The translations under genes and the position numbers were made by a program. A stretch of 64,000 nt of DNA from positions 62,001 to 126,000 of the IMG/VR virus record IMGVR_UViG_3300040801_004532; one strand, given 5' to 3'. Positions 1 to 64,000 of the stretch are shown here, piece by piece (positions within the stretch are counted from its first letter, which is position 1; every line of letters begins with the position of its first letter). A model generated the notes under the pieces. That model was not told the origin of the DNA and searched no databases. It saw only the letters and a program-made list of their open reading frames with translations.

Positions 1-8009: not shown

Positions 8010-8029
8010 TTTCATTAAAGGAGTATAGA

Positions 8030-8290
8030 ATGAAAATCAAAGCTGGAATGTTGGTGATTCCAATTTCTTTAGAAAAAACAAGACGTAAATATGGGTCAGC
8101 TCCAGGGATGCAAAGAGCTATTAACCAAAAGAAAAAACTAAAGGTTCAATCCCCAAAATATGAATATGAGGAAGCGGACCTAATAAAGGCCGGTGGATGG
8201 TATTGGGATCCAAAGGATCTCCAGGTAATAATAACAAAGAAACAAGTCCACAAGCCGATTCATTTCTCTCCAGAAATGCTAATGGAGTAA
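8030..8290 (+). CDS. small SH3/KOW-like protein, C-terminal FxxxxL motif family
   Basis: AAGGAG SD; MKIKAGMLVIP...FSPEMLME. Confidence 0.65.
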   Translation: MKIKAGMLVIPISLEKTRRKYGSAPGMQRAINQKKKLKVQSPKYEYEEADLIKAGGWYWDPKDLQVIITKKQVHKPIHFSPEMLME

Positions 8291-8293
8291 AAC

Positions 8294-8803
8294 ATGGATA
8301 AGAAAAAGGAACAAAAACTTTTAGAAGAGTTTCCAGATATATTCAGGGATTATTATGAAAAAGATATAACCCAAAGTTGTATGCCTTGGGGCATTTGCTG
8401 TGGTAATGGGTGGTATGATTTACTACGCCTTCTCTGTCTTGAAATTACGATATTAAGTAGAGATAAGAACATACAGGTAATAGCAGATCAAGTCAAAGAG
8501 AAATTTGGCGGATTGAGATTTTATTTTCATATTAAAAATCCATCTGCCAGTAAATTTTGGTGGGTGTTAAGAGAATTTTTTTATAAATGCAGATTAGGAA
8601 GACAATATAATTTCATACTCGATTTAAGAAGGAAATTCTGGAGATCAACAGAAGAAAAGATATTTGATATTGTCATGAAAGCAGAACAAGACTCATATAA
8701 AATATGTGAACAGTGTGGCCAACCAGGTAAAACAAGAGGTGGTGGTTGGGTCAGAACACTTTGCGAAAAATGTGAAAAAGATTACAAAAAAGATTACATA
8801 TGA
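8294..8803 (+). CDS. hypothetical phage protein
   Basis: CGNGWY...QVKEKFGGLRFY...CEQCG...TLCEKC. Confidence 0.7.
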   Translation: MDKKKEQKLLEEFPDIFRDYYEKDITQSCMPWGICCGNGWYDLLRLLCLEITILSRDKNIQVIADQVKEKFGGLRFYFHIKNPSASKFWWVLREFFYKCRLGRQYNFILDLRRKFWRSTEEKIFDIVMKAEQDSYKICEQCGQPGKTRGGGWVRTLCEKCEKDYKKDYI

Positions 8804-8878
8804 CCCCGTAGACTAGCGGCCCAGGTCAACAGCCTTTCACGCTGTAGCTCGCGGGTTCGAATCCCGCCGGGGTCACCA
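8802..8878 (+). tRNA. tRNA-Glu(UUC)
   Basis: ACAGC-CT-TTC-AC-GCTGT; complete cloverleaf, ACCA. Confidence 0.95.
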
Positions 8879-8898
8879 ATTTTATTTTAGGAGTAAAA

Positions 8899-9297
8899 GT
8901 GAAACCGAGAATAATTACCACAGAAAATAAAATTGTTTTACATCTTGAAGACCGCATTTTGTCAGTAGGGTTTTCAGATAAAGAAATCGTTATGGAAAAT
9001 ACTGATTTACCTTTGGATTACAAAAAAAGAGTAGAGGAACTAGAAAAGAAATTTTCTGAATCTAAAAAAGAATCTTTAACAAGTCCATGTAAGGATTGTC
9101 TTGTTAAATCATGTTGTAAAGATGAATGTGAATCCCTCTTTCTTTTCTTAAATCATTTAGCAGACTATGTTGGTGATTATACTATTGATGAGATTTTTTA
9201 TGTTAGAAACAATATTTCCCCAAAACTATTTGAATTAGCAATAATTATGAGAAAACGAAACGTTCGAATTGACACTTCGTGTTATGCGCCGCAGTAG
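8899..9297 (+). CDS. hypothetical protein with Cys motif
   Basis: AGGAG SD, GTG start; SPCKDCLVKSCCKDEC; stop lies inside tRNA-Trp. Confidence 0.6.
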   Translation: MKPRIITTENKIVLHLEDRILSVGFSDKEIVMENTDLPLDYKKRVEELEKKFSESKKESLTSPCKDCLVKSCCKDECESLFLFLNHLADYVGDYTIDEIFYVRNNISPKLFELAIIMRKRNVRIDTSCYAPQ

Positions 9298-9373
9298 TCT
9301 TAAACCTGTGTTGGTACCAGGGTTGGGCTCCAAACCCAATGACCAAGGGGTTCGATTCCTCACTGCGGTGCCA
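9288..9373 (+). tRNA. tRNA-Trp(CCA), enlarged D region
   Basis: GCCGCAG/CTGCGGT acceptor, TTGGG-CT-CCA-AA-CCCAA, G-CCA. Confidence 0.8.
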
Positions 9374-9391
9374 TTAGAAAGGTGAAAATAA

Positions 9392-9736
9392 ATGGCGACA
9401 AAACCTGTGGTATTTCCAGAATCATTTGAAAGGGATGTTCAAAACAGATCATTTAGTAGATCAATTGTCTATGCTGATCATCGAGTAAGAAAGGCATTTT
9501 TTGAAGCACTCCCCGCTGGGGCAAGAATACATTCATATATGGCTGATTATATTGTAAGAGACGCTGCCAATAAATGTGGTTATAAAGTAAAGAAAAATCG
9601 AAAGTTAAGGAGCCTTGTTTTAATCAAACCAGAATTTAAAGAACATAAGATGGACGACCATCCATTATTTGATCCAAATATGTTAGAACTGGAAGATTCT
9701 AATGAATCAACCGAAGCGTCTGACAGAGAAAAATAA
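9392..9736 (+). CDS. hypothetical protein
   Basis: ORF track; LFDPNMLELE motif near the C-terminus. Confidence 0.6.
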   Translation: MATKPVVFPESFERDVQNRSFSRSIVYADHRVRKAFFEALPAGARIHSYMADYIVRDAANKCGYKVKKNRKLRSLVLIKPEFKEHKMDDHPLFDPNMLELEDSNESTEASDREK

Positions 9737-9971
9737 AGATATATTTTTCAAACAAAAATTTTTAGATTATGAATTGTGTGTTTATTCAATGAGTTTTTTA
9801 TTTCGTGACGTAAAAAGATTGTCGTTGAAACATAATATTAGTATTTTATATTGTCCGCCGAAATCCTATGGGTATATGGTAAATGGTAGTACGTGTTTTA
9901 TGATTTTACCAACACCATTGCCAAAACAAAAGAAAATCCATATGTTCAATATAAATGAATTAATAACTTAG
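9702..9971 (+). CDS. hypothetical protein
   Basis: ORF track; ends MFNINELIT. Confidence 0.55.
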   Translation: MNQPKRLTEKNKDIFFKQKFLDYELCVYSMSFLFRDVKRLSLKHNISILYCPPKSYGYMVNGSTCFMILPTPLPKQKKIHMFNINELIT

Positions 9972-9974
9972 TAT

Positions 9975-10053
9975 GGTCGCGTAGTGAAGTCGGGTCGATC
10001 ACGCCGCCCTGTCAAGGCGGAGAACACGGGTTCAAATCCCGTCGCGACCGCCA
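9975..10053 (+). tRNA. tRNA-Asp(GUC)
   Basis: CCGCC-CT-GTC-AA-GGCGG; G-CCA. Confidence 0.95.
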
Positions 10054-10063
10054 TTTTTATAGT

Positions 10064-10139
10064 GGGCCGGTAGTTCAACTGGGAGAACGGCGCCCCTGCA
10101 CGGCGAAGGTTGAGGGTTCGAGTCCCTTCTGGTCCACCA
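10064..10139 (+). tRNA. tRNA-Ala(UGC)
   Basis: G3.U70 in GGGCCGG/CTGGTCC; loop CC-TGC-AC (C33). Confidence 0.9.
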
Positions 10140-10161
10140 ATTTAAAATAAAGGAAAATCTA

Positions 10162-10545
10162 GTGAATCTCAGAGAAGTACCACAAACACTTGACTCATTT
10201 AAACAAATTATCCTGAATTATAGCTTTTATGATATAATCGAAGGGGGATTTTTTGATAATCGAAAAGGTTATCCAAACCCCCCCAGATTAAGTATCTGTC
10301 CAACGTGTGGATCAAAATATAAGGATCCTGTAAAAAAAGCAAGGTTTGATAGACAACGCAAAGAATATAACGAAGAACAAGCGCGAGTTGAAAAATTATT
10401 CAAAGAAGCTCTATATCATTATTTTAGAATTAGTGACCATCCAAAAGCAAATGATGTATTTTGGCTAGCCTGGCAAAAAGGGCACTCCTCAGGTTTAACT
10501 GAGGTTTATAATGAATGTTGCGACCTTGTAGAACTTATAAAATAA
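10162..10545 (+). CDS. hypothetical phage protein
   Basis: AAGGA SD, GTG start; AWQKGHSSG motif. Confidence 0.65.
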   Translation: MNLREVPQTLDSFKQIILNYSFYDIIEGGFFDNRKGYPNPPRLSICPTCGSKYKDPVKKARFDRQRKEYNEEQARVEKLFKEALYHYFRISDHPKANDVFWLAWQKGHSSGLTEVYNECCDLVELIK

Positions 10546-10556
10546 AGGATACTCGA

Positions 10557-10982
10557 ATGAAAGAAAAAGACGAGTTAAAAAGAAATAAAAAATTTATGGT
10601 GTCGATTATTGCGTGGCCCATAATAACATTAACATTACTAATGTTATTGATTCTCTTGTTTACATCAGGAGTAGAATTAAAGACAAAATACTTTATTGGA
10701 TCTTTTGGGGTATTCTTCTGTCTAGGATTTGGATGGATAACATATCTTGAATATACAGTTGGTAAAGCATATTATAGAATATATTATCGTCCAATTGATA
10801 AATTCATAGTTAAAGAATATTCAAACTTTATGGCCTTGGTTGATTCAAATAATTTTGCACATGTATATAGAGAACAATCAGTAAGAGAAAAAATTAGAAA
10901 ATTAGAAAAAATTAAAATTTATCAATATTATACACTCAAAAAGAAAACAATTTCATATGAACTTGCCATACACGAACAGTAA
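10557..10982 (+). CDS. hypothetical membrane protein
   Basis: two TM segments; AAGGA SD. Confidence 0.6.
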   Translation: MKEKDELKRNKKFMVSIIAWPIITLTLLMLLILLFTSGVELKTKYFIGSFGVFFCLGFGWITYLEYTVGKAYYRIYYRPIDKFIVKEYSNFMALVDSNNFAHVYREQSVREKIRKLEKIKIYQYYTLKKKTISYELAIHEQ

Positions 10983-10987
10983 TAGAT

Positions 10988-11084
10988 GGGAGTGTAGCTC
11001 AATTAGGTAGAGCAGCCGACTTATGATCGGTATTTGCGCCGGATTAGCGCGAGGTTCGGGGTTCGATTCCCTGCACTCCTACCA
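10988..11084 (+). tRNA. tRNA-Ile(UAU) with long variable arm (97 nt)
   Basis: GGGAGTG/CACTCCT, GCCGA-CT-TAT-GA-TCGGT, extra GCGC-CGGATTA-GCGC hairpin, A-CCA. Confidence 0.8.
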
Positions 11085-11102
11085 AAACACAAAGGAAATC
11101 AA

Positions 11103-11402
11103 ATGGTCCAAAGAAAGAAATGGAAGGGATTCAGATTAGGACAAAAAGTAAAATTAAAGCATGGCATTCCCCATACTAGAAGCCATGGATGGCAAAGCCC
11201 AGATACTGCAAAAAAGCTTTTCGGGCAAACTATAACTGTCATTGATTTTCACTCTTCTGTTCCCGAGGCAATTAGGGTAGAAGGTAAAGTTCGGGGTGCT
11301 CCTTATGCTCGTTATTTTCATTATAAAGATTTAATAAAAGCTTGCGCGGTTAAAAGAAATTTGGATCCTGTTACCTTTAATCCAGAAGAATTGGAACTAT
11401 AA
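11103..11402 (+). CDS. SH3/KOW-like protein, FxxxxL(E/D) family
   Basis: FRLGQKVKLK...TFNPEELEL; AAGGA SD. Confidence 0.65.
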   Translation: MVQRKKWKGFRLGQKVKLKHGIPHTRSHGWQSPDTAKKLFGQTITVIDFHSSVPEAIRVEGKVRGAPYARYFHYKDLIKACAVKRNLDPVTFNPEELEL

Positions 11403-11406
11403 ACAC

Positions 11407-11482
11407 TGGCACGTAGCTCAGAAGGCAGAGCGGGTGGCTGTTAACCACCAAGTCGTAGGTTCGATCCCTACCGTGCCAGCCA
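11407..11482 (+). tRNA. tRNA-Asn(GUU) copy 1
   Basis: GGTGG-CT-GTT-AA-CCACC; G-CCA. Confidence 0.95.
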
Positions 11483-11498
11483 ATAAGAAAGGGTTGAA

Positions 11499-11789
11499 AT
11501 GACTGAAAATTCAAGAAATGATTTGAATATCGGAAGTAAGATTAAGGTTCATAAGGAAGTGCCTTATACAATACAAAAGGGTTGGCACTCAAGAATGGGC
11601 GATGTATTTTTAAATAAGACTGGAACCGTTGTTTCATTTCATCCTCATATCAGCGAAGCAGTAAGAATTAGAGCAAAAATAGATAATGAGTATAAGGAAC
11701 GATTTTTCCACTATAAAGATCTAAAAAAATTAGAAATAATAAGAAAATCAACCTCCGTTACTTTTAATCCAAAAGAATTAGAGATATAA
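11499..11789 (+). CDS. SH3/KOW-like protein, paralog of 11103..11402
   Basis: IGSKIKVH...FHYKDL...TFNPKELEI. Confidence 0.7.
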   Translation: MTENSRNDLNIGSKIKVHKEVPYTIQKGWHSRMGDVFLNKTGTVVSFHPHISEAVRIRAKIDNEYKERFFHYKDLKKLEIIRKSTSVTFNPKELEI

Positions 11790-11796
11790 CTATTAC

Positions 11797-11871
11797 TGGC
11801 GTGTAGCTCAGAGGCAGAGCTGGTGGCTGTTAACCACCGAGTCGCAGGTTCGATCCCTGCCATGCCAGCCA
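11797..11871 (+). tRNA. tRNA-Asn(GUU) copy 2
   Basis: near-identical to copy 1. Confidence 0.95.
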
Positions 11872-11906
11872 TATCAAAAAATTTTGTTTAATGAAGGGAG
11901 CCTATA

Positions 11907-12158
11907 GTGAATTTTAAAATAGGAAGTATGGTACGAATCTCTAATGGCGATTGTCGAGAAACAAAAGAAAGATTTTCAATGCCACATCCAATGCCCATGA
12001 TGAGAGGTAAGGTTTACAAGGTTGAAAATTGTCAACCTAATGACAATGTTACTTTAAAAAGTTATACTTGGGATATAAGAGATGTATTCCCCGCTGAAAA
12101 TGAACAAAAAAAATTCCCAGAACCCAAACTGTTCAATATAGACGAATTAGAAATATAA
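11907..12158 (+). CDS. SH3/KOW-like protein
   Basis: FKIGSMVRI...LFNIDELEI; GGAG SD, GTG start. Confidence 0.65.
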   Translation: MNFKIGSMVRISNGDCRETKERFSMPHPMPMMRGKVYKVENCQPNDNVTLKSYTWDIRDVFPAENEQKKFPEPKLFNIDELEI

Positions 12159-12171
12159 CAAGGAGAAATTA

Positions 12172-12462
12172 ATGCGAGAATTTAAGGCGAATCAATTAGT
12201 AAGGATAACAAAAGATTTAAAAGAATCGCAAACTGACTACACATTTGGCTTAGACGGTAATGGTATAATGTTATCAATGCAAGGAAAAGTTTTCAAAATA
12301 AACAAGCTTGGTGGCAATTTTAACAAGGGGGGAATATGGATAAAAAACCCCATTAACGATAACATATATATTTTTCATGAATCGGATCTAAAACTAGTTT
12401 CAACTAAACCAAAAATAAAAAAAGAAAAGCACGTTTTTGACTCAAACCAATTGGATTTTTAA
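12172..12462 (+). CDS. SH3/KOW-like protein
   Basis: FKANQLVRI...FHESDL...VFDSNQLDF; AGGAG SD. Confidence 0.65.
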   Translation: MREFKANQLVRITKDLKESQTDYTFGLDGNGIMLSMQGKVFKINKLGGNFNKGGIWIKNPINDNIYIFHESDLKLVSTKPKIKKEKHVFDSNQLDF

Positions 12463-12477
12463 GAACAAAATATAAAT

Positions 12478-12505
12478 AGCGGCTTAGCTCAGAGGTAGAG
12501 CATCT
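12478..12505 (+). pseudogene. tRNA 5' fragment (acceptor 5' strand plus D arm)
   Basis: AGCGGCT-TA-GCTC-AGAGGTA-GAGC-A, then abrupt loss of tRNA pattern before the HNH ORF. Confidence 0.7.
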
Positions 12506-12521
12506 AATAAGGAATTTCAAA

Positions 12522-13166
12522 ATGATATGTGAATGGTGTAAAGAAGAACATGATGGTAACTATGGGTCAGGAAGATTCTGTTCTAAATCTTGTTCAAAAA
12601 AATATGCTTCAAATATTAATTCCAAACAAAAAGGAATAAAAATATCTAAAGCAATGAAAAATAGATGGAAAAATGGTGGTCATATCCAAGATAGAAAAAA
12701 ATTAAAATTAATGATTAAAAAAGCAGCTAAGATTAAAAAGTTAAGAAGACAGACCTTACTAGAACATGGGGAATGGAAAGATTTGCCCTTAACTCTTAAG
12801 AAAAAAAGAGTATTAAAAGAGCAAAATGGCAAATGCTCAATATGTGGTATAAAAAGTTGGAATGAGAAACCTTTAATTTTACACTTCGATCATATAGATG
12901 GAAACAACAAAAACATTGACAGAAAAAATGTAAGATTTATTTGCCCAAATTGTCACAGTCAGACAGAAACTTACTGTGGAAACAAACAGAAATTACCACA
13001 ATTTGAGTATCTTAAAACCACAAAAGAAAATTTAAAGCTCCGTAGCTCAATAGGTTCAGAGCGCAGGACCGATAATCCTGAGGTTGTGGGTTCAATTCCC
13101 TCCGGAGCTACCACAAAATTCTTAAAGGAGTTTTTATGCCTGAGAATTACGAAGAATGTGAAATAA
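12522..13166 (+). CDS. HNH homing endonuclease (free-standing)
   Basis: CSICG...LHFDHIDGNNKN...RFICPNCHSQT; reading frame runs through tRNA-Ile(GAU). Confidence 0.85.
   Translation: MICEWCKEEHDGNYGSGRFCSKSCSKKYASNINSKQKGIKISKAMKNRWKNGGHIQDRKKLKLMIKKAAKIKKLRRQTLLEHGEWKDLPLTLKKKRVLKEQNGKCSICGIKSWNEKPLILHFDHIDGNNKNIDRKNVRFICPNCHSQTETYCGNKQKLPQFEYLKTTKENLKLRSSIGSERRTDNPEVVGSIPSGATTKFLKEFLCLRITKNVK
13036..13113 (+). tRNA. tRNA-Ile(GAU)
   Basis: AGCTCCG/CGGAGCT, CAGGA-CC-GAT-AA-TCCTG (C33), ACCA. Confidence 0.9.
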
Positions 13167-13333
13167 TAATAAAATTCAAATGTGTATCATGTAAAAGAGA
13201 AGTATGGAAAAGGATGAATCCTGACTCCATTGCTTCTGCAATATTAGAAACTGGAGAAACAAATCCTCCATCAACAGGATTACATATTTATTGTCCTGAA
13301 TGTGGATATCGTAACTATTTCAGATTTAATTAA
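13136..13333 (+). CDS. zinc-ribbon protein
   Basis: CVSC...CPECG; AAGGAG SD. Confidence 0.6.
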   Translation: MPENYEECEIIIKFKCVSCKREVWKRMNPDSIASAILETGETNPPSTGLHIYCPECGYRNYFRFN

Positions 13334-13334
13334 T

Positions 13335-13418
13335 GCGGACGTTGGAGAGTCTGGTACTCCATCAGCCTTCCAAGCTGACGCGCAAGCATCGCGGGTTCGA
13401 ATCCCGCCGTCCGCTCCA
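13335..13418 (+). tRNA. tRNA-Gly(UCC), extended variable loop
   Basis: TCAGC-CT-TCC-AA-GCTGA, 12-nt variable region, U73-CCA. Confidence 0.9.
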
Positions 13419-13440
13419 ACTCTTTCTAAGGAATTGTAAA

Positions 13441-13632
13441 ATGAAACCAAAAGAAATTTTAGAACAAATGGAACAATGTAGAAATGCTATTGGAAAAGAA
13501 CGAGATAAACTCAGAGATCTCGAAATTGAATTGGAGAGCCTAACAGAATCAATCGACGAGGGGTATGAAAACCTAGAATCAGCGATCGTGGAATTTAGAG
13601 GAGCAATCGAAAATTTAAGCGAGCAAACATAA
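13441..13632 (+). CDS. small coiled-coil protein
   Basis: heptad Leu/Glu pattern; AAGGA SD. Confidence 0.55.
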   Translation: MKPKEILEQMEQCRNAIGKERDKLRDLEIELESLTESIDEGYENLESAIVEFRGAIENLSEQT

Positions 13633-13637
13633 TCTAG

Positions 13638-13712
13638 GCGGGTGTGGCTCAGAGGTAGAGCGCCTTGCGCCCAGCGAGGAGACCGAAGGTTCAAATCCTT
13701 CCACCCGCTCCA
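13638..13712 (+). tRNA. tRNA-Gly(CCC), G at position 33
   Basis: GCGGGTG/CACCCGC, CCTTG-CG-CCC-AG-CGAGG, U73-CCA. Confidence 0.85.
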
Positions 13713-13752
13713 TTTTCAAATGCGGGAAAATGTAACGAAGAAAGACAGGAAA

Positions 13753-14127
13753 ATGAAACATCCATGTAAAAATTGTATTGTAAAAGTATGTTGTAAAAAT
13801 CAATGTCCAGAGTTTGATAAATTTTCGACTATTGTGGCAAAGTTAACTGTAATTAGTGGTATTACTCTTTCATTGATTTTGTTCATTCCATTATTCTATT
13901 ATATGACTAACAATGGATATGCAGGAGTTCCAGTATTAATGGTATGGACATCCTGTATGTTTTTTAGTAGAGTGATACAATTCATGGTATCAAAAAATTC
14001 TGATATTGAAACACAAGGCAGAAAAGACTTTTTTATTTCATTTATATTCGCTCCACCAATATTAGTTACATTTATTCTTATATTAATTTTAAAACCATTT
14101 GTACAAGCGGGTGTAGCTCAGAGGTAG
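13753..14127 (+). CDS. membrane protein with N-terminal Cys motif
   Basis: HPCKNCIVKVCCKNQC plus TM helices; stop inside tRNA-Gly(GCC). Confidence 0.6.
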   Translation: MKHPCKNCIVKVCCKNQCPEFDKFSTIVAKLTVISGITLSLILFIPLFYYMTNNGYAGVPVLMVWTSCMFFSRVIQFMVSKNSDIETQGRKDFFISFIFAPPILVTFILILILKPFVQAGVAQR

Positions 14128-14181
14128 AGCATGACGTTGCCAACGTCAGGGTCGTCGGTTCAAATCCGATCACCCGCTCCA
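14107..14181 (+). tRNA. tRNA-Gly(GCC)
   Basis: TGACG-TT-GCC-AA-CGTCA; U73-CCA. Confidence 0.95.
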
Positions 14182-14193
14182 GAAAGGATTAAC

Positions 14194-14559
14194 GTGAGTA
14201 CATGGAATACTTTAAAAAATAAGTTTAATGAAGAAAAAGAAATTTCAGCAAGTATAATATATAACAGATTTTCAGAAGCAAAAGGAACAAAGAGCTACAA
14301 AGACCTAGGAACAGTTACAGCATCAACAGTTAGAAATTATCTAAAAACGCTAGTGGGTTGTGGTTTTATTTCTCGAGAATATAAACATCTTTCTGATAAA
14401 AATTTATATGTTCCGGCATCTTCTGTATATATTTTAAAATACAAAATACCAGATAAATTAACCTATAACGAAGCAAGAAAACTATCGAAGAATCCCTGGA
14501 TGATTTGGTTTAAGTATCCAGAAATCCACATGACCCAAAAAAGGAGAGAAGGTGAATAG
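14194..14559 (+). CDS. winged-helix-like hypothetical protein (family of 3)
   Basis: GTG start after AAGGA; TVRNYLKTLVGCG...KIPDKL...WMIWF. Confidence 0.55.
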   Translation: MSTWNTLKNKFNEEKEISASIIYNRFSEAKGTKSYKDLGTVTASTVRNYLKTLVGCGFISREYKHLSDKNLYVPASSVYILKYKIPDKLTYNEARKLSKNPWMIWFKYPEIHMTQKRREGE

Positions 14560-15052
14560 ACTTTTTCGTAACTTTTTTAGAAATATAAAATGTGGCGTTA
14601 TTAATATTTTCCTTTGGCTTCCAGTAATATGGAAAGATAGATATTGGGATTATACATTTATTTATCATATACTTAGACGCAAACTCTATCTAACAGAGAA
14701 GAAATTCAGAAATGCAAATTTTTATGTTGGTCAAAAAAAAGACGCCGATAAAATGAAGATTTGCATTAACGCTTTAGATAGACTTATTGAAGATAGATAT
14801 GATGAACATGCTTTTAAAAAACACGATGAAAAATGGGGAAAAGCCGAATTTAATTTTGAACCCAAAGATGATAAAACCCCCGAGTATAAACAGTGTATTA
14901 TCACCCACAAAAATGTCCAGAGTGAAGAAGATGATAAAAAGGAAAGAAAGGATTTCAAACGAGCAGTTGAACACGAAGATATGCTGAGACAACAAGATTT
15001 GGATCTTCTGTTTAACACCATGCGAAAACATATTAGAGGATGGTGGGAATAA
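14552..15052 (+). CDS. hypothetical phage protein
   Basis: WLPVIWKDRYWDY motif; ORF track. Confidence 0.7.
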   Translation: MNRLFRNFFRNIKCGVINIFLWLPVIWKDRYWDYTFIYHILRRKLYLTEKKFRNANFYVGQKKDADKMKICINALDRLIEDRYDEHAFKKHDEKWGKAEFNFEPKDDKTPEYKQCIITHKNVQSEEDDKKERKDFKRAVEHEDMLRQQDLDLLFNTMRKHIRGWWE

Positions 15053-15070
15053 TCATGGAGATCAATAATT

Positions 15071-15325
15071 ATGGAGACAGAACAAAGAGGTGAGGACGAT
15101 ATTGCCCTAGATAAAGCAAGGTGGAAAAATCGTAGACGAATGGCGTGGATTTCCCTCATCTCAATGTTAATTGTAACCGGCTTAATTTTGTTTACTGACA
15201 TTGTTCCTGAATCAAGATTAACAATCCTCACAGAAGTTATTACATGGTTTTATTTTAGCTGTGCATCTATAATTGGGATGTACATGGGAGCAACAACTTG
15301 GGCAAACATAAAAGGGAATAGATGA
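15071..15325 (+). CDS. small two-TM membrane protein (possible holin)
   Basis: basic RWKNRRR followed by two TM helices. Confidence 0.5.
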   Translation: METEQRGEDDIALDKARWKNRRRMAWISLISMLIVTGLILFTDIVPESRLTILTEVITWFYFSCASIIGMYMGATTWANIKGNR

Positions 15326-15864
15326 AAGAAAACCCTGTTGAATTTGAACTAGGAGAAAATATACAAGTATCAAAGGACGAAATATTCTTTACTAAAAAGG
15401 ATACACCATCCATAGTTTTAATAAATCCGAAATATCCTCATAATGTAGGAGCAGCATTAAGAGCATGCTCTTGCTTTGGAGCAAAAAATATTATTTTCAC
15501 AGGGGACCGCGTTTCGTTGGAACCAAAGGGTGTTAAAGGATATAGGTTACCCAGAGAAGAAAGAATGAAGGGATATAGTGACGTCAAAATTATCAATGAT
15601 AACTACCCCTTCAATAGGTTTCCTAAAGATGTAGTCCCCATTGCTGTAGAAGTAAGGGATAACTCAGAAAGATTACAATATTTTGATCATCCAAGAAATG
15701 CAATATATGTATTTGGACCAGAGGATGGAAGTATTCCCCAAATAGCTTTAAAACACTGTCACAGGTTTTTATTGATACCAAGTAAGCATTGTTTGAATTT
15801 GGCTGCAGCGGTTTATCTTATTTTATACAAGAGAGCGGAACAGTGGGGGTTTCCAATAACTTGA
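15322..15864 (+). CDS. SpoU/TrmH-family RNA 2'-O-methyltransferase
   Basis: NPKYPHNVGAALR, VFGPEDGSI, IP...CLNLAAAV motifs. Confidence 0.85.
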   Translation: MKENPVEFELGENIQVSKDEIFFTKKDTPSIVLINPKYPHNVGAALRACSCFGAKNIIFTGDRVSLEPKGVKGYRLPREERMKGYSDVKIINDNYPFNRFPKDVVPIAVEVRDNSERLQYFDHPRNAIYVFGPEDGSIPQIALKHCHRFLLIPSKHCLNLAAAVYLILYKRAEQWGFPIT

Positions 15865-16030
15865 GTCTTCAAGCTAAATCCCTATATGGTCAAGCTTCGT
15901 TGGCAATAGTCCAGTGGCAACCAAGGCCAGAAATGGTGACGTAACCAATCGTCTTAAATAAGTGCTAGCTACTCAGTGAGTAAACCTGGCAAGAGGGTGG
16001 AAGGCCCTCAAAACAAAGAAAGGATCAATC

Positions 16031-16195
16031 ATGAAATGTTCATTTTGTAAAAAAGATGAATCAGAAGTGTATAAATTGATTGCTGCATCTGAAAAAGTTG
16101 CAATATGTGATCAATGTGTGCTCCAATGTCTAGATACATTAATTTACCCTGACTCAGTTATTGAAATTGATCTAGACGAAGATAATGATAAATAA
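16031..16195 (+). CDS. stand-alone ClpX C4-type zinc-binding domain (54 aa)
   Basis: manual translation MKCSFCKKDESEVYKLIAASEKVAICDQCVLQC, acidic tail; AAGGA SD. Confidence 0.8.
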   Translation: MKCSFCKKDESEVYKLIAASEKVAICDQCVLQCLDTLIYPDSVIEIDLDEDNDK

Positions 16196-16199
16196 CTAT

Positions 16200-16276
16200 G
16201 GGACTGTAGCTCAGTCAGGTAGAGCGCAAGGTTGAAGCCCTTGGCGTCGGTGGTTCAATTCCGCCCGGTCCCACCA
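16200..16276 (+). tRNA. tRNA-Phe(GAA)
   Basis: CAAGG-TT-GAA-GC-CCTTG; ACCA. Confidence 0.93.
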
Positions 16277-16302
16277 CTCTTTTGAAAATAGAAAGGTCAA
16301 AA

Positions 16303-16482
16303 ATGATAAGGATAAGGAAAAGTGAAAAATCTTATATAATTGTTTCAAGTCAGGATGTAAATTATTTAGAAGAAGAAGTTAATGTTTTTATCGAAAAAGG
16401 TTATAAACCTAAAGGTGGAATAGCTATCTCTGATGATCATGGAGATTTTTATCAAGCAATGTATAAAGAATTTAAAAGATAA
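16303..16482 (+). CDS. DUF1737-like small protein
   Basis: LEEEVNVFIEKGYKPKGGI pattern. Confidence 0.5.
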   Translation: MIRIRKSEKSYIIVSSQDVNYLEEEVNVFIEKGYKPKGGIAISDDHGDFYQAMYKEFKR

Positions 16483-16488
16483 GTAAAA

Positions 16489-16899
16489 ATGAAGACAAGA
16501 ACAAAACAAGGAACAATCAAAGGGAATAGACGAATATCTGTAAAAAACGAAAATGGTAATTGGAGTGTTCATATAGTGAAAACAAGATATGGAAAATCTA
16601 TTTGGAATCTACTTAGAGAATATATAAACAGTCTTGATATTGGAACACAATTTTCAAGACTAGACGCCAAATTAAAAATTTATTCAACATTCACTGTTGC
16701 TAAAGCAATGGTTTCAAGAGTTGGAACAGAAGATAATTACTTAAATTATTTATGTAAAGTTGGGATATTAAAAAAAGTAAAACTAGGTGTATGCGAAAAA
16801 ATACAAGATGTTCCTGAACAATTAACAGTTACAAAATTACGAGAATTGGCTACTGATCGAAACTGGAAATTATGGTTTATAAAACCTGAGGATTGGTAG
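16489..16899 (+). CDS. winged-helix-like hypothetical protein (family of 3)
   Basis: TEDNYLNYLCKVGIL...DVPEQL...WKLWF. Confidence 0.55.
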   Translation: MKTRTKQGTIKGNRRISVKNENGNWSVHIVKTRYGKSIWNLLREYINSLDIGTQFSRLDAKLKIYSTFTVAKAMVSRVGTEDNYLNYLCKVGILKKVKLGVCEKIQDVPEQLTVTKLRELATDRNWKLWFIKPEDW

Positions 16900-16901
16900 T
16901 T

Positions 16902-17225
16902 ATGAATAAACGTATAGAGAAAAGTTCTTGGAGAAGAATAAAACGATTTATAAACTCAAAAGAAATAGGTTATGTTTTTACAAGGAAGGAATTCTTATCT
17001 GAATTAAAAGAAGTTATCCCAGGAACTCTTGATACATATAGGGGTTATCTTGAGGGATTTCGTGTATTGGAAAGAGCAGGGAGAGGAAAATATAAACTAA
17101 TCCAAAAAATTCCAGAAAAAATGAACACAGCATCATTCACTTATCTAATGTCACAAGACAAATGGAAACGATGGTTTATTCCATTACAAGAACAAATAGA
17201 TAGGATGGAACATAGGTATAAATAA
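16902..17225 (+). CDS. winged-helix-like hypothetical protein (family of 3)
   Basis: TLDTYRGYLEGFRVL...KIPEKM...WKRWF. Confidence 0.55.
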   Translation: MNKRIEKSSWRRIKRFINSKEIGYVFTRKEFLSELKEVIPGTLDTYRGYLEGFRVLERAGRGKYKLIQKIPEKMNTASFTYLMSQDKWKRWFIPLQEQIDRMEHRYK

Positions 17226-17233
17226 TTGTATGT

Positions 17234-17310
17234 GGTGTGGGTACTCGAGTGGACTCAGAGGCAAGGTTGTGGCCCTTGTTACGCGGGTTCGAATCCCGTC
17301 CCTCACCCCA
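17234..17310 (+). tRNA. tRNA-His(GUG)
   Basis: G-1 and C73, CAAGG-TT-GTG-GC-CCTTG. Confidence 0.9.
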
Positions 17311-17314
17311 ATAA

Positions 17315-17423
17315 CGAGAAGTAGCGTTCGCCCGAAAAGAGAGGATGTTTACATCCAAGAACAGATGCAGGCAGGATCTGTCCCGGGACCCTGTCGGTGG
17401 TGCGAGGCCATCCTTCTCGGCCA
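17315..17423 (+). ncRNA. 109-nt degenerate tRNA-like RNA
   Basis: CGAGAAG/CTTCTCG-G-CCA acceptor; GGTGG-TGCGAGG-CCATC T-arm-like stem; internal hairpins GGATG/CATCC and CAGAT/ATCTG. Confidence 0.55.
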
Positions 17424-17442
17424 AAACAAAAGGGAAAAAGAA

Positions 17443-17583
17443 ATGAATAAAAGAATCAATATTTCTAAATTCTTTAACCCATCTGTAATATCATTTGGTG
17501 TTGAAATAGAATGGTCACCAACATATAAAACAATTGAATTTTTATTTTTCAAATATTCAATAATTATATACTTTATAGATTAA
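17443..17583 (+). CDS. small hypothetical protein
   Basis: ATG 17443; C-terminal part of a track ORF. Confidence 0.45.
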   Translation: MNKRINISKFFNPSVISFGVEIEWSPTYKTIEFLFFKYSIIIYFID

Positions 17584-17601
17584 ACGGAAGGAGCTTTTTA
17601 A

Positions 17602-17787
17602 ATGCTTTATGAATTTGAGTGTAAAAACTGTGGGAAAAGGTTTGAAGAAATAAGAAAGCTAAATCAAAACTCAGATAAAGCAACATGTCCTGATTGCAAA
17701 GGAGAATCAAAAAAAGTAATGTCAACATTTGGATTTAAGATCATTGGTTTTGCTTCAATCAATGGATATTCACATGCGAATAAATAA
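17602..17787 (+). CDS. FmdB-family zinc-ribbon protein
   Basis: YEFECKNCGKRFE...CPDCKG. Confidence 0.75.
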   Translation: MLYEFECKNCGKRFEEIRKLNQNSDKATCPDCKGESKKVMSTFGFKIIGFASINGYSHANK

Positions 17788-17809
17788 AAATTGCTGAGAG
17801 GAGAAATCA

Positions 17810-18007
17810 ATGGCAGCAGTTGTTGCGAGAATGCGAGAACGTTGTGTAATAATTCATCCAAAAAGAACGATTAGGGTTAAATCAAAAACATGGACCAGAA
17901 TTTTTGGTTCTCGTGAAACTTATGTTGATATTGGGGATCTATCTATTGAACCAACAGAAGATGAAATAAATCAATTTTTAGAAAGAGAAAAATTGATTCA
18001 ACTTTAA
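17810..18007 (+). CDS. hypothetical protein
   Basis: GAGGAG SD. Confidence 0.55.
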   Translation: MAAVVARMRERCVIIHPKRTIRVKSKTWTRIFGSRETYVDIGDLSIEPTEDEINQFLEREKLIQL

Positions 18008-18011
18008 ACAA

Positions 18012-18051
18012 ATCAGGGGGTCGCAGATTCGAATCCTGTCGGGGGGTTCCA
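18012..18051 (+). pseudogene. tRNA-Arg 3' half duplicate
   Basis: ATCAGGGGGTCGCAGATTCGAATCCTGTCGGGGGGTTCCA closely matches 18201-18239. Confidence 0.75.
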
Positions 18052-18107
18052 TTCATTATAATGAATGAAACTCAAATGAAATAACAAAAATAATTCATTA
18101 TAATGAA
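18052..18107. promoter_or_regulatory. two copies of the 14-bp palindrome TTCATTATAATGAA
   Basis: exact copies at 18052-18065 and 18094-18107. Confidence 0.5.
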
Positions 18108-18161
18108 AATCTAATTGAAAATAGTGGAGAATCTCTCAATGTCGAGTTATTGATGTTTAAC

Positions 18162-18239
18162 GCCCCTGTAGCTCAGCGGAATTAGAGCACCTGACTACGG
18201 ATCAGGGGGTCGCAGGTTCGAATCCTGTCAGGGGTTCCA
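18162..18239 (+). tRNA. tRNA-Arg(ACG)
   Basis: CCTGA-CT-ACG-GA-TCAGG; complete cloverleaf. Confidence 0.9.
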
Positions 18240-18254
18240 GAAAGGAGATCCTAA

Positions 18255-18452
18255 ATGGCACTTGGAATTGGTTCTGCAATGAAAGAGGATTTAGAACGTG
18301 AACAAAAAGAAAAATACGATGATGGACCATTAGCTATTTCCCCATCAATGAAAGAAGATCTTAAAAGAGATTTAGAAAGAGAAAAATTCTTATATGAAGA
18401 AACAACAACAATTGGTTCAGCAATGAAAGAAGATCTAAAAAACGAGGAATAA
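18255..18452 (+). CDS. small protein with three S(A)MKEDL repeats
   Basis: IGSAMKEDL / ISPSMKEDL / IGSAMKEDL; AGGAG SD. Confidence 0.6.
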   Translation: MALGIGSAMKEDLEREQKEKYDDGPLAISPSMKEDLKRDLEREKFLYEETTTIGSAMKEDLKNEE

Positions 18453-18455
18453 AAA

Positions 18456-19232
18456 ATGTCTGAGGAAACTCAACAAAACGGGACATCGGAAAAACCTTCT
18501 GATGCCCTAAAGGACTTATTAGATCCAACATATCCAATACTAGCAAAGTTCAAAGAATTGTGTCCTGGATCATATAAGCACTCACAAAATCTAGCATCAA
18601 TTATTGAAGGAATTGCAATTGATCTTAAACTGGATGTTACATTCATGAAGGTCGCTGCAACTTACCATGACGTTGGGAAAATGTTTAATCCTAAATATTT
18701 TTCAGAAAATCAACTTGAGGATGAAAATCCTCATGAAAAATTAGATCCAAAAATGAGCTTTCAAATTATAAGCAGACACGTTTCTGATACTGCGCTTATC
18801 CTTTTAAATGACAATAACTTTCCCCGAGAATTAATCCAAATTGCTTCTCAACATCATGGTTCATCAGTTATGAAATATTTCTTCGATAAATCAGGAATTG
18901 ACATTGATGATTATTTTCGTTATAGATCCGAAAAACCAACCTGCGTTGAAGCTGCAATTCTTATGATTTGTGATTGTATTGAAGCAAGATCTAGATCCGA
19001 AGTACAATCCGGAACGTTTGATCCTACAGAAATAATTGAATTAACTATTAACGATTTGCTAAGCGATGGTCAGTTAGATGATGTTGTAATGAGACTTGGG
19101 GATCTTCAAAAGATCAAGGATGCCCTGGCAAGGGAGTTGGAAGGATCATTCCAAAAACGAGTCGACTATCGAAAAGCAAAAGAAGAGGTAAAGAAAATCG
19201 AAGATAAAAAATCACAAACAGAAAAAGAATGA
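18456..19232 (+). CDS. HDIG-type HD-domain phosphohydrolase (soluble, PgpH/7TM-HD-like catalytic domain)
   Basis: PGSYKHS, YHDVGKM, FSENQ, II.RHV, QHHG, MICDCIEA.SR motifs. Confidence 0.85.
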   Translation: MSEETQQNGTSEKPSDALKDLLDPTYPILAKFKELCPGSYKHSQNLASIIEGIAIDLKLDVTFMKVAATYHDVGKMFNPKYFSENQLEDENPHEKLDPKMSFQIISRHVSDTALILLNDNNFPRELIQIASQHHGSSVMKYFFDKSGIDIDDYFRYRSEKPTCVEAAILMICDCIEARSRSEVQSGTFDPTEIIELTINDLLSDGQLDDVVMRLGDLQKIKDALARELEGSFQKRVDYRKAKEEVKKIEDKKSQTEKE

Positions 19233-19329
19233 AGAACAAAATAAAAATAATGGAGGCAATATGAAATATTTGTTTGTCTACAGTGCAGGAGGTTCTCATG
19301 GCTAAGTAACTAAAAGGAGGTGAAAAGTC

Positions 19330-19518
19330 ATGAGCAACAAATCCAGCAAAGGCGGTAATAGCCGTAAACACGGACGTGCCGGAAGAAAACCATCTCACAA
19401 TCGCTATAATGTTGACCGTAGATGGGAAATCAATAAAGCACGTAAGGCCGCAAAAATCAAAAAACAACTTGAGAAAAAAGCTACCCGTAAAACTCGTAAA
19501 GAAAAAGGAAATTATTAA
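19330..19518 (+). CDS. small very basic protein (62 aa)
   Basis: AGGAGG SD; K/R-rich. Confidence 0.6.
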   Translation: MSNKSSKGGNSRKHGRAGRKPSHNRYNVDRRWEINKARKAAKIKKQLEKKATRKTRKEKGNY

Positions 19519-19522
19519 TGGC

Positions 19523-19699
19523 TTGCATTGGGGTCTTCGAAGCCCGGGGATACTCCTTTGAATGGATAAAGTGTCACCCGAAAGAAGGCCCCAGTGCAAA
19601 AATGCCCAAGAAAGATTAAGTATACTAAATGGGCGAGGGATGGGATAGACCTAAAAGGTCAATGGAGGCAGTTCAGGCCAGAACTGGTGTAGCCCATTT
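19523..19699 (+). ncRNA. candidate structured RNA
   Basis: 16-bp stem 19523-19538/19584-19599 and a second AAATGGGC/GCCCATTT multibranch domain. Confidence 0.45.
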
Positions 19700-19707
19700 T
19701 AACCTAA

Positions 19708-19783
19708 GTCGGTGTGGCCAAGTGGTCTAAGGCGGCAGGCTGCAATCCTGTGATCGTGGGTTCGAATCCCTCCACCGACTCCA
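19708..19783 (+). tRNA. tRNA-Cys(GCA)
   Basis: GCAGG-CT-GCA-AT-CCTGT; U73-CCA. Confidence 0.93.
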
Positions 19784-19800
19784 TAACGAATGGTGAACAA

Positions 19801-20283
19801 ATGAAAAAAGTAATCCTTTCTTTTATAATCCTATTATTTTTATCAACCCCATGTTTCTCCATAGATCTAAACTCAGAAACTTTAGTTGATACTGTAATAG
19901 AATCGTTAGAAAAAAATCCTGAAAGATGGATAATAACATCTAATGATCTATGTTATTCTGATGTGGATATTAAAGAACTAAGAAAAACATCATTTCCTGA
20001 CGTTGATGATCGAGTAATAGTTTCTTTATCTTATAGTGTTTTAGATTCATTAAATTTTGTAAAATTTGATAAACCAATTGAAAAATGGGTTGACGGAGAA
20101 GATGAAAAAAGGTTAATAAAAGCTATCAGGTTATATATTTATAAACGTCTCCACAATGAAATTTCTTTATTTGATAGAATAAATGAACCTCAAAAATATA
20201 AGACAAAAGACGAGGAACCTTCAAAAGAGGTTACCTCCGAAGTTCCTGAAATCACTTCAAAAGACGGATCTAAAAGATTATGA
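19801..20283 (+). CDS. exported hypothetical protein
   Basis: signal peptide MKKVILSFIILLFLSTPCFS. Confidence 0.6.
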   Translation: MKKVILSFIILLFLSTPCFSIDLNSETLVDTVIESLEKNPERWIITSNDLCYSDVDIKELRKTSFPDVDDRVIVSLSYSVLDSLNFVKFDKPIEKWVDGEDEKRLIKAIRLYIYKRLHNEISLFDRINEPQKYKTKDEEPSKEVTSEVPEITSKDGSKRL

Positions 20284-20693
20284 ACAAAGAACCAAAACAA
20301 GTTATAGTTATTAGAAAAGATTTGGGGATGAGAAAAGGCAAGATGTGTGCTCAAGCAGCGCATGCTTCAATGAAAGCCATTCTTGATGAACTGTATAGAA
20401 TACCATTTGGTATTGATGATTGTCAAATAAACTTTCAAATGTTGCTAAAAAAAGACGATCCATTAACTAAATGGATTGAAGGAATTTTTACAAAGGTTGT
20501 TGTTAGTTGTGATTCTGAAGAAGAATTGTTAGCTTTGAAATCTAGGGCTGATATTTATAAAGTTAGAAATGCATTAATCCAAGATGCAGGAAAAACAGAG
20601 TTTCATGGTGAATCAACATATACTGCTCTAGCAATAGGTCCTGATTATCCTGAAAAAATAGATAAAGTAACAGGTCATTTAAAGCTCCTATAG
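20280..20693 (+). CDS. pth2: peptidyl-tRNA hydrolase type 2
   Basis: KQVIVIRKDLGMRKGKMCAQAAHA...TKVVV...DAGKTEF...TALAIGP...IDKVTGHLKLL. Confidence 0.92.
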   Translation: MNKEPKQVIVIRKDLGMRKGKMCAQAAHASMKAILDELYRIPFGIDDCQINFQMLLKKDDPLTKWIEGIFTKVVVSCDSEEELLALKSRADIYKVRNALIQDAGKTEFHGESTYTALAIGPDYPEKIDKVTGHLKLL

Positions 20694-20768
20694 GTCCGTA
20701 ACTCAGCGGTTTAGAGTACCTGCCTTTTAAGCAGGGAGTCGAGGGTTCGAATCCCTCCGGGCCTACCA
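20692..20768 (+). tRNA. tRNA-Lys(UUU)
   Basis: CCTGC-CT-TTT-AA-GCAGG; ACCA. Confidence 0.95.
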
Positions 20769-20787
20769 ACCTTTACTCAAGGACAAA

Positions 20788-20964
20788 ATGAACTGGTTAA
20801 AATTCCACCTTACAAAGGCAAGAGAATATATTGATAAGGCAAATCATTATTCAAAAAAAGAAGATCAACAACACGTAATGAAAAATTATATATATGCTGC
20901 TGAGAAAATGATTGAATTTGCAGAAAATGATTTGGATTCACTATCAAAGCAAAAAAGGTTATAA
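20788..20964 (+). CDS. small hypothetical protein (58 aa)
   Basis: manual translation MNWLKFHLTKAREYIDKA...; AAGGA SD. Confidence 0.5.
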   Translation: MNWLKFHLTKAREYIDKANHYSKKEDQQHVMKNYIYAAEKMIEFAENDLDSLSKQKRL

Positions 20965-21306
20965 CTCGGAAAATCTCTTGCGGCACTCAGGGCATCTATC
21001 TAAAAGATCCTTGAGTGCCGCTTCTCTATCTATTATTTTTGTCCTTTGAAAAAATGGCAGGCAGGTAATATGTTTACATTCACATTCTTCAATTGGAGTT
21101 TTATGATTAAAGCCTCTCCTGACCATTTCTTCAGCTAGTATATCGTGTCTATAAATTAAACCCATCGGTTCAAATAAATTATTTTCAATATAACCATTGA
21201 TTTTTTTGTTCTTTTTTAGACACCCCATGAACATGTGTGTCTCCAGATGTTCCCCACATAAATGTTTTTGACAAAGAATTTTAGGATTCACCATCCACAT
21301 TCGCAT
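20959..21306 (-). CDS. pyrimidine dimer DNA glycosylase-like protein
   Basis: MRMWMVNPKILCQKHLCGEHLETH...EMVRRGFNH. Confidence 0.7.
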   Translation of the reverse strand: MRMWMVNPKILCQKHLCGEHLETHMFMGCLKKNKKINGYIENNLFEPMGLIYRHDILAEEMVRRGFNHKTPIEECECKHITCLPFFQRTKIIDREAALKDLLDRCPECRKRFSEL

Positions 21307-21517
21307 TTCTAGCTTTTCTCCTCTCTCTTTCTCTTTTCTTTTTGTTCCCCCTTTCAACAATTATTTCTCTTTCAGTTTTTAACTTTTCTCTTACATGTTT
21401 TTGTGCTATTTCGATCCAGTCAGGTTCGTCCTGAAAATCAACTCCAGAACACCGTGGACATTTAACAACATTATCTGGATACCACTCACCACAGAACATA
21501 CACTTCCAGGGCCTCAT
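21281..21517 (-). CDS. zinc-ribbon protein
   Basis: WKCMFCG...KCPRCS. Confidence 0.55.
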   Translation of the reverse strand: MRPWKCMFCGEWYPDNVVKCPRCSGVDFQDEPDWIEIAQKHVREKLKTEREIIVERGNKKKRERERRKARNANVDGES

Positions 21518-21546
21518 TTTACAATACTCCTAAAAATTTATTTTTA

Positions 21547-21891
21547 TTAATCTACGTATTCCTCTTTCTTTTGATAACCTTCATTTATCATTACCTCAGA
21601 GAAATTTTGACCGTCTTCTAAAATTATAGTTGCTCCATATCGTCCATAAATTCCAACATGTTTTGTTGTTCTAAAAATTAGTTTTCTTCCCCATAACAAC
21701 TCAACTGCTCGCTTTGTTGCTTTCTTGCCATGCTCAAATTCAGCCTCATTTCTAGGTCTCCATGTTTCAGGAGCATCATAATTATCAATTCTAAATCTTT
21801 GACTAATTTTTATTCCAAAACCAACATCAATTTCTGCATCAACCGTATCACCATCTACAACCCGTTTTACAATTCCTTTATATTCATACAT
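21547..21891 (-). CDS. thermonuclease (SNase-like)
   Basis: VVDGDTVD...RI...DAPE...YGRYGA. Confidence 0.8.
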   Translation of the reverse strand: MYEYKGIVKRVVDGDTVDAEIDVGFGIKISQRFRIDNYDAPETWRPRNEAEFEHGKKATKRAVELLWGRKLIFRTTKHVGIYGRYGATIILEDGQNFSEVMINEGYQKKEEYVD

Positions 21892-21892
21892 T

Positions 21893-22180
21893 TTACCATT
21901 CCTTTTTAGCTTTTCGTCTTTTTATTTCACTAGATAGTTGTGTCCTTAATTTTGAAATACAAGGATGTTTAATTGTTCCAGTCCTAAATCCAGTTCCTGT
22001 TAAGTAATTCATAACAACCTTGATTTTATCATTAGAGGTAGACGAAATACTTCCTAAATATTTTTTTAGTTGTGAACAACACCATTCTGGTCTCTTTTTC
22101 CACTGGCCAAGTAAACTCTTTCTTACTGCTTGCCACTCTTGAGATCGAACCAAAATATTTTTTGGATTTTCATCACTCAT
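21893..22180 (-). CDS. hypothetical protein
   Basis: GGAG SD before MSDENPK. Confidence 0.6.
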   Translation of the reverse strand: MSDENPKNILVRSQEWQAVRKSLLGQWKKRPEWCCSQLKKYLGSISSTSNDKIKVVMNYLTGTGFRTGTIKHPCISKLRTQLSSEIKRRKAKKEW

Positions 22181-22227
22181 TTTAGCACTCCATATTACTA
22201 CTAAATTTAATAAAAACTTTTTCAAAA

Positions 22228-22440
22228 TCAGCCATTTGAAACCTCCCTGTAATCAAGTAATTGACCACGGTTTGATAAAAAATTTTTAAAACTACTGAAT
22301 TTCATTCTTTTTTTTGCAGCCCAAATAAAACATGGCGCAGTCATCTTAAATGTAATAAAATCATTATCATCAACAGAAACTGCACCACAATATTTTTTTG
22401 TGTTTACCCAATACATAATGTTAGGCATCAATCCATTCAC
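22228..22440 (-). CDS. hypothetical protein
   Basis: ORF track. Confidence 0.5.
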   Translation of the reverse strand: MNGLMPNIMYWVNTKKYCGAVSVDDNDFITFKMTAPCFIWAAKKRMKFSSFKNFLSNRGQLLDYREVSNG

Positions 22441-22816
22441 CAGTCATATTATTTTTATAGCATCTATAAGAATCTTCATCTGAATGAAAGGTCGAAACCT
22501 CAATAAATTTACATCCAGTTACAGTATAGGATGTAAAACGATGTTTAATATTAGGAGTCACACGAAATGTTTGATTTGGAAGTAAAGTTATAGATTTAAA
22601 CTGATCGTTAGAATCAATATAATCTATATGTAATACACCTTCAAGTATAAAAAAGGTCTCATCCTTAATTTTATGATAATGAAATTTCATATTAGATGAC
22701 CATTTGTTGTGTTCTACATATAATATCTTTCCACAATAATTCTTATCATCTTCTTTGACGTTGGCAAACCAAAGTTCCCAACCCCACTCCTTTTTTACAA
22801 ACTGTGGCGGTAACAT
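22421..22816 (-). CDS. cupin-domain protein
   Basis: KEWGWE.W...HYHKIKDETF.ILEG...KHRF...FIEVST. Confidence 0.75.
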   Translation of the reverse strand: MLPPQFVKKEWGWELWFANVKEDDKNYCGKILYVEHNKWSSNMKFHYHKIKDETFFILEGVLHIDYIDSNDQFKSITLLPNQTFRVTPNIKHRFTSYTVTGCKFIEVSTFHSDEDSYRCYKNNMTGEWIDA

Positions 22817-23076
22817 TAGAATTCTGGCCTCCCTTCTTTAAAACCGGGACATTCCCACACAGGCAATACTAAATTCTCCAAAACACATAAAGAATAAACC
22901 ATGTTTGAAATTAGACAATTGTTTTCTCTATCTGTTGGTTTAAATTTTTGGCAATGAAAACATAAACATACACTCCGATGTTTACCTTTTAGTGCACCAA
23001 TAACCCAAGTCTTTTTCCCATGGTGTACATATTTCTCAAAAATCTTATTGTTTTTCGCCTTCACTTTTATCCCCAT
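22816..23076 (-). CDS. hypothetical Cys-containing protein
   Basis: MGIKVK start; CLCFHC...C...ECP. Confidence 0.55.
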   Translation of the reverse strand: MGIKVKAKNNKIFEKYVHHGKKTWVIGALKGKHRSVCLCFHCQKFKPTDRENNCLISNMVYSLCVLENLVLPVWECPGFKEGRPEF

Positions 23077-23245
23077 AATATCCACCTTCTTTAAGAAATT
23101 CAAGAAGCCCTCTATATATTTCGATATCTTCAACAACCTCTTTGCCTTTAACATAAAATTTCCCTGTAGAGGTGATTCTAAGAACTTCTTCGTGATCTCT
23201 GACACTAAAAATAATCTCTCCGTGTTCATTATTTTCATCGCTCAT
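23045..23245 (-). CDS. hypothetical protein
   Basis: AGGAG SD before MSDENNEH. Confidence 0.55.
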   Translation of the reverse strand: MSDENNEHGEIIFSVRDHEEVLRITSTGKFYVKGKEVVEDIEIYRGLLEFLKEGGYYGDKSEGEKQ

Positions 23246-23256
23246 TGTCTCTCTCC

Positions 23257-23691
23257 TTATATATGCGGGAGGGTTTGAATAATCGAAAATAGTTCTTGTT
23301 TGCATGATGCATGAACCATAAAATCTCCATAGAGACTTGAGATAAAACATTTATCCCAATAAGCTAATACTGCAACCCCCTCAACACATCCTCGCTTTTT
23401 CTCGTCATAATGTTGGATTAAAATATCGCTTAAAAAACCAACAAAATTACGAGCAGCTTGAATATCATTTGCAATCAATCCACCGGCTTGGGCTTCATCA
23501 ATTGCTTTATAAATAATATTATCCAAGTCAGATAAATTTGCATCACAAATAAGACCAATAAATAAAGGCCATCCCAATGCTTGATATTTTCTTACAATCA
23601 GCGGCGACCAATTCTTATCAAGAAGCCTGGTTGAAGTCTGACTATCATCCATAGTCATCCCTTTGTTTGCTTCTTCTCCCATATTCTTCAT
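23257..23691 (-). CDS. hypothetical protein
   Basis: ORF track. Confidence 0.55.
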   Translation of the reverse strand: MKNMGEEANKGMTMDDSQTSTRLLDKNWSPLIVRKYQALGWPLFIGLICDANLSDLDNIIYKAIDEAQAGGLIANDIQAARNFVGFLSDILIQHYDEKKRGCVEGVAVLAYWDKCFISSLYGDFMVHASCKQELFSIIQTLPHI

Positions 23692-23873
23692 TCTCTATTC
23701 ATCTCCTTCCATTCAAGTATTGATTGTATGACTTCTTCTTTATATTGATGTGGAACATAAAATCTAGTCTTGTCCTCAAGCGTAATCCAAACAGAGTTTG
23801 GAAATTTAGATAAAACAAATTGCTGTTCTTTATCAGAATTGGTTTCAATCTCAAAACATTTCCTATATTTCAT
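23688..23873 (-). CDS. hypothetical protein
   Basis: ORF track, GAGG SD. Confidence 0.5.
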   Translation of the reverse strand: MKYRKCFEIETNSDKEQQFVLSKFPNSVWITLEDKTRFYVPHQYKEEVIQSILEWKEMNRE

Positions 23874-23897
23874 TTATTTGTTACCTCGTTTAAGAAA

Positions 23898-24635
23898 TTA
23901 TTCTAACCCATCATATTCAGATGGATTATTTTCCTTTGCAAATTTTTTCCATAGATCAATTCGCCTTTTTTGCTCTTCTTCACCAATCATATCAAGGTCA
24001 TACGGATTTCTATCATCCTGACCAATCGAATATTTTTCGTATATCATTAAAGCAACACATTGCCAAATAACCATAGCAAGATGATGGCAGTTGCTTTCTT
24101 CATCAATTTTTTCTCCTCGTAACCATTTATTTAGATGTCGTTGTAAGGGACCAATGACATTCTTTTTCCATGCTAATCCCTTTCTCCAATTATCATCGTC
24201 ATATTTAATTGTGCCGTATGTATATACTTTAGCAACTTCCTCTATGACCCAAGGAGGGATAAGATCGTGTCTAACCTTACCTTCACTAAATCTTGCAGCA
24301 GTTTCTTTTCCCATTTGCTGCTCTTCTTCTTGTGATCTTTTATATTTTTTAATCATCTTTTTCTCCAACACAGGAATACTTTCAGTCCCCATCCTTACAA
24401 ATCTATATTCCTTTTCTAGTTTATCTAATGTTCTTTCTGTAAACAATCTAAGATCTGATCGAATACCATCGTCATTTATATGTTGATCCATAAACATTAA
24501 AATACGATCACCAACTTCATATTTATCATAAACAGGGATAGATTGTAATTTCGGCAGTCTTTCCTCAGATATCGGCTTACTATCTTCTAGTTGCTTTTCG
24601 AAGTGTTCTCTCATTGTTGCTTCTTTCCTTACCAT
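23898..24635 (-). CDS. dATP/dGTP diphosphohydrolase (DUF5664-like)
   Basis: RFSEGKVRHDLIP...TYG..KY...NWRKG...RHL..W..GE..DEES..HHLA. Confidence 0.8.
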   Translation of the reverse strand: MVRKEATMREHFEKQLEDSKPISEERLPKLQSIPVYDKYEVGDRILMFMDQHINDDGIRSDLRLFTERTLDKLEKEYRFVRMGTESIPVLEKKMIKKYKRSQEEEQQMGKETAARFSEGKVRHDLIPPWVIEEVAKVYTYGTIKYDDDNWRKGLAWKKNVIGPLQRHLNKWLRGEKIDEESNCHHLAMVIWQCVALMIYEKYSIGQDDRNPYDLDMIGEEEQKRRIDLWKKFAKENNPSEYDGLE

Positions 24636-24844
24636 TCATATTTAGTATCATGGATTAAATTCATAATACTTTCAGAACAATTTTCAAGATGTTCTTCTGG
24701 ATCTGCTTCCATAGGATAATCGGTGTTATATACTTCACCAAATTCCCTCAAAAGATCTTTAATTTCTTTTTTCATTGCCTCATTAAATTCTATATCTTTT
24801 TCATATACCTCATCTACAAACCCATTATATTCTCTTATTTTCAT
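24629..24844 (-). CDS. hypothetical acidic protein
   Basis: ORF track. Confidence 0.5.
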   Translation of the reverse strand: MKIREYNGFVDEVYEKDIEFNEAMKKEIKDLLREFGEVYNTDYPMEADPEEHLENCSESIMNLIHDTKYEW

Positions 24845-24845
24845 T

Positions 24846-25325
24846 TTACTCCCTTGTGAAATATTCCATTAAAATTTCGCATGCCTCATACTCATTGTTA
24901 CACCATGTATGGACAGTTTTTTGTACGAATGGATGTTGGCATTGATAGTCATCTAAATCCTCTGCAAATGCGATTACAGTTTTCTCTGGATTCATGAAAT
25001 ACCAAGCTAACTCAAAATAACTACCCAATAGAGGTTTCGATGGATCATATTGATTCATATTTACAATGGCAATAGTAGAGCGAAGCACATAAGTGAGATC
25101 TTTTGGTGGCAATACATCAATGCCATTTATGCGTCGTTCTTTTGATACAGCGTATGTCTGCTCTTTTAACACCCTTGCATTGAATGGGTTCTTACAAGGA
25201 TCAATAATTTTGATTTGATCGCCTGTTCCAGTTTCTTCTATACAATTCGCTATATTTCGTCTCCATTGATATGTAACTTCATACTTTGGAGAAATCTGAC
25301 CAACTAAATAAATTGTTTCCATCAT
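24846..25325 (-). CDS. nucleoside 2-deoxyribosyltransferase-like protein
   Basis: IYLVGQIS...D...V...GSYFELAW. Confidence 0.65.
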   Translation of the reverse strand: MMETIYLVGQISPKYEVTYQWRRNIANCIEETGTGDQIKIIDPCKNPFNARVLKEQTYAVSKERRINGIDVLPPKDLTYVLRSTIAIVNMNQYDPSKPLLGSYFELAWYFMNPEKTVIAFAEDLDDYQCQHPFVQKTVHTWCNNEYEACEILMEYFTRE

Positions 25326-25825
25326 TCACTCCTTTTTGGTGGTTCTATTCCTTCTTCAGAACATGCCCATCTAAATCTCAACCACAATTCTCCCGGAAGA
25401 TTACGAACCTCATAATCTTTTCCCTTTTTTTCACAATCTTCAATTCCAAGCTTCATCCCACTACTAATATCAAGATCAACATAAAAGACAGTTTTTTCAG
25501 AAACGTCCCTCCAATAAAATCCAGCATCAATTCCCAATTTTCTTTCTTCTGGAATATGATCTCTTAAAACGTATTTCCTTGTATAAAGTAAATGAGAAGC
25601 GTAGGGACTTTCATTATGATTTACTATACAATCATGCATACAAAATTCGCCATAAATTTCATTTAGTTTGACGTTTCCCGCATACGGGGATTCAATTATT
25701 ACCCGCTTCATTTTTTGTTTCTCCAATTCAGCTTGCTTCACTATTTCTTTTTCCTGGTCTAACCAATCTTGATCAGCTGGAATATAATAGCCGCTATCCA
25801 TTTTCTCAACATCCTTTCTCTTCAA
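25322..25825 (-). CDS. hypothetical protein (deoxyribosyltransferase-like fold possible)
   Basis: VIIESPYAGNV...PYASHLLYT...ER..GI. Confidence 0.6.
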   Translation of the reverse strand: MKRKDVEKMDSGYYIPADQDWLDQEKEIVKQAELEKQKMKRVIIESPYAGNVKLNEIYGEFCMHDCIVNHNESPYASHLLYTRKYVLRDHIPEERKLGIDAGFYWRDVSEKTVFYVDLDISSGMKLGIEDCEKKGKDYEVRNLPGELWLRFRWACSEEGIEPPKRSE

Positions 25826-26072
25826 TCAATTCAACTAAAACATCCCCATGACAAGCACTTGGTTTGCACCAACACCCAAGTGTTTTTCCCTTTAGTTCAT
25901 GTAGGTCATTTAATAACTTATCGTTTGATAAAATATATTCACGATATTTTCTAATCACTTCTTGCCTATTTCCATCTTTGCCAATCATAAATGGATTCCC
26001 CCATTTAGATGGTCGCCCAATATAAATATCATATTTTTCTCTTTTACAATGTACAACCCTTGTTTCATTCAT
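25806..26072 (-). CDS. DUF4326 protein
   Basis: VVHCK...YIGRPSKWGNPF...LGCWCKP..CHGDVL. Confidence 0.8.
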   Translation of the reverse strand: MNETRVVHCKREKYDIYIGRPSKWGNPFMIGKDGNRQEVIRKYREYILSNDKLLNDLHELKGKTLGCWCKPSACHGDVLVELIEEKGC

Positions 26073-26464
26073 ACTAAATGTACCTTCAACGGATCATTTA
26101 CTCGTTTCGTAAATTTTCTTAACGTATCTTCTGTTCCGCCTTTCTTTCGTTTTAGGACTTCATCAAGTCCATCTTCCGGAGCTACAACACACGCAATTAT
26201 TTCATCAGAATTCTCAGCTACATGGCCATTCCGTATGAATAGAGCAGCAGGACTTCCATGCTTTTTATACGCAGGCGGAAATCTTAACATTGGGATTCCT
26301 TCTTTTTCTGAAATTTTATCTGCAAATCTATCGCCGCCCTGCTTACAACCACCGGAACAAATCCAATCTCCATCTTCGTATATTTCATCAAATTTAGCTT
26401 TAACCTTCTTGTATGCCTCGGTTGAATCCCTCCGGCGGGTACCAATAACCCCGATTACCTTCAT
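26069..26464 (-). CDS. SLOG/DprA-like (YspA-type) protein
   Basis: VIGVIGTRR...SGGC..GGDRFA...RN..VA...GGT. Confidence 0.65.
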   Translation of the reverse strand: MKVIGVIGTRRRDSTEAYKKVKAKFDEIYEDGDWICSGGCKQGGDRFADKISEKEGIPMLRFPPAYKKHGSPAALFIRNGHVAENSDEIIACVVAPEDGLDEVLKRKKGGTEDTLRKFTKRVNDPLKVHLV

Positions 26465-26990
26465 TCTCTTCTCTCCTTCTACAATATTGATCAGGTATAA
26501 AAAATTCATTTGCTAAAAAAGATGTTTCTGGTTGAGATGCATGACTGAACTTAAACAATTTCATATTACCGTGTTTTGTAACATCCTCTTTGAGTTCAAT
26601 AAATGGCCAAACAAGATCAGAAAATACAGTCAAGTCCCCGGTTTTAAAAATTAAATCATCTCGTCGATAATGAAGCATTGCTTTAACCAAAGATTTAAAA
26701 TCATAATCATTAAATCTTTCTCGTTCGGCATGATTATCAAAAATCATAAAGGGCAAGATTTGAGGGTCCTCATATTTAATCTGTTCAATAATCCAATATG
26801 ATGGTTGCCAGTCCATCCCATCTTCCCACATTTCTGCATAATAATAATCATATGGTATACCAAATCTATGATACGTTGGATGTGGCCAATTCTCAGATGC
26901 AACCCGAAATTTCGTCCTGGCATCTACAATGAGATCAACACCTCTTAGAAAATGGGTTGGATGGTTGCTTGTTGTGTTTGCGTAGATCAT
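26400..26990 (-). CDS. hypothetical protein
   Basis: ORF track 196 aa. Confidence 0.55.
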   Translation of the reverse strand: MIYANTTSNHPTHFLRGVDLIVDARTKFRVASENWPHPTYHRFGIPYDYYYAEMWEDGMDWQPSYWIIEQIKYEDPQILPFMIFDNHAERERFNDYDFKSLVKAMLHYRRDDLIFKTGDLTVFSDLVWPFIELKEDVTKHGNMKLFKFSHASQPETSFLANEFFIPDQYCRRREENEGNRGYWYPPEGFNRGIQEG

Positions 26991-26994
26991 TTTT

Positions 26995-27729
26995 TCACTC
27001 CATTGAAAATTGAAATATCTTTTGTTTTAATATTATGGGATCATCAAGTTCATATTCCCAAATAATAAGAGTTTTATATCCAAACTGTTCAAAATGTTTG
27101 GTTCGTTCTTCATCTTCTTTCTTGTGCCAATATAACCCAAAATATTCAATTATTTTCTTCTCATTGTAATTAATAAAATCTGGATTCTTTCCTCCAATCC
27201 AAACTTTAAAATCCCCAACATAATCAAAATCAACATCAAGTTTAGAGAAAAGATCAATTAATTTTTTCTCGTGATTATTTGGTTTTGTTCTACATCCCTT
27301 TAAAAATTTCTTCAAAAACCCTTCATCTTTAAAATTATTTATACCTCGTTCTATAGCATCTTGTAATAATTTTTTATCAGACCATGCTTTCTTAACAGAT
27401 TTACTCATCTTTAATCGTTCTTTTTTTGAATAAACTTTTCTATAGCAAGGGTTCTTATCTCCCAACATTTCCCTTCTTCGGCCCTCTTTAAATTTATCTG
27501 TATGTTTCATACCATAAAATGGATTATCCTCACCAACTCTGGTCCCCTTTAAGCTTCTACTTTTTCTTCGTCTAACAGCAGGGCAGGAATTATGAGATTT
27601 AGAACAACATATATTTCCATTCTTCATAGTATATTTTCCTACCTTGCCACAACCATATTTACAATAAATGCTCAAACACCCGTACCTCCAAAGATGAATT
27701 ATCAAGCAAATACTTAGCTGATGAATCAT
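26995..27729 (-). CDS. NUMOD3-containing homing endonuclease (Vsr/PD-(D/E)xK-like)
   Basis: GEDNPFYGMKHT repeats; PNNHEK...PDF...IIEYFGLYWH; exact start uncertain. Confidence 0.75.
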   Translation of the reverse strand: MIHQLSICLIIHLWRYGCLSIYCKYGCGKVGKYTMKNGNICCSKSHNSCPAVRRRKSRSLKGTRVGEDNPFYGMKHTDKFKEGRRREMLGDKNPCYRKVYSKKERLKMSKSVKKAWSDKKLLQDAIERGINNFKDEGFLKKFLKGCRTKPNNHEKKLIDLFSKLDVDFDYVGDFKVWIGGKNPDFINYNEKKIIEYFGLYWHKKEDEERTKHFEQFGYKTLIIWEYELDDPIILKQKIFQFSME

Positions 27730-28198
27730 AGAATGTCATTTTTGTAATGATAATCTCTTCAATGCCAGCATTAATTATTTCAACTAAACATGGTGAACAC
27801 GGAACTCCACACGACATATAGAGCTTTGCTCCTTTCGTTTTGATTCCATGACGACCAGCATTGATTAAAGCATTTCTTTCAGCGTGGCCAGCCACACACC
27901 ATTGAAGCCCTTCTCCAGATTTAAAGCCAGCAACATAACGAGGGCATATTTTATGATGTGCTTCATCATCTGGATTAATTCCCTTATTTTTTAACATTGC
28001 TCGCATTTCTGGATCAATCTTAAATCGTTCCCAGCAGTGCGGAATTCCGCGTGGCGGACCATTATAGCCTTGGCTGATAATTGTTCGATCTCTTACAAGC
28101 AATGCACCAATATGCCTTGATAAACAATTGCTTTTTTCGCCAACAACATTGCACATATGTAGATACCAAGGATCCCATTCTAGATACCGTTCTTTCAT
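27659..28198 (-). CDS. dCMP/dCTP-type deoxycytidylate deaminase
   Basis: SNCLSR.IGA...GYNGPP...HAERNA...PCSPC. Confidence 0.9.
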   Translation of the reverse strand: MKERYLEWDPWYLHMCNVVGEKSNCLSRHIGALLVRDRTIISQGYNGPPRGIPHCWERFKIDPEMRAMLKNKGINPDDEAHHKICPRYVAGFKSGEGLQWCVAGHAERNALINAGRHGIKTKGAKLYMSCGVPCSPCLVEIINAGIEEIIITKMTFYDSSAKYLLDNSSLEVRVFEHLL

Positions 28199-28213
28199 AC
28201 CAGCATTCTCCTT

Positions 28214-28555
28214 TTACCGATGGTCTCCATCTCCATGAAGCACATCTCTTTTTTTTCTATCGCTCAATTTTTCATTGTTTCGTTTTGGAATTTCGTTATA
28301 GTCTATTCCAAGCCAATCACAAAATCTAGCAGAATACCAATGATAATCACCCATCTCTTCTATGATTGCCTGCTTAAACTCGTCATCAATTACACCATTT
28401 TTATCTCTAAATAGCTTTTTAACTTTCTCAGTAAATTCTCCAACTTCACCAACAATTCCCAAGACATAATATAACCAACCAGGGTCTAAACAATCTTGGG
28501 CTGAGGTTCCGACATCAGTTTTCCTACACTCTTTTTGATATTCATTAAAGTCCAT
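28214..28555 (-). CDS. MazG-like nucleotide pyrophosphohydrolase
   Basis: LGIVGEVGEFTEKVKK...EEMGD..WY...N.EKL..R. Confidence 0.8.
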   Translation of the reverse strand: MDFNEYQKECRKTDVGTSAQDCLDPGWLYYVLGIVGEVGEFTEKVKKLFRDKNGVIDDEFKQAIIEEMGDYHWYSARFCDWLGIDYNEIPKRNNEKLSDRKKRDVLHGDGDHR

Positions 28556-29187
28556 TAGCACCCACTTTCATGATGGTCACATGTACATTCGGATTTTCCA
28601 CATGCGCAAACGGGAGGTTCATATCCACTATGAATTTGACTCATAGTATAACCAAATTGATTTTGAAGGATTTGAAGAATTAATTCTTTTGACATACCAA
28701 GGAGGGGCGCAACAATTTTGATTGGTTTTACTCCGCTTATTGCACTTACTTCATTCATCTTTACAACATATTCTTGATAACAATCTGGAAATAAATTGAT
28801 TCGATCTGAATAATCAGGGCCATACCATACTTCATCTATTCCCATATTTTCTGCAACGCTCATAGCAAGTCCTAAAAATATAGTATTTCTTGCCGGCACA
28901 TTCATTGGATGAACATTTTCCCATCGAGACTCAACGAGATCTCCAGTCAACCCACTATTAATATTTAGTCCATTAATTTTGATTATCTGATATTTAACAT
29001 CTATAGAATCTAATTGTTTAACTGCATAATCTAATTCTTCAATGTGTTTTTGTCCATAATCAATTAATAAGCAATAAGGATTTTTTCCTGCCATTTTTGC
29101 AAGATGAAGCATCAATAAACTATCAGCTCCGCCGCTATATAACATTACTACATCAACATTAAGAACTTCATTTGCTACATTTTCCAT
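28555..29187 (-). CDS. queC: 7-cyano-7-deazaguanine synthase-like protein (divergent C-terminus)
   Basis: LYSGGADS, DYGQKH, VPARNTIF, FPDC, APLL..SK; AGGAG SD before MENVANE. Confidence 0.8.
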   Translation of the reverse strand: MENVANEVLNVDVVMLYSGGADSLLMLHLAKMAGKNPYCLLIDYGQKHIEELDYAVKQLDSIDVKYQIIKINGLNINSGLTGDLVESRWENVHPMNVPARNTIFLGLAMSVAENMGIDEVWYGPDYSDRINLFPDCYQEYVVKMNEVSAISGVKPIKIVAPLLGMSKELILQILQNQFGYTMSQIHSGYEPPVCACGKSECTCDHHESGC

Positions 29188-29274
29188 TAAACCTTCTCCT
29201 TTCACAATTTGGTTTTTGTTACTCATTAAACAGTTTATCATCTCAAAAAATTTTATAGTTAAATTCTCATTGTC

Positions 29275-29294
29275 TATATATATAAATAACTGAA
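29275..29294 (+). promoter_or_regulatory. candidate phage promoter TATATATATAAATAACTGAA
   Basis: identical copy at 34171-34190 and 17/20 match at 58585-58604; each precedes a + strand unit. Confidence 0.55.
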
Positions 29295-29503
29295 TGATAG
29301 AGCATTTGGTTTTCAAAAGAAAGGAGAACTGGGTGGATCGTGGATCAATCTTTACAATAATAATCGTATTCGCTCTATCATTAACTGGTGCTATTATAGG
29401 CATGTTGGTAGGCGCAATTGTTCTACCAACTCGTTTCCTTGATGGAAAAGTAAATTCCATTGGGGATATTTTAACCCCGCAAGATGATCGGGATAAAATT
29501 TAA
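29294..29503 (+). CDS. small membrane protein
   Basis: one TM helix; start may be downstream of the AGGAG at about 29320. Confidence 0.45.
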   Translation: MIEHLVFKRKENWVDRGSIFTIIIVFALSLTGAIIGMLVGAIVLPTRFLDGKVNSIGDILTPQDDRDKI

Positions 29504-29514
29504 AGGAGGAGAAA

Positions 29515-30030
29515 ATGACCGACTCGTTGATGGACAAGGCTTATCGATCCGGAAAAGGCGAAATCAATGAACCCACATCAAAAAAAGGATCCCCCATGAA
29601 ATCACCGAAAAAAGGCAACGTCTTCAGCAACATGTGGTTCGGTATCAAAACGATCGCGTTCATGGTCATCGTGGCATTCTCGTTTTACTCCGGGATGTAT
29701 GTGGTGTCGAGTCATCACACCGACCCCGAGGCCAAAATGACCGCCAGCATCGAACGCGCCCTGGCCAGCACCGAGAAGCAGCCGGTTATCGTCATCACGC
29801 CAGAACCGTCAATCATCGAACGAGCAAAGATGATGGTCGGCGTCGAAATTGAACGGCCCGTGGTTCACATCACCACGCAGGACGCGACAAATCTTCTCGG
29901 TATCGTATCCGATGAGCCGGGGTTTGTCAAGGCGGCCTTGACCGGCACCAAAGACCTGGCCCAAAAGACCTGGTCGGGAACAAAGGAAATTTCGGCGAAG
30001 ACCTACAACTGGGCTAAATTTTGGGATTAA
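29515..30030 (+). CDS. GC-rich single-TM hypothetical protein
   Basis: GGAGGAG SD; composition visibly GC-richer than the flanks. Confidence 0.65.
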   Translation: MTDSLMDKAYRSGKGEINEPTSKKGSPMKSPKKGNVFSNMWFGIKTIAFMVIVAFSFYSGMYVVSSHHTDPEAKMTASIERALASTEKQPVIVITPEPSIIERAKMMVGVEIERPVVHITTQDATNLLGIVSDEPGFVKAALTGTKDLAQKTWSGTKEISAKTYNWAKFWD

Positions 30031-30116
30031 GCAATCCCAACCCCGCCTCGTAATCCTGCCAAAAATTGGAAGTTTGTCTGCGTGAATAGATGGGATTCGC
30101 AGCCCTACCCTTCTTT

Positions 30117-30153
30117 AAATATGAGCTTGGGTTCTCCAATGCTCATATTTTTT
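30117..30153 (+). terminator. intrinsic (possibly bidirectional) terminator
   Basis: AAATATGAGC...GCTCATATTT hairpin plus T-run between convergent genes. Confidence 0.6.
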
Positions 30154-31159
30154 GCCACTCTTTATAATTTTCATTATTTATATTGTCAAAAGACAATTTA
30201 TTATAACATGAAAATAATGCTGCAGTTCTCAATCTATCATAATAATCCAACCCCCACTTTATTTTTTTGTCTACATTATTTTCAGTTACATTTATTACAC
30301 ACTCTTCATCCTTAAAATATTTCAATAGTCTAACTGTATCTCTTAATATTAAGGGCGTTCCTGACCGTAAAATTTCTGTAGAAACCCGCGGACATCCATC
30401 TTTCAAATTACTAAAATTCAAACCCAATTTACTTTTGTTTAAAACAATATTTAGTTCAGGACGAGATAGGGGACCAAGGAAATCAATATTTGAAAGGTTA
30501 TATTTTTTTGCCAACTTTTTCCCTATTTCTGGCTTGTTTCCACAATGAGCAATTCTCAAATTTTTTAAGTCAGTTTTGGAAACAATACTCATAAATTTCT
30601 CTTGCCCTTTATATTTAATTTGAGTAAAATTGCATGGCCAGCAAATATCATAGACCTTTTCTAATGGAAGGGGTTTGAAGATTTTTGGTGATGCAGTTTT
30701 ATAGAATGGAATAGTTGAGTAACCTGATTTTATATCTCTTTCATCTTCAATAAGTACATGATCATATTTCCCGCCGTACTGCGGATATTGTCGAATTCCA
30801 GCACCCAAGTATAATTTCATACCAAAATGATTCGGATTCATTTTAGTTACTTGATCATATTCTTTGAATCCACCTCTCCAAAATGAAACGTCAGGGGATG
30901 GATAATCTAAGGTTTCTCTAAAGTTACAAACCCATCGCTGGATATACTTTTTACCATTTACATCAAAAACAATATCCTCTTTTTTATCTTTAGTTAATCT
31001 CCAAATTATAATTTCATTTGCTAAATTATTGTTTAATAGCCAAAGAGACAATAACATATAATAATCATGACAATTATCTTCAAATGATTTTAGGTCTTTA
31101 TATTTATGATAATATTCAAGTGGTATTAAATTACTTCTGAACAACCAAAAACTTTGCAT
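30143..31159 (-). CDS. glycosyltransferase (GT-B, family 1/4-like)
   Basis: FLGPLSRPEL...S.LGL..SN..DGCPRV..E...SGTP. Confidence 0.65.
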   Translation of the reverse strand: MQSFWLFRSNLIPLEYYHKYKDLKSFEDNCHDYYMLLSLWLLNNNLANEIIIWRLTKDKKEDIVFDVNGKKYIQRWVCNFRETLDYPSPDVSFWRGGFKEYDQVTKMNPNHFGMKLYLGAGIRQYPQYGGKYDHVLIEDERDIKSGYSTIPFYKTASPKIFKPLPLEKVYDICWPCNFTQIKYKGQEKFMSIVSKTDLKNLRIAHCGNKPEIGKKLAKKYNLSNIDFLGPLSRPELNIVLNKSKLGLNFSNLKDGCPRVSTEILRSGTPLILRDTVRLLKYFKDEECVINVTENNVDKKIKWGLDYYDRLRTAALFSCYNKLSFDNINNENYKEWQKI

Positions 31160-31349
31160 GATATTCCTTTCTTCGTGGAGATGGCGGGGAAGTAGGACGA
31201 TTGTACATTACCTGAAAGGCACATGTTTTTCCATTTAATCCAGGATATAATATACAACACCTTGCCCCAAGACCAAACAGACTTCTTTTTATATTTTTAT
31301 TTTTACACCATGCACCACAGTCATTATATTGACAATTGATATTAATCAT
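31131..31349 (-). CDS. small Cys-rich protein
   Basis: ORF track. Confidence 0.5.
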   Translation of the reverse strand: MININCQYNDCGAWCKNKNIKRSLFGLGARCCILYPGLNGKTCAFQVMYNRPTSPPSPRRKEYHAKFLVVQK

Positions 31350-31498
31350 TCACATTCCTCCAAATCAATTTCTTCAACGATAGGTTCACATTCACGAAGG
31401 AATGATTTAATGGATTCTTCTCGGTTTTTTAATCGTTCTTCTTTCATTTTCTTAGCTGTTTCCTCATCCAAAACAACTACTGTCTTTGAGTGTAACAT
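31346..31498 (-). CDS. small hypothetical protein (50 aa)
   Basis: manual translation MLHSKTVVVLDEE...; fills the gap between genes. Confidence 0.45.
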   Translation of the reverse strand: MLHSKTVVVLDEETAKKMKEERLKNREESIKSFLRECEPIVEEIDLEECE

Positions 31499-32407
31499 TT
31501 ATAGATCTCGCTCCCCTTTTAGCATATCTCTTGTAACAGAAAGGTCATTACAAGTCCATGCGTCCCACATAAAATCATTGATATATGAGTATGGAAGATA
31601 TCCGTATCCCCCTTGTCCCCAATATGGACCCCAGCTATTCTTAAATTTAATCAACTTTCTGCTATCATCATAACCAACAGCACAGATAGCATGACCGCCG
31701 TACATCTCATTTGGGTTTGCAGGATAAGGTACAATTCCATCGCTTCCAACATAAAAAATTTCTCTAAAACATGCTACTCCGATTGGAATTGGTCTTTCAA
31801 CTAAAGCAGCCTTGAGTTCGCTCAATGATTCAATTCTCCAATAGGATTCAATCATGTTCCATCTTGCAGTCATATTAGCCCAGCTAGCGGGTTTCCCATA
31901 ATCACTATCATTGTAAGGCCAAGCTTTTTCTTTTGGAACTCCAATTCTATTAAGAACCTTCATAGCAAATCTAATTGATGTTCCTTCTTCGTCTGGCCAA
32001 TAGTCAATCTCCTTACACTTCCAATATACCCACGCCTCAGAAAGGTCATAAACTTCTCCCTTTCTATGATCTTTTTTACCTTCCAAAACTTCTTCTTTAT
32101 GTTCTTTTGTTTCTTGCCATTCTTTCATAGCTGTTACAGCAAATCCAACACAGCTCCCCAAATATAGTTGGTCCTTAACTGGAGTCATAGCTGGAGTATG
32201 ATCAACTTTAGATGGCAATGAAAGAAGTACTTCATCAACAGAATCAACTGTTTTAAGAAGTCTTGTCTGAAATTTATAATCTCTCTCGTCTTCTGGATCT
32301 CGATAATATGTAAGAGGTCTTCTAAAATCCTGTGCTTCTAATTGACGATTTATGATCCTTTTAAAAAATTTTTTTCCTTTGATAATTAATTTTTTATAAT
32401 AAAACAT
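31499..32407 (-). CDS. papain-like C1 family cysteine peptidase
   Basis: VKDQ...GSCVGFA, GGHAICAVGYD, KNSWG..WG..GYG. Confidence 0.9.
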   Translation of the reverse strand: MFYYKKLIIKGKKFFKRIINRQLEAQDFRRPLTYYRDPEDERDYKFQTRLLKTVDSVDEVLLSLPSKVDHTPAMTPVKDQLYLGSCVGFAVTAMKEWQETKEHKEEVLEGKKDHRKGEVYDLSEAWVYWKCKEIDYWPDEEGTSIRFAMKVLNRIGVPKEKAWPYNDSDYGKPASWANMTARWNMIESYWRIESLSELKAALVERPIPIGVACFREIFYVGSDGIVPYPANPNEMYGGHAICAVGYDDSRKLIKFKNSWGPYWGQGGYGYLPYSYINDFMWDAWTCNDLSVTRDMLKGERDL

Positions 32408-32415
32408 GTTTCCTC

Positions 32416-33435
32416 CTAATATGACCATTCAGGTATTTGTTCCAACCTGACATCATATTTATTAGCTCTCTTATCTGGCCGTATTCTAAGAAATCCAGGA
32501 TGTGAAAATGTTATTGATTTGCTGCTCCCAATTAAATTATACACACCATTTTTAAACTCGTATGTTGGTGTTGGTGTTATTCTATTTCTAAAATAATTTA
32601 CCTCAATGATCAAATTTGGCTTTACAAAAAATTCACCCTTTTTAGAATACAAGGTGTTGTCTTTAATAAATTTATAAAGTGCCTGTCGTCTTTTCCTTTT
32701 AAATCCAGTACCAATTTTTGAACTACTTCGAAATTTACCATCTCGATCTATAAATGATGTAAGAAGATAAGATACCTCATCCTTACTCCATGCTTTCATA
32801 TCCTCATGCCCGGCACCAATTACAACAACATCAGCAGAAGATACAAATTTGATTTTGTAATTTTTACCATCAACATTTCTTCCGATAACACCATCGAATC
32901 CTTCAGCATTTAATGTTTCTTCATATAAATCTCTAAACTCTTTTAATCCACCAACAACCATTTTAGGTCTTGTAATATGTGGTAACCCATATGAACCCAA
33001 TGTTTTATCAAAGAAATGCAACGATTCCCTAAAGCTATATTTTTTATTATTTATTTCAATAACATCAAGCGGATAGTGATAAATCAAATCTTTGTTTTGT
33101 GGTTCGGCAAATCTTTTAACAACGCTTTGTGTTTTATTAAAAGGGAGAAGCCTTCCAGAAACTTTGGCTATCAATTCTCCAGGAATTTTGGCACTTTCAA
33201 TACCATTCTTTTTAAATAATGTTTCATACTCATTTATGGCTGGAATATCAACAATTTCCCTGGCTCTAGTAGTTTGAAAAAATGGTTTTGATCCTGCTTC
33301 ATAAACTAAGACTCCGAGCATTCCATCAACCTTCTGAATAAAATACCCACCAGAGAATTGTAATGAAACAAAATCATTATAAGAAATCTGTCTTAATCCA
33401 ATATCTTTTTTCCATTGTTCAGCATAATTTTTCAT
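32416..33435 (-). CDS. ATP-dependent DNA ligase (LigC/LigD-like)
   Basis: QKVDG (motif I), GEL, LDV, DGVI, YKIK...D.VVIG, IGTGF, P.F.R.RPDK. Confidence 0.8.
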   Translation of the reverse strand: MKNYAEQWKKDIGLRQISYNDFVSLQFSGGYFIQKVDGMLGVLVYEAGSKPFFQTTRAREIVDIPAINEYETLFKKNGIESAKIPGELIAKVSGRLLPFNKTQSVVKRFAEPQNKDLIYHYPLDVIEINNKKYSFRESLHFFDKTLGSYGLPHITRPKMVVGGLKEFRDLYEETLNAEGFDGVIGRNVDGKNYKIKFVSSADVVVIGAGHEDMKAWSKDEVSYLLTSFIDRDGKFRSSSKIGTGFKRKRRQALYKFIKDNTLYSKKGEFFVKPNLIIEVNYFRNRITPTPTYEFKNGVYNLIGSSKSITFSHPGFLRIRPDKRANKYDVRLEQIPEWSY

Positions 33436-34130
33436 ATCTTGAGTCTTGCCTCTCTTGGGTCAAATCGAAGAATCTTCTCATATGGAACTTCCATACACTT
33501 TAGCCCCCAAATTGATAATGAGTGAAGTCCAATATAATTACCCCTAACTTTATTTGGAGCTAGATCTAAATTTGGTATACCGGGACGCCTTTTCATTTCA
33601 ATTGTATAAATCTTTGCTAGTTCTGACTCACGTAAAAATTTACGAAGAAGGAATCTGATAGCATCAATTTTCATCTTTCTGCCAAAATTACAAACAACAT
33701 GAAATGATGTTTTACCAGTAAATCTTATAGACGCAGTTTGGACTATAGGCATTTTATCCATAACATAATTATAGACATCATAAGCCGCTTTTCTCGCCCA
33801 TCTAAATCCATCAGAAGGATCTATATCTATATCTATAATCCCAAAATCCTCATAGCTTCTCATTTCAGGAAAGAACGATACGGTTCTTCCAGTGATTACT
33901 GTATCGTAATTTCTATGAGTTAACTGTATGTTTCCACCTTTCCCTTTTCTGCGAATTATTGGTTTATTCAAATCGACCATAATCATAAGCATCACATCTC
34001 GACCCAGCGTTTGATTTAATACTTCATTCTTCACATTTTGATAATAATTCCAAATATCTATTTCTCTCAAACCACGAGGGTAAAATTTATTCTTTAAAAC
34101 TATGGTATCTGGGTGCTCTGGATAGCTCAT
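33432..34130 (-). CDS. LigD-type primase-polymerase domain protein
   Basis: IWNYYQ...IIDID...FTGKTSFHV motifs. Confidence 0.7.
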   Translation of the reverse strand: MSYPEHPDTIVLKNKFYPRGLREIDIWNYYQNVKNEVLNQTLGRDVMLMIMVDLNKPIIRRKGKGGNIQLTHRNYDTVITGRTVSFFPEMRSYEDFGIIDIDIDPSDGFRWARKAAYDVYNYVMDKMPIVQTASIRFTGKTSFHVVCNFGRKMKIDAIRFLLRKFLRESELAKIYTIEMKRRPGIPNLDLAPNKVRGNYIGLHSLSIWGLKCMEVPYEKILRFDPREARLKI

Positions 34131-34151
34131 CCATAATCCTCCAAATGGTTT

Positions 34152-34167
34152 TATTTATATTTTGTTC
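34152..34167 (-). promoter_or_regulatory. candidate late-type promoter GAACAAAATATAAATA
   Basis: exact copy at 12463-12478 (+), variant at 19234-19249; contains TATAAATA. Confidence 0.4.
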
Positions 34168-34170
34168 TAT

Positions 34171-34190
34171 TATATATATAAATAACTGAA
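34171..34190 (+). promoter_or_regulatory. candidate phage promoter TATATATATAAATAACTGAA
   Basis: identical to 29275-29294. Confidence 0.55.
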
Positions 34191-34240
34191 AAGGAGTTAA
34201 CCTGTAAATTATTAATCTACCCCAAAAGAAGGGAGGAACT

Positions 34241-34678
34241 ATGTGTTATACAGGGAGACTATTTGAGTTCGATTTTTGTGGTAAAGTAGTTGATTGTCAC
34301 AAAGGCGGAGCCGAATACCAACCATGGTATTCATCTATGAACCTTATCCGTAACAGATTCTCCAGAGAGGTAGATAAAAATCCAGCCCATTGGGATATAA
34401 GTGATCCCGATGGACTATGTAGCAACCTGTTCTATTATGTCGCTACAGCATTACAGGTTAACAACATGGAAGAACTGAAGGTCTTTCCAGCATTTGGATC
34501 GGCCTTCGATATCTACCACGGTATTGATCTCTTCTTCGAATATCGTGGGAAGTTCTGTACCATTGACCTGTCTTGTAATCCGAATAAGGATTCATATAAG
34601 GCAGATGTTATGATTTGCCCCGAAGACGAATTGGAAGAAATTGCAGCGGAGATTGCAAACGTATTGCTCAATAACTGA
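34241..34678 (+). CDS. hypothetical protein
   Basis: GGAGG SD; + strand cassette. Confidence 0.65.
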   Translation: MCYTGRLFEFDFCGKVVDCHKGGAEYQPWYSSMNLIRNRFSREVDKNPAHWDISDPDGLCSNLFYYVATALQVNNMEELKVFPAFGSAFDIYHGIDLFFEYRGKFCTIDLSCNPNKDSYKADVMICPEDELEEIAAEIANVLLNN

Positions 34679-34725
34679 AAAGGAAGTAGCTGGTTCTTTA
34701 TAAACCAGAGAATGAGGAGGAATCA

Positions 34726-34911
34726 ATGTATGAGGGCAGAGATGTAATACTTCGTTCGTTCAAGGAAGAAATCCTTGAACTCATCCGAGATCATCGGTTC
34801 GTCGAAGCCGAGATGGTCTTGGCCCAAGCACCCTGCTCAGAGCGGCAGAGGTGTATATTTGTGCGTAAGTTCATGCCATGGCTCTCTATGAGCTATACGG
34901 CTACGGACTAA
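34726..34911 (+). CDS. small hypothetical protein
   Basis: GAGGAGG SD. Confidence 0.6.
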   Translation: MYEGRDVILRSFKEEILELIRDHRFVEAEMVLAQAPCSERQRCIFVRKFMPWLSMSYTATD

Positions 34912-34945
34912 AATCCACGGGGCTCTCATGGGGTGTCTTTCTCGG

Positions 34946-34978
34946 AAAGGAGATGTGAAATCTACATCTCCTTTTTTT
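34946..34978 (+). terminator. intrinsic terminator
   Basis: AAAGGAGATGT/ACATCTCCTTT hairpin plus T-run. Confidence 0.75.
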
Positions 34979-34979
34979 G

Positions 34980-35276
34980 CTAACTTTTTTTATGGTTATA
35001 AATATGAATAATATTCAAAACTACAAGATCGCCCTTTAAAAACGGATGGTCTTTAACTAGATCTGTTATGACCTCAACAACAACATCACAGGAGCATATC
35101 TCTACAACTCGTCCCCAAATTCTTTCACCATTTTGATTAAACTCTAATAGATCACCAATATCAACATATCTAAGATTATTCAATGGTTTTGGAGACTCGT
35201 TACAAGAATAATATTTCTCAAGATCCCATGCATCTACACAGTCGATACAATTATAGTCATACTCATTACAGAACAC
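34980..35276 (-). CDS. hypothetical protein
   Basis: ORF track. Confidence 0.55.
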   Translation of the reverse strand: MFCNEYDYNCIDCVDAWDLEKYYSCNESPKPLNNLRYVDIGDLLEFNQNGERIWGRVVEICSCDVVVEVITDLVKDHPFLKGDLVVLNIIHIYNHKKS

Positions 35277-35481
35277 AGGAGTTCCTCACACGGTCACACT
35301 CTCTTATATATTCGACCGGATCATTATCAAAAATACAACATTGAAGTTCATAGCTACTATCCATTAGATTTATTTTATTTGTTAAATATAGGTAGGCTTC
35401 CCACCTGTCAACATTATAAGAAAGCATTGCTGCAAGGGCCTCATGAGCGAATGAAATGAGTTCTTTTCTGTTATAATACAT
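35266..35481 (-). CDS. hypothetical protein
   Basis: ORF track. Confidence 0.5.
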   Translation of the reverse strand: MYYNRKELISFAHEALAAMLSYNVDRWEAYLYLTNKINLMDSSYELQCCIFDNDPVEYIRECDRVRNSCVL

Positions 35482-35492
35482 TCTGGCCCCAT

Positions 35493-36167
35493 TTACTTAT
35501 CATATTTGACTCCATCAATTTCGTTAAGAATATCAAAAACACAATCTAAATCAAAATCAAAATTTAGTTTTTGTTCTTTTTTATATGCAAATGCTCGACT
35601 AGGATCAATCTTCTGATATTTTCTATTTTTTATTGTTCTCATTTTTTTGCGAAAATTAATATCTGGCTTTAGTCCACAATGCTTATAAATTTTAAATAGC
35701 ATATCATCAGGGTTTATTAACAAATCTTCATATTTAAATGTATATGTGTTATTCATCTTCATTATTTTCTTTGTAGCAACTGGAACAATCCCTTTATAGG
35801 TTCTTATTGGCTGTTCTAAATTTTTAATATATTTAAATTTATTTACATTTGAAACAGCAACATCATATGGATGCCTGATAATATGCAAGATTCGACTTTT
35901 ACTATTAAAAAATTTATTCCACTTTTCACAATATTTGATTATTGGAAATTTCCTTGCAGAAGGAAAATAGGGAACTTTTTCTCCCCAATTATCTTTGGTA
36001 ACATCAATGCCACGATTTTCAACAAATTGAATAAGGGTCTGCTTATCCTTGCAAATTTTCAAAAGAAAGTTTTCATGATAAATCCTTCTAACTTGTGGGT
36101 GTAATTGTAGCAATCGTCGAAGAAGAGTCGTTCCGCTCCTTTGGAAACCAACAACTAAAATATTCAT
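35493..36167 (-). CDS. sulfotransferase family protein
   Basis: VVGFQRSGTTLLRRLL..HP, WGEK.P, HIIRHPYD..VS, KYEDL. Confidence 0.85.
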   Translation of the reverse strand: MNILVVGFQRSGTTLLRRLLQLHPQVRRIYHENFLLKICKDKQTLIQFVENRGIDVTKDNWGEKVPYFPSARKFPIIKYCEKWNKFFNSKSRILHIIRHPYDVAVSNVNKFKYIKNLEQPIRTYKGIVPVATKKIMKMNNTYTFKYEDLLINPDDMLFKIYKHCGLKPDINFRKKMRTIKNRKYQKIDPSRAFAYKKEQKLNFDFDLDCVFDILNEIDGVKYDK

Positions 36168-37215
36168 TAATAACCCCCACCATCCGCCTAGCAGATTGTC
36201 CATCATTCAACATACGAAGTTGATCTGGATAATTGCTTTTGGGAGGATTCTCTAATAAATTTATTACAGATGAAAATATCTTATCGCTATCAGGTTGACA
36301 TAATCTAGTTGTACCATAATTAATCGTATATTCAATATTTGAAGTATCCCTAATTGCAACGCAGGGAACGTCCAAAATAGAAGTTTCTTGTTGAACCCCA
36401 TCAGAATCTGTTATAACACAGGATGCATTTTTCATTAACTTAATAAAATCAAAATATCCAAGAGGGTCTAAAACATCAATCATTCCTGTGTGTTTCCATA
36501 ATCCAAATTCATCAATCATCTTACTTGTTCTTGGGTGAACAGTAAATACAACATGATGTTTTTCAGACAGTTTCGATAGCCCGATTATAATCTCTTCTAA
36601 GTTATCTTTTATATCTGTATTCACAGGTCTATGTATTTCAACTAATAAAAATAGGTCGTCATCATAAATTGGAGTCCGTTCAGTATAAAATAAAAGATTA
36701 TCAATCATTGGATCTCCAACAAGGTGAATCTTTTTTGAATCAATCCCCTCATTTAATAAGTTCCTTCTATCTTGTGGAGAAATTGGAAACAACAAGTCTG
36801 ACACATGATCTGTTACAATTCGATTTATTTCTTCGGGCATTTTTTTATCAAAAGATCTCATTCCAGCTTCCTGGTGGGCAATTGGTATGTGTAATTTAGC
36901 TGCAACAAGAGCACAACCCATAGTTGAATTTACATCACCAACAACCAGAACCATATCAGGTCTTTCATCAAGACAAACTTTCTCAAATCGATCCATTATC
37001 TTTGCAGTTTGTTCACCATGATTTCCGGAACCAACTTCTAAGTGTTTGTATGGCTCTTTTAAACCAAACTCTTTAAAAAACACTTCGTTCATATTGTAGT
37101 CATAATGCTGCCCAGTATGGATAATTTCATACTCAAAATCTCGTAAAATAAGCTCTCGCTCAATCGCAGCTATTTTCATAAAGTTCGGTCTTGCTCCGCC
37201 AATCAAGTAAATCAT
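36088..37215 (-). CDS. wecB: UDP-N-acetylglucosamine 2-epimerase (WecB/WbpI-like)
   Basis: GARPNFMK, HTGQHYD, VGDVNST, HQEAGMRS, EEINR, TDSDGVQQE. Confidence 0.9.
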   Translation of the reverse strand: MIYLIGGARPNFMKIAAIERELILRDFEYEIIHTGQHYDYNMNEVFFKEFGLKEPYKHLEVGSGNHGEQTAKIMDRFEKVCLDERPDMVLVVGDVNSTMGCALVAAKLHIPIAHQEAGMRSFDKKMPEEINRIVTDHVSDLLFPISPQDRRNLLNEGIDSKKIHLVGDPMIDNLLFYTERTPIYDDDLFLLVEIHRPVNTDIKDNLEEIIIGLSKLSEKHHVVFTVHPRTSKMIDEFGLWKHTGMIDVLDPLGYFDFIKLMKNASCVITDSDGVQQETSILDVPCVAIRDTSNIEYTINYGTTRLCQPDSDKIFSSVINLLENPPKSNYPDQLRMLNDGQSARRMVGVINEYFSCWFPKERNDSSSTIATITPTS

Positions 37216-38075
37216 GACTTCTCCCTTATCTGTTGTACTAATGCAATGGCATTAAAAGAATCCTCGATACCATATCCACTACCGCTCAATATTCTCTTAT
37301 ATGACTCTGTATGGAGTTCAGAGAAGACATTATCAAATCGTACCTCCTCTCCATTTACAACCATACTTCTATAAAACTGTTGGTTTTTATCGGGAAGATC
37401 ATTTCTATCTAATGATAAATTCCACTCCACGTTTGCTAATTCCAATTCTAAAATTCCTGTTGATTTCATTTCATTTCTGTATGTTATTTCAAATGATTTT
37501 GGTTGACCAAATAACCATATAAGCATATCGAAAAAATGGATACCAATGTTTGTTTCTATCCCTCCCGACTGTCCCTCTTTTCCTTTCCAGCTTTGAAAAT
37601 ACCAGGGACCCCTTGGAGTTATATAATTCAATGTAACAAGATATTTTTTTCCTTTGTCAATCATATGCTTCAATAACTGGATGCTTGGATGTAATCTAAG
37701 CTGTAAGATTGAAAATACTCTCCTTGATGTTTGATTTTCAATCTTTCTTAATTGAACTAAATTTTCAGTTGTTGTGGTTAATGGTTTTTCACATATTACA
37801 TCAGCACCCAATCTCATTCCCAATTTACAATGTGCTTCATGTAAATAGTTTGGAGAGCATACAGCCAGATAATCCAAGTCTTCATATTTTATACAATGGC
37901 GATCAAAAGCTTCTTGTGTTTTAAAAAATTTACATTCTGGAAAATATTTATCAAGAATTCCAACCGAATCATTTGGATCAAATGCAACAACTAGATTGTT
38001 GCCAGTATCTTTTATTGCTTGCATATGCCTTGGTGCAACATAACCAGCAGCTCCTATTAGTCCAAAATTATACAT
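37212..38075 (-). CDS. Gfo/Idh/MocA oxidoreductase (WbpB/WlbA-like)
   Basis: GLIGAAGYVAPRHMQAI, CSPNYLH, ICEKP, SWKG...SGGI.TNIG.HFFD. Confidence 0.88.
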   Translation of the reverse strand: MYNFGLIGAAGYVAPRHMQAIKDTGNNLVVAFDPNDSVGILDKYFPECKFFKTQEAFDRHCIKYEDLDYLAVCSPNYLHEAHCKLGMRLGADVICEKPLTTTTENLVQLRKIENQTSRRVFSILQLRLHPSIQLLKHMIDKGKKYLVTLNYITPRGPWYFQSWKGKEGQSGGIETNIGIHFFDMLIWLFGQPKSFEITYRNEMKSTGILELELANVEWNLSLDRNDLPDKNQQFYRSMVVNGEEVRFDNVFSELHTESYKRILSGSGYGIEDSFNAIALVQQIREKS

Positions 38076-38241
38076 TTCTTATTTCCTCATGGTCAAATCC
38101 AAATATTAATGTATGGTATTCATTTAGTTTATCACATATTTCAAGGCAAACAGGTTTTAATAAACAAACTCTGCAAGGACATTCTAAAACCTTTCCATCC
38201 ATTTGAATATCACAAAATCCACTTCGTAGACAACAACTCAT
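38068..38241 (-). CDS. small Cys-motif protein (57 aa)
   Basis: manual translation ...CPCRVCLLKPVCLEICDKL. Confidence 0.55.
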   Translation of the reverse strand: MSCCLRSGFCDIQMDGKVLECPCRVCLLKPVCLEICDKLNEYHTLIFGFDHEEIRNV

Positions 38242-38726
38242 TATATAAACTCGTCTTCTGGAACTAAATATAAAATTTTGGCGGGGTTACCAACATAGAT
38301 ATATCCAGGTTCTGTACTTTTTGTTACTACAGAACCTGCACCAATTACACAATTTTGACCTATTTCAACTCCTGGAAGAATCGTTACTCTTGCACCAATA
38401 CGAGCGGCACGTCTAATAATTGGTGGTTCAGCAATATCCTTGTATGATCTTCTATATGCAATTTTTCTTGTATTGGTTGTCATACATCCCATTCCAACAA
38501 ATACTTCATCCTCAATAATACATCCCCTGCAAATATTTGAAAATTGCATTACTTGGGTGTCATTACCAATTTTAGCACCAGCAGCAATAAAACAATGTGC
38601 TCTAACATGCGAACGATTTCCAATAACTACACCACGCCTTATAACAGTATAATGACCAATATAACATCCATTCCCAATTTTTGCTCCTTGTTCAATAATC
38701 GCTGTTGACTCAATTAGTGTACTCAT
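38241..38726 (-). CDS. hexapeptide-repeat N-acetyltransferase (WbpD-like)
   Basis: left-handed beta-helix repeats; IGAGSVVTK...YVGNPAK. Confidence 0.85.
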   Translation of the reverse strand: MSTLIESTAIIEQGAKIGNGCYIGHYTVIRRGVVIGNRSHVRAHCFIAAGAKIGNDTQVMQFSNICRGCIIEDEVFVGMGCMTTNTRKIAYRRSYKDIAEPPIIRRAARIGARVTILPGVEIGQNCVIGAGSVVTKSTEPGYIYVGNPAKILYLVPEDEFI

Positions 38727-39226
38727 TTCTTTTCACCCCTAAATAAAAAAGCTCTTCTATTTAATTTTTTCGGGTTTTGAATTACATACCCACAATCAAA
38801 GTCAATATATGGAGAAAACCTTTCTTCCCACCCATCAAATTCAAACCATCTTACATGACCCTTATATGGGCTATTCGGAACAGAAATAATAACCTTTGTT
38901 CCAGCTCGTAAAGAATTTATAACATCTAAATCTTTCTCTATATGTTCTAAACATTGAAAGGAAACAAATGTTATAGCTCCTTTAAGCAAATATAAATTTT
39001 CAGTAATATCACAACATATAAAACTCATACCCGGTAATTTATTTTTGGCTTCTTTAATTTTATCCTTTAAAATATCAATTCCCATATAATTTCTAAATCC
39101 ATTCTTATGTAATAGCGATGCAAAATTGCCATTCGAGCAACCAAGTTCAACAATTAATTTATCATTCTTATCTAACCACGGAACAACCATTTTTCTCATT
39201 TCATCATGGTTGATTTTAAATATCAT
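38723..39226 (-). CDS. class I SAM-dependent methyltransferase
   Basis: IVELGCSNG...YMGIDI...CLEHI. Confidence 0.75.
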   Translation of the reverse strand: MIFKINHDEMRKMVVPWLDKNDKLIVELGCSNGNFASLLHKNGFRNYMGIDILKDKIKEAKNKLPGMSFICCDITENLYLLKGAITFVSFQCLEHIEKDLDVINSLRAGTKVIISVPNSPYKGHVRWFEFDGWEERFSPYIDFDCGYVIQNPKKLNRRAFLFRGEKK

Positions 39227-40149
39227 ATTCCAAACTCCTTTTGTATTATTTCGGTCATTTCTTTTACCCGTTTTTCACAACTATGATTTTTCCTAACAAA
39301 ATCCATTCCGTTTCTAGCGATTCTCTCTCGTTCCTTATCATGCTCCATATAATACTTTGCCTTTCTAACCAAATCTTTGGGGGTTTTATAAATAACCAAA
39401 TGTTCTCCATCTACGAACCCTAATTTAGTTAAATCCTCTGGTCTATCAGCAAGCAAAAACCCACCACATGCTAATGTTTCTGTATACCTCATACTCAATG
39501 ATTTAAATATGTTATTACTAGTAACGGTTATTTTACATTTGTTTATTGCGTTAATTAGAGCTTGATGGATCACTCTTTTTGTTATCAATCTAAAACCCGC
39601 TTTTTTCAAAGATTTCCTAACAACAGAACGATTGGGATAGATATCTTTCCTGGCTGTAAATGATGCAAGAATAATATCCTCTTTTTTTAACTTATTCTTT
39701 TTATAAATATTTGTATCAACAGAAAATGGCAGCATTCTAATTTTATCACAAACCTTATTTTCTTCTAATAGTCTAATAGCATTTGATGTTATCCCGAAAA
39801 CTAAATCATATTTATTTTCTTTGAAAAACTTATTTTGTTTTGGTATTCCAGCAGGTCGTCCATAATCAACTGTAATATGGACTTTTGGAATATTGATAAG
39901 ACCAAGACCATTAAACTCTTTTGAATATCTCCACCCGTAAGTAATAATCAAATCTGGATTTGAATTTTTATACTTTTTCTTGATAATTTGTTTGGCTGAC
40001 AACTTCTCGTTGAAGCCAGAATATCCCCTGCCATAATAAACAACATCATGCTGTCTACCAATTTCATTTCTAAATAATTGATGCCCCCAATTATATCTAC
40101 CAATTTGATTAGGGCTTAGTAACAATATCTTCATTTTATAGTCCACCAA
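39223..40149 (-). CDS. glycosyltransferase (CgeB/Glyco_trans_1_2-like)
   Basis: R.TETLACGGFLL...GEHLVIY...IARNG. Confidence 0.75.
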   Translation of the reverse strand: MVDYKMKILLLSPNQIGRYNWGHQLFRNEIGRQHDVVYYGRGYSGFNEKLSAKQIIKKKYKNSNPDLIITYGWRYSKEFNGLGLINIPKVHITVDYGRPAGIPKQNKFFKENKYDLVFGITSNAIRLLEENKVCDKIRMLPFSVDTNIYKKNKLKKEDIILASFTARKDIYPNRSVVRKSLKKAGFRLITKRVIHQALINAINKCKITVTSNNIFKSLSMRYTETLACGGFLLADRPEDLTKLGFVDGEHLVIYKTPKDLVRKAKYYMEHDKERERIARNGMDFVRKNHSCEKRVKEMTEIIQKEFGI

Positions 40150-40670
40150 ACATAAAAATCTTCAATGTGTAATTTATCTTTATTTATAAATTCATCAACT
40201 GCTTTCTTAACCCCTTTCCATTTACCACCATAATCATGACCAGAAATAATTCCGCCAGGTTTTACTTTTTTAGACCAAAGATATAGATTTTCTTTAACGT
40301 ATGGATAATCATGATTAGCATCAATAAATACCCAATCCAAAATTTCATCTTTAATAAATTCAATGGCTTCCACGCTAGTCATTTGATATACTTTAACTTT
40401 TTGTTTATAAGGTTTAATTTTAAAAAGGAATATCTCTTTTGCCTGATCCCATGTTTTAACTTTTTTATGCCCCGGTTTTCTATACATTTCTCCATCATAT
40501 TTTTCATATGATTCCCAAGGATCTACTGCATAATATCTTTTTATTCTGGGTAGATTTTTTAAAAGAGTTAATGTTGTATCCCCAGTATGAACTCCAACCT
40601 CACAACCTATCTCATGTCTTCTTTCTTTTAAAATTTCCAACAAAACATCAGAATGGGTTACAATTCCCAT
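40131..40670 (-). CDS. Methyltransf_24-like SAM methyltransferase
   Basis: EVGVHTG, WVFIDANHDY, GGIISGHDY. Confidence 0.8.
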   Translation of the reverse strand: MGIVTHSDVLLEILKERRHEIGCEVGVHTGDTTLTLLKNLPRIKRYYAVDPWESYEKYDGEMYRKPGHKKVKTWDQAKEIFLFKIKPYKQKVKVYQMTSVEAIEFIKDEILDWVFIDANHDYPYVKENLYLWSKKVKPGGIISGHDYGGKWKGVKKAVDEFINKDKLHIEDFYVWWTIK

Positions 40671-41254
40671 TTTAATTTCCTCGCAACAAAACCTTCAGCG
40701 TATACGTCAGGTTCATCTGTAATTAAAGAAGCCCAATAAGCATTCTTCTTTTTAACAATATCAATATTTATGGCACCACAATTTATCTGGCTTGCAAAAC
40801 AATTTAAAATTTCAAGTTTTTTATTGAAATCGACCACCGAAAAAACATTAGGGTGAAAATCATATGTAGATCCACTATCATAAAACAGCATTGTAATGTG
40901 ACGTTTCCTACCCACGGCTTGCGCAATTACTGATGATCTTCTATGATGTTGATGTGTATCATGCTCAAATGGAGCAAAAATTATATCTGGTTTGATTGGA
41001 TCAAGACACTCAATCATCTGTGAATCACTATCAGTTTCACCCAATAAATAAATGAATCTTCGATTGATTCCAATTACATTGGCAGCCTCATGCTGTTCAC
41101 TCAAACGATAACCAGGAGCTCCTGTCCTGTATTCATCTGTGTGGGTAATAGCATACCATATTTTATCGCCACGTTGAAAATGTTTCAAAATAGTTCCAGC
41201 ACACCCAATTTCTATATCATCATAATGTGAACCGATAGCTAATATTTTTTTCAT
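40658..41254 (-). CDS. PIG-L/LmbE family deacetylase
   Basis: GSHYDDIEIGCAG, R..E...A, DTHQHH. Confidence 0.8.
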   Translation of the reverse strand: MKKILAIGSHYDDIEIGCAGTILKHFQRGDKIWYAITHTDEYRTGAPGYRLSEQHEAANVIGINRRFIYLLGETDSDSQMIECLDPIKPDIIFAPFEHDTHQHHRRSSVIAQAVGRKRHITMLFYDSGSTYDFHPNVFSVVDFNKKLEILNCFASQINCGAINIDIVKKKNAYWASLITDEPDVYAEGFVARKLKWEL

Positions 41255-41255
41255 T

Positions 41256-42017
41256 TTAAAAATTCCACCCTTCTTCAACATCTCTCAAATATTTGGCAGG
41301 ACTTCCAACATAAATCCCTGATTTATCAATATTCTTAGTAACCACCGACCCCATACCAATAACAACATTATCAGTTATAGTAGTATAATGCTTTACCATA
41401 GACCCGGAACTGAACCAACAATTAACACCGGTTGTAACCCCACCATTAAAAATCACTCCAACTGCCAAAACTGACCCAGCCCCAATATTACAATTATGTC
41501 CAACGTTATTTTTTGCTCCCATTTTGCAACCAGAATTTATTACTGTGGATCCCATAGTTCCCCTATGAATTACAGAATAAGGACCAATATCAACATTGTC
41601 CCCAATTAAAATATTGCCCGTATGCTTGAATTGAATCTTTTGCCCATCCGGACAATGAACTAATTTTAATCCATCAACTTCCATAATAACAGTTTCATGA
41701 ATATTGCAATTCTTTCCAATAATTGGGGTATGCCTAATTCCCTTATTTATTTCATTATGAAAAATAGTAAACTCAAATTCAGGCCAATCGGTATAATAAA
41801 CCTTAGCATTTGGATAATAGTATTCACAAAATTCATTGACCAAACCTTTAATGGTGGTTGGAGCTATTAACCAAAAATCCTTTTCAGAATATATGTCAGA
41901 ATATATTGTGGGGAAATATTTAGTATCTCTTATAAATGTTACAGACCTATCTTTAATGTTTGTTATTGGACTAGTTCGATAATAGTTATCGAATTTTCTT
42001 AGCAGGGACTCCAGCAT
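41256..42017 (-). CDS. LpxD-like acyl/acetyltransferase
   Basis: HTGNILIGDNVDIG, IHRGT, GHNCNIG hexapeptide repeats. Confidence 0.75.
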   Translation of the reverse strand: MLESLLRKFDNYYRTSPITNIKDRSVTFIRDTKYFPTIYSDIYSEKDFWLIAPTTIKGLVNEFCEYYYPNAKVYYTDWPEFEFTIFHNEINKGIRHTPIIGKNCNIHETVIMEVDGLKLVHCPDGQKIQFKHTGNILIGDNVDIGPYSVIHRGTMGSTVINSGCKMGAKNNVGHNCNIGAGSVLAVGVIFNGGVTTGVNCWFSSGSMVKHYTTITDNVVIGMGSVVTKNIDKSGIYVGSPAKYLRDVEEGWNF

Positions 42018-42504
42018 AAACTCCCTCCATACAATCCCTATTTACAAAAGAATTGGTTCCTATTATAACATCTTCCCCAATTATAACGCTCGGTCCAATA
42101 ACTGCAGCAGTTCCAATGAAAGCACCATTCTTTATAAATGTTCCTTTGCTCTTTGATCCATCTGGTAAACTAAAAACAGTCATTACATTTGGCGAAATAA
42201 AAACATCATTCCCCACAAAGACTTTTCTTGCAATAGTTGAACCAAACCGTAGCGTTACATTATTTCCAATTATATTGTCGCCTGAGGACCTTACATAACT
42301 ATCAATGTAACAATTATTGCCAATCCTTGTTCCTTTCCTTAACAATACGTAATTTTGAATTTCAACATTATCACCAATTATAACATCTTCTTCGATAATA
42401 CAAAATGCTCCAATTTTTAAGTTCTCGCCATGTTTAAAAGATTTATGAATAATATTTGTTCTTACAGCATTGTAACCATCATCAGTGCTAAATAGTTGTT
42501 CCAT
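41986..42504 (-). CDS. hexapeptide-repeat acetyltransferase
   Basis: repeats; YAGVPAK. Confidence 0.8.
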   Translation of the reverse strand: MEQLFSTDDGYNAVRTNIIHKSFKHGENLKIGAFCIIEEDVIIGDNVEIQNYVLLRKGTRIGNNCYIDSYVRSSGDNIIGNNVTLRFGSTIARKVFVGNDVFISPNVMTVFSLPDGSKSKGTFIKNGAFIGTAAVIGPSVIIGEDVIIGTNSFVNRDCMEGVYAGVPAKKIR

Positions 42505-43250
42505 TATTTCTCCTCCCATCTTATAAATGTTGTTCCTTTTGGTTTATCAATACCAAGTTCATTCTTCCATTTTTGACCTTTTCTTCCATCAATCAATCTT
42601 GGGTCTCCAGGATTTGAATAGATTCCATATTTCCATTTTCTAATTAAAGGTCTCATATATTCCTGTGAAAATCTAAACTGTTTCTCGGGGTTCGTTTTTA
42701 CTCGCATCCTTTTTACTGCTTCCTCAACAAATTCACGTTTAATTAAAATGGGATTTAGACCAAATTGCTTCTTCCAATCAGACGCCAAATAAAAACCATC
42801 TTTAAAAGTCCATACACAATTAAATACAAAAAAACTTTTCTTCTTGGGTGTTGCCATTTTAAATAATCTCAAACTACATAGATCTTTTTCTCTCTTTAAT
42901 ATATCAATCATATTATCAACATCTATTGGATAAAGTATATTTACATCATCCTCCCAATGAAAAATATATGGGGCATCTGCTTGACTCCATACCCATTTTA
43001 CAGCTTTGGGAAATGAAGGGGTGTTTGCAATATTATATATAACATTTTTAAAATTCTTCTTGGCTACCTTTACAACCTTAAGTGGAGCAATATTTTCCCC
43101 AACTGGGTCAATATTAATAATCAATCGGTATCTATCATCTTCTCCTTTACAAACATTCTCCTTTATAGAAACCAATGTCTCGGCTAAAATAGAAGGTCTT
43201 AATACCGCAGTCATTGTAATATCAATCTTATCCTTAGATATATGGCTCAT
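42504..43250 (-). CDS. GT-A fold glycosyltransferase (family 2-like)
   Basis: TAVLRP, FHWEDD (DxD-like). Confidence 0.6.
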   Translation of the reverse strand: MSHISKDKIDITMTAVLRPSILAETLVSIKENVCKGEDDRYRLIINIDPVGENIAPLKVVKVAKKNFKNVIYNIANTPSFPKAVKWVWSQADAPYIFHWEDDVNILYPIDVDNMIDILKREKDLCSLRLFKMATPKKKSFFVFNCVWTFKDGFYLASDWKKQFGLNPILIKREFVEEAVKRMRVKTNPEKQFRFSQEYMRPLIRKWKYGIYSNPGDPRLIDGRKGQKWKNELGIDKPKGTTFIRWEEK

Positions 43251-44049
43251 ATTTTTTTCCTTCTCTGGTCAACTTTAATTCTAGCCTGCTAGTTTGAGAT
43301 TTGAATAAAAACGGATGAAATCTAGGGTGAATATCCCAATCAAGCCAATATTCAACTACGAATCCGATATCCAAGGATCGACCACCACATTCCTTAATCA
43401 TTCCACTATACACACGCCCAATCTCACCAGCAGCGACCAACCAAAGATCATAATCTTTTGCTGTATGTTTGATTATATCTATTACTTTATGATAACAACA
43501 ATCATAATGATTTTGCCACTGTCCCACTATTTCAACAACATTAACCTGTGGAAATAATTCTTTTATTTCGGGCCTTGCAGTTATTATAGAAACAGTTTTG
43601 TCCTTAATAAAATCAACTAAATTTCGTTTTCCATCTATTGAAACAACCATTAAACAATTGGATTCCGGATTACAATATGAGTCATTATCAAACTCAGCTC
43701 TTTCATATAAATCTTTCCAGTTCCTTAATTTTTGATCTGTTTCATAATTGATTGGTTTCCCAACTTTTTTTATCCTTGGCCAAAACTCTCCTGTATAGTA
43801 TACTTCTGGTGTATCAATAAAGTCCGCCCTTCTTGCATAGTAGCCCCACATCTCATACAAATCTATTATCTTATGGTGGGGTATCCCTTCCTTTTTTAAA
43901 ATGATACCAAGCTGTTCTAAATCTTTATAAAGAATCGAATGTATATATTTAATACCACCATCTCCAAATCTAATATGCGAAAACGGCAAATTATACCTAA
44001 TACAATTTTCAAGCTTATTCAAAATTTCTTCAACCTTAAAAATTTTCAT
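43234..44049 (-). CDS. GT-D fold-like glycosyltransferase
   Basis: SHIRFGDG, LVAAGEIG, LDIG. Confidence 0.55.
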   Translation of the reverse strand: MKIFKVEEILNKLENCIRYNLPFSHIRFGDGGIKYIHSILYKDLEQLGIILKKEGIPHHKIIDLYEMWGYYARRADFIDTPEVYYTGEFWPRIKKVGKPINYETDQKLRNWKDLYERAEFDNDSYCNPESNCLMVVSIDGKRNLVDFIKDKTVSIITARPEIKELFPQVNVVEIVGQWQNHYDCCYHKVIDIIKHTAKDYDLWLVAAGEIGRVYSGMIKECGGRSLDIGFVVEYWLDWDIHPRFHPFLFKSQTSRLELKLTREGKKYEPYI

Positions 44050-45035
44050 CGAAGTGTTTCCAACAACTCTATGAATTTTGACATATTGTGTTTTCTGTTT
44101 CCCAAAGAAACAATATATGATCTTGAATTTTTTCCTAATTCTTTTCTTAGATTTTCATCCGTAATTAATTTCTCAGTATTTAAAACAAATGCATCTAAGT
44201 TATTTTCAGAGATCAATCCATTATGATTATGGATCAAATAATCTGTTCCGGCCAGTTCTGCATCAGTTCCAACAACAGGGCATCCAGCCATCATTGCTTC
44301 GGCAGGAGGCATATGTAGTCCTTCTTGGGTTGCAGGAGAAAGCCAAATATCAATTTCATTATAGAAATCATTCTTTTCTTTCATTGTTGGTTGTTTTAAA
44401 TATTTATCATATAGTTTTGGTGGATTCTCTGCACCCAACAAATAAAGTTTTACAGGATAATCTTTTGATTTAAGTTTTGAGTAGGTACTGAACAGCCACT
44501 CAACTCGTTTAATTTTCGAGTGTTTCTTATGATAAAGACCACCAATAACAACATATTCATTTTTCTTTTTTTTCACTGGATAAATTTCATCTAGATCATA
44601 ACCAGGCTTAACAATATGTGAGTTAGTTTTATACCCCAAAAGTTTTTGTTGAAGACCAAGGCTATTTACAAATTTTATCGTTGGGGCTTTTAAAATTTTA
44701 TTAACTATCTGACTTTCGGGCATTTGCCACGTTTCCCATGCCCTAATCCAATGACATTTTATTCCGCATGCTTTTGGGGAAGCAACAGTTGACAAAACAG
44801 ATTTATAACCAGTTGCGATAATAAAATCTCCGCTTGGTGGTTTAAAATTCTTACCCGTAACAACATGCTCAAACTTTACATCAGACCATGTATGCATATT
44901 CTTAAATGAGTCAATAAATATAACTTCGTGACCCAAATCAACAAGGGCATTTCCTGATCTTATAAGAGTTAAAGATCCGCCGTTATTCCCCAGTCCAACT
45001 TTTCTTAAATCAAAAATTATTCTCATATATCTCAA
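44046..45035 (-). CDS. glycosyltransferase family 4
   Basis: NNGGS, QEGLHMPPAEAMMAGCPVV. Confidence 0.85.
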   Translation of the reverse strand: MRYMRIIFDLRKVGLGNNGGSLTLIRSGNALVDLGHEVIFIDSFKNMHTWSDVKFEHVVTGKNFKPPSGDFIIATGYKSVLSTVASPKACGIKCHWIRAWETWQMPESQIVNKILKAPTIKFVNSLGLQQKLLGYKTNSHIVKPGYDLDEIYPVKKKKNEYVVIGGLYHKKHSKIKRVEWLFSTYSKLKSKDYPVKLYLLGAENPPKLYDKYLKQPTMKEKNDFYNEIDIWLSPATQEGLHMPPAEAMMAGCPVVGTDAELAGTDYLIHNHNGLISENNLDAFVLNTEKLITDENLRKELGKNSRSYIVSLGNRKHNMSKFIELLETLR

Positions 45036-45783
45036 TTCCTTCCTCAGCAGAACTACATCTTATAACTGGCGTATTTAATGGATTTATCAAGTGAATTTGA
45101 TCATCCGACAACTCTTCGTTTACAGCAATTAATGGCGTTTTTAATAACAATGCTAATCTTGAAATATCACCTTTCAAATTACCAACTACAAATTCACTCC
45201 GTTTTATTGCATCGAGATAACAGCCCAATGTTGAATCTTGTATGCCGCTATAAACATTAGAAACTTGACAGAAAAAGTCACTCCCAGTTTTTATAAAATA
45301 TTTATCTGAACTAAGGTCACAATTAACTGATATAGAATCCACAAAAATGATTCTTTCTTTTTCATGAAAAATCTTATCAACAATTTGTATATTGCCATTT
45401 CTTGGCTGAAAATCATAATCCATCTTTGACCTTGGAAATTGCCATTTAACTTTATAGTAAAACGATGTAATATCAGGATATATTATGTCCTTAATTTTAA
45501 ATCTAGTTTTGAATTTATTTATAAATGCACCAAGAAGTTTATTAAAGTCTTCGCCTGTTATATTCTCCTTTTTGAAGCAACAGACATTATTCTCATCTAA
45601 TCTTAGTGGAACAAACACATCTGCATAAATCCCATATAAATCAAAATTATGTTGGCGAGTAAAAATAACAAATGTATCATGTGGCGATTTCTTTTTAAGG
45701 TAAATAATATAGGGCGCAAAATGAAAATATTCCCATGATAACTCGCCAACAAAGGGACCTACAAGAACCACCTGTCGTTTCAT
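45010..45783 (-). CDS. hypothetical protein, paralog of 46071..46976
   Basis: GPFVGELSWEYFHFAP vs GPFVGEMYWEAARFAP; shared DLYG.YAD..PLR. Confidence 0.65.
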   Translation of the reverse strand: MKRQVVLVGPFVGELSWEYFHFAPYIIYLKKKSPHDTFVIFTRQHNFDLYGIYADVFVPLRLDENNVCCFKKENITGEDFNKLLGAFINKFKTRFKIKDIIYPDITSFYYKVKWQFPRSKMDYDFQPRNGNIQIVDKIFHEKERIIFVDSISVNCDLSSDKYFIKTGSDFFCQVSNVYSGIQDSTLGCYLDAIKRSEFVVGNLKGDISRLALLLKTPLIAVNEELSDDQIHLINPLNTPVIRCSSAEEGIEIYENNF

Positions 45784-45792
45784 ATTAATCCT

Positions 45793-46071
45793 TTAAACTG
45801 GTTGAATTGTACTATCTTCGTTTGGATCTGAATCTGGTTCTGGTTTTGGATTATCGGTATCTTTCATAACTCGTTCAAGTTCTCTAATTTTATTCTTAAG
45901 TGCATCATTCTCATTCTCAAGTCTTGTAAGTTCAGACTCAAACCCATTCATGATATATTGAAATTTTTTTATTGGAAATTCTTGATACATTGGTTGATAA
46001 CTAGCCTCAATTAATGTTCTTTTTAAATAGTCAACAACTCGTTTGTTTGTACTAAGCCAAATGTTTTGCAT
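45793..46071 (-). CDS. small coiled-coil protein
   Basis: ORF track. Confidence 0.55.
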   Translation of the reverse strand: MQNIWLSTNKRVVDYLKRTLIEASYQPMYQEFPIKKFQYIMNGFESELTRLENENDALKNKIRELERVMKDTDNPKPEPDSDPNEDSTIQPV

Positions 46072-46976
46072 TACCTTTTCTCCTTCTTTTTCAATAGTTT
46101 TTTAAATTCTGGAAAAATCTTATCTACAGAAATATCATATTGCTTATTCTCGATGAAGGTAATAGGAGTGTTTCTAATATTATAGGTTTTTGTGTGGAGT
46201 TGTTTTTGGCATCCAAACTCTAAAACTTCAACTCCATATAATAATGATATATTTGGAATGGCGCTTTGAGAACCAAAAGTAAAAACCGATTTCTCCATTA
46301 CTACAAGTAGCAATCCTATTAATGAAGATGATTTTCCAACTGTAATATCATTCATATCATAGAATCTTTTCTTTTCATCGGGGACATATTCTCCCGGCTT
46401 TCCACAAATAATAAAACGAAAATTATCATTTAAAAATTTATCAGCAGCCAGTCGATCATAGAAGGCTAACCAATTCCCCCAATTTCTCTTAAATCCTTTC
46501 CTAAACCTTGGGGCCAAAATAACCAGTGGTTTGTTGTCTGATATATAACTCTCGACTAACTCATAATTTTCTTTTCTTGGTTTATATTTAAAGATCATAT
46601 TTTGTTTTAGATATTGATTTTTATTCAAAAAATTCTTCTTAGAAACATCTGGATAAATATGTTTTATAACATTAAACCTTTTGCTATAACGATTTTTAAA
46701 CTTACTAGCTAATTTATGATAATTCTCTATTGGGTAATTATTAAGCCGAAAACAATTTGGTTGTTTATTTTGATAATCTCCTTCAATTCTAAGGGGTATT
46801 AAAATGTCTGCATAACAACCATATAAATCAAATCTTTCTTCTCTCGTCAAAATAATAAATTTTACATTTTTTCCTTTATATGTATTCTTTTTATAAAATG
46901 GTAACATAGGTGCAAACCTTGCGGCTTCCCAATACATTTCGCCAACAAAGGGGCCAAACAAAACAGCTTTTTCCAT
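46071..46976 (-). CDS. putative GT9-like glycosyltransferase
   Basis: GPFVGE N-terminus; GSQSAIPNISL. Confidence 0.5.
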   Translation of the reverse strand: MEKAVLFGPFVGEMYWEAARFAPMLPFYKKNTYKGKNVKFIILTREERFDLYGCYADILIPLRIEGDYQNKQPNCFRLNNYPIENYHKLASKFKNRYSKRFNVIKHIYPDVSKKNFLNKNQYLKQNMIFKYKPRKENYELVESYISDNKPLVILAPRFRKGFKRNWGNWLAFYDRLAADKFLNDNFRFIICGKPGEYVPDEKKRFYDMNDITVGKSSSLIGLLLVVMEKSVFTFGSQSAIPNISLLYGVEVLEFGCQKQLHTKTYNIRNTPITFIENKQYDISVDKIFPEFKKLLKKKEKR

Positions 46977-46978
46977 AA

Positions 46979-47812
46979 TTACCAGTCCCTGATAACAGCC
47001 CTATCATCTTTAATTTTATTATAAAACTCCTCAAACTTCATGCTCGCCAATCTTTTTTCAGCGTCTTCAAATTTGATTAGATTATCTAATTTTTTATCAT
47101 TCTTTTGTCTAGTCAAAACATTACATACAGATCCAGCATGTTTTCCACAATGGTATCTTAGATTAGTACTTAATCCAAGGATGTAATGTTTCCCCTTTGA
47201 TGATTGGTCTAATAGTTTCCAATACATCTGGTCATGTTTTTTATCATGCCCAACCAATTGTTTTAAATTAAGAAACCCAACATCACGAAAAAAATCTGGT
47301 CTAACAGACCAAAATCCCGACCCTCCCAACTTCCCTGTTTTTCCCGATAACTCAGTACTTATTTGAATTGCTGGTTCGTTTCGATATTTAATTCCGCCTG
47401 GCACTTGCCCAATAACCTTAATATGATTTAGTTTGTTTTTGTGAATATATTTCCAAGCAGATAAGAGCTTCTTATCCCATTCTGGCGCAACAATTATATC
47501 ATTGTCCAACATAAGCAAAAAAGCATATGAGTCTTTCTTCGGATCCTGTTCATGTTGCAAACCAAAAAAATTACAAGTTGATGCTTTACTAAACGCACCA
47601 AATGTAGAATCAGTTGAAGTAAATGTAATCTGTGAGATTAACCCTTTAGAATATAACTTATGAAAATATGCAAAATGATCTTCTAATAGATGATTTGTTT
47701 GGTTATCGTAAACGTAAATTTTATGCGGCAACGATGAATGAACCTTTAAGGCATGGATACACTTCCTGGTGATTTCTAAACGATTTCTAACGCTTAAGAA
47801 AATTTTAACCAT
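46979..47812 (-). CDS. glycosyltransferase family 2
   Basis: VRNRL.IT..C, YVYDN, LMLDND. Confidence 0.75.
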   Translation of the reverse strand: MVKIFLSVRNRLEITRKCIHALKVHSSLPHKIYVYDNQTNHLLEDHFAYFHKLYSKGLISQITFTSTDSTFGAFSKASTCNFFGLQHEQDPKKDSYAFLLMLDNDIIVAPEWDKKLLSAWKYIHKNKLNHIKVIGQVPGGIKYRNEPAIQISTELSGKTGKLGGSGFWSVRPDFFRDVGFLNLKQLVGHDKKHDQMYWKLLDQSSKGKHYILGLSTNLRYHCGKHAGSVCNVLTRQKNDKKLDNLIKFEDAEKRLASMKFEEFYNKIKDDRAVIRDW

Positions 47813-49076
47813 CCTTAGATAACTCCTCAATATTATCAATAGTTTCTTTTATATTAATTTGGTCATAACATGGGCTGTATCCATCAGGACCTGCTTCTGG
47901 ACATGGAGTATGCCCATGAATAAAACATGGAACACAATGTCTTTGAGCATCAACCCAACGAGCTTTTGGGTAAGTTTTTAATCTGATATGACCAGGAAAT
48001 GGTCCGTATATTCCATAACACGGAACATCAAGAGATGCGGCAATATGATTTAGAGCAGAGTCGGTTGCAATCACACATTTAGCAAGTGAAGCAACAGCAA
48101 TTGAAAAATCTAGAGATAATGAATGTTGACAAAAATTAAACACTCGATGTTTATTTTTAACTGCTGAAATAAAATTATCAACATTATCTTTTTGCCTGGG
48201 GTTATCTGTGATAAGAACATCATGACCACGATCAGTAAGTTCATCAATTATGTTAATCCAAAATTCAGGACGAGGGGTTCTAATGGGAGAACTGGCTCTA
48301 AGTTGAGTTAACATAAACCCTTTTGGTTGTACGCCCCACTCTTGTAATTTCTCAAGACAAAATTCAACTTTATCATCTTTTGGTTTTTGTGATGGAACCA
48401 ATTTATCATTGGGTAAATCAAGTCCTAACCATTCACTAAATAAATTGTATGCATTTACCTGTTCTGCTAATTTACATCTTTCAATAACTCCCTCAAACAA
48501 TGCATGATAATCAGCTCTATTCAACTCAGTCAAATTAAACGGCAAATCCACAACGCGATCAACACATTCCCAAGTTTCAACCATTGATTGGTATTGCGGA
48601 CCACAACAAAAATTAATAGTACATGAAGGATATTTTTCTTTTAGATAGGATAAATTCGGTTGGATAAACAAAAGGTCTCCGATACCTCCTGTTCTAAATA
48701 CAAGGAGTGTTTTGTTTGTTAAATCCTGCCCGATATACGGAGTATATAAATTTTTGAATTGAACTTTGGCTGGCTTTAAAAATTTTCTGCCTCCTCTTGG
48801 TTCCCGATGTAGTTGTTGATAAACACCAAGACCCATAACATAATTATTGCCCTTCTTTAATTTCTGCTTTTTAAAAAAATTCTGAATAAATGATAAATTT
48901 TTAACCGCATGAGCAATAACAATATTCGGTGGCGAGTTTCGTAATTCTTTTAGATCGCTAACAATTTTAGTGGATTCGCCTACCAAACCCAACTCTCTCA
49001 ATTGCATACTTGTTATCTGTCTAAATTCTCTTGTTGGTACTTCGGACTCCCATTTTATCCCCGTATTCAAATCCAT
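47805..49076 (-). CDS. glycosyltransferase family 9 (heptosyltransferase-like)
   Basis: RTGGIGDLL, IATDSALNHIAA, GIYGPF, C.PC...C. Confidence 0.8.
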   Translation of the reverse strand: MDLNTGIKWESEVPTREFRQITSMQLRELGLVGESTKIVSDLKELRNSPPNIVIAHAVKNLSFIQNFFKKQKLKKGNNYVMGLGVYQQLHREPRGGRKFLKPAKVQFKNLYTPYIGQDLTNKTLLVFRTGGIGDLLFIQPNLSYLKEKYPSCTINFCCGPQYQSMVETWECVDRVVDLPFNLTELNRADYHALFEGVIERCKLAEQVNAYNLFSEWLGLDLPNDKLVPSQKPKDDKVEFCLEKLQEWGVQPKGFMLTQLRASSPIRTPRPEFWINIIDELTDRGHDVLITDNPRQKDNVDNFISAVKNKHRVFNFCQHSLSLDFSIAVASLAKCVIATDSALNHIAASLDVPCYGIYGPFPGHIRLKTYPKARWVDAQRHCVPCFIHGHTPCPEAGPDGYSPCYDQINIKETIDNIEELSKDG

Positions 49077-49101
49077 CCTGATTTCCTTTCAAAATTTTTC
49101 G

Positions 49102-49659
49102 TTAGTCGGTTTCTTTATCTGCCTTCCATGCTTTATCAACAGCATCAAAAAATTTCTTTTTCTTCTCGTCACTCAAATCCTCAATGCTATCAATATTCCA
49201 ATTCTTCATCATTTTCTTAAAGAAGTCTCTATATTTTTCTTCCCTTATTAATTTTGAAATGGATACAGCAATCGCTTCTTGGGTAGGGGTTAATTCGTCT
49301 TTTGTAAGTTGATCAACAACTGATTTATGGAGCGACTCTAAATCTTGATCGGGTACATTATCAATCTCATTTTCAACTTCATCTAGAACAACATCAACAT
49401 CGTCGATTGCTTCTTTGATTTTCTTGTATTCAGTATAATCCCCATTAAGAATAATATCAACTAAATTTAATGCTTCTTTTATATTCATATCTCTACTCCT
49501 TGGTTTACCCATTGGTCCTTGTGTTTTACCACGAGCTTGTCTCTGTCCTTTACCTTTTTCCTGACCCTCAGGAACACATTTTTTTCTGATTGGTCACCAC
49601 CGGGTTCCTTCCGGGCATTTAGGTACTTTTTTAGTTTCATAACCAATTGGTTTTGGCAT
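49102..49659 (-). CDS. candidate UGA-recoded (selenocysteine) protein, 185 aa; in-frame internal start at 49488 gives 128 aa
   Basis: ATG 49659 two nt after the upstream stop; KCPEGTRW-TGA(49594-49596)-PIRKKCVP in frame with track ORF 49102..49512; hairpin at 49558-49574. Confidence 0.6.
49558..49574 (-). promoter_or_regulatory. bacterial SECIS-like hairpin
   Basis: TTCCTGA-GGG-TCAGGAA beginning 19 nt after the in-frame UGA. Confidence 0.5.
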
Positions 49660-49661
49660 AA

Positions 49662-50036
49662 TTATATTACCCCCGTGGCTCTACGTCTAAATTCAGCAGC
49701 CTTTGCGCGAGCCTTATCTTGTGATTCCCTGAAATTATCAATCCTTTTTTGGTATCTTGTTGCTGCTCTTTTTAAAACACCAATACAACGATTTGGATCT
49801 GGAGCTGTAGTACATTTTCCTGTAATACCGTTCAATCTTGTAATCGCTCTATTTGCTGCAGTTATTTGACAAGTCGCCTTACAGAATCTACGTTCATAAT
49901 TATTTTCTAATCTTCTATGGCATCGTGTTTCATAACAATCAGTCCATTCATCTTTAAAATCACCATCAATATCAGTAACTGCAATGCTAGCATCAAACTG
50001 CTCAAAAAGTAAATTAAGGTACTTGTCAATCTTCAT
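49662..50036 (-). CDS. Cys-rich hypothetical (possible virion) protein
   Basis: ORF track. Confidence 0.6.
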   Translation of the reverse strand: MKIDKYLNLLFEQFDASIAVTDIDGDFKDEWTDCYETRCHRRLENNYERRFCKATCQITAANRAITRLNGITGKCTTAPDPNRCIGVLKRAATRYQKRIDNFRESQDKARAKAAEFRRRATGVI

Positions 50037-51086
50037 TTATTTGCCCATCCCTTTAACGTCTGCAATAGTGCGAATTAAAAGACCATTTGCAACCGTTGTT
50101 AATGGATTTTTAGCACGTCTAATCTCTGAAACCTCAAATGGCAACTCGTGTGTTGAAATGACATTTTTAAACAACTCAACAAAACCCTCTGGAATACTTG
50201 TCCCGCCAGAAACAACAATTGGAATCTTATCATCTATTTCAATATCAACTTTTTCATCAAACTCTTTGATAATTCGTTTTACAGTATAGTCAATCAGGGC
50301 TTTATGATAATAGAAAAGAGCTTCCAAAACCCTCTTAGTTTTCTTATTTTTAACTTCAACATCACCAGATAATTTCATATATTTCTCTTTCAAATTTGTA
50401 ACCCTATTTGGAACCATTGCTAAATCTGCCGCAACCTGTTGATCAATCCAATCGCCAGCTCGAGCGGTTGAGAATTTTAATGCTTCAACGCCCTTATATG
50501 AAATTGCTATATTGGCCATACCAGCACCAAAGCTAATTCCAATCCCACTAAAGTTCTCTTTGGCACATTCAGAATAAATAATCGCCATCGCCTCATTGAC
50601 AGATGTATGATTAACACCCAAACGATTAAGAATTCTTGCAAAAACATTTTCATGATATGTAACAGAACGTCCCTCGTCAATCGCTTCAGCGGGTACCGAA
50701 TACGAACAATAAACCTCTTTATCTTTGGTCTCTCCAATTAGTTCCTTTAGCATCAATGTCAAAACATCAATTGCAGCAATTTCTTTTGGAGAGATAAGTC
50801 CTTTTTCCATAGGTCGAGAAATACTTGTGCCAAAAATATTCGCAAACTCAAATGCGTCAGAACCAATAATAAATAACTCTCCATCATCGCTTTCAACATA
50901 ACTAATATTACTTAGTTGGTTGAGCGAGACATCATCCTTCTCTACTTTAAGAAATACATTCCTTGTAATATTAACATCATCTGAGTCAGAACTTGCACAT
51001 ACCAGATGCATTGTTCCGACATCAAGCCCCAAACATTTAACTTTACTATGTTTTTTCATTTCTTTGTTATTGTTTTCTTCGTTCAT
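50037..51086 (-). CDS. actin-like ATPase (MreB/ParM/MamK superfamily)
   Basis: LGLDVGT (phosphate 1), NEAMA, ISFGAGM (phosphate 2), VVSGGTS (adenosine). Confidence 0.8.
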   Translation of the reverse strand: MNEENNNKEMKKHSKVKCLGLDVGTMHLVCASSDSDDVNITRNVFLKVEKDDVSLNQLSNISYVESDDGELFIIGSDAFEFANIFGTSISRPMEKGLISPKEIAAIDVLTLMLKELIGETKDKEVYCSYSVPAEAIDEGRSVTYHENVFARILNRLGVNHTSVNEAMAIIYSECAKENFSGIGISFGAGMANIAISYKGVEALKFSTARAGDWIDQQVAADLAMVPNRVTNLKEKYMKLSGDVEVKNKKTKRVLEALFYYHKALIDYTVKRIIKEFDEKVDIEIDDKIPIVVSGGTSIPEGFVELFKNVISTHELPFEVSEIRRAKNPLTTVANGLLIRTIADVKGMGK

Positions 51087-51095
51087 ATTTTCTCC

Positions 51096-51920
51096 TTATA
51101 AACAAATTACATTTGCCAAATACCCAGTAGAACACTCGCCACTATGACCATATTTATAATGACATTCTTTACAGACAGACCAAGCCAAATCTGGATCTAA
51201 AGCAAAAAATGGTTCTAATTTTTGTGGTCTTTCATGATGAACATGTTCTGCTTTTTTGCCACAATATTGACATTTGTAATTATCCCGTTCTAAAACATAT
51301 TTTCTAAAGTGATTATATTCTTCTTGTGTATAACCATGTTTAGTTTGCTTAAATGGATCTGATTGTAAATTATATAACGGGCATTCGATTTTACATTCAT
51401 CACAGCAATAAAAATAAGAATTATCACTTCCGTTTTTCTCCAAACATCGTATTCTTTCGTATATCTGTCTCTTTGTGGGTGTAAACCAACCAGTTTGTTC
51501 TTTTGAATTTTGACATTTGTGATTTTTACAATGTACTTGTATTTCCCTTTCTTCAATAGGTTTATTAGGATTATACCTCATCTCTTCTATTTTAGAAAAT
51601 AATTTATATTTTCTTTTTATTTTAGAAATTGTCATAAGACTATTTATACTCATCTTTTTCTTGCTATCAAGAGAATGTTTTTTTCCAAGCATTGGATGAG
51701 GTCTATCACTAAATGATTTTTTTAAGCTATCAACATGTTGTTTGCTTAAAGGGTTTCCTTTTCTAGCTTCACTAATCTTTTTTCTTGTTTCAAATGAGTG
51801 AGGTTTTCCCTTATTCCATGGAACATAATCTTTTTTTGCATCTCTCATTTTTTGTAGTGTTTTTTTTGAATAAATACCTGTTTTACCTTTATTCCACGGA
51901 CTCATTATCTTTATTTCCAT
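51096..51920 (-). CDS. NUMOD3 + HNH homing endonuclease
   Basis: PWNKGK repeats; DNYKCQYCG...HVHH...VCKECH. Confidence 0.85.
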   Translation of the reverse strand: MEIKIMSPWNKGKTGIYSKKTLQKMRDAKKDYVPWNKGKPHSFETRKKISEARKGNPLSKQHVDSLKKSFSDRPHPMLGKKHSLDSKKKMSINSLMTISKIKRKYKLFSKIEEMRYNPNKPIEEREIQVHCKNHKCQNSKEQTGWFTPTKRQIYERIRCLEKNGSDNSYFYCCDECKIECPLYNLQSDPFKQTKHGYTQEEYNHFRKYVLERDNYKCQYCGKKAEHVHHERPQKLEPFFALDPDLAWSVCKECHYKYGHSGECSTGYLANVICL

Positions 51921-52494
51921 TTCCTACTAAATTCGATAGAATATCAGCACTATCATTAACTGAGGAACTATCCTTCTTCATTGTTTTTATTTTGGATTTA
52001 ATTTTCATATCACTAATATCAATCTCAGGAATAAATGAATCTAGCTCCTCAATTACAGGTTCTTTATTTTTATCAGGAATAAATCTGCCAACCTTTTCTT
52101 TTTTCTTAGTATCATTTGAAAATGTAGAAATCAACTTTTCAAGACTAGATAATTTATTTGTTATTTGTTCTGAACCTTCAGAATTATTACCCTGTTCTTT
52201 TTCTAAAATTTTCGCCATCATCATTTCAAGATTTTCTAATCTTTTATCTATCCCACCAGAATCATCTTTTTTCTTTGGTTTTGGTTCATCAAAATCTCCC
52301 TGTTTATAAACCTCTTTTCCGCCCTTTTCAGTTTCAGCAACAATTTCATAGTCATCAATCCCTGACGTAACCAAATACATATGAACCACTCTTATATCAA
52401 CTTTTGATATATCCACTTTAGCTGGAGTTCTAAAAGACGGAAGACCAGGAATGGAAATAACATACCCGGGCTTTTTTATCTTTAAAAGAATCAT
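51889..52494 (-). CDS. hypothetical protein
   Basis: ORF track. Confidence 0.65.
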   Translation of the reverse strand: MILLKIKKPGYVISIPGLPSFRTPAKVDISKVDIRVVHMYLVTSGIDDYEIVAETEKGGKEVYKQGDFDEPKPKKKDDSGGIDKRLENLEMMMAKILEKEQGNNSEGSEQITNKLSSLEKLISTFSNDTKKKEKVGRFIPDKNKEPVIEELDSFIPEIDISDMKIKSKIKTMKKDSSSVNDSADILSNLVGNGNKDNESVE

Positions 52495-52496
52495 TT

Positions 52497-53072
52497 CTAT
52501 TCCTTCTTATTCAAGCGGTTAAGAAATTCATCAACCGTATTAGTTTTTGTAAATGAATTTTCTGGGTTTGAAACAATTGGATTTTCCTTACTCAGCACAT
52601 CCCCAAGGATCCTCTTTTGATCAGGTAAAACCATCAGGTCAGCTTCCCCCAATTGAGTTATCCATTTATGCCCTTGATGTTCTTTTGACAATTTAACTTT
52701 TTGATCTGGATTCTTCATAGAACACAAAAAGTTATAACATATAGTTCTTCGTTTTCCACCTTCTGCAAGATACTCAAATTTTTCAATAAATTTTTCGATT
52801 TTTACATCAAGTCCGGTTTCTTCTTTGATCTCTCTTAATGCACATTTATCAGGGGATTCTCCAACTGGTTTATCACATTTACCACGAGGAAACTCAAAAT
52901 GTAATGGCCAATGATCGTCTTTTGATCTTTGAATCAAAAGAACCATCTTCTCTCCATTCTCACCCTCTTTCATTATTATGCCCGCCGCAGCGATCATCGT
53001 CTTTTCAACTTTATCTTCTTGACCAATGGTCATTTCGATATAGCCAATCAACTTCTTCATTATAGGATCCAT
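52497..53072 (-). CDS. NUDIX hydrolase
   Basis: EFPRGK...CALREIKEETGL. Confidence 0.85.
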   Translation of the reverse strand: MDPIMKKLIGYIEMTIGQEDKVEKTMIAAAGIIMKEGENGEKMVLLIQRSKDDHWPLHFEFPRGKCDKPVGESPDKCALREIKEETGLDVKIEKFIEKFEYLAEGGKRRTICYNFLCSMKNPDQKVKLSKEHQGHKWITQLGEADLMVLPDQKRILGDVLSKENPIVSNPENSFTKTNTVDEFLNRLNKKE

Positions 53073-54299
53073 TTAACCATCCTCACTTTTTTCATAAACA
53101 TATAACTCAAGCACCATCCCAGCTTTTAAATTTGTTGTGTCTTTTTTAATAACTAAGGTCCAACCATTATCAGTTAACCAATAATTTTCACCAAATGCAA
53201 GTTCTCCATATGACGCATTAACAATCAAAGCTCTAGGAAATGTAATTTGCTCAGGTAGATTAATGATAATATTTGAAGTTGAATCAAGTTCGCTTTGTGT
53301 AACCTCATGAAAATACCTTATCTTATAAATGAAATGACCAACATATGTCATTACATTAGTTGCATCAGCAGGATCAAGATACCCAAGGTTGTCACTATTT
53401 GTTTCAGATTCAAGACCCCAGTCCCACCTGTAATTAGTCAACCATCTATTATCAGGTGGTTGATAATCGTTATACATTGAGTAAACAGATTCGTATCTTA
53501 TTTCTAGGTTAATACCCTGAGCCAAATAATCAGATTCCATTACCAAGTAAGTTGGCATTTCAAGTTCATAATTAATTGTAGCATTTAGTTTCCACTCGGC
53601 AATATTATCTGCTCCACCATATCTATTACTTGCATCTGACAGACTTGTTAAAGTAATTTCTGGTTTGATGTTCAGTGGTAACACTAATTCATTTCTAGCA
53701 GTTGATCGTACAAGACGGTCCGAGGCATTTGCAGATGACCAATCAATTTGATATGTTTGTCCTGTATAAGGATTTGTGTACACATAATTTACAAACGAAT
53801 CTGGAAGTATAATAAACGATGAAAAGAATTTTGGATAAATAATTCGATCTAAACCACCAAACATATTAATCATCAACATACGAATATCACAGTATTCATA
53901 AAAACTATTACATAACATGATCAACTCAATTTCACCCTTGACCCTTAGAAATCCTGGATACATCAAAACCTGTTCATCTCGATATATTGGATCAAATAAT
54001 CTCTTTGCAAGGGTTGGAGCTAAATTTGGATATCTCCAAAGTTGCTTTCCGCCAGCATTTCCATCAGCAGGTAAAAAATCCCCAGTTGGATTTAAAATCA
54101 ATGCTGGCAAAAGAGGCATGTCTGTTTCTCTATTATATTGACATTGCTTTCGAATAAATTCTACAGCTTTATCATAAGTTCCCACAACACGATATTCAAA
54201 CCTTGGATATATACCGTCGCTGAGCCAATCTAATGTATCCTTAAAAAAATTGGCGAAAACATTGTGAATAAAATGATACCGTTCTCTAAGCTGAGTCAT
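53073..54299 (-). CDS. hypothetical protein, possible tail/neck structural protein
   Basis: 408-aa ORF with beta-rich composition; structural role inferred from context only. Confidence 0.5.
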   Translation of the reverse strand: MTQLRERYHFIHNVFANFFKDTLDWLSDGIYPRFEYRVVGTYDKAVEFIRKQCQYNRETDMPLLPALILNPTGDFLPADGNAGGKQLWRYPNLAPTLAKRLFDPIYRDEQVLMYPGFLRVKGEIELIMLCNSFYEYCDIRMLMINMFGGLDRIIYPKFFSSFIILPDSFVNYVYTNPYTGQTYQIDWSSANASDRLVRSTARNELVLPLNIKPEITLTSLSDASNRYGGADNIAEWKLNATINYELEMPTYLVMESDYLAQGINLEIRYESVYSMYNDYQPPDNRWLTNYRWDWGLESETNSDNLGYLDPADATNVMTYVGHFIYKIRYFHEVTQSELDSTSNIIINLPEQITFPRALIVNASYGELAFGENYWLTDNGWTLVIKKDTTNLKAGMVLELYVYEKSEDG

Positions 54300-54927
54300 T
54301 CTTTATAGCCTCTTGTTCTGCTTCTGCATAGTTGATTAGATCACCAGAAGCATCTCGAGTTTTCATATGTGCCTTTCCAGCCGTTTTGCTTTCAAGGTTA
54401 TACTCGTCCAATAAATTTAGCGCTGAAGTTGTTGTAATCTGAAGACCACTGGTTCTTACAATCTTTTTACCTAATCGTTTCAAAATATTATGTCTTTCAG
54501 TAATCAAAAAGATATATTCGTCTACATAAGAATTGATTGTAAAACCATAAATATTGAGTGTATCAAATACATCTTTATCATGAAGTTCAACCTTTGATAA
54601 TACTATTGATTCGTTAAGTATGAAAGAAACGTCATGTGTATATTCGTCTCTTATCCCTTCAAATTGGTTAGAAATATCTAAAGTATCTTTCTTATAGTTA
54701 TGTAATTTAATAAAAGTTTCACAAAATTTTGACGATTCTAAATTTTTAAACATGTTAATCTTTATACTTTTTTTGAAGGTTGAGTGATCAGAAAAATCGG
54801 GATCAACTCTAAATAATAAAAAAGTTGATTTCTTATCGAAATATATTCCGATATTATAAAACCCATCTAATACTGGCAACCTAAGAGTATAACTTCTGTT
54901 AAATGATTTTCCGAGTACAAGTGACAT
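54286..54927 (-). CDS. hypothetical protein
   Basis: ORF track. Confidence 0.6.
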   Translation of the reverse strand: MSLVLGKSFNRSYTLRLPVLDGFYNIGIYFDKKSTFLLFRVDPDFSDHSTFKKSIKINMFKNLESSKFCETFIKLHNYKKDTLDISNQFEGIRDEYTHDVSFILNESIVLSKVELHDKDVFDTLNIYGFTINSYVDEYIFLITERHNILKRLGKKIVRTSGLQITTTSALNLLDEYNLESKTAGKAHMKTRDASGDLINYAEAEQEAIKNDSA

Positions 54928-54938
54928 TCTTATCCCCT

Positions 54939-56867
54939 TTATTCAAAATCAAAATTCATATCAGCAAAACTACCGTCGCCAGATTCTTCTTTTGGTTTTT
55001 CACTTACAATTAAAATACTATCCTTAGTCATACTTTCTTCATCGACCAGGACAGCAAAATAATCATAATCAACAGCCATCTTCTTATCTGTCTCTGGATT
55101 CCAGATATACAAAGCCTTAATTATATTTTCATCAAACTCTTTGAGTTCATCTAAACTCCAAGGATTATCAGAAAAATCAAATGGTTTATTTCCCAACTTC
55201 TTGACGTATTCTAAAACATCATCTCGATTCGATTCAGGGATATCTTGTTTGAAGTTTGTAAGATATCTTTGCAGGGGTGTTATCTTTTCAATGTTTGATG
55301 TTTTTTTAACTTTTTTGTTTCCAACAAAATATTTTACAATTTCGTCAGAAACACCTTTTTCTTTTAATTTTGAAACAATTTCAGCGTTTTTTAGATCATA
55401 ACCCAACTTCTGATCTACTTCCACCAAGATAACCTCATTTACAATTTGTTCTAAACTAAACTGATTCTTGGATGGCAAACTCACATTTTTACTAAGATAT
55501 AATTTTTCATGAAGTTCATTAATTGGTTTGGTTTCACTTATAATATTTTCATTCAACTCTTGCACAAATGTCTCTATGTCTCTTTCATCAATTCCTGTAC
55601 AATTGTTATCAACTAAAACTCTCTTATATTTATCAAAAATTCCCAATGAGTCATAGTACTTATATCTTCCAACTACAGAAGAAGTTATATCATTCTTATC
55701 CATTTTATCAAGATATGAGAACGCATAACTATCCATAAAACATCTCAAAAACAAATATACCATTGACTTGTTCTCATATGCATTTTGAAATTTAGATTCA
55801 AGTCTTCTTCTTAGAGTTCTGAAATAACCAATTATCATTAAGACGTCTTTGGCAAATTCAATATTTTCTTTTTTGTCAACTACATCACATTTCAAAATTG
55901 GGATGCTGATTGGTATTGGTGCCTCTTTTTCTGTGTAACCTTTAGAATAAAGGTAATGAAATAGAGTAGTTAAATATACAAGTGACTTTTTATCATCGTC
56001 AGTAATCCCTCTTAGCGGATCTATCTCAATATTGGTTTTAATGTCATTAGCCAATTCAAGAACTGCTCCCCGAGTAGCACCAAAACTATTTAGTTTGCTT
56101 TCAAGTTTTGTCAAATCATTCTCGAGCATTTTTCCAATAAAAGGACTATCGTATTCTACAAGGGTCTCTTTCTTTTCTGCCTTCTCTTCTTCAATCTCGG
56201 GAATCTTTATATTGTTCATATTATCACCCAAAAACTTATCAAGGTCCTCAATTGTCGACTCAGTTTTGCTTTCATCATCATACGACGGTTCTGCGGCGCG
56301 GGAATCTAGGATAGAATCCGGGATAGAAATTTGAGAAGAGATTCCTTTGATTAAAGAAGGTAGTTGCTGAATGATTTGTGTCTGCTCACCATTAATTGAA
56401 TGGTTAAGAAGATTTACACAAAGATTATCATAATTTTCAACAAATTTTCTCAACCTTCTTAATACTGATTGAAATGTTGGTTTGAGGGGGATAATAATTT
56501 TAGTTGCATCAGACTCATTTGAAATAAGCTCAATGACAACTACACGTTCTTGACTTGATTGTTCTAATGCAAATTTGAAATAGATTTTAGTATCTCGTTG
56601 ATATTTCTTTTCAACTACTGAACTATCTCCATTTAATTGTTTAAGGGCTTTTTCAAATGACTCCAAAAGATCTTCAGCATTTGAAATGTTTAGATTATAA
56701 GATTTTTGATAGTTGTTTGAAATTGAAATGTTAAATATTGGTGGGTTAAAGAATCTATTATCTGCTGTGTTTGTTGATATTGAAATTCTTAAATAACCAT
56801 CTGTTCCATAGTGCTTGTCCTTATGTGAAAGCACCGTTTGACTAAACCACTTTGTGTTCTCGTTCAT
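54939..56867 (-). CDS. large hypothetical protein (642 aa)
   Basis: AGGAG SD; long uninterrupted ORF. Confidence 0.75.
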   Translation of the reverse strand: MNENTKWFSQTVLSHKDKHYGTDGYLRISISTNTADNRFFNPPIFNISISNNYQKSYNLNISNAEDLLESFEKALKQLNGDSSVVEKKYQRDTKIYFKFALEQSSQERVVVIELISNESDATKIIIPLKPTFQSVLRRLRKFVENYDNLCVNLLNHSINGEQTQIIQQLPSLIKGISSQISIPDSILDSRAAEPSYDDESKTESTIEDLDKFLGDNMNNIKIPEIEEEKAEKKETLVEYDSPFIGKMLENDLTKLESKLNSFGATRGAVLELANDIKTNIEIDPLRGITDDDKKSLVYLTTLFHYLYSKGYTEKEAPIPISIPILKCDVVDKKENIEFAKDVLMIIGYFRTLRRRLESKFQNAYENKSMVYLFLRCFMDSYAFSYLDKMDKNDITSSVVGRYKYYDSLGIFDKYKRVLVDNNCTGIDERDIETFVQELNENIISETKPINELHEKLYLSKNVSLPSKNQFSLEQIVNEVILVEVDQKLGYDLKNAEIVSKLKEKGVSDEIVKYFVGNKKVKKTSNIEKITPLQRYLTNFKQDIPESNRDDVLEYVKKLGNKPFDFSDNPWSLDELKEFDENIIKALYIWNPETDKKMAVDYDYFAVLVDEESMTKDSILIVSEKPKEESGDGSFADMNFDFE

Positions 56868-57061
56868 TCATGACTCCTTTAATTTCCTTTGAGGTGTTGC
56901 TCTCTACATTTATTTGTTACTGTTAGCTACTGGATCAACCCGAAGGGTTGCGCCGTCCGCGTAGGACATTACAAGGGTACCTGCGCGCCAGCGCATTTCA
57001 CGTTACTTAATTTCCTTTGCTTGTCTTTTTTTTTATTTTAGAATTTTTCATCTGGCATATA

Positions 57062-57231
57062 GTGCTAATATATGAAATATATTAGCGCTCGATATCCCTA
57101 AGAACCCTAAGAACCATAAGAAAAATAACCATGAAAATGCCCCTGATTTTTGGAGGTGCTAATATATATATTAGCGCTCGATATCCCTAAGAACCCTAAG
57201 ACCGTAAGAAAACTCGTAAGAACCCTAAGAG
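57062..57231. repeat. duplicated palindrome + iteron-like block (candidate origin/packaging site)
   Basis: two copies of GTGCTAATATAT..ATATTAGCGCTCGATATCCCTAAGAACCCTAAGA at 57062 and 57156; eight TAAGA units. Confidence 0.7.
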
Positions 57232-57716
57232 CTAGAATAATCTTCAATTAGAATAACATTATGTTTGGTTTTTACAGCTCTTTTTTCTCTCATATTTTTT
57301 GCGAGTTTTTTATTTTCATTCTTATCTCTACATTTAGCATTGTGTCCATTTATAAATCTATTTCCTTTTTTAACTGGATGCCCACATCCACAAGCACATA
57401 AAACTGGCAATTCAATTTCTGGCTTTTTTGCTTTTCTCATTTCATCTGTAAATCTTTTAAATTCTTCTTTACCATTCTTAACGTGAGCCTTTCGTTGCCT
57501 GAATACTTTTCGTAAAAACTCAACTTCTAATTCAACCCTATATTTCTTTCTTATCTTATTAATGGTTTTGTTAATTGCGATTGATTGTTTGTCGCCTTTT
57601 CTCCTCATTAGATAATCAATTGTGTTTATAGCATCTCTTACACAATCCGTATAGTAATATTCCTTTTTCAAAACATAAAATTCTAAAAATGAATGCTCTC
57701 TATTTAAACTAAACAT
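57225..57716 (-). CDS. basic hypothetical protein (CACGCG motif, possible DNA binding)
   Basis: LCACGCG...RFINGHN. Confidence 0.55.
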   Translation of the reverse strand: MFSLNREHSFLEFYVLKKEYYYTDCVRDAINTIDYLMRRKGDKQSIAINKTINKIRKKYRVELEVEFLRKVFRQRKAHVKNGKEEFKRFTDEMRKAKKPEIELPVLCACGCGHPVKKGNRFINGHNAKCRDKNENKKLAKNMREKRAVKTKHNVILIEDYSSS

Positions 57717-57728
57717 TCAAACCTCCTT

Positions 57729-57962
57729 TCAATAGATTCCCTCAATTTTTCTTATGTTCTCAAAACTAATAATATGAACCATATCACCCTGAAATTTAGC
57801 ATTCTTAATAATATCTTCGTCATCATATCTAACCCAATTACAAAGTTTATATGTAGAAAATTTTGTAACTTTGAATCCAAGATCAACAATCTGGCCAGTC
57901 CAAACATCATCTTCTTTTTTTATTGGGGTAATAAATACTTGATCGCCTAATGCATTAATCAT
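57729..57962 (-). CDS. GroES-like small protein
   Basis: INALGDQVFITP...G.IVDLG...I...NI pattern. Confidence 0.45.
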   Translation of the reverse strand: MINALGDQVFITPIKKEDDVWTGQIVDLGFKVTKFSTYKLCNWVRYDDEDIIKNAKFQGDMVHIISFENIRKIEGIY

Positions 57963-58521
57963 TTGACTCCTCTAATACCTTGGTTAATTTTACAATCACA
58001 TTTTGAAAATATTTTTTTCCATCTTTGATTCCCTTTTTGCTCATATTGGTAAGAATGATATTTCTCATATCAACCAGGTATTTATTAATGATCCCATCAT
58101 CTAGTCCAGTATCGTTTTTCTCATCTTTTGAAATTGACACATTAGGACACTTCTGACCTGGTTTTAGAGGGGGGTGAACCAACCCACATTGCTCACAAAC
58201 ATTTGATGGGTTATATGTTTGAGGTGGTGGTCCTGGTTGGACTCCAGATGTATTAATTACATTTGCTGGTGCAGGTTGCGGTTTTGGTGCTGGAGGTCCT
58301 GGTTTTGGACCTGGTGGAGTACTGTGATAAGGGCGCTCTTGTGGGCCTTGATTATCAAACATTCCATTGCCTTCTGTTTGAGCATACTCTCCACCTTGAT
58401 TATCAAATTGACCTTCTGGGTTAAAATTTTGGTGGGTTTGTTGTGGGGTTCCACGTTGTGATTCCTGTAATTTTTGAATCTTTTCCATGAGCTGTTGAAT
58501 TTCTTTTTCTTGTTCGTTCAT
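57955..58521 (-). CDS. Gln/Pro-rich protein with Zn motif
   Basis: low-complexity N-half; CEQCGLVHPP...CP. Confidence 0.65.
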   Translation of the reverse strand: MNEQEKEIQQLMEKIQKLQESQRGTPQQTHQNFNPEGQFDNQGGEYAQTEGNGMFDNQGPQERPYHSTPPGPKPGPPAPKPQPAPANVINTSGVQPGPPPQTYNPSNVCEQCGLVHPPLKPGQKCPNVSISKDEKNDTGLDDGIINKYLVDMRNIILTNMSKKGIKDGKKYFQNVIVKLTKVLEESND

Positions 58522-58584
58522 AGTTTTCTAACCTCCGAGTTCGTTTTGGTGTTTGTTCTTAATGAAAGTTAATTAATCTTGAAC

Positions 58585-58604
58585 TATATATATTAATATT
58601 TGAA
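58585..58604 (+). promoter_or_regulatory. candidate phage promoter variant TATATATATTAATATTTGAA
   Basis: 17/20 match to the 29275/34171 motif, upstream of the replication block. Confidence 0.5.
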
Positions 58605-58648
58605 GATACAACAATAGTTTTTAACTTTTTTTAAAAGGAGGTGTTTAA

Positions 58649-59425
58649 TTGGCAGAGGAAAAGAAAAAAACAAAAAGTCAGGCACCACTCATTGGTATTA
58701 TCGGCAGTTTACTTCTTTTGGTAATTTTTATGGGGGTAATGTATGTTCGGCTGAATATAAAATATAACAAAGATATTGCCGAATCTAACGAGATTATTCA
58801 AAAATTTGACGAACAAAACAAAGAACTACAGACAAATCTATCAAGTGTCAAAGATGTAACCGATTCTTATCGGTCACGTCTTGAGGGTATCAAGGACAAA
58901 GATGATTTACTCAAACGAGATATTTTTGTCTATGTTGATACAAAGTATGTAGAAATTCCAAAATCTGTGGCTATTGATATTGCTGAAAATATTGTAAACC
59001 TTAGTAAAAAATATAATATTTCGCCTGAGTTAATTGTAGGAATTATTCAGGTGGAATCATCTTTTAATCCAATGGCAGTAAGTTCAAAGAAGGCCAGAGG
59101 ATTAATGCAGGTCATGCCTGAATGGGTCAAAAAAATAGATGGAGTTAACAAAATAACAGATCTTCATGATATTGATACCAATATCAATACTGGAGTTCAA
59201 GTTTTGTTGATTCACATCGAGGAGTCAAATGGTAGTTTATCTAAGGGGCTTTATCACTATGTTGGAAAAAGTACTTCGTATGTAGATAATGTATATCGAG
59301 CAATCGGCGAATTTGTTGCTTTTAGATCAACAATTGACGATAACAAAATATCTAACAAGAGTACAGTGGAGGAGGAAAAGGGAGAGGAACTTGAACCTGA
59401 ACAAGGAACAGCAGAAAATAGTTGA
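58649..59425 (+). CDS. membrane-anchored lytic transglycosylase (SLT)
   Basis: IQVESSFNPMAVS..ARGLMQVMP...NI.TG...L..Y; N-terminal TM; TTG start. Confidence 0.88.
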   Translation: MAEEKKKTKSQAPLIGIIGSLLLLVIFMGVMYVRLNIKYNKDIAESNEIIQKFDEQNKELQTNLSSVKDVTDSYRSRLEGIKDKDDLLKRDIFVYVDTKYVEIPKSVAIDIAENIVNLSKKYNISPELIVGIIQVESSFNPMAVSSKKARGLMQVMPEWVKKIDGVNKITDLHDIDTNINTGVQVLLIHIEESNGSLSKGLYHYVGKSTSYVDNVYRAIGEFVAFRSTIDDNKISNKSTVEEEKGEELEPEQGTAENS

Positions 59426-60641
59426 TGAAATCATTGCTGATCTATTGACCAGCGGGTATCAGACACTGCCATGGGCACCAAGGAAAACATTCACTAGGGT
59501 AATCGGTGGGTATGCTGGAACCGGTAAAACCACAACAATTTCAGAATTAAGAAAGGCAATTTATCAAAGAATGCCGAAGGTAGATGTTGCAATTGCAACC
59601 CTAACTGGAAAGGCTGCATCTGTTCTGAAATTGAAGCTTGGTGCCTATGGCTCGTTGTTTACACAAGATTATCTTGGAACTATTCATGGACTTATATATA
59701 GTCCAGAAACTGTATGGGATAAAAAATTAAAAACATTTGTCATTGTTGGGTGGAAAAGAAAACCCAAAGATCAAATGGTTGCTGACCTTATTATAATTGA
59801 TGAAGCATCTATGGTTGGAACCGATATATGGAATGATCTTAAATCATATGATAAAACAATAATTGCCGTTGGTGATCATGGGCAATTGCCACCTGTATCA
59901 GAATCACAATTTAATCTTCTATCTAACCCTCATTATATGCTAACAGAAATACACCGTCAAGCATTAAATTCCCCAATAATTAAACTCTCTAAATTTGTTA
60001 GAGAAGAAGGATATATTCCTTTTGGTTTCCTATCAAAAGATGTTTTTAAACTTAGATGGAAGGGTGATCTTTGTCAAAAAATATGGAAAAATAAATTGAA
60101 ATTTGACGAAGATGATATGACCGTCCTTTGTGCTTTTAATACAACAAGAGCCAATTTAAATGACTCGATTCGGAGACATTTAAAATATAAAGAAAAGGTG
60201 CCTTATCCAGGAGAGAAGATAGTTTGTCTTGTAAACAATCATCATCAAAAAATAATGAATGGGCAAGTAGGAAAAGTTTTATGGTTGATGCCCGAGCAGG
60301 ATGGTTTATATCGTGTCACCTTAGAAATTGATGGTGAGATCTATGAAGTGATGATAGCTGAAAAATGTTTTGGAGAAGTACAATATACAATGTATGACAA
60401 AACATCAAAACTAACAAAAATGAAAGATTATGCATTTGATCAAGGATTTCCAACTATTGGGTTTTTTGATTACGGATATTGTATATCAGTTCATAAATCA
60501 CAAGGGTCTGAATGGGATAAGGTTGTAGTTATAGAACAGAGGACAAAAAGGTGGGATGACGAATATTATAAAAGATGGTTATATACAGCGATAACAAGAG
60601 CAAGAGAAAAACTTTTCATCATTGGGGATTTTTGGGGTTAA
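59391..60641 (+). CDS. Dda/RecD-like SF1 helicase
   Basis: GYAGTGKTT, IIDEASM, GDHGQLPPV, HRQA, YCISVHKSQGSEW, LYTAITRA; TTG start after GGAGAGG. Confidence 0.9.
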   Translation: MNLNKEQQKIVDEIIADLLTSGYQTLPWAPRKTFTRVIGGYAGTGKTTTISELRKAIYQRMPKVDVAIATLTGKAASVLKLKLGAYGSLFTQDYLGTIHGLIYSPETVWDKKLKTFVIVGWKRKPKDQMVADLIIIDEASMVGTDIWNDLKSYDKTIIAVGDHGQLPPVSESQFNLLSNPHYMLTEIHRQALNSPIIKLSKFVREEGYIPFGFLSKDVFKLRWKGDLCQKIWKNKLKFDEDDMTVLCAFNTTRANLNDSIRRHLKYKEKVPYPGEKIVCLVNNHHQKIMNGQVGKVLWLMPEQDGLYRVTLEIDGEIYEVMIAEKCFGEVQYTMYDKTSKLTKMKDYAFDQGFPTIGFFDYGYCISVHKSQGSEWDKVVVIEQRTKRWDDEYYKRWLYTAITRAREKLFIIGDFWG

Positions 60642-60665
60642 CTCAACTTAAGGAAGGAGGATGAT

Positions 60666-60941
60666 TTGGCAAAATCAGCAATCCATACAAATCTTGAAAT
60701 TGAAAGACTGAAGAGAAAAAAGGAGAAGGTTATCCCAAACTGTTATGAAAACACCAAAACAGAAACAGCTCATATCTGTTCAAGAGTTATGAAAGATAAG
60801 ACATGCTCTGCATATGCGTATCCTCAAGCCAAATGGCGGGCCGGCGATTGTCCTTTGGCAGATCTTGAACTACAAACACCAATCATCAAAGAGGATACGA
60901 AAAAGACTCGGGTTGGGCAACAGAAACAGAAAAAACGATAG
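60666..60941 (+). CDS. hypothetical protein
   Basis: GGAGG SD. Confidence 0.6.
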   Translation: MAKSAIHTNLEIERLKRKKEKVIPNCYENTKTETAHICSRVMKDKTCSAYAYPQAKWRAGDCPLADLELQTPIIKEDTKKTRVGQQKQKKR

Positions 60942-61035
60942 TAGAAGATGGGGAATGGGGGAGATAAGTCTCCCCCTAACCTCCAGCAATTTTTTTTATC
61001 ATTTGGAACATAATATAAATTCATGCTGGAGGTTA

Positions 61036-61431
61036 ATGGTAATGTCTAAACTTTCAAAGTCTGTCTCTAAAAAATTAGCAGAATATGGATATAAAATATT
61101 TAAAGAATTTGAGGAAGATAAATATGATATTATTTTCGCGGAAAATATGGTCGTATACGTTTTTAGAGAGAACACCTTGGGTGTATCATTTCAAGCAACT
61201 GCCAAAGCAGATCTTGCTGCTACTAATGTAATGATTTTAAACGAAATCCCTGAAGTCATGGATATTGAGATTATGGATTCTTTTATATATAACACAAAAC
61301 ATGAAGTTGTTCAGGGCGATGCAGCTTATGAACTGATCGAAGAAAACATTAAACAGGCAGCAATTAACGAGTACGTAAGGAAACAAATATATAAGAATAT
61401 GCTTGAAGACGTAGAATGCTATGATTGTTAA
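61036..61431 (+). CDS. hypothetical protein
   Basis: GGAGG SD before ATG 61036. Confidence 0.6.
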   Translation: MVMSKLSKSVSKKLAEYGYKIFKEFEEDKYDIIFAENMVVYVFRENTLGVSFQATAKADLAATNVMILNEIPEVMDIEIMDSFIYNTKHEVVQGDAAYELIEENIKQAAINEYVRKQIYKNMLEDVECYDC

Positions 61432-61442
61432 AGGAGAAATGA

Positions 61443-62426
61443 ATGACTGAATTGGTTGACTCTTTATGGATTGAAAAGTATCGTCCTCGTAAATTAGAGG
61501 AGTTGGTTTTACCTGAAAGCTATAGAGGGGATTTTGCTAAGATAATTTCAACAGGTTCATTACCAAACCTTTTATTTTCTGGTCCTCCTGGTGGTGGCAA
61601 AACAACATTAGCCAGAGTTCTATGTTCTAAAAATGGAGTTTTATTTAATAAACATGACAATCTCCTTTCTGCAAATGGTTCGGCAAAAAGGACAAGGGGT
61701 ATTGATTATGTGGATAAAGTAATTGAACCTTTTCTAAAACATCCGCCAGCAGGCGATAAATATAAGGTTGTGTTTATTGATGAAGCAGATAAATTAACAA
61801 CAGATGGATTTGACTCGCTTAGAGCTATAATCGAAAAATATCACGTAGCATATGGGCGATTTATTTTTACTTGTAATTATATTTCAAAAATACCAGATCC
61901 TGTTCAGAGTAGGTTCATTCCTTATACCTTTTCACAAATTCCAAAAGATTTTATTTTGAAATATTGTAAGTGGATTCTTGATAGTGAAGAGATCGATTAT
62001 CACGAAGATAATATTAAGTTGGCGATTTCAAATTTATATCCTGATGTAAGAAAAATAGTCAATGCCCTACAACGAGCTTCTTGGGGTGGGAAATTAGACA
62101 TCAAAGAGTCTGATGTTATATCAAATGAAAAACGAATAATTTCTTTCATTCTTGAAATTATTAGCAATATTGAAAAAGGGCAAGACAAAAAACTTGGTGG
62201 GATTGTAAATTCAATTGTTGAAATTGTTTCAACATTAGATCTTGAATATAGGAATATTTATACTGAGTTATTCTTTTCAACAATACCTGCTCCAGCAAAA
62301 ATTGTTATAAATAAATATTCAAACGGTCATCAAAATTGTCTTGTTCCACATATGCATTTTATGGCGATGGTATTTGATATTATCAAAGCATTGCAAGGAT
62401 ATAGAAAAGCTTTAATGGGAAAGTAA
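61443..62426 (+). CDS. sliding clamp loader AAA+ subunit (RFC-S/T4 gp44-like)
   Basis: LWIEKYRP, LLFSGPPGGGKTT, IDEADKL, FIFTCN..SKI...QSR. Confidence 0.92.
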   Translation: MTELVDSLWIEKYRPRKLEELVLPESYRGDFAKIISTGSLPNLLFSGPPGGGKTTLARVLCSKNGVLFNKHDNLLSANGSAKRTRGIDYVDKVIEPFLKHPPAGDKYKVVFIDEADKLTTDGFDSLRAIIEKYHVAYGRFIFTCNYISKIPDPVQSRFIPYTFSQIPKDFILKYCKWILDSEEIDYHEDNIKLAISNLYPDVRKIVNALQRASWGGKLDIKESDVISNEKRIISFILEIISNIEKGQDKKLGGIVNSIVEIVSTLDLEYRNIYTELFFSTIPAPAKIVINKYSNGHQNCLVPHMHFMAMVFDIIKALQGYRKALMGK

Positions 62427-62427
62427 A

Positions 62428-62760
62428 ATGTATTTAGATGATACTCAAGAAAAGCGGGCTCTGAATCTGTATGAGCATTTGAAACGACAAGATGTAGACT
62501 GTTTGAAAACTATTGGTATAGAAAAATGTGAAAAATGTAGTGGTACTGGATTATCTAAAATTTTTGGTGTAGAGGGAGATATTGGTTGGATACCTGGAAA
62601 TTACTGTGAGAAATGTAGTGGGTTGGGGTTTGTTGGTGTTTTGGATGAATGGCAAGTTGATTTAATACATTACGTATGTAGAAAATGTGGAGGGTCTGGT
62701 TGTTCAAAATGTAAATATAAAGGTGTAGTTGATTGGGTAGCACACACAATGGGAGAATGA
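62428..62760 (+). CDS. DnaJ-type zinc-finger-like protein
   Basis: three CxxCxGxG repeats. Confidence 0.6.
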   Translation: MYLDDTQEKRALNLYEHLKRQDVDCLKTIGIEKCEKCSGTGLSKIFGVEGDIGWIPGNYCEKCSGLGFVGVLDEWQVDLIHYVCRKCGGSGCSKCKYKGVVDWVAHTMGE

Positions 62761-62761
62761 A

Positions 62762-63181
62762 ATGAAATGGTACTGGGTATGTGGGGGAGATCCAAGAAAT
62801 GGAAGGATTGTATTTAATGTAATTAAATGTACTAGAAGTAAAATTCGTGCACATTTGCTGGCAGCCACTAAAAAAAATGAAGACCCAAATTTTGATTATT
62901 GGGTCAGAGAAGATGTTGAACATTCAGATCCAGATTACAAGCAGTATAAATGCCCGGCCTGTGGAAATGAAATGAGTAAAAGAGAGCTTAGTGATACATG
63001 GGATTGGGCGGGGCCACATTGTAATGAATGTGGTTGTACGGGTATGGCCATGTTTGCTGCAGTAACAAAAAAACCAATAACCACTGGGTACCAGGCATTA
63101 AGGGCAAAATTTGCTTCGATTCTTGGATGGGAAAAATTAGAAGAAATTGATAAGGAAGTTAAAAGAGAGAGAAACGAATGA
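62762..63181 (+). CDS. zinc-ribbon hypothetical protein
   Basis: CPACG...CNECG. Confidence 0.55.
   Translation: MKWYWVCGGDPRNGRIVFNVIKCTRSKIRAHLLAATKKNEDPNFDYWVREDVEHSDPDYKQYKCPACGNEMSKRELSDTWDWAGPHCNECGCTGMAMFAAVTKKPITTGYQALRAKFASILGWEKLEEIDKEVKRERNE

Positions 63182-64000: not shown

Follow-up and report, generated by a model that had tools for sequence, protein, structure and literature searches.

Bacterial selenoprotein genes carry an in-frame UGA that is decoded as selenocysteine (Sec) with the help of a stem-loop, the SECIS, located inside the coding region immediately downstream of the UGA, the paradigm being formate dehydrogenase H of E. coli. The published bacterial SECIS model (PMC13188914) asks for a loop of 3-9 nt, an upper stem of 4-16 bp, G in the first two loop positions, 16-37 nt between the UGA and the loop, and a free energy of -7.5 kcal/mol or lower. 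Homologs with Cys aligned to the UGA form the Cys/Sec-pair signature by which selenoproteins are found (PMC13188914), and repeated turnover between the two residues is described for bacterial selenoprotein families (PMC1794560). Selenoproteins are catalogued for bacteria, archaea, eukaryotes and a few poxviruses, the known viral examples being the glutathione peroxidases of molluscum contagiosum and fowlpox (PMC8310308), which must use the Sec machinery of the host. In phages, stop codons are known to be read as sense through genome-wide reassignment driven by a suppressor tRNA, for example TAG read as Gln (code 15; PMC9523058), in genomes that are rich in tRNAs.

The present work examines a small gene of a 248-kb phage contig, IMG/VR record IMGVR_UViG_3300040801_004532, within a stretch of 64,000 nt (bases 62001-126000 of the contig) referred to here as the window. 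The gene carries an in-frame UGA that relatives from other samples either keep at the same codon, with a hairpin after it, or replace by cysteine, which marks it as probably the first selenoprotein family seen in bacteriophages.

Genomic context

The window has long blocks of genes on one strand and carries DNA ligase, a helicase, a clamp-loader-like ATPase, QueC and a large glycosylation cluster. An array of 18 tRNAs plus a tmRNA continues upstream of the window's start; counted over window 1367-20768 (+) and the sequence L054 (276-4550), it comprises at least 23 tRNAs and the tmRNA (6211-6561, tag ADDYYTEVALAA), interleaved with small ORFs and with HNH endonucleases, one of them at 12522-13166. 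Two of the tRNA calls are unusually long, namely Ile(tat) of 97 nt at 10988-11084 and Gly(tcc) of 84 nt at 13335-13418. A tRNA at 4784-4860 (+) with a canonical cloverleaf has a CUA anticodon and is thus an amber suppressor; ARAGORN labels it 'Pyl' and Rfam scores it 63.8 bits as tRNA. TAG nevertheless ends 13 ORFs of at least 100 aa in the window and no convincing in-frame TAG was seen; its targets may lie elsewhere in the 248-kb genome. The stretch at about 28500-49100 (-) holds the sugar-modification cluster, with a GT9 heptosyltransferase-like protein, several GT1 glycosyltransferases, UDP-GlcNAc 2-epimerase (36088-37215) and a GFO/IDH/MocA oxidoreductase, together with QueC (28555-29460), a papain-family peptidase (31499-32428) and an ATP-dependent DNA ligase (32416-33435). 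The tmRNA and the Shine-Dalgarno (SD) sequences point to a bacterial host. No capsid, portal or terminase gene was found among the ORFs scanned in the window, and the viral label therefore rests on IMG/VR and on this gene content.

Structure of the locus

The original prediction described a candidate phage selenoprotein with an in-frame UGA between two cysteines and a SECIS-like hairpin, and in this respect every described element is present on the minus strand. The upstream ORF stops with TAA at 49664-49662, and the ATG lies two bases after that stop. The features are as follows.

49670..49674 (-), GGGGG SD-like run ahead of the ATG
49102..49659 (-), full recoded coding sequence: ATG at 49659-49657, 21 codons, UGA (proposed Sec), 163 codons and the TAA stop; product of 185 aa
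49597..49659 (-), N-terminal 21 codons, MPKPIGYETKKVPKCPEGTRW, ending in C-P-E-G-T-R-W, the first strand of a predicted knuckle
49594..49596 (-), in-frame UGA, proposed selenocysteine codon
49513..49593 (-), 27 open codons after the UGA, PIRKKCVPEGQEKGKGQRQARGKTQGP, with the second knuckle strand (K-C-V-P) and a Gly/Gln/Lys/Arg-rich linker, running into the 136-aa ORF 49512..49102
49558..49574 (-), bSECIS-like hairpin: 5' arm TTCCTGA (49574-49568), loop GGG (49567-49565), 3' arm TCAGGAA (49564-49558)
49486..49500 (-), internal AGGAG (49500-49496) and ATG (49488-49486), candidate start of a 128-aa short isoform
49105..49260 (-), C-terminal helical domain of about 50 aa (Y-R-x-F-F ... D-E-K-K-K-x-F-F ... 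W-K)

The motif around the UGA is C-x6-U-x5-C. The hairpin is a perfect 7-bp stem that starts 19 nt after the UGA, so that the loop starts at +26. TGA is an ordinary stop elsewhere in the window, ending 22 of the 82 ORFs of at least 100 aa on the coding strands. Of the 2,677 TGA triplets in the window, 0.8% are followed by a perfect hairpin of at least 7 bp with SECIS-type loop and spacing, and the hairpin alone is therefore not decisive. Among the 11 TGAs on coding strands that join two open segments in frame, however, only this one has such a hairpin and a Cys-rich coding context, the expected chance coincidence being about 0.1.

Orthologs in related phages

A blastn search of the locus against GenBank phages gave no match, scans of IMG/VR with the two neighbouring proteins found only the source contig, and IMG/VR scans with the protein itself gave only matches to the C-terminal domain. 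A scan of GTDB species-representative genomes found no relative, and an exact-sequence look-up of the 136-aa ORF gave no record. In contrast, a search of a large protein collection with the post-UGA piece alone gave 37 homologs. Eight of these (proteins P0007, P0008, P0011, P0014, P0016-18 and P0034) are full length and begin with a knuckle that reads C-x-x-G-x-R-W-C-P-x4-C-[VI]-P, with Cys exactly where the window has UGA; orthologs with Cys are called as single proteins of 172-204 aa. Most of the others start just after that position or further in, as a gene caller would start them if a stop were there, and the database call for the present contig (P0001) starts at the internal ATG.

DNA was examined for a subset of these homologs, that of P0024 not being among them. 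The loci (numbered with the prefix L) all lie in the same gene order: NUDIX, one ORF, a Volactin-like actin, an ORF of about 124 aa, this gene, and a family-9 glycosyltransferase (GT9). In the window the actin homolog (50037-51086, -) matches Pfam Volactin (PF25216, E = 2e-75) and is conserved in all related phage contigs, two genes upstream of the proposed Sec gene. The intervening 124-aa neighbour (49662-50036, -) is Cys-rich, has no Pfam or PHROG family, and is conserved in position in all relatives, where it is 112-132 aa. An HNH endonuclease gene (51096-51920, -) lies between the 201-aa ORF and the actin gene in this phage only; the relatives L047, L052 and L055 have no gene there, and it looks like a mobile homing-endonuclease insertion.

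The original prediction had named in advance the result that would count against it, namely homologs that fail to conserve the N-terminal segment or the alignment of Cys with UGA, and the opposite was found. Every truncated call whose DNA was read has TGA at the same codon, giving eight distinct sequences from JGI, ENA, Logan and NCBI assemblies: the window, L051, L038 (identical to L052 and L053), L039, L041, L047 (identical to L048), L049 (identical to L050) and the distant L060, at about 32% identity. Seven sequences (L040, L042 and L055-L059) have TGT or TGC there, and one relative, L043, lacks the extension altogether. L053 (NCBI GCA_035528855.1, contig DATKXV010000235.1) is a 36-kb contig with the TGA form and the same phage gene order, deposited inside a MAG named Candidatus Glassbacteria; it is either a mis-binned phage contig or a hint about the host.

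Evidence for readthrough

Each TGA form has a proper ATG and a conserved N-terminal peptide, the peptide of the window being conserved in L051, L041, L039 and L049, and G-rich SD-like runs precede the same ATG in all orthologs. Among the seven TGA forms that align without gaps (L060 left out), pN/pS is 0.29 for the eight codons before the UGA and 0.33 for the 27 codons after it. This frame has no stops apart from the UGA, while the other frames carry up to five, and both sides are therefore translated in one frame. About 25-30 single-base nonsense changes are possible in the extension, yet the only stop in all eight sequences is at the central Cys codon. On a tree of the conserved body, Sec and Cys forms interleave and require at least five changes. 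Decay or sequencing error does not explain this pattern, which is the Cys/Sec-pair signature used to find selenoproteins (PMC13188914).

The hairpin

All eight TGA forms have a hairpin of 6-8 bp whose loop of 3-5 nt (GGG, GGA, CGGGT, TGGAT, GTT, GGC) starts 23-26 nt after the UGA, with G in the first or second loop position followed by G or U, and all eight meet the geometric criteria of the bacterial model (PMC13188914). The hairpins use three different solutions, in three registers, laid over the C-V-P-x-G-x codons: UUCCUG(A) pairing with (U)CAGGAA, UGUCCCC pairing with GGGGAUG, and (G)UGUCCC pairing with GGGACA(C), partly achieved through amino-acid changes (Q to H, E to G, Q to D). Of the seven Cys forms only L058, a close relative of L038, keeps the hairpin; L055 has a 9-bp stem around a 15-nt loop, and the other five have nothing comparable (raw Fisher p 0.0014-0.007). 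Compared with synonymous recodings the hairpin region of the TGA forms is among the most stable, the fraction at least as stable being 0-0.18.

Some other tests of the hairpin are weak. The free energy in the window is -6.9 for the hairpin alone and -7.6 for the region +10..+48; with the latter region six of the eight reach the model's -7.5 kcal/mol, while L039 (-5.9) and L047 (-7.0) do not. Folds of the 63 nt from the UGA are at or below -8.5 in the seven TGA forms folded that way, but some use other pairings, and the energy criterion thus neither supports nor excludes a SECIS across the family. In the fixed register of the window's hairpin 73.6% of cells are paired against a shuffled mean of 72.6%, with one in-register U-A to C-G change; since the hairpins occur in three registers, the support is per sequence and not per column, and base-pair covariation does not decide the matter either way. 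Phylogenetically independent contrasts between TGA and hairpin number only 3-5, and all go the expected way or are ties (p 0.25-0.5). Rfam gave only tRNAs and the tmRNA at gathering score and, at E up to 10 on the locus, only chance hits. A lower SECIS stem pairing UGACC with GGUCA was considered and rejected, because GGUCA comes from the K-G-Q codons, also occurs in Cys forms, and is imperfect in the window, L038 and L039.

Selenocysteine machinery and host

As the original prediction stated for the window, no tRNA-Sec is seen there by ARAGORN or Rfam, nor was one found in the 4.6 kb upstream (68.6 kb of the contig in all) or in the ortholog loci. No SelA, SelB or SelD was found among the ten window ORFs of 287-642 aa scanned against Pfam. 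Most other ORFs of 250 aa or more are covered by precomputed Pfam hits on their orthologs in L047, which show none either; a few ORFs were not scanned, and about 180 kb of the contig was not seen. Host inference from the phage UDP-GlcNAc 2-epimerase failed, this enzyme being 40-48% identical to enzymes from many phyla. The host is unknown, and supply of the machinery by the host is therefore an assumption.

The protein

The protein has no Pfam family, and its function is unknown. A weak PHROG hit (phrog_28651, E = 1e-5) covers only the C-terminal 50 residues, a domain that recurs at the ends of many aquatic phage proteins; 34 other IMG/VR loci match only this part. An AlphaFold2 model of the Cys form P0011 (mean pLDDT 58.7) predicts a beta-hairpin for the knuckle, then a disordered Gly/Gln/Lys/Arg linker and helices, and Foldseek found nothing significant in the PDB or in viral models. 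There is no CxxU or UxxC redox motif and no thioredoxin-like fold, and membership among the thioredoxin-fold redox selenoproteins is not supported.

A profile of the knuckle finds 66 proteins at E of 1e-3 or better among 1.84 billion representatives. The motif C-P-x-G-x-x-W-[D/C]-x5-C-V-P is a widespread short module that occurs in up to nine tandem copies in unrelated long proteins (P0039, P0047, P0051, P0063, P0066), mostly with Asp in the central place; no family name was found for it and its function is unknown. The outer two cysteines therefore belong to a generic hairpin module, which, as inferred from the pattern, they staple, whereas the central Cys or Sec is an added residue beside the turn, for which no partner or ligand is known.

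An AGGAG or GGAGG followed by an ATG, just before the helical body, occurs in seven of the eight TGA forms and clearly in only one of the seven Cys forms. This suggests a knuckle-less isoform made alongside the selenoprotein, but the link is confounded by phylogeny.

Discussion

The observation of an in-frame UGA at a Cys position followed by a SECIS-like hairpin is confirmed in every detail. Its interpretation as a phage selenoprotein gene is supported, although three parts of that interpretation were not examined here, i.e., that the SelB and SelC of the host do the decoding, that the host is an anaerobe, and that the product is a virion protein; the redox/metal-binding label given to the N-terminal extension is a guess. 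In the favoured explanation, held with good confidence, the gene encodes a 185-aa selenoprotein of a jumbo phage. Translation would start at the ATG at 49659, and the hairpin would act as a bacterial SECIS at UGA 49596-49594, recruiting SelB carrying Sec-tRNA(Sec), most likely supplied by the host, whereupon Sec is inserted and translation continues to the stop at 49102. The Sec would sit next to the turn of the small N-terminal knuckle, joined by a flexible basic linker to an acidic helical body that ends in the C-terminal domain common in aquatic phages. Ribosomes that terminate at the UGA would release a 21-aa peptide, and the internal SD and ATG probably also give the 128-aa isoform without the knuckle. 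The anatomy, the Sec/Cys pairing, the conservation of the UGA and of a hairpin, and the coding constraint on both sides of the UGA are shown here, whereas dependence on SelB, host supply of the machinery, the short isoform and any chemistry of the Sec residue are inferred. There is no biochemical evidence, and selenium incorporation was not shown.

Two alternatives survive only as unlikely readings, to a similar degree. In the first, there are two separate products and no recoding: ribosomes stop at the UGA and release a peptide of 10-27 aa, the working protein is the short isoform, and the hairpin is a by-product of the C-V-P-x-G-Q codons or serves some other role in the mRNA. The internal start conserved in seven of eight TGA forms means that a functional product could be made without recoding, L043 shows that the body alone can be enough, gene callers pick the short ORFs, and the formal covariation test is not significant. 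On the other hand, the 27 codons checked after the UGA (of the 36 before the internal ATG in the window) stay open with pN/pS of 0.33, which untranslated DNA would not do, the stop always falls on the central Cys codon out of about 28 possible nonsense sites across at least five switches, the knuckle would be cut in half, and the hairpin is lost in most Cys forms. In the second, the UGA is read through but not as Sec, either by Cys insertion through a tRNA(Sec)-like tRNA(Cys) carried by SelB or by near-cognate or suppressor decoding helped by the hairpin. Some deltaproteobacteria have an extra Cys tRNA that mimics tRNA(Sec), and phages carry unusual 8/4 tRNAs (PMC5389517); the present phage invests in tRNAs, with at least 23 plus an amber suppressor, and only 68.6 kb of the contig was examined. 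Yet no tRNA with a UCA anticodon was seen in the regions examined, a general UGA suppressor would clash with the 22 ORFs that end in TGA, and a SECIS-type hairpin with a G-G/U loop is what SelB-dependent decoding predicts, the usual cargo of SelB being Sec. A sequencing or assembly error or a decaying pseudogene N-terminus, conceivable because the window is a single metagenome assembly whose reads were not inspected, is very unlikely and already close to refuted, given the same TGA in eight distinct sequences from independent projects and assemblers, the lack of any other stop or frameshift in them, and purifying selection on both sides of the UGA.

Other mechanisms were considered and rejected. 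Genome-wide TGA reassignment of the code 4 type does not fit the use of TGA as a stop and the single recoded-looking TGA join of the window. A programmed -1 frameshift at the A-run after the UGA is not supported, since the A7 run is present in the window and L041 only, while the others read AAAAAGAAA, AAAGAAAAA and similar, in step with Lys/Glu codon changes, and the site also lies after the stop. Re-initiation directly after the UGA was also rejected; a GTG codon follows only in the orthologs that read CCG GTG, for example L049, and not in the window.

A further hypothesis, which is not excluded but is doubtful, is that the phage uses the Sec machinery of the host as a switch. The UGA and SECIS together with the internal SD and ATG would give two isoforms, with and without the Sec knuckle, whose ratio would report the selenium and SelB status of the host during infection, and the repeated Sec/Cys exchanges would track moves between Sec-competent and Sec-lacking hosts. 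This would make it the first phage selenoprotein family and also a new kind of host-state sensing by recoding.

If Sec insertion is right, phages can depend on a non-universal host translation pathway, which adds a new host-range determinant, and gene callers systematically truncate such genes. Several Sec/Cys pairs of close relatives, for example L038/L058 and L039/L059, are available for asking what Sec gives that Cys does not, the SECIS could help to predict hosts, and the 5' region concerned is short, about 140 nt. A 2026 review of prokaryotic selenoproteomes (PMC13188914), a 2026 database of 111 bacterial selenoprotein families (PMC13326102) and the marine survey of the Global Ocean Sampling project (PMC2398784) make no mention of phages or viruses, and text searches found no report of a phage selenoprotein in the literature consulted, which is not complete, so that priority is not claimed with certainty. 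The mechanism proposed is the known bacterial one; what is new is that the gene is on a phage, the family is undescribed, the motif is unusual, and an internal start is coupled to the recoding site.

Compared with bacterial selenoprotein genes such as that of formate dehydrogenase H, the locus shares the in-frame UGA with Cys-containing homologs, the stem-loop inside the coding sequence immediately downstream, a distance to the loop within 16-37 nt, and frequent Sec/Cys exchange within the family. It differs in lying on a phage genome, in encoding a small protein that is non-enzymatic in appearance, in its C-x6-U-x5-C motif in a predicted beta-hairpin knuckle in place of CxxU in a thioredoxin-like fold or a metal site of a large enzyme, in its short stem of 6-8 bp, and in the conserved internal start that follows. 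The poxvirus glutathione peroxidases likewise are virus-encoded selenoproteins that use the host's machinery, and in fowlpox the SECIS also lies in the coding region; those genes, however, belong to eukaryotic viruses, have a eukaryotic-type SECIS and a known function, and were captured from cells, whereas here the signal is of the bacterial type and no cellular homolog was found among the GTDB species-representative genomes. Phages with stop-codon reassignment also read a stop codon as sense in tRNA-rich genomes, but there the change is genome-wide, while here a single UGA is recoded. Finally, the N-terminal knuckle matches the two-Cys beta-hairpin repeat module C-P-x-G-x-x-W-D-x5-C-V-P (P0039, P0063 and others), in which the central position is usually Asp, whereas in the present family it is Cys or Sec, an added reactive residue next to the turn.
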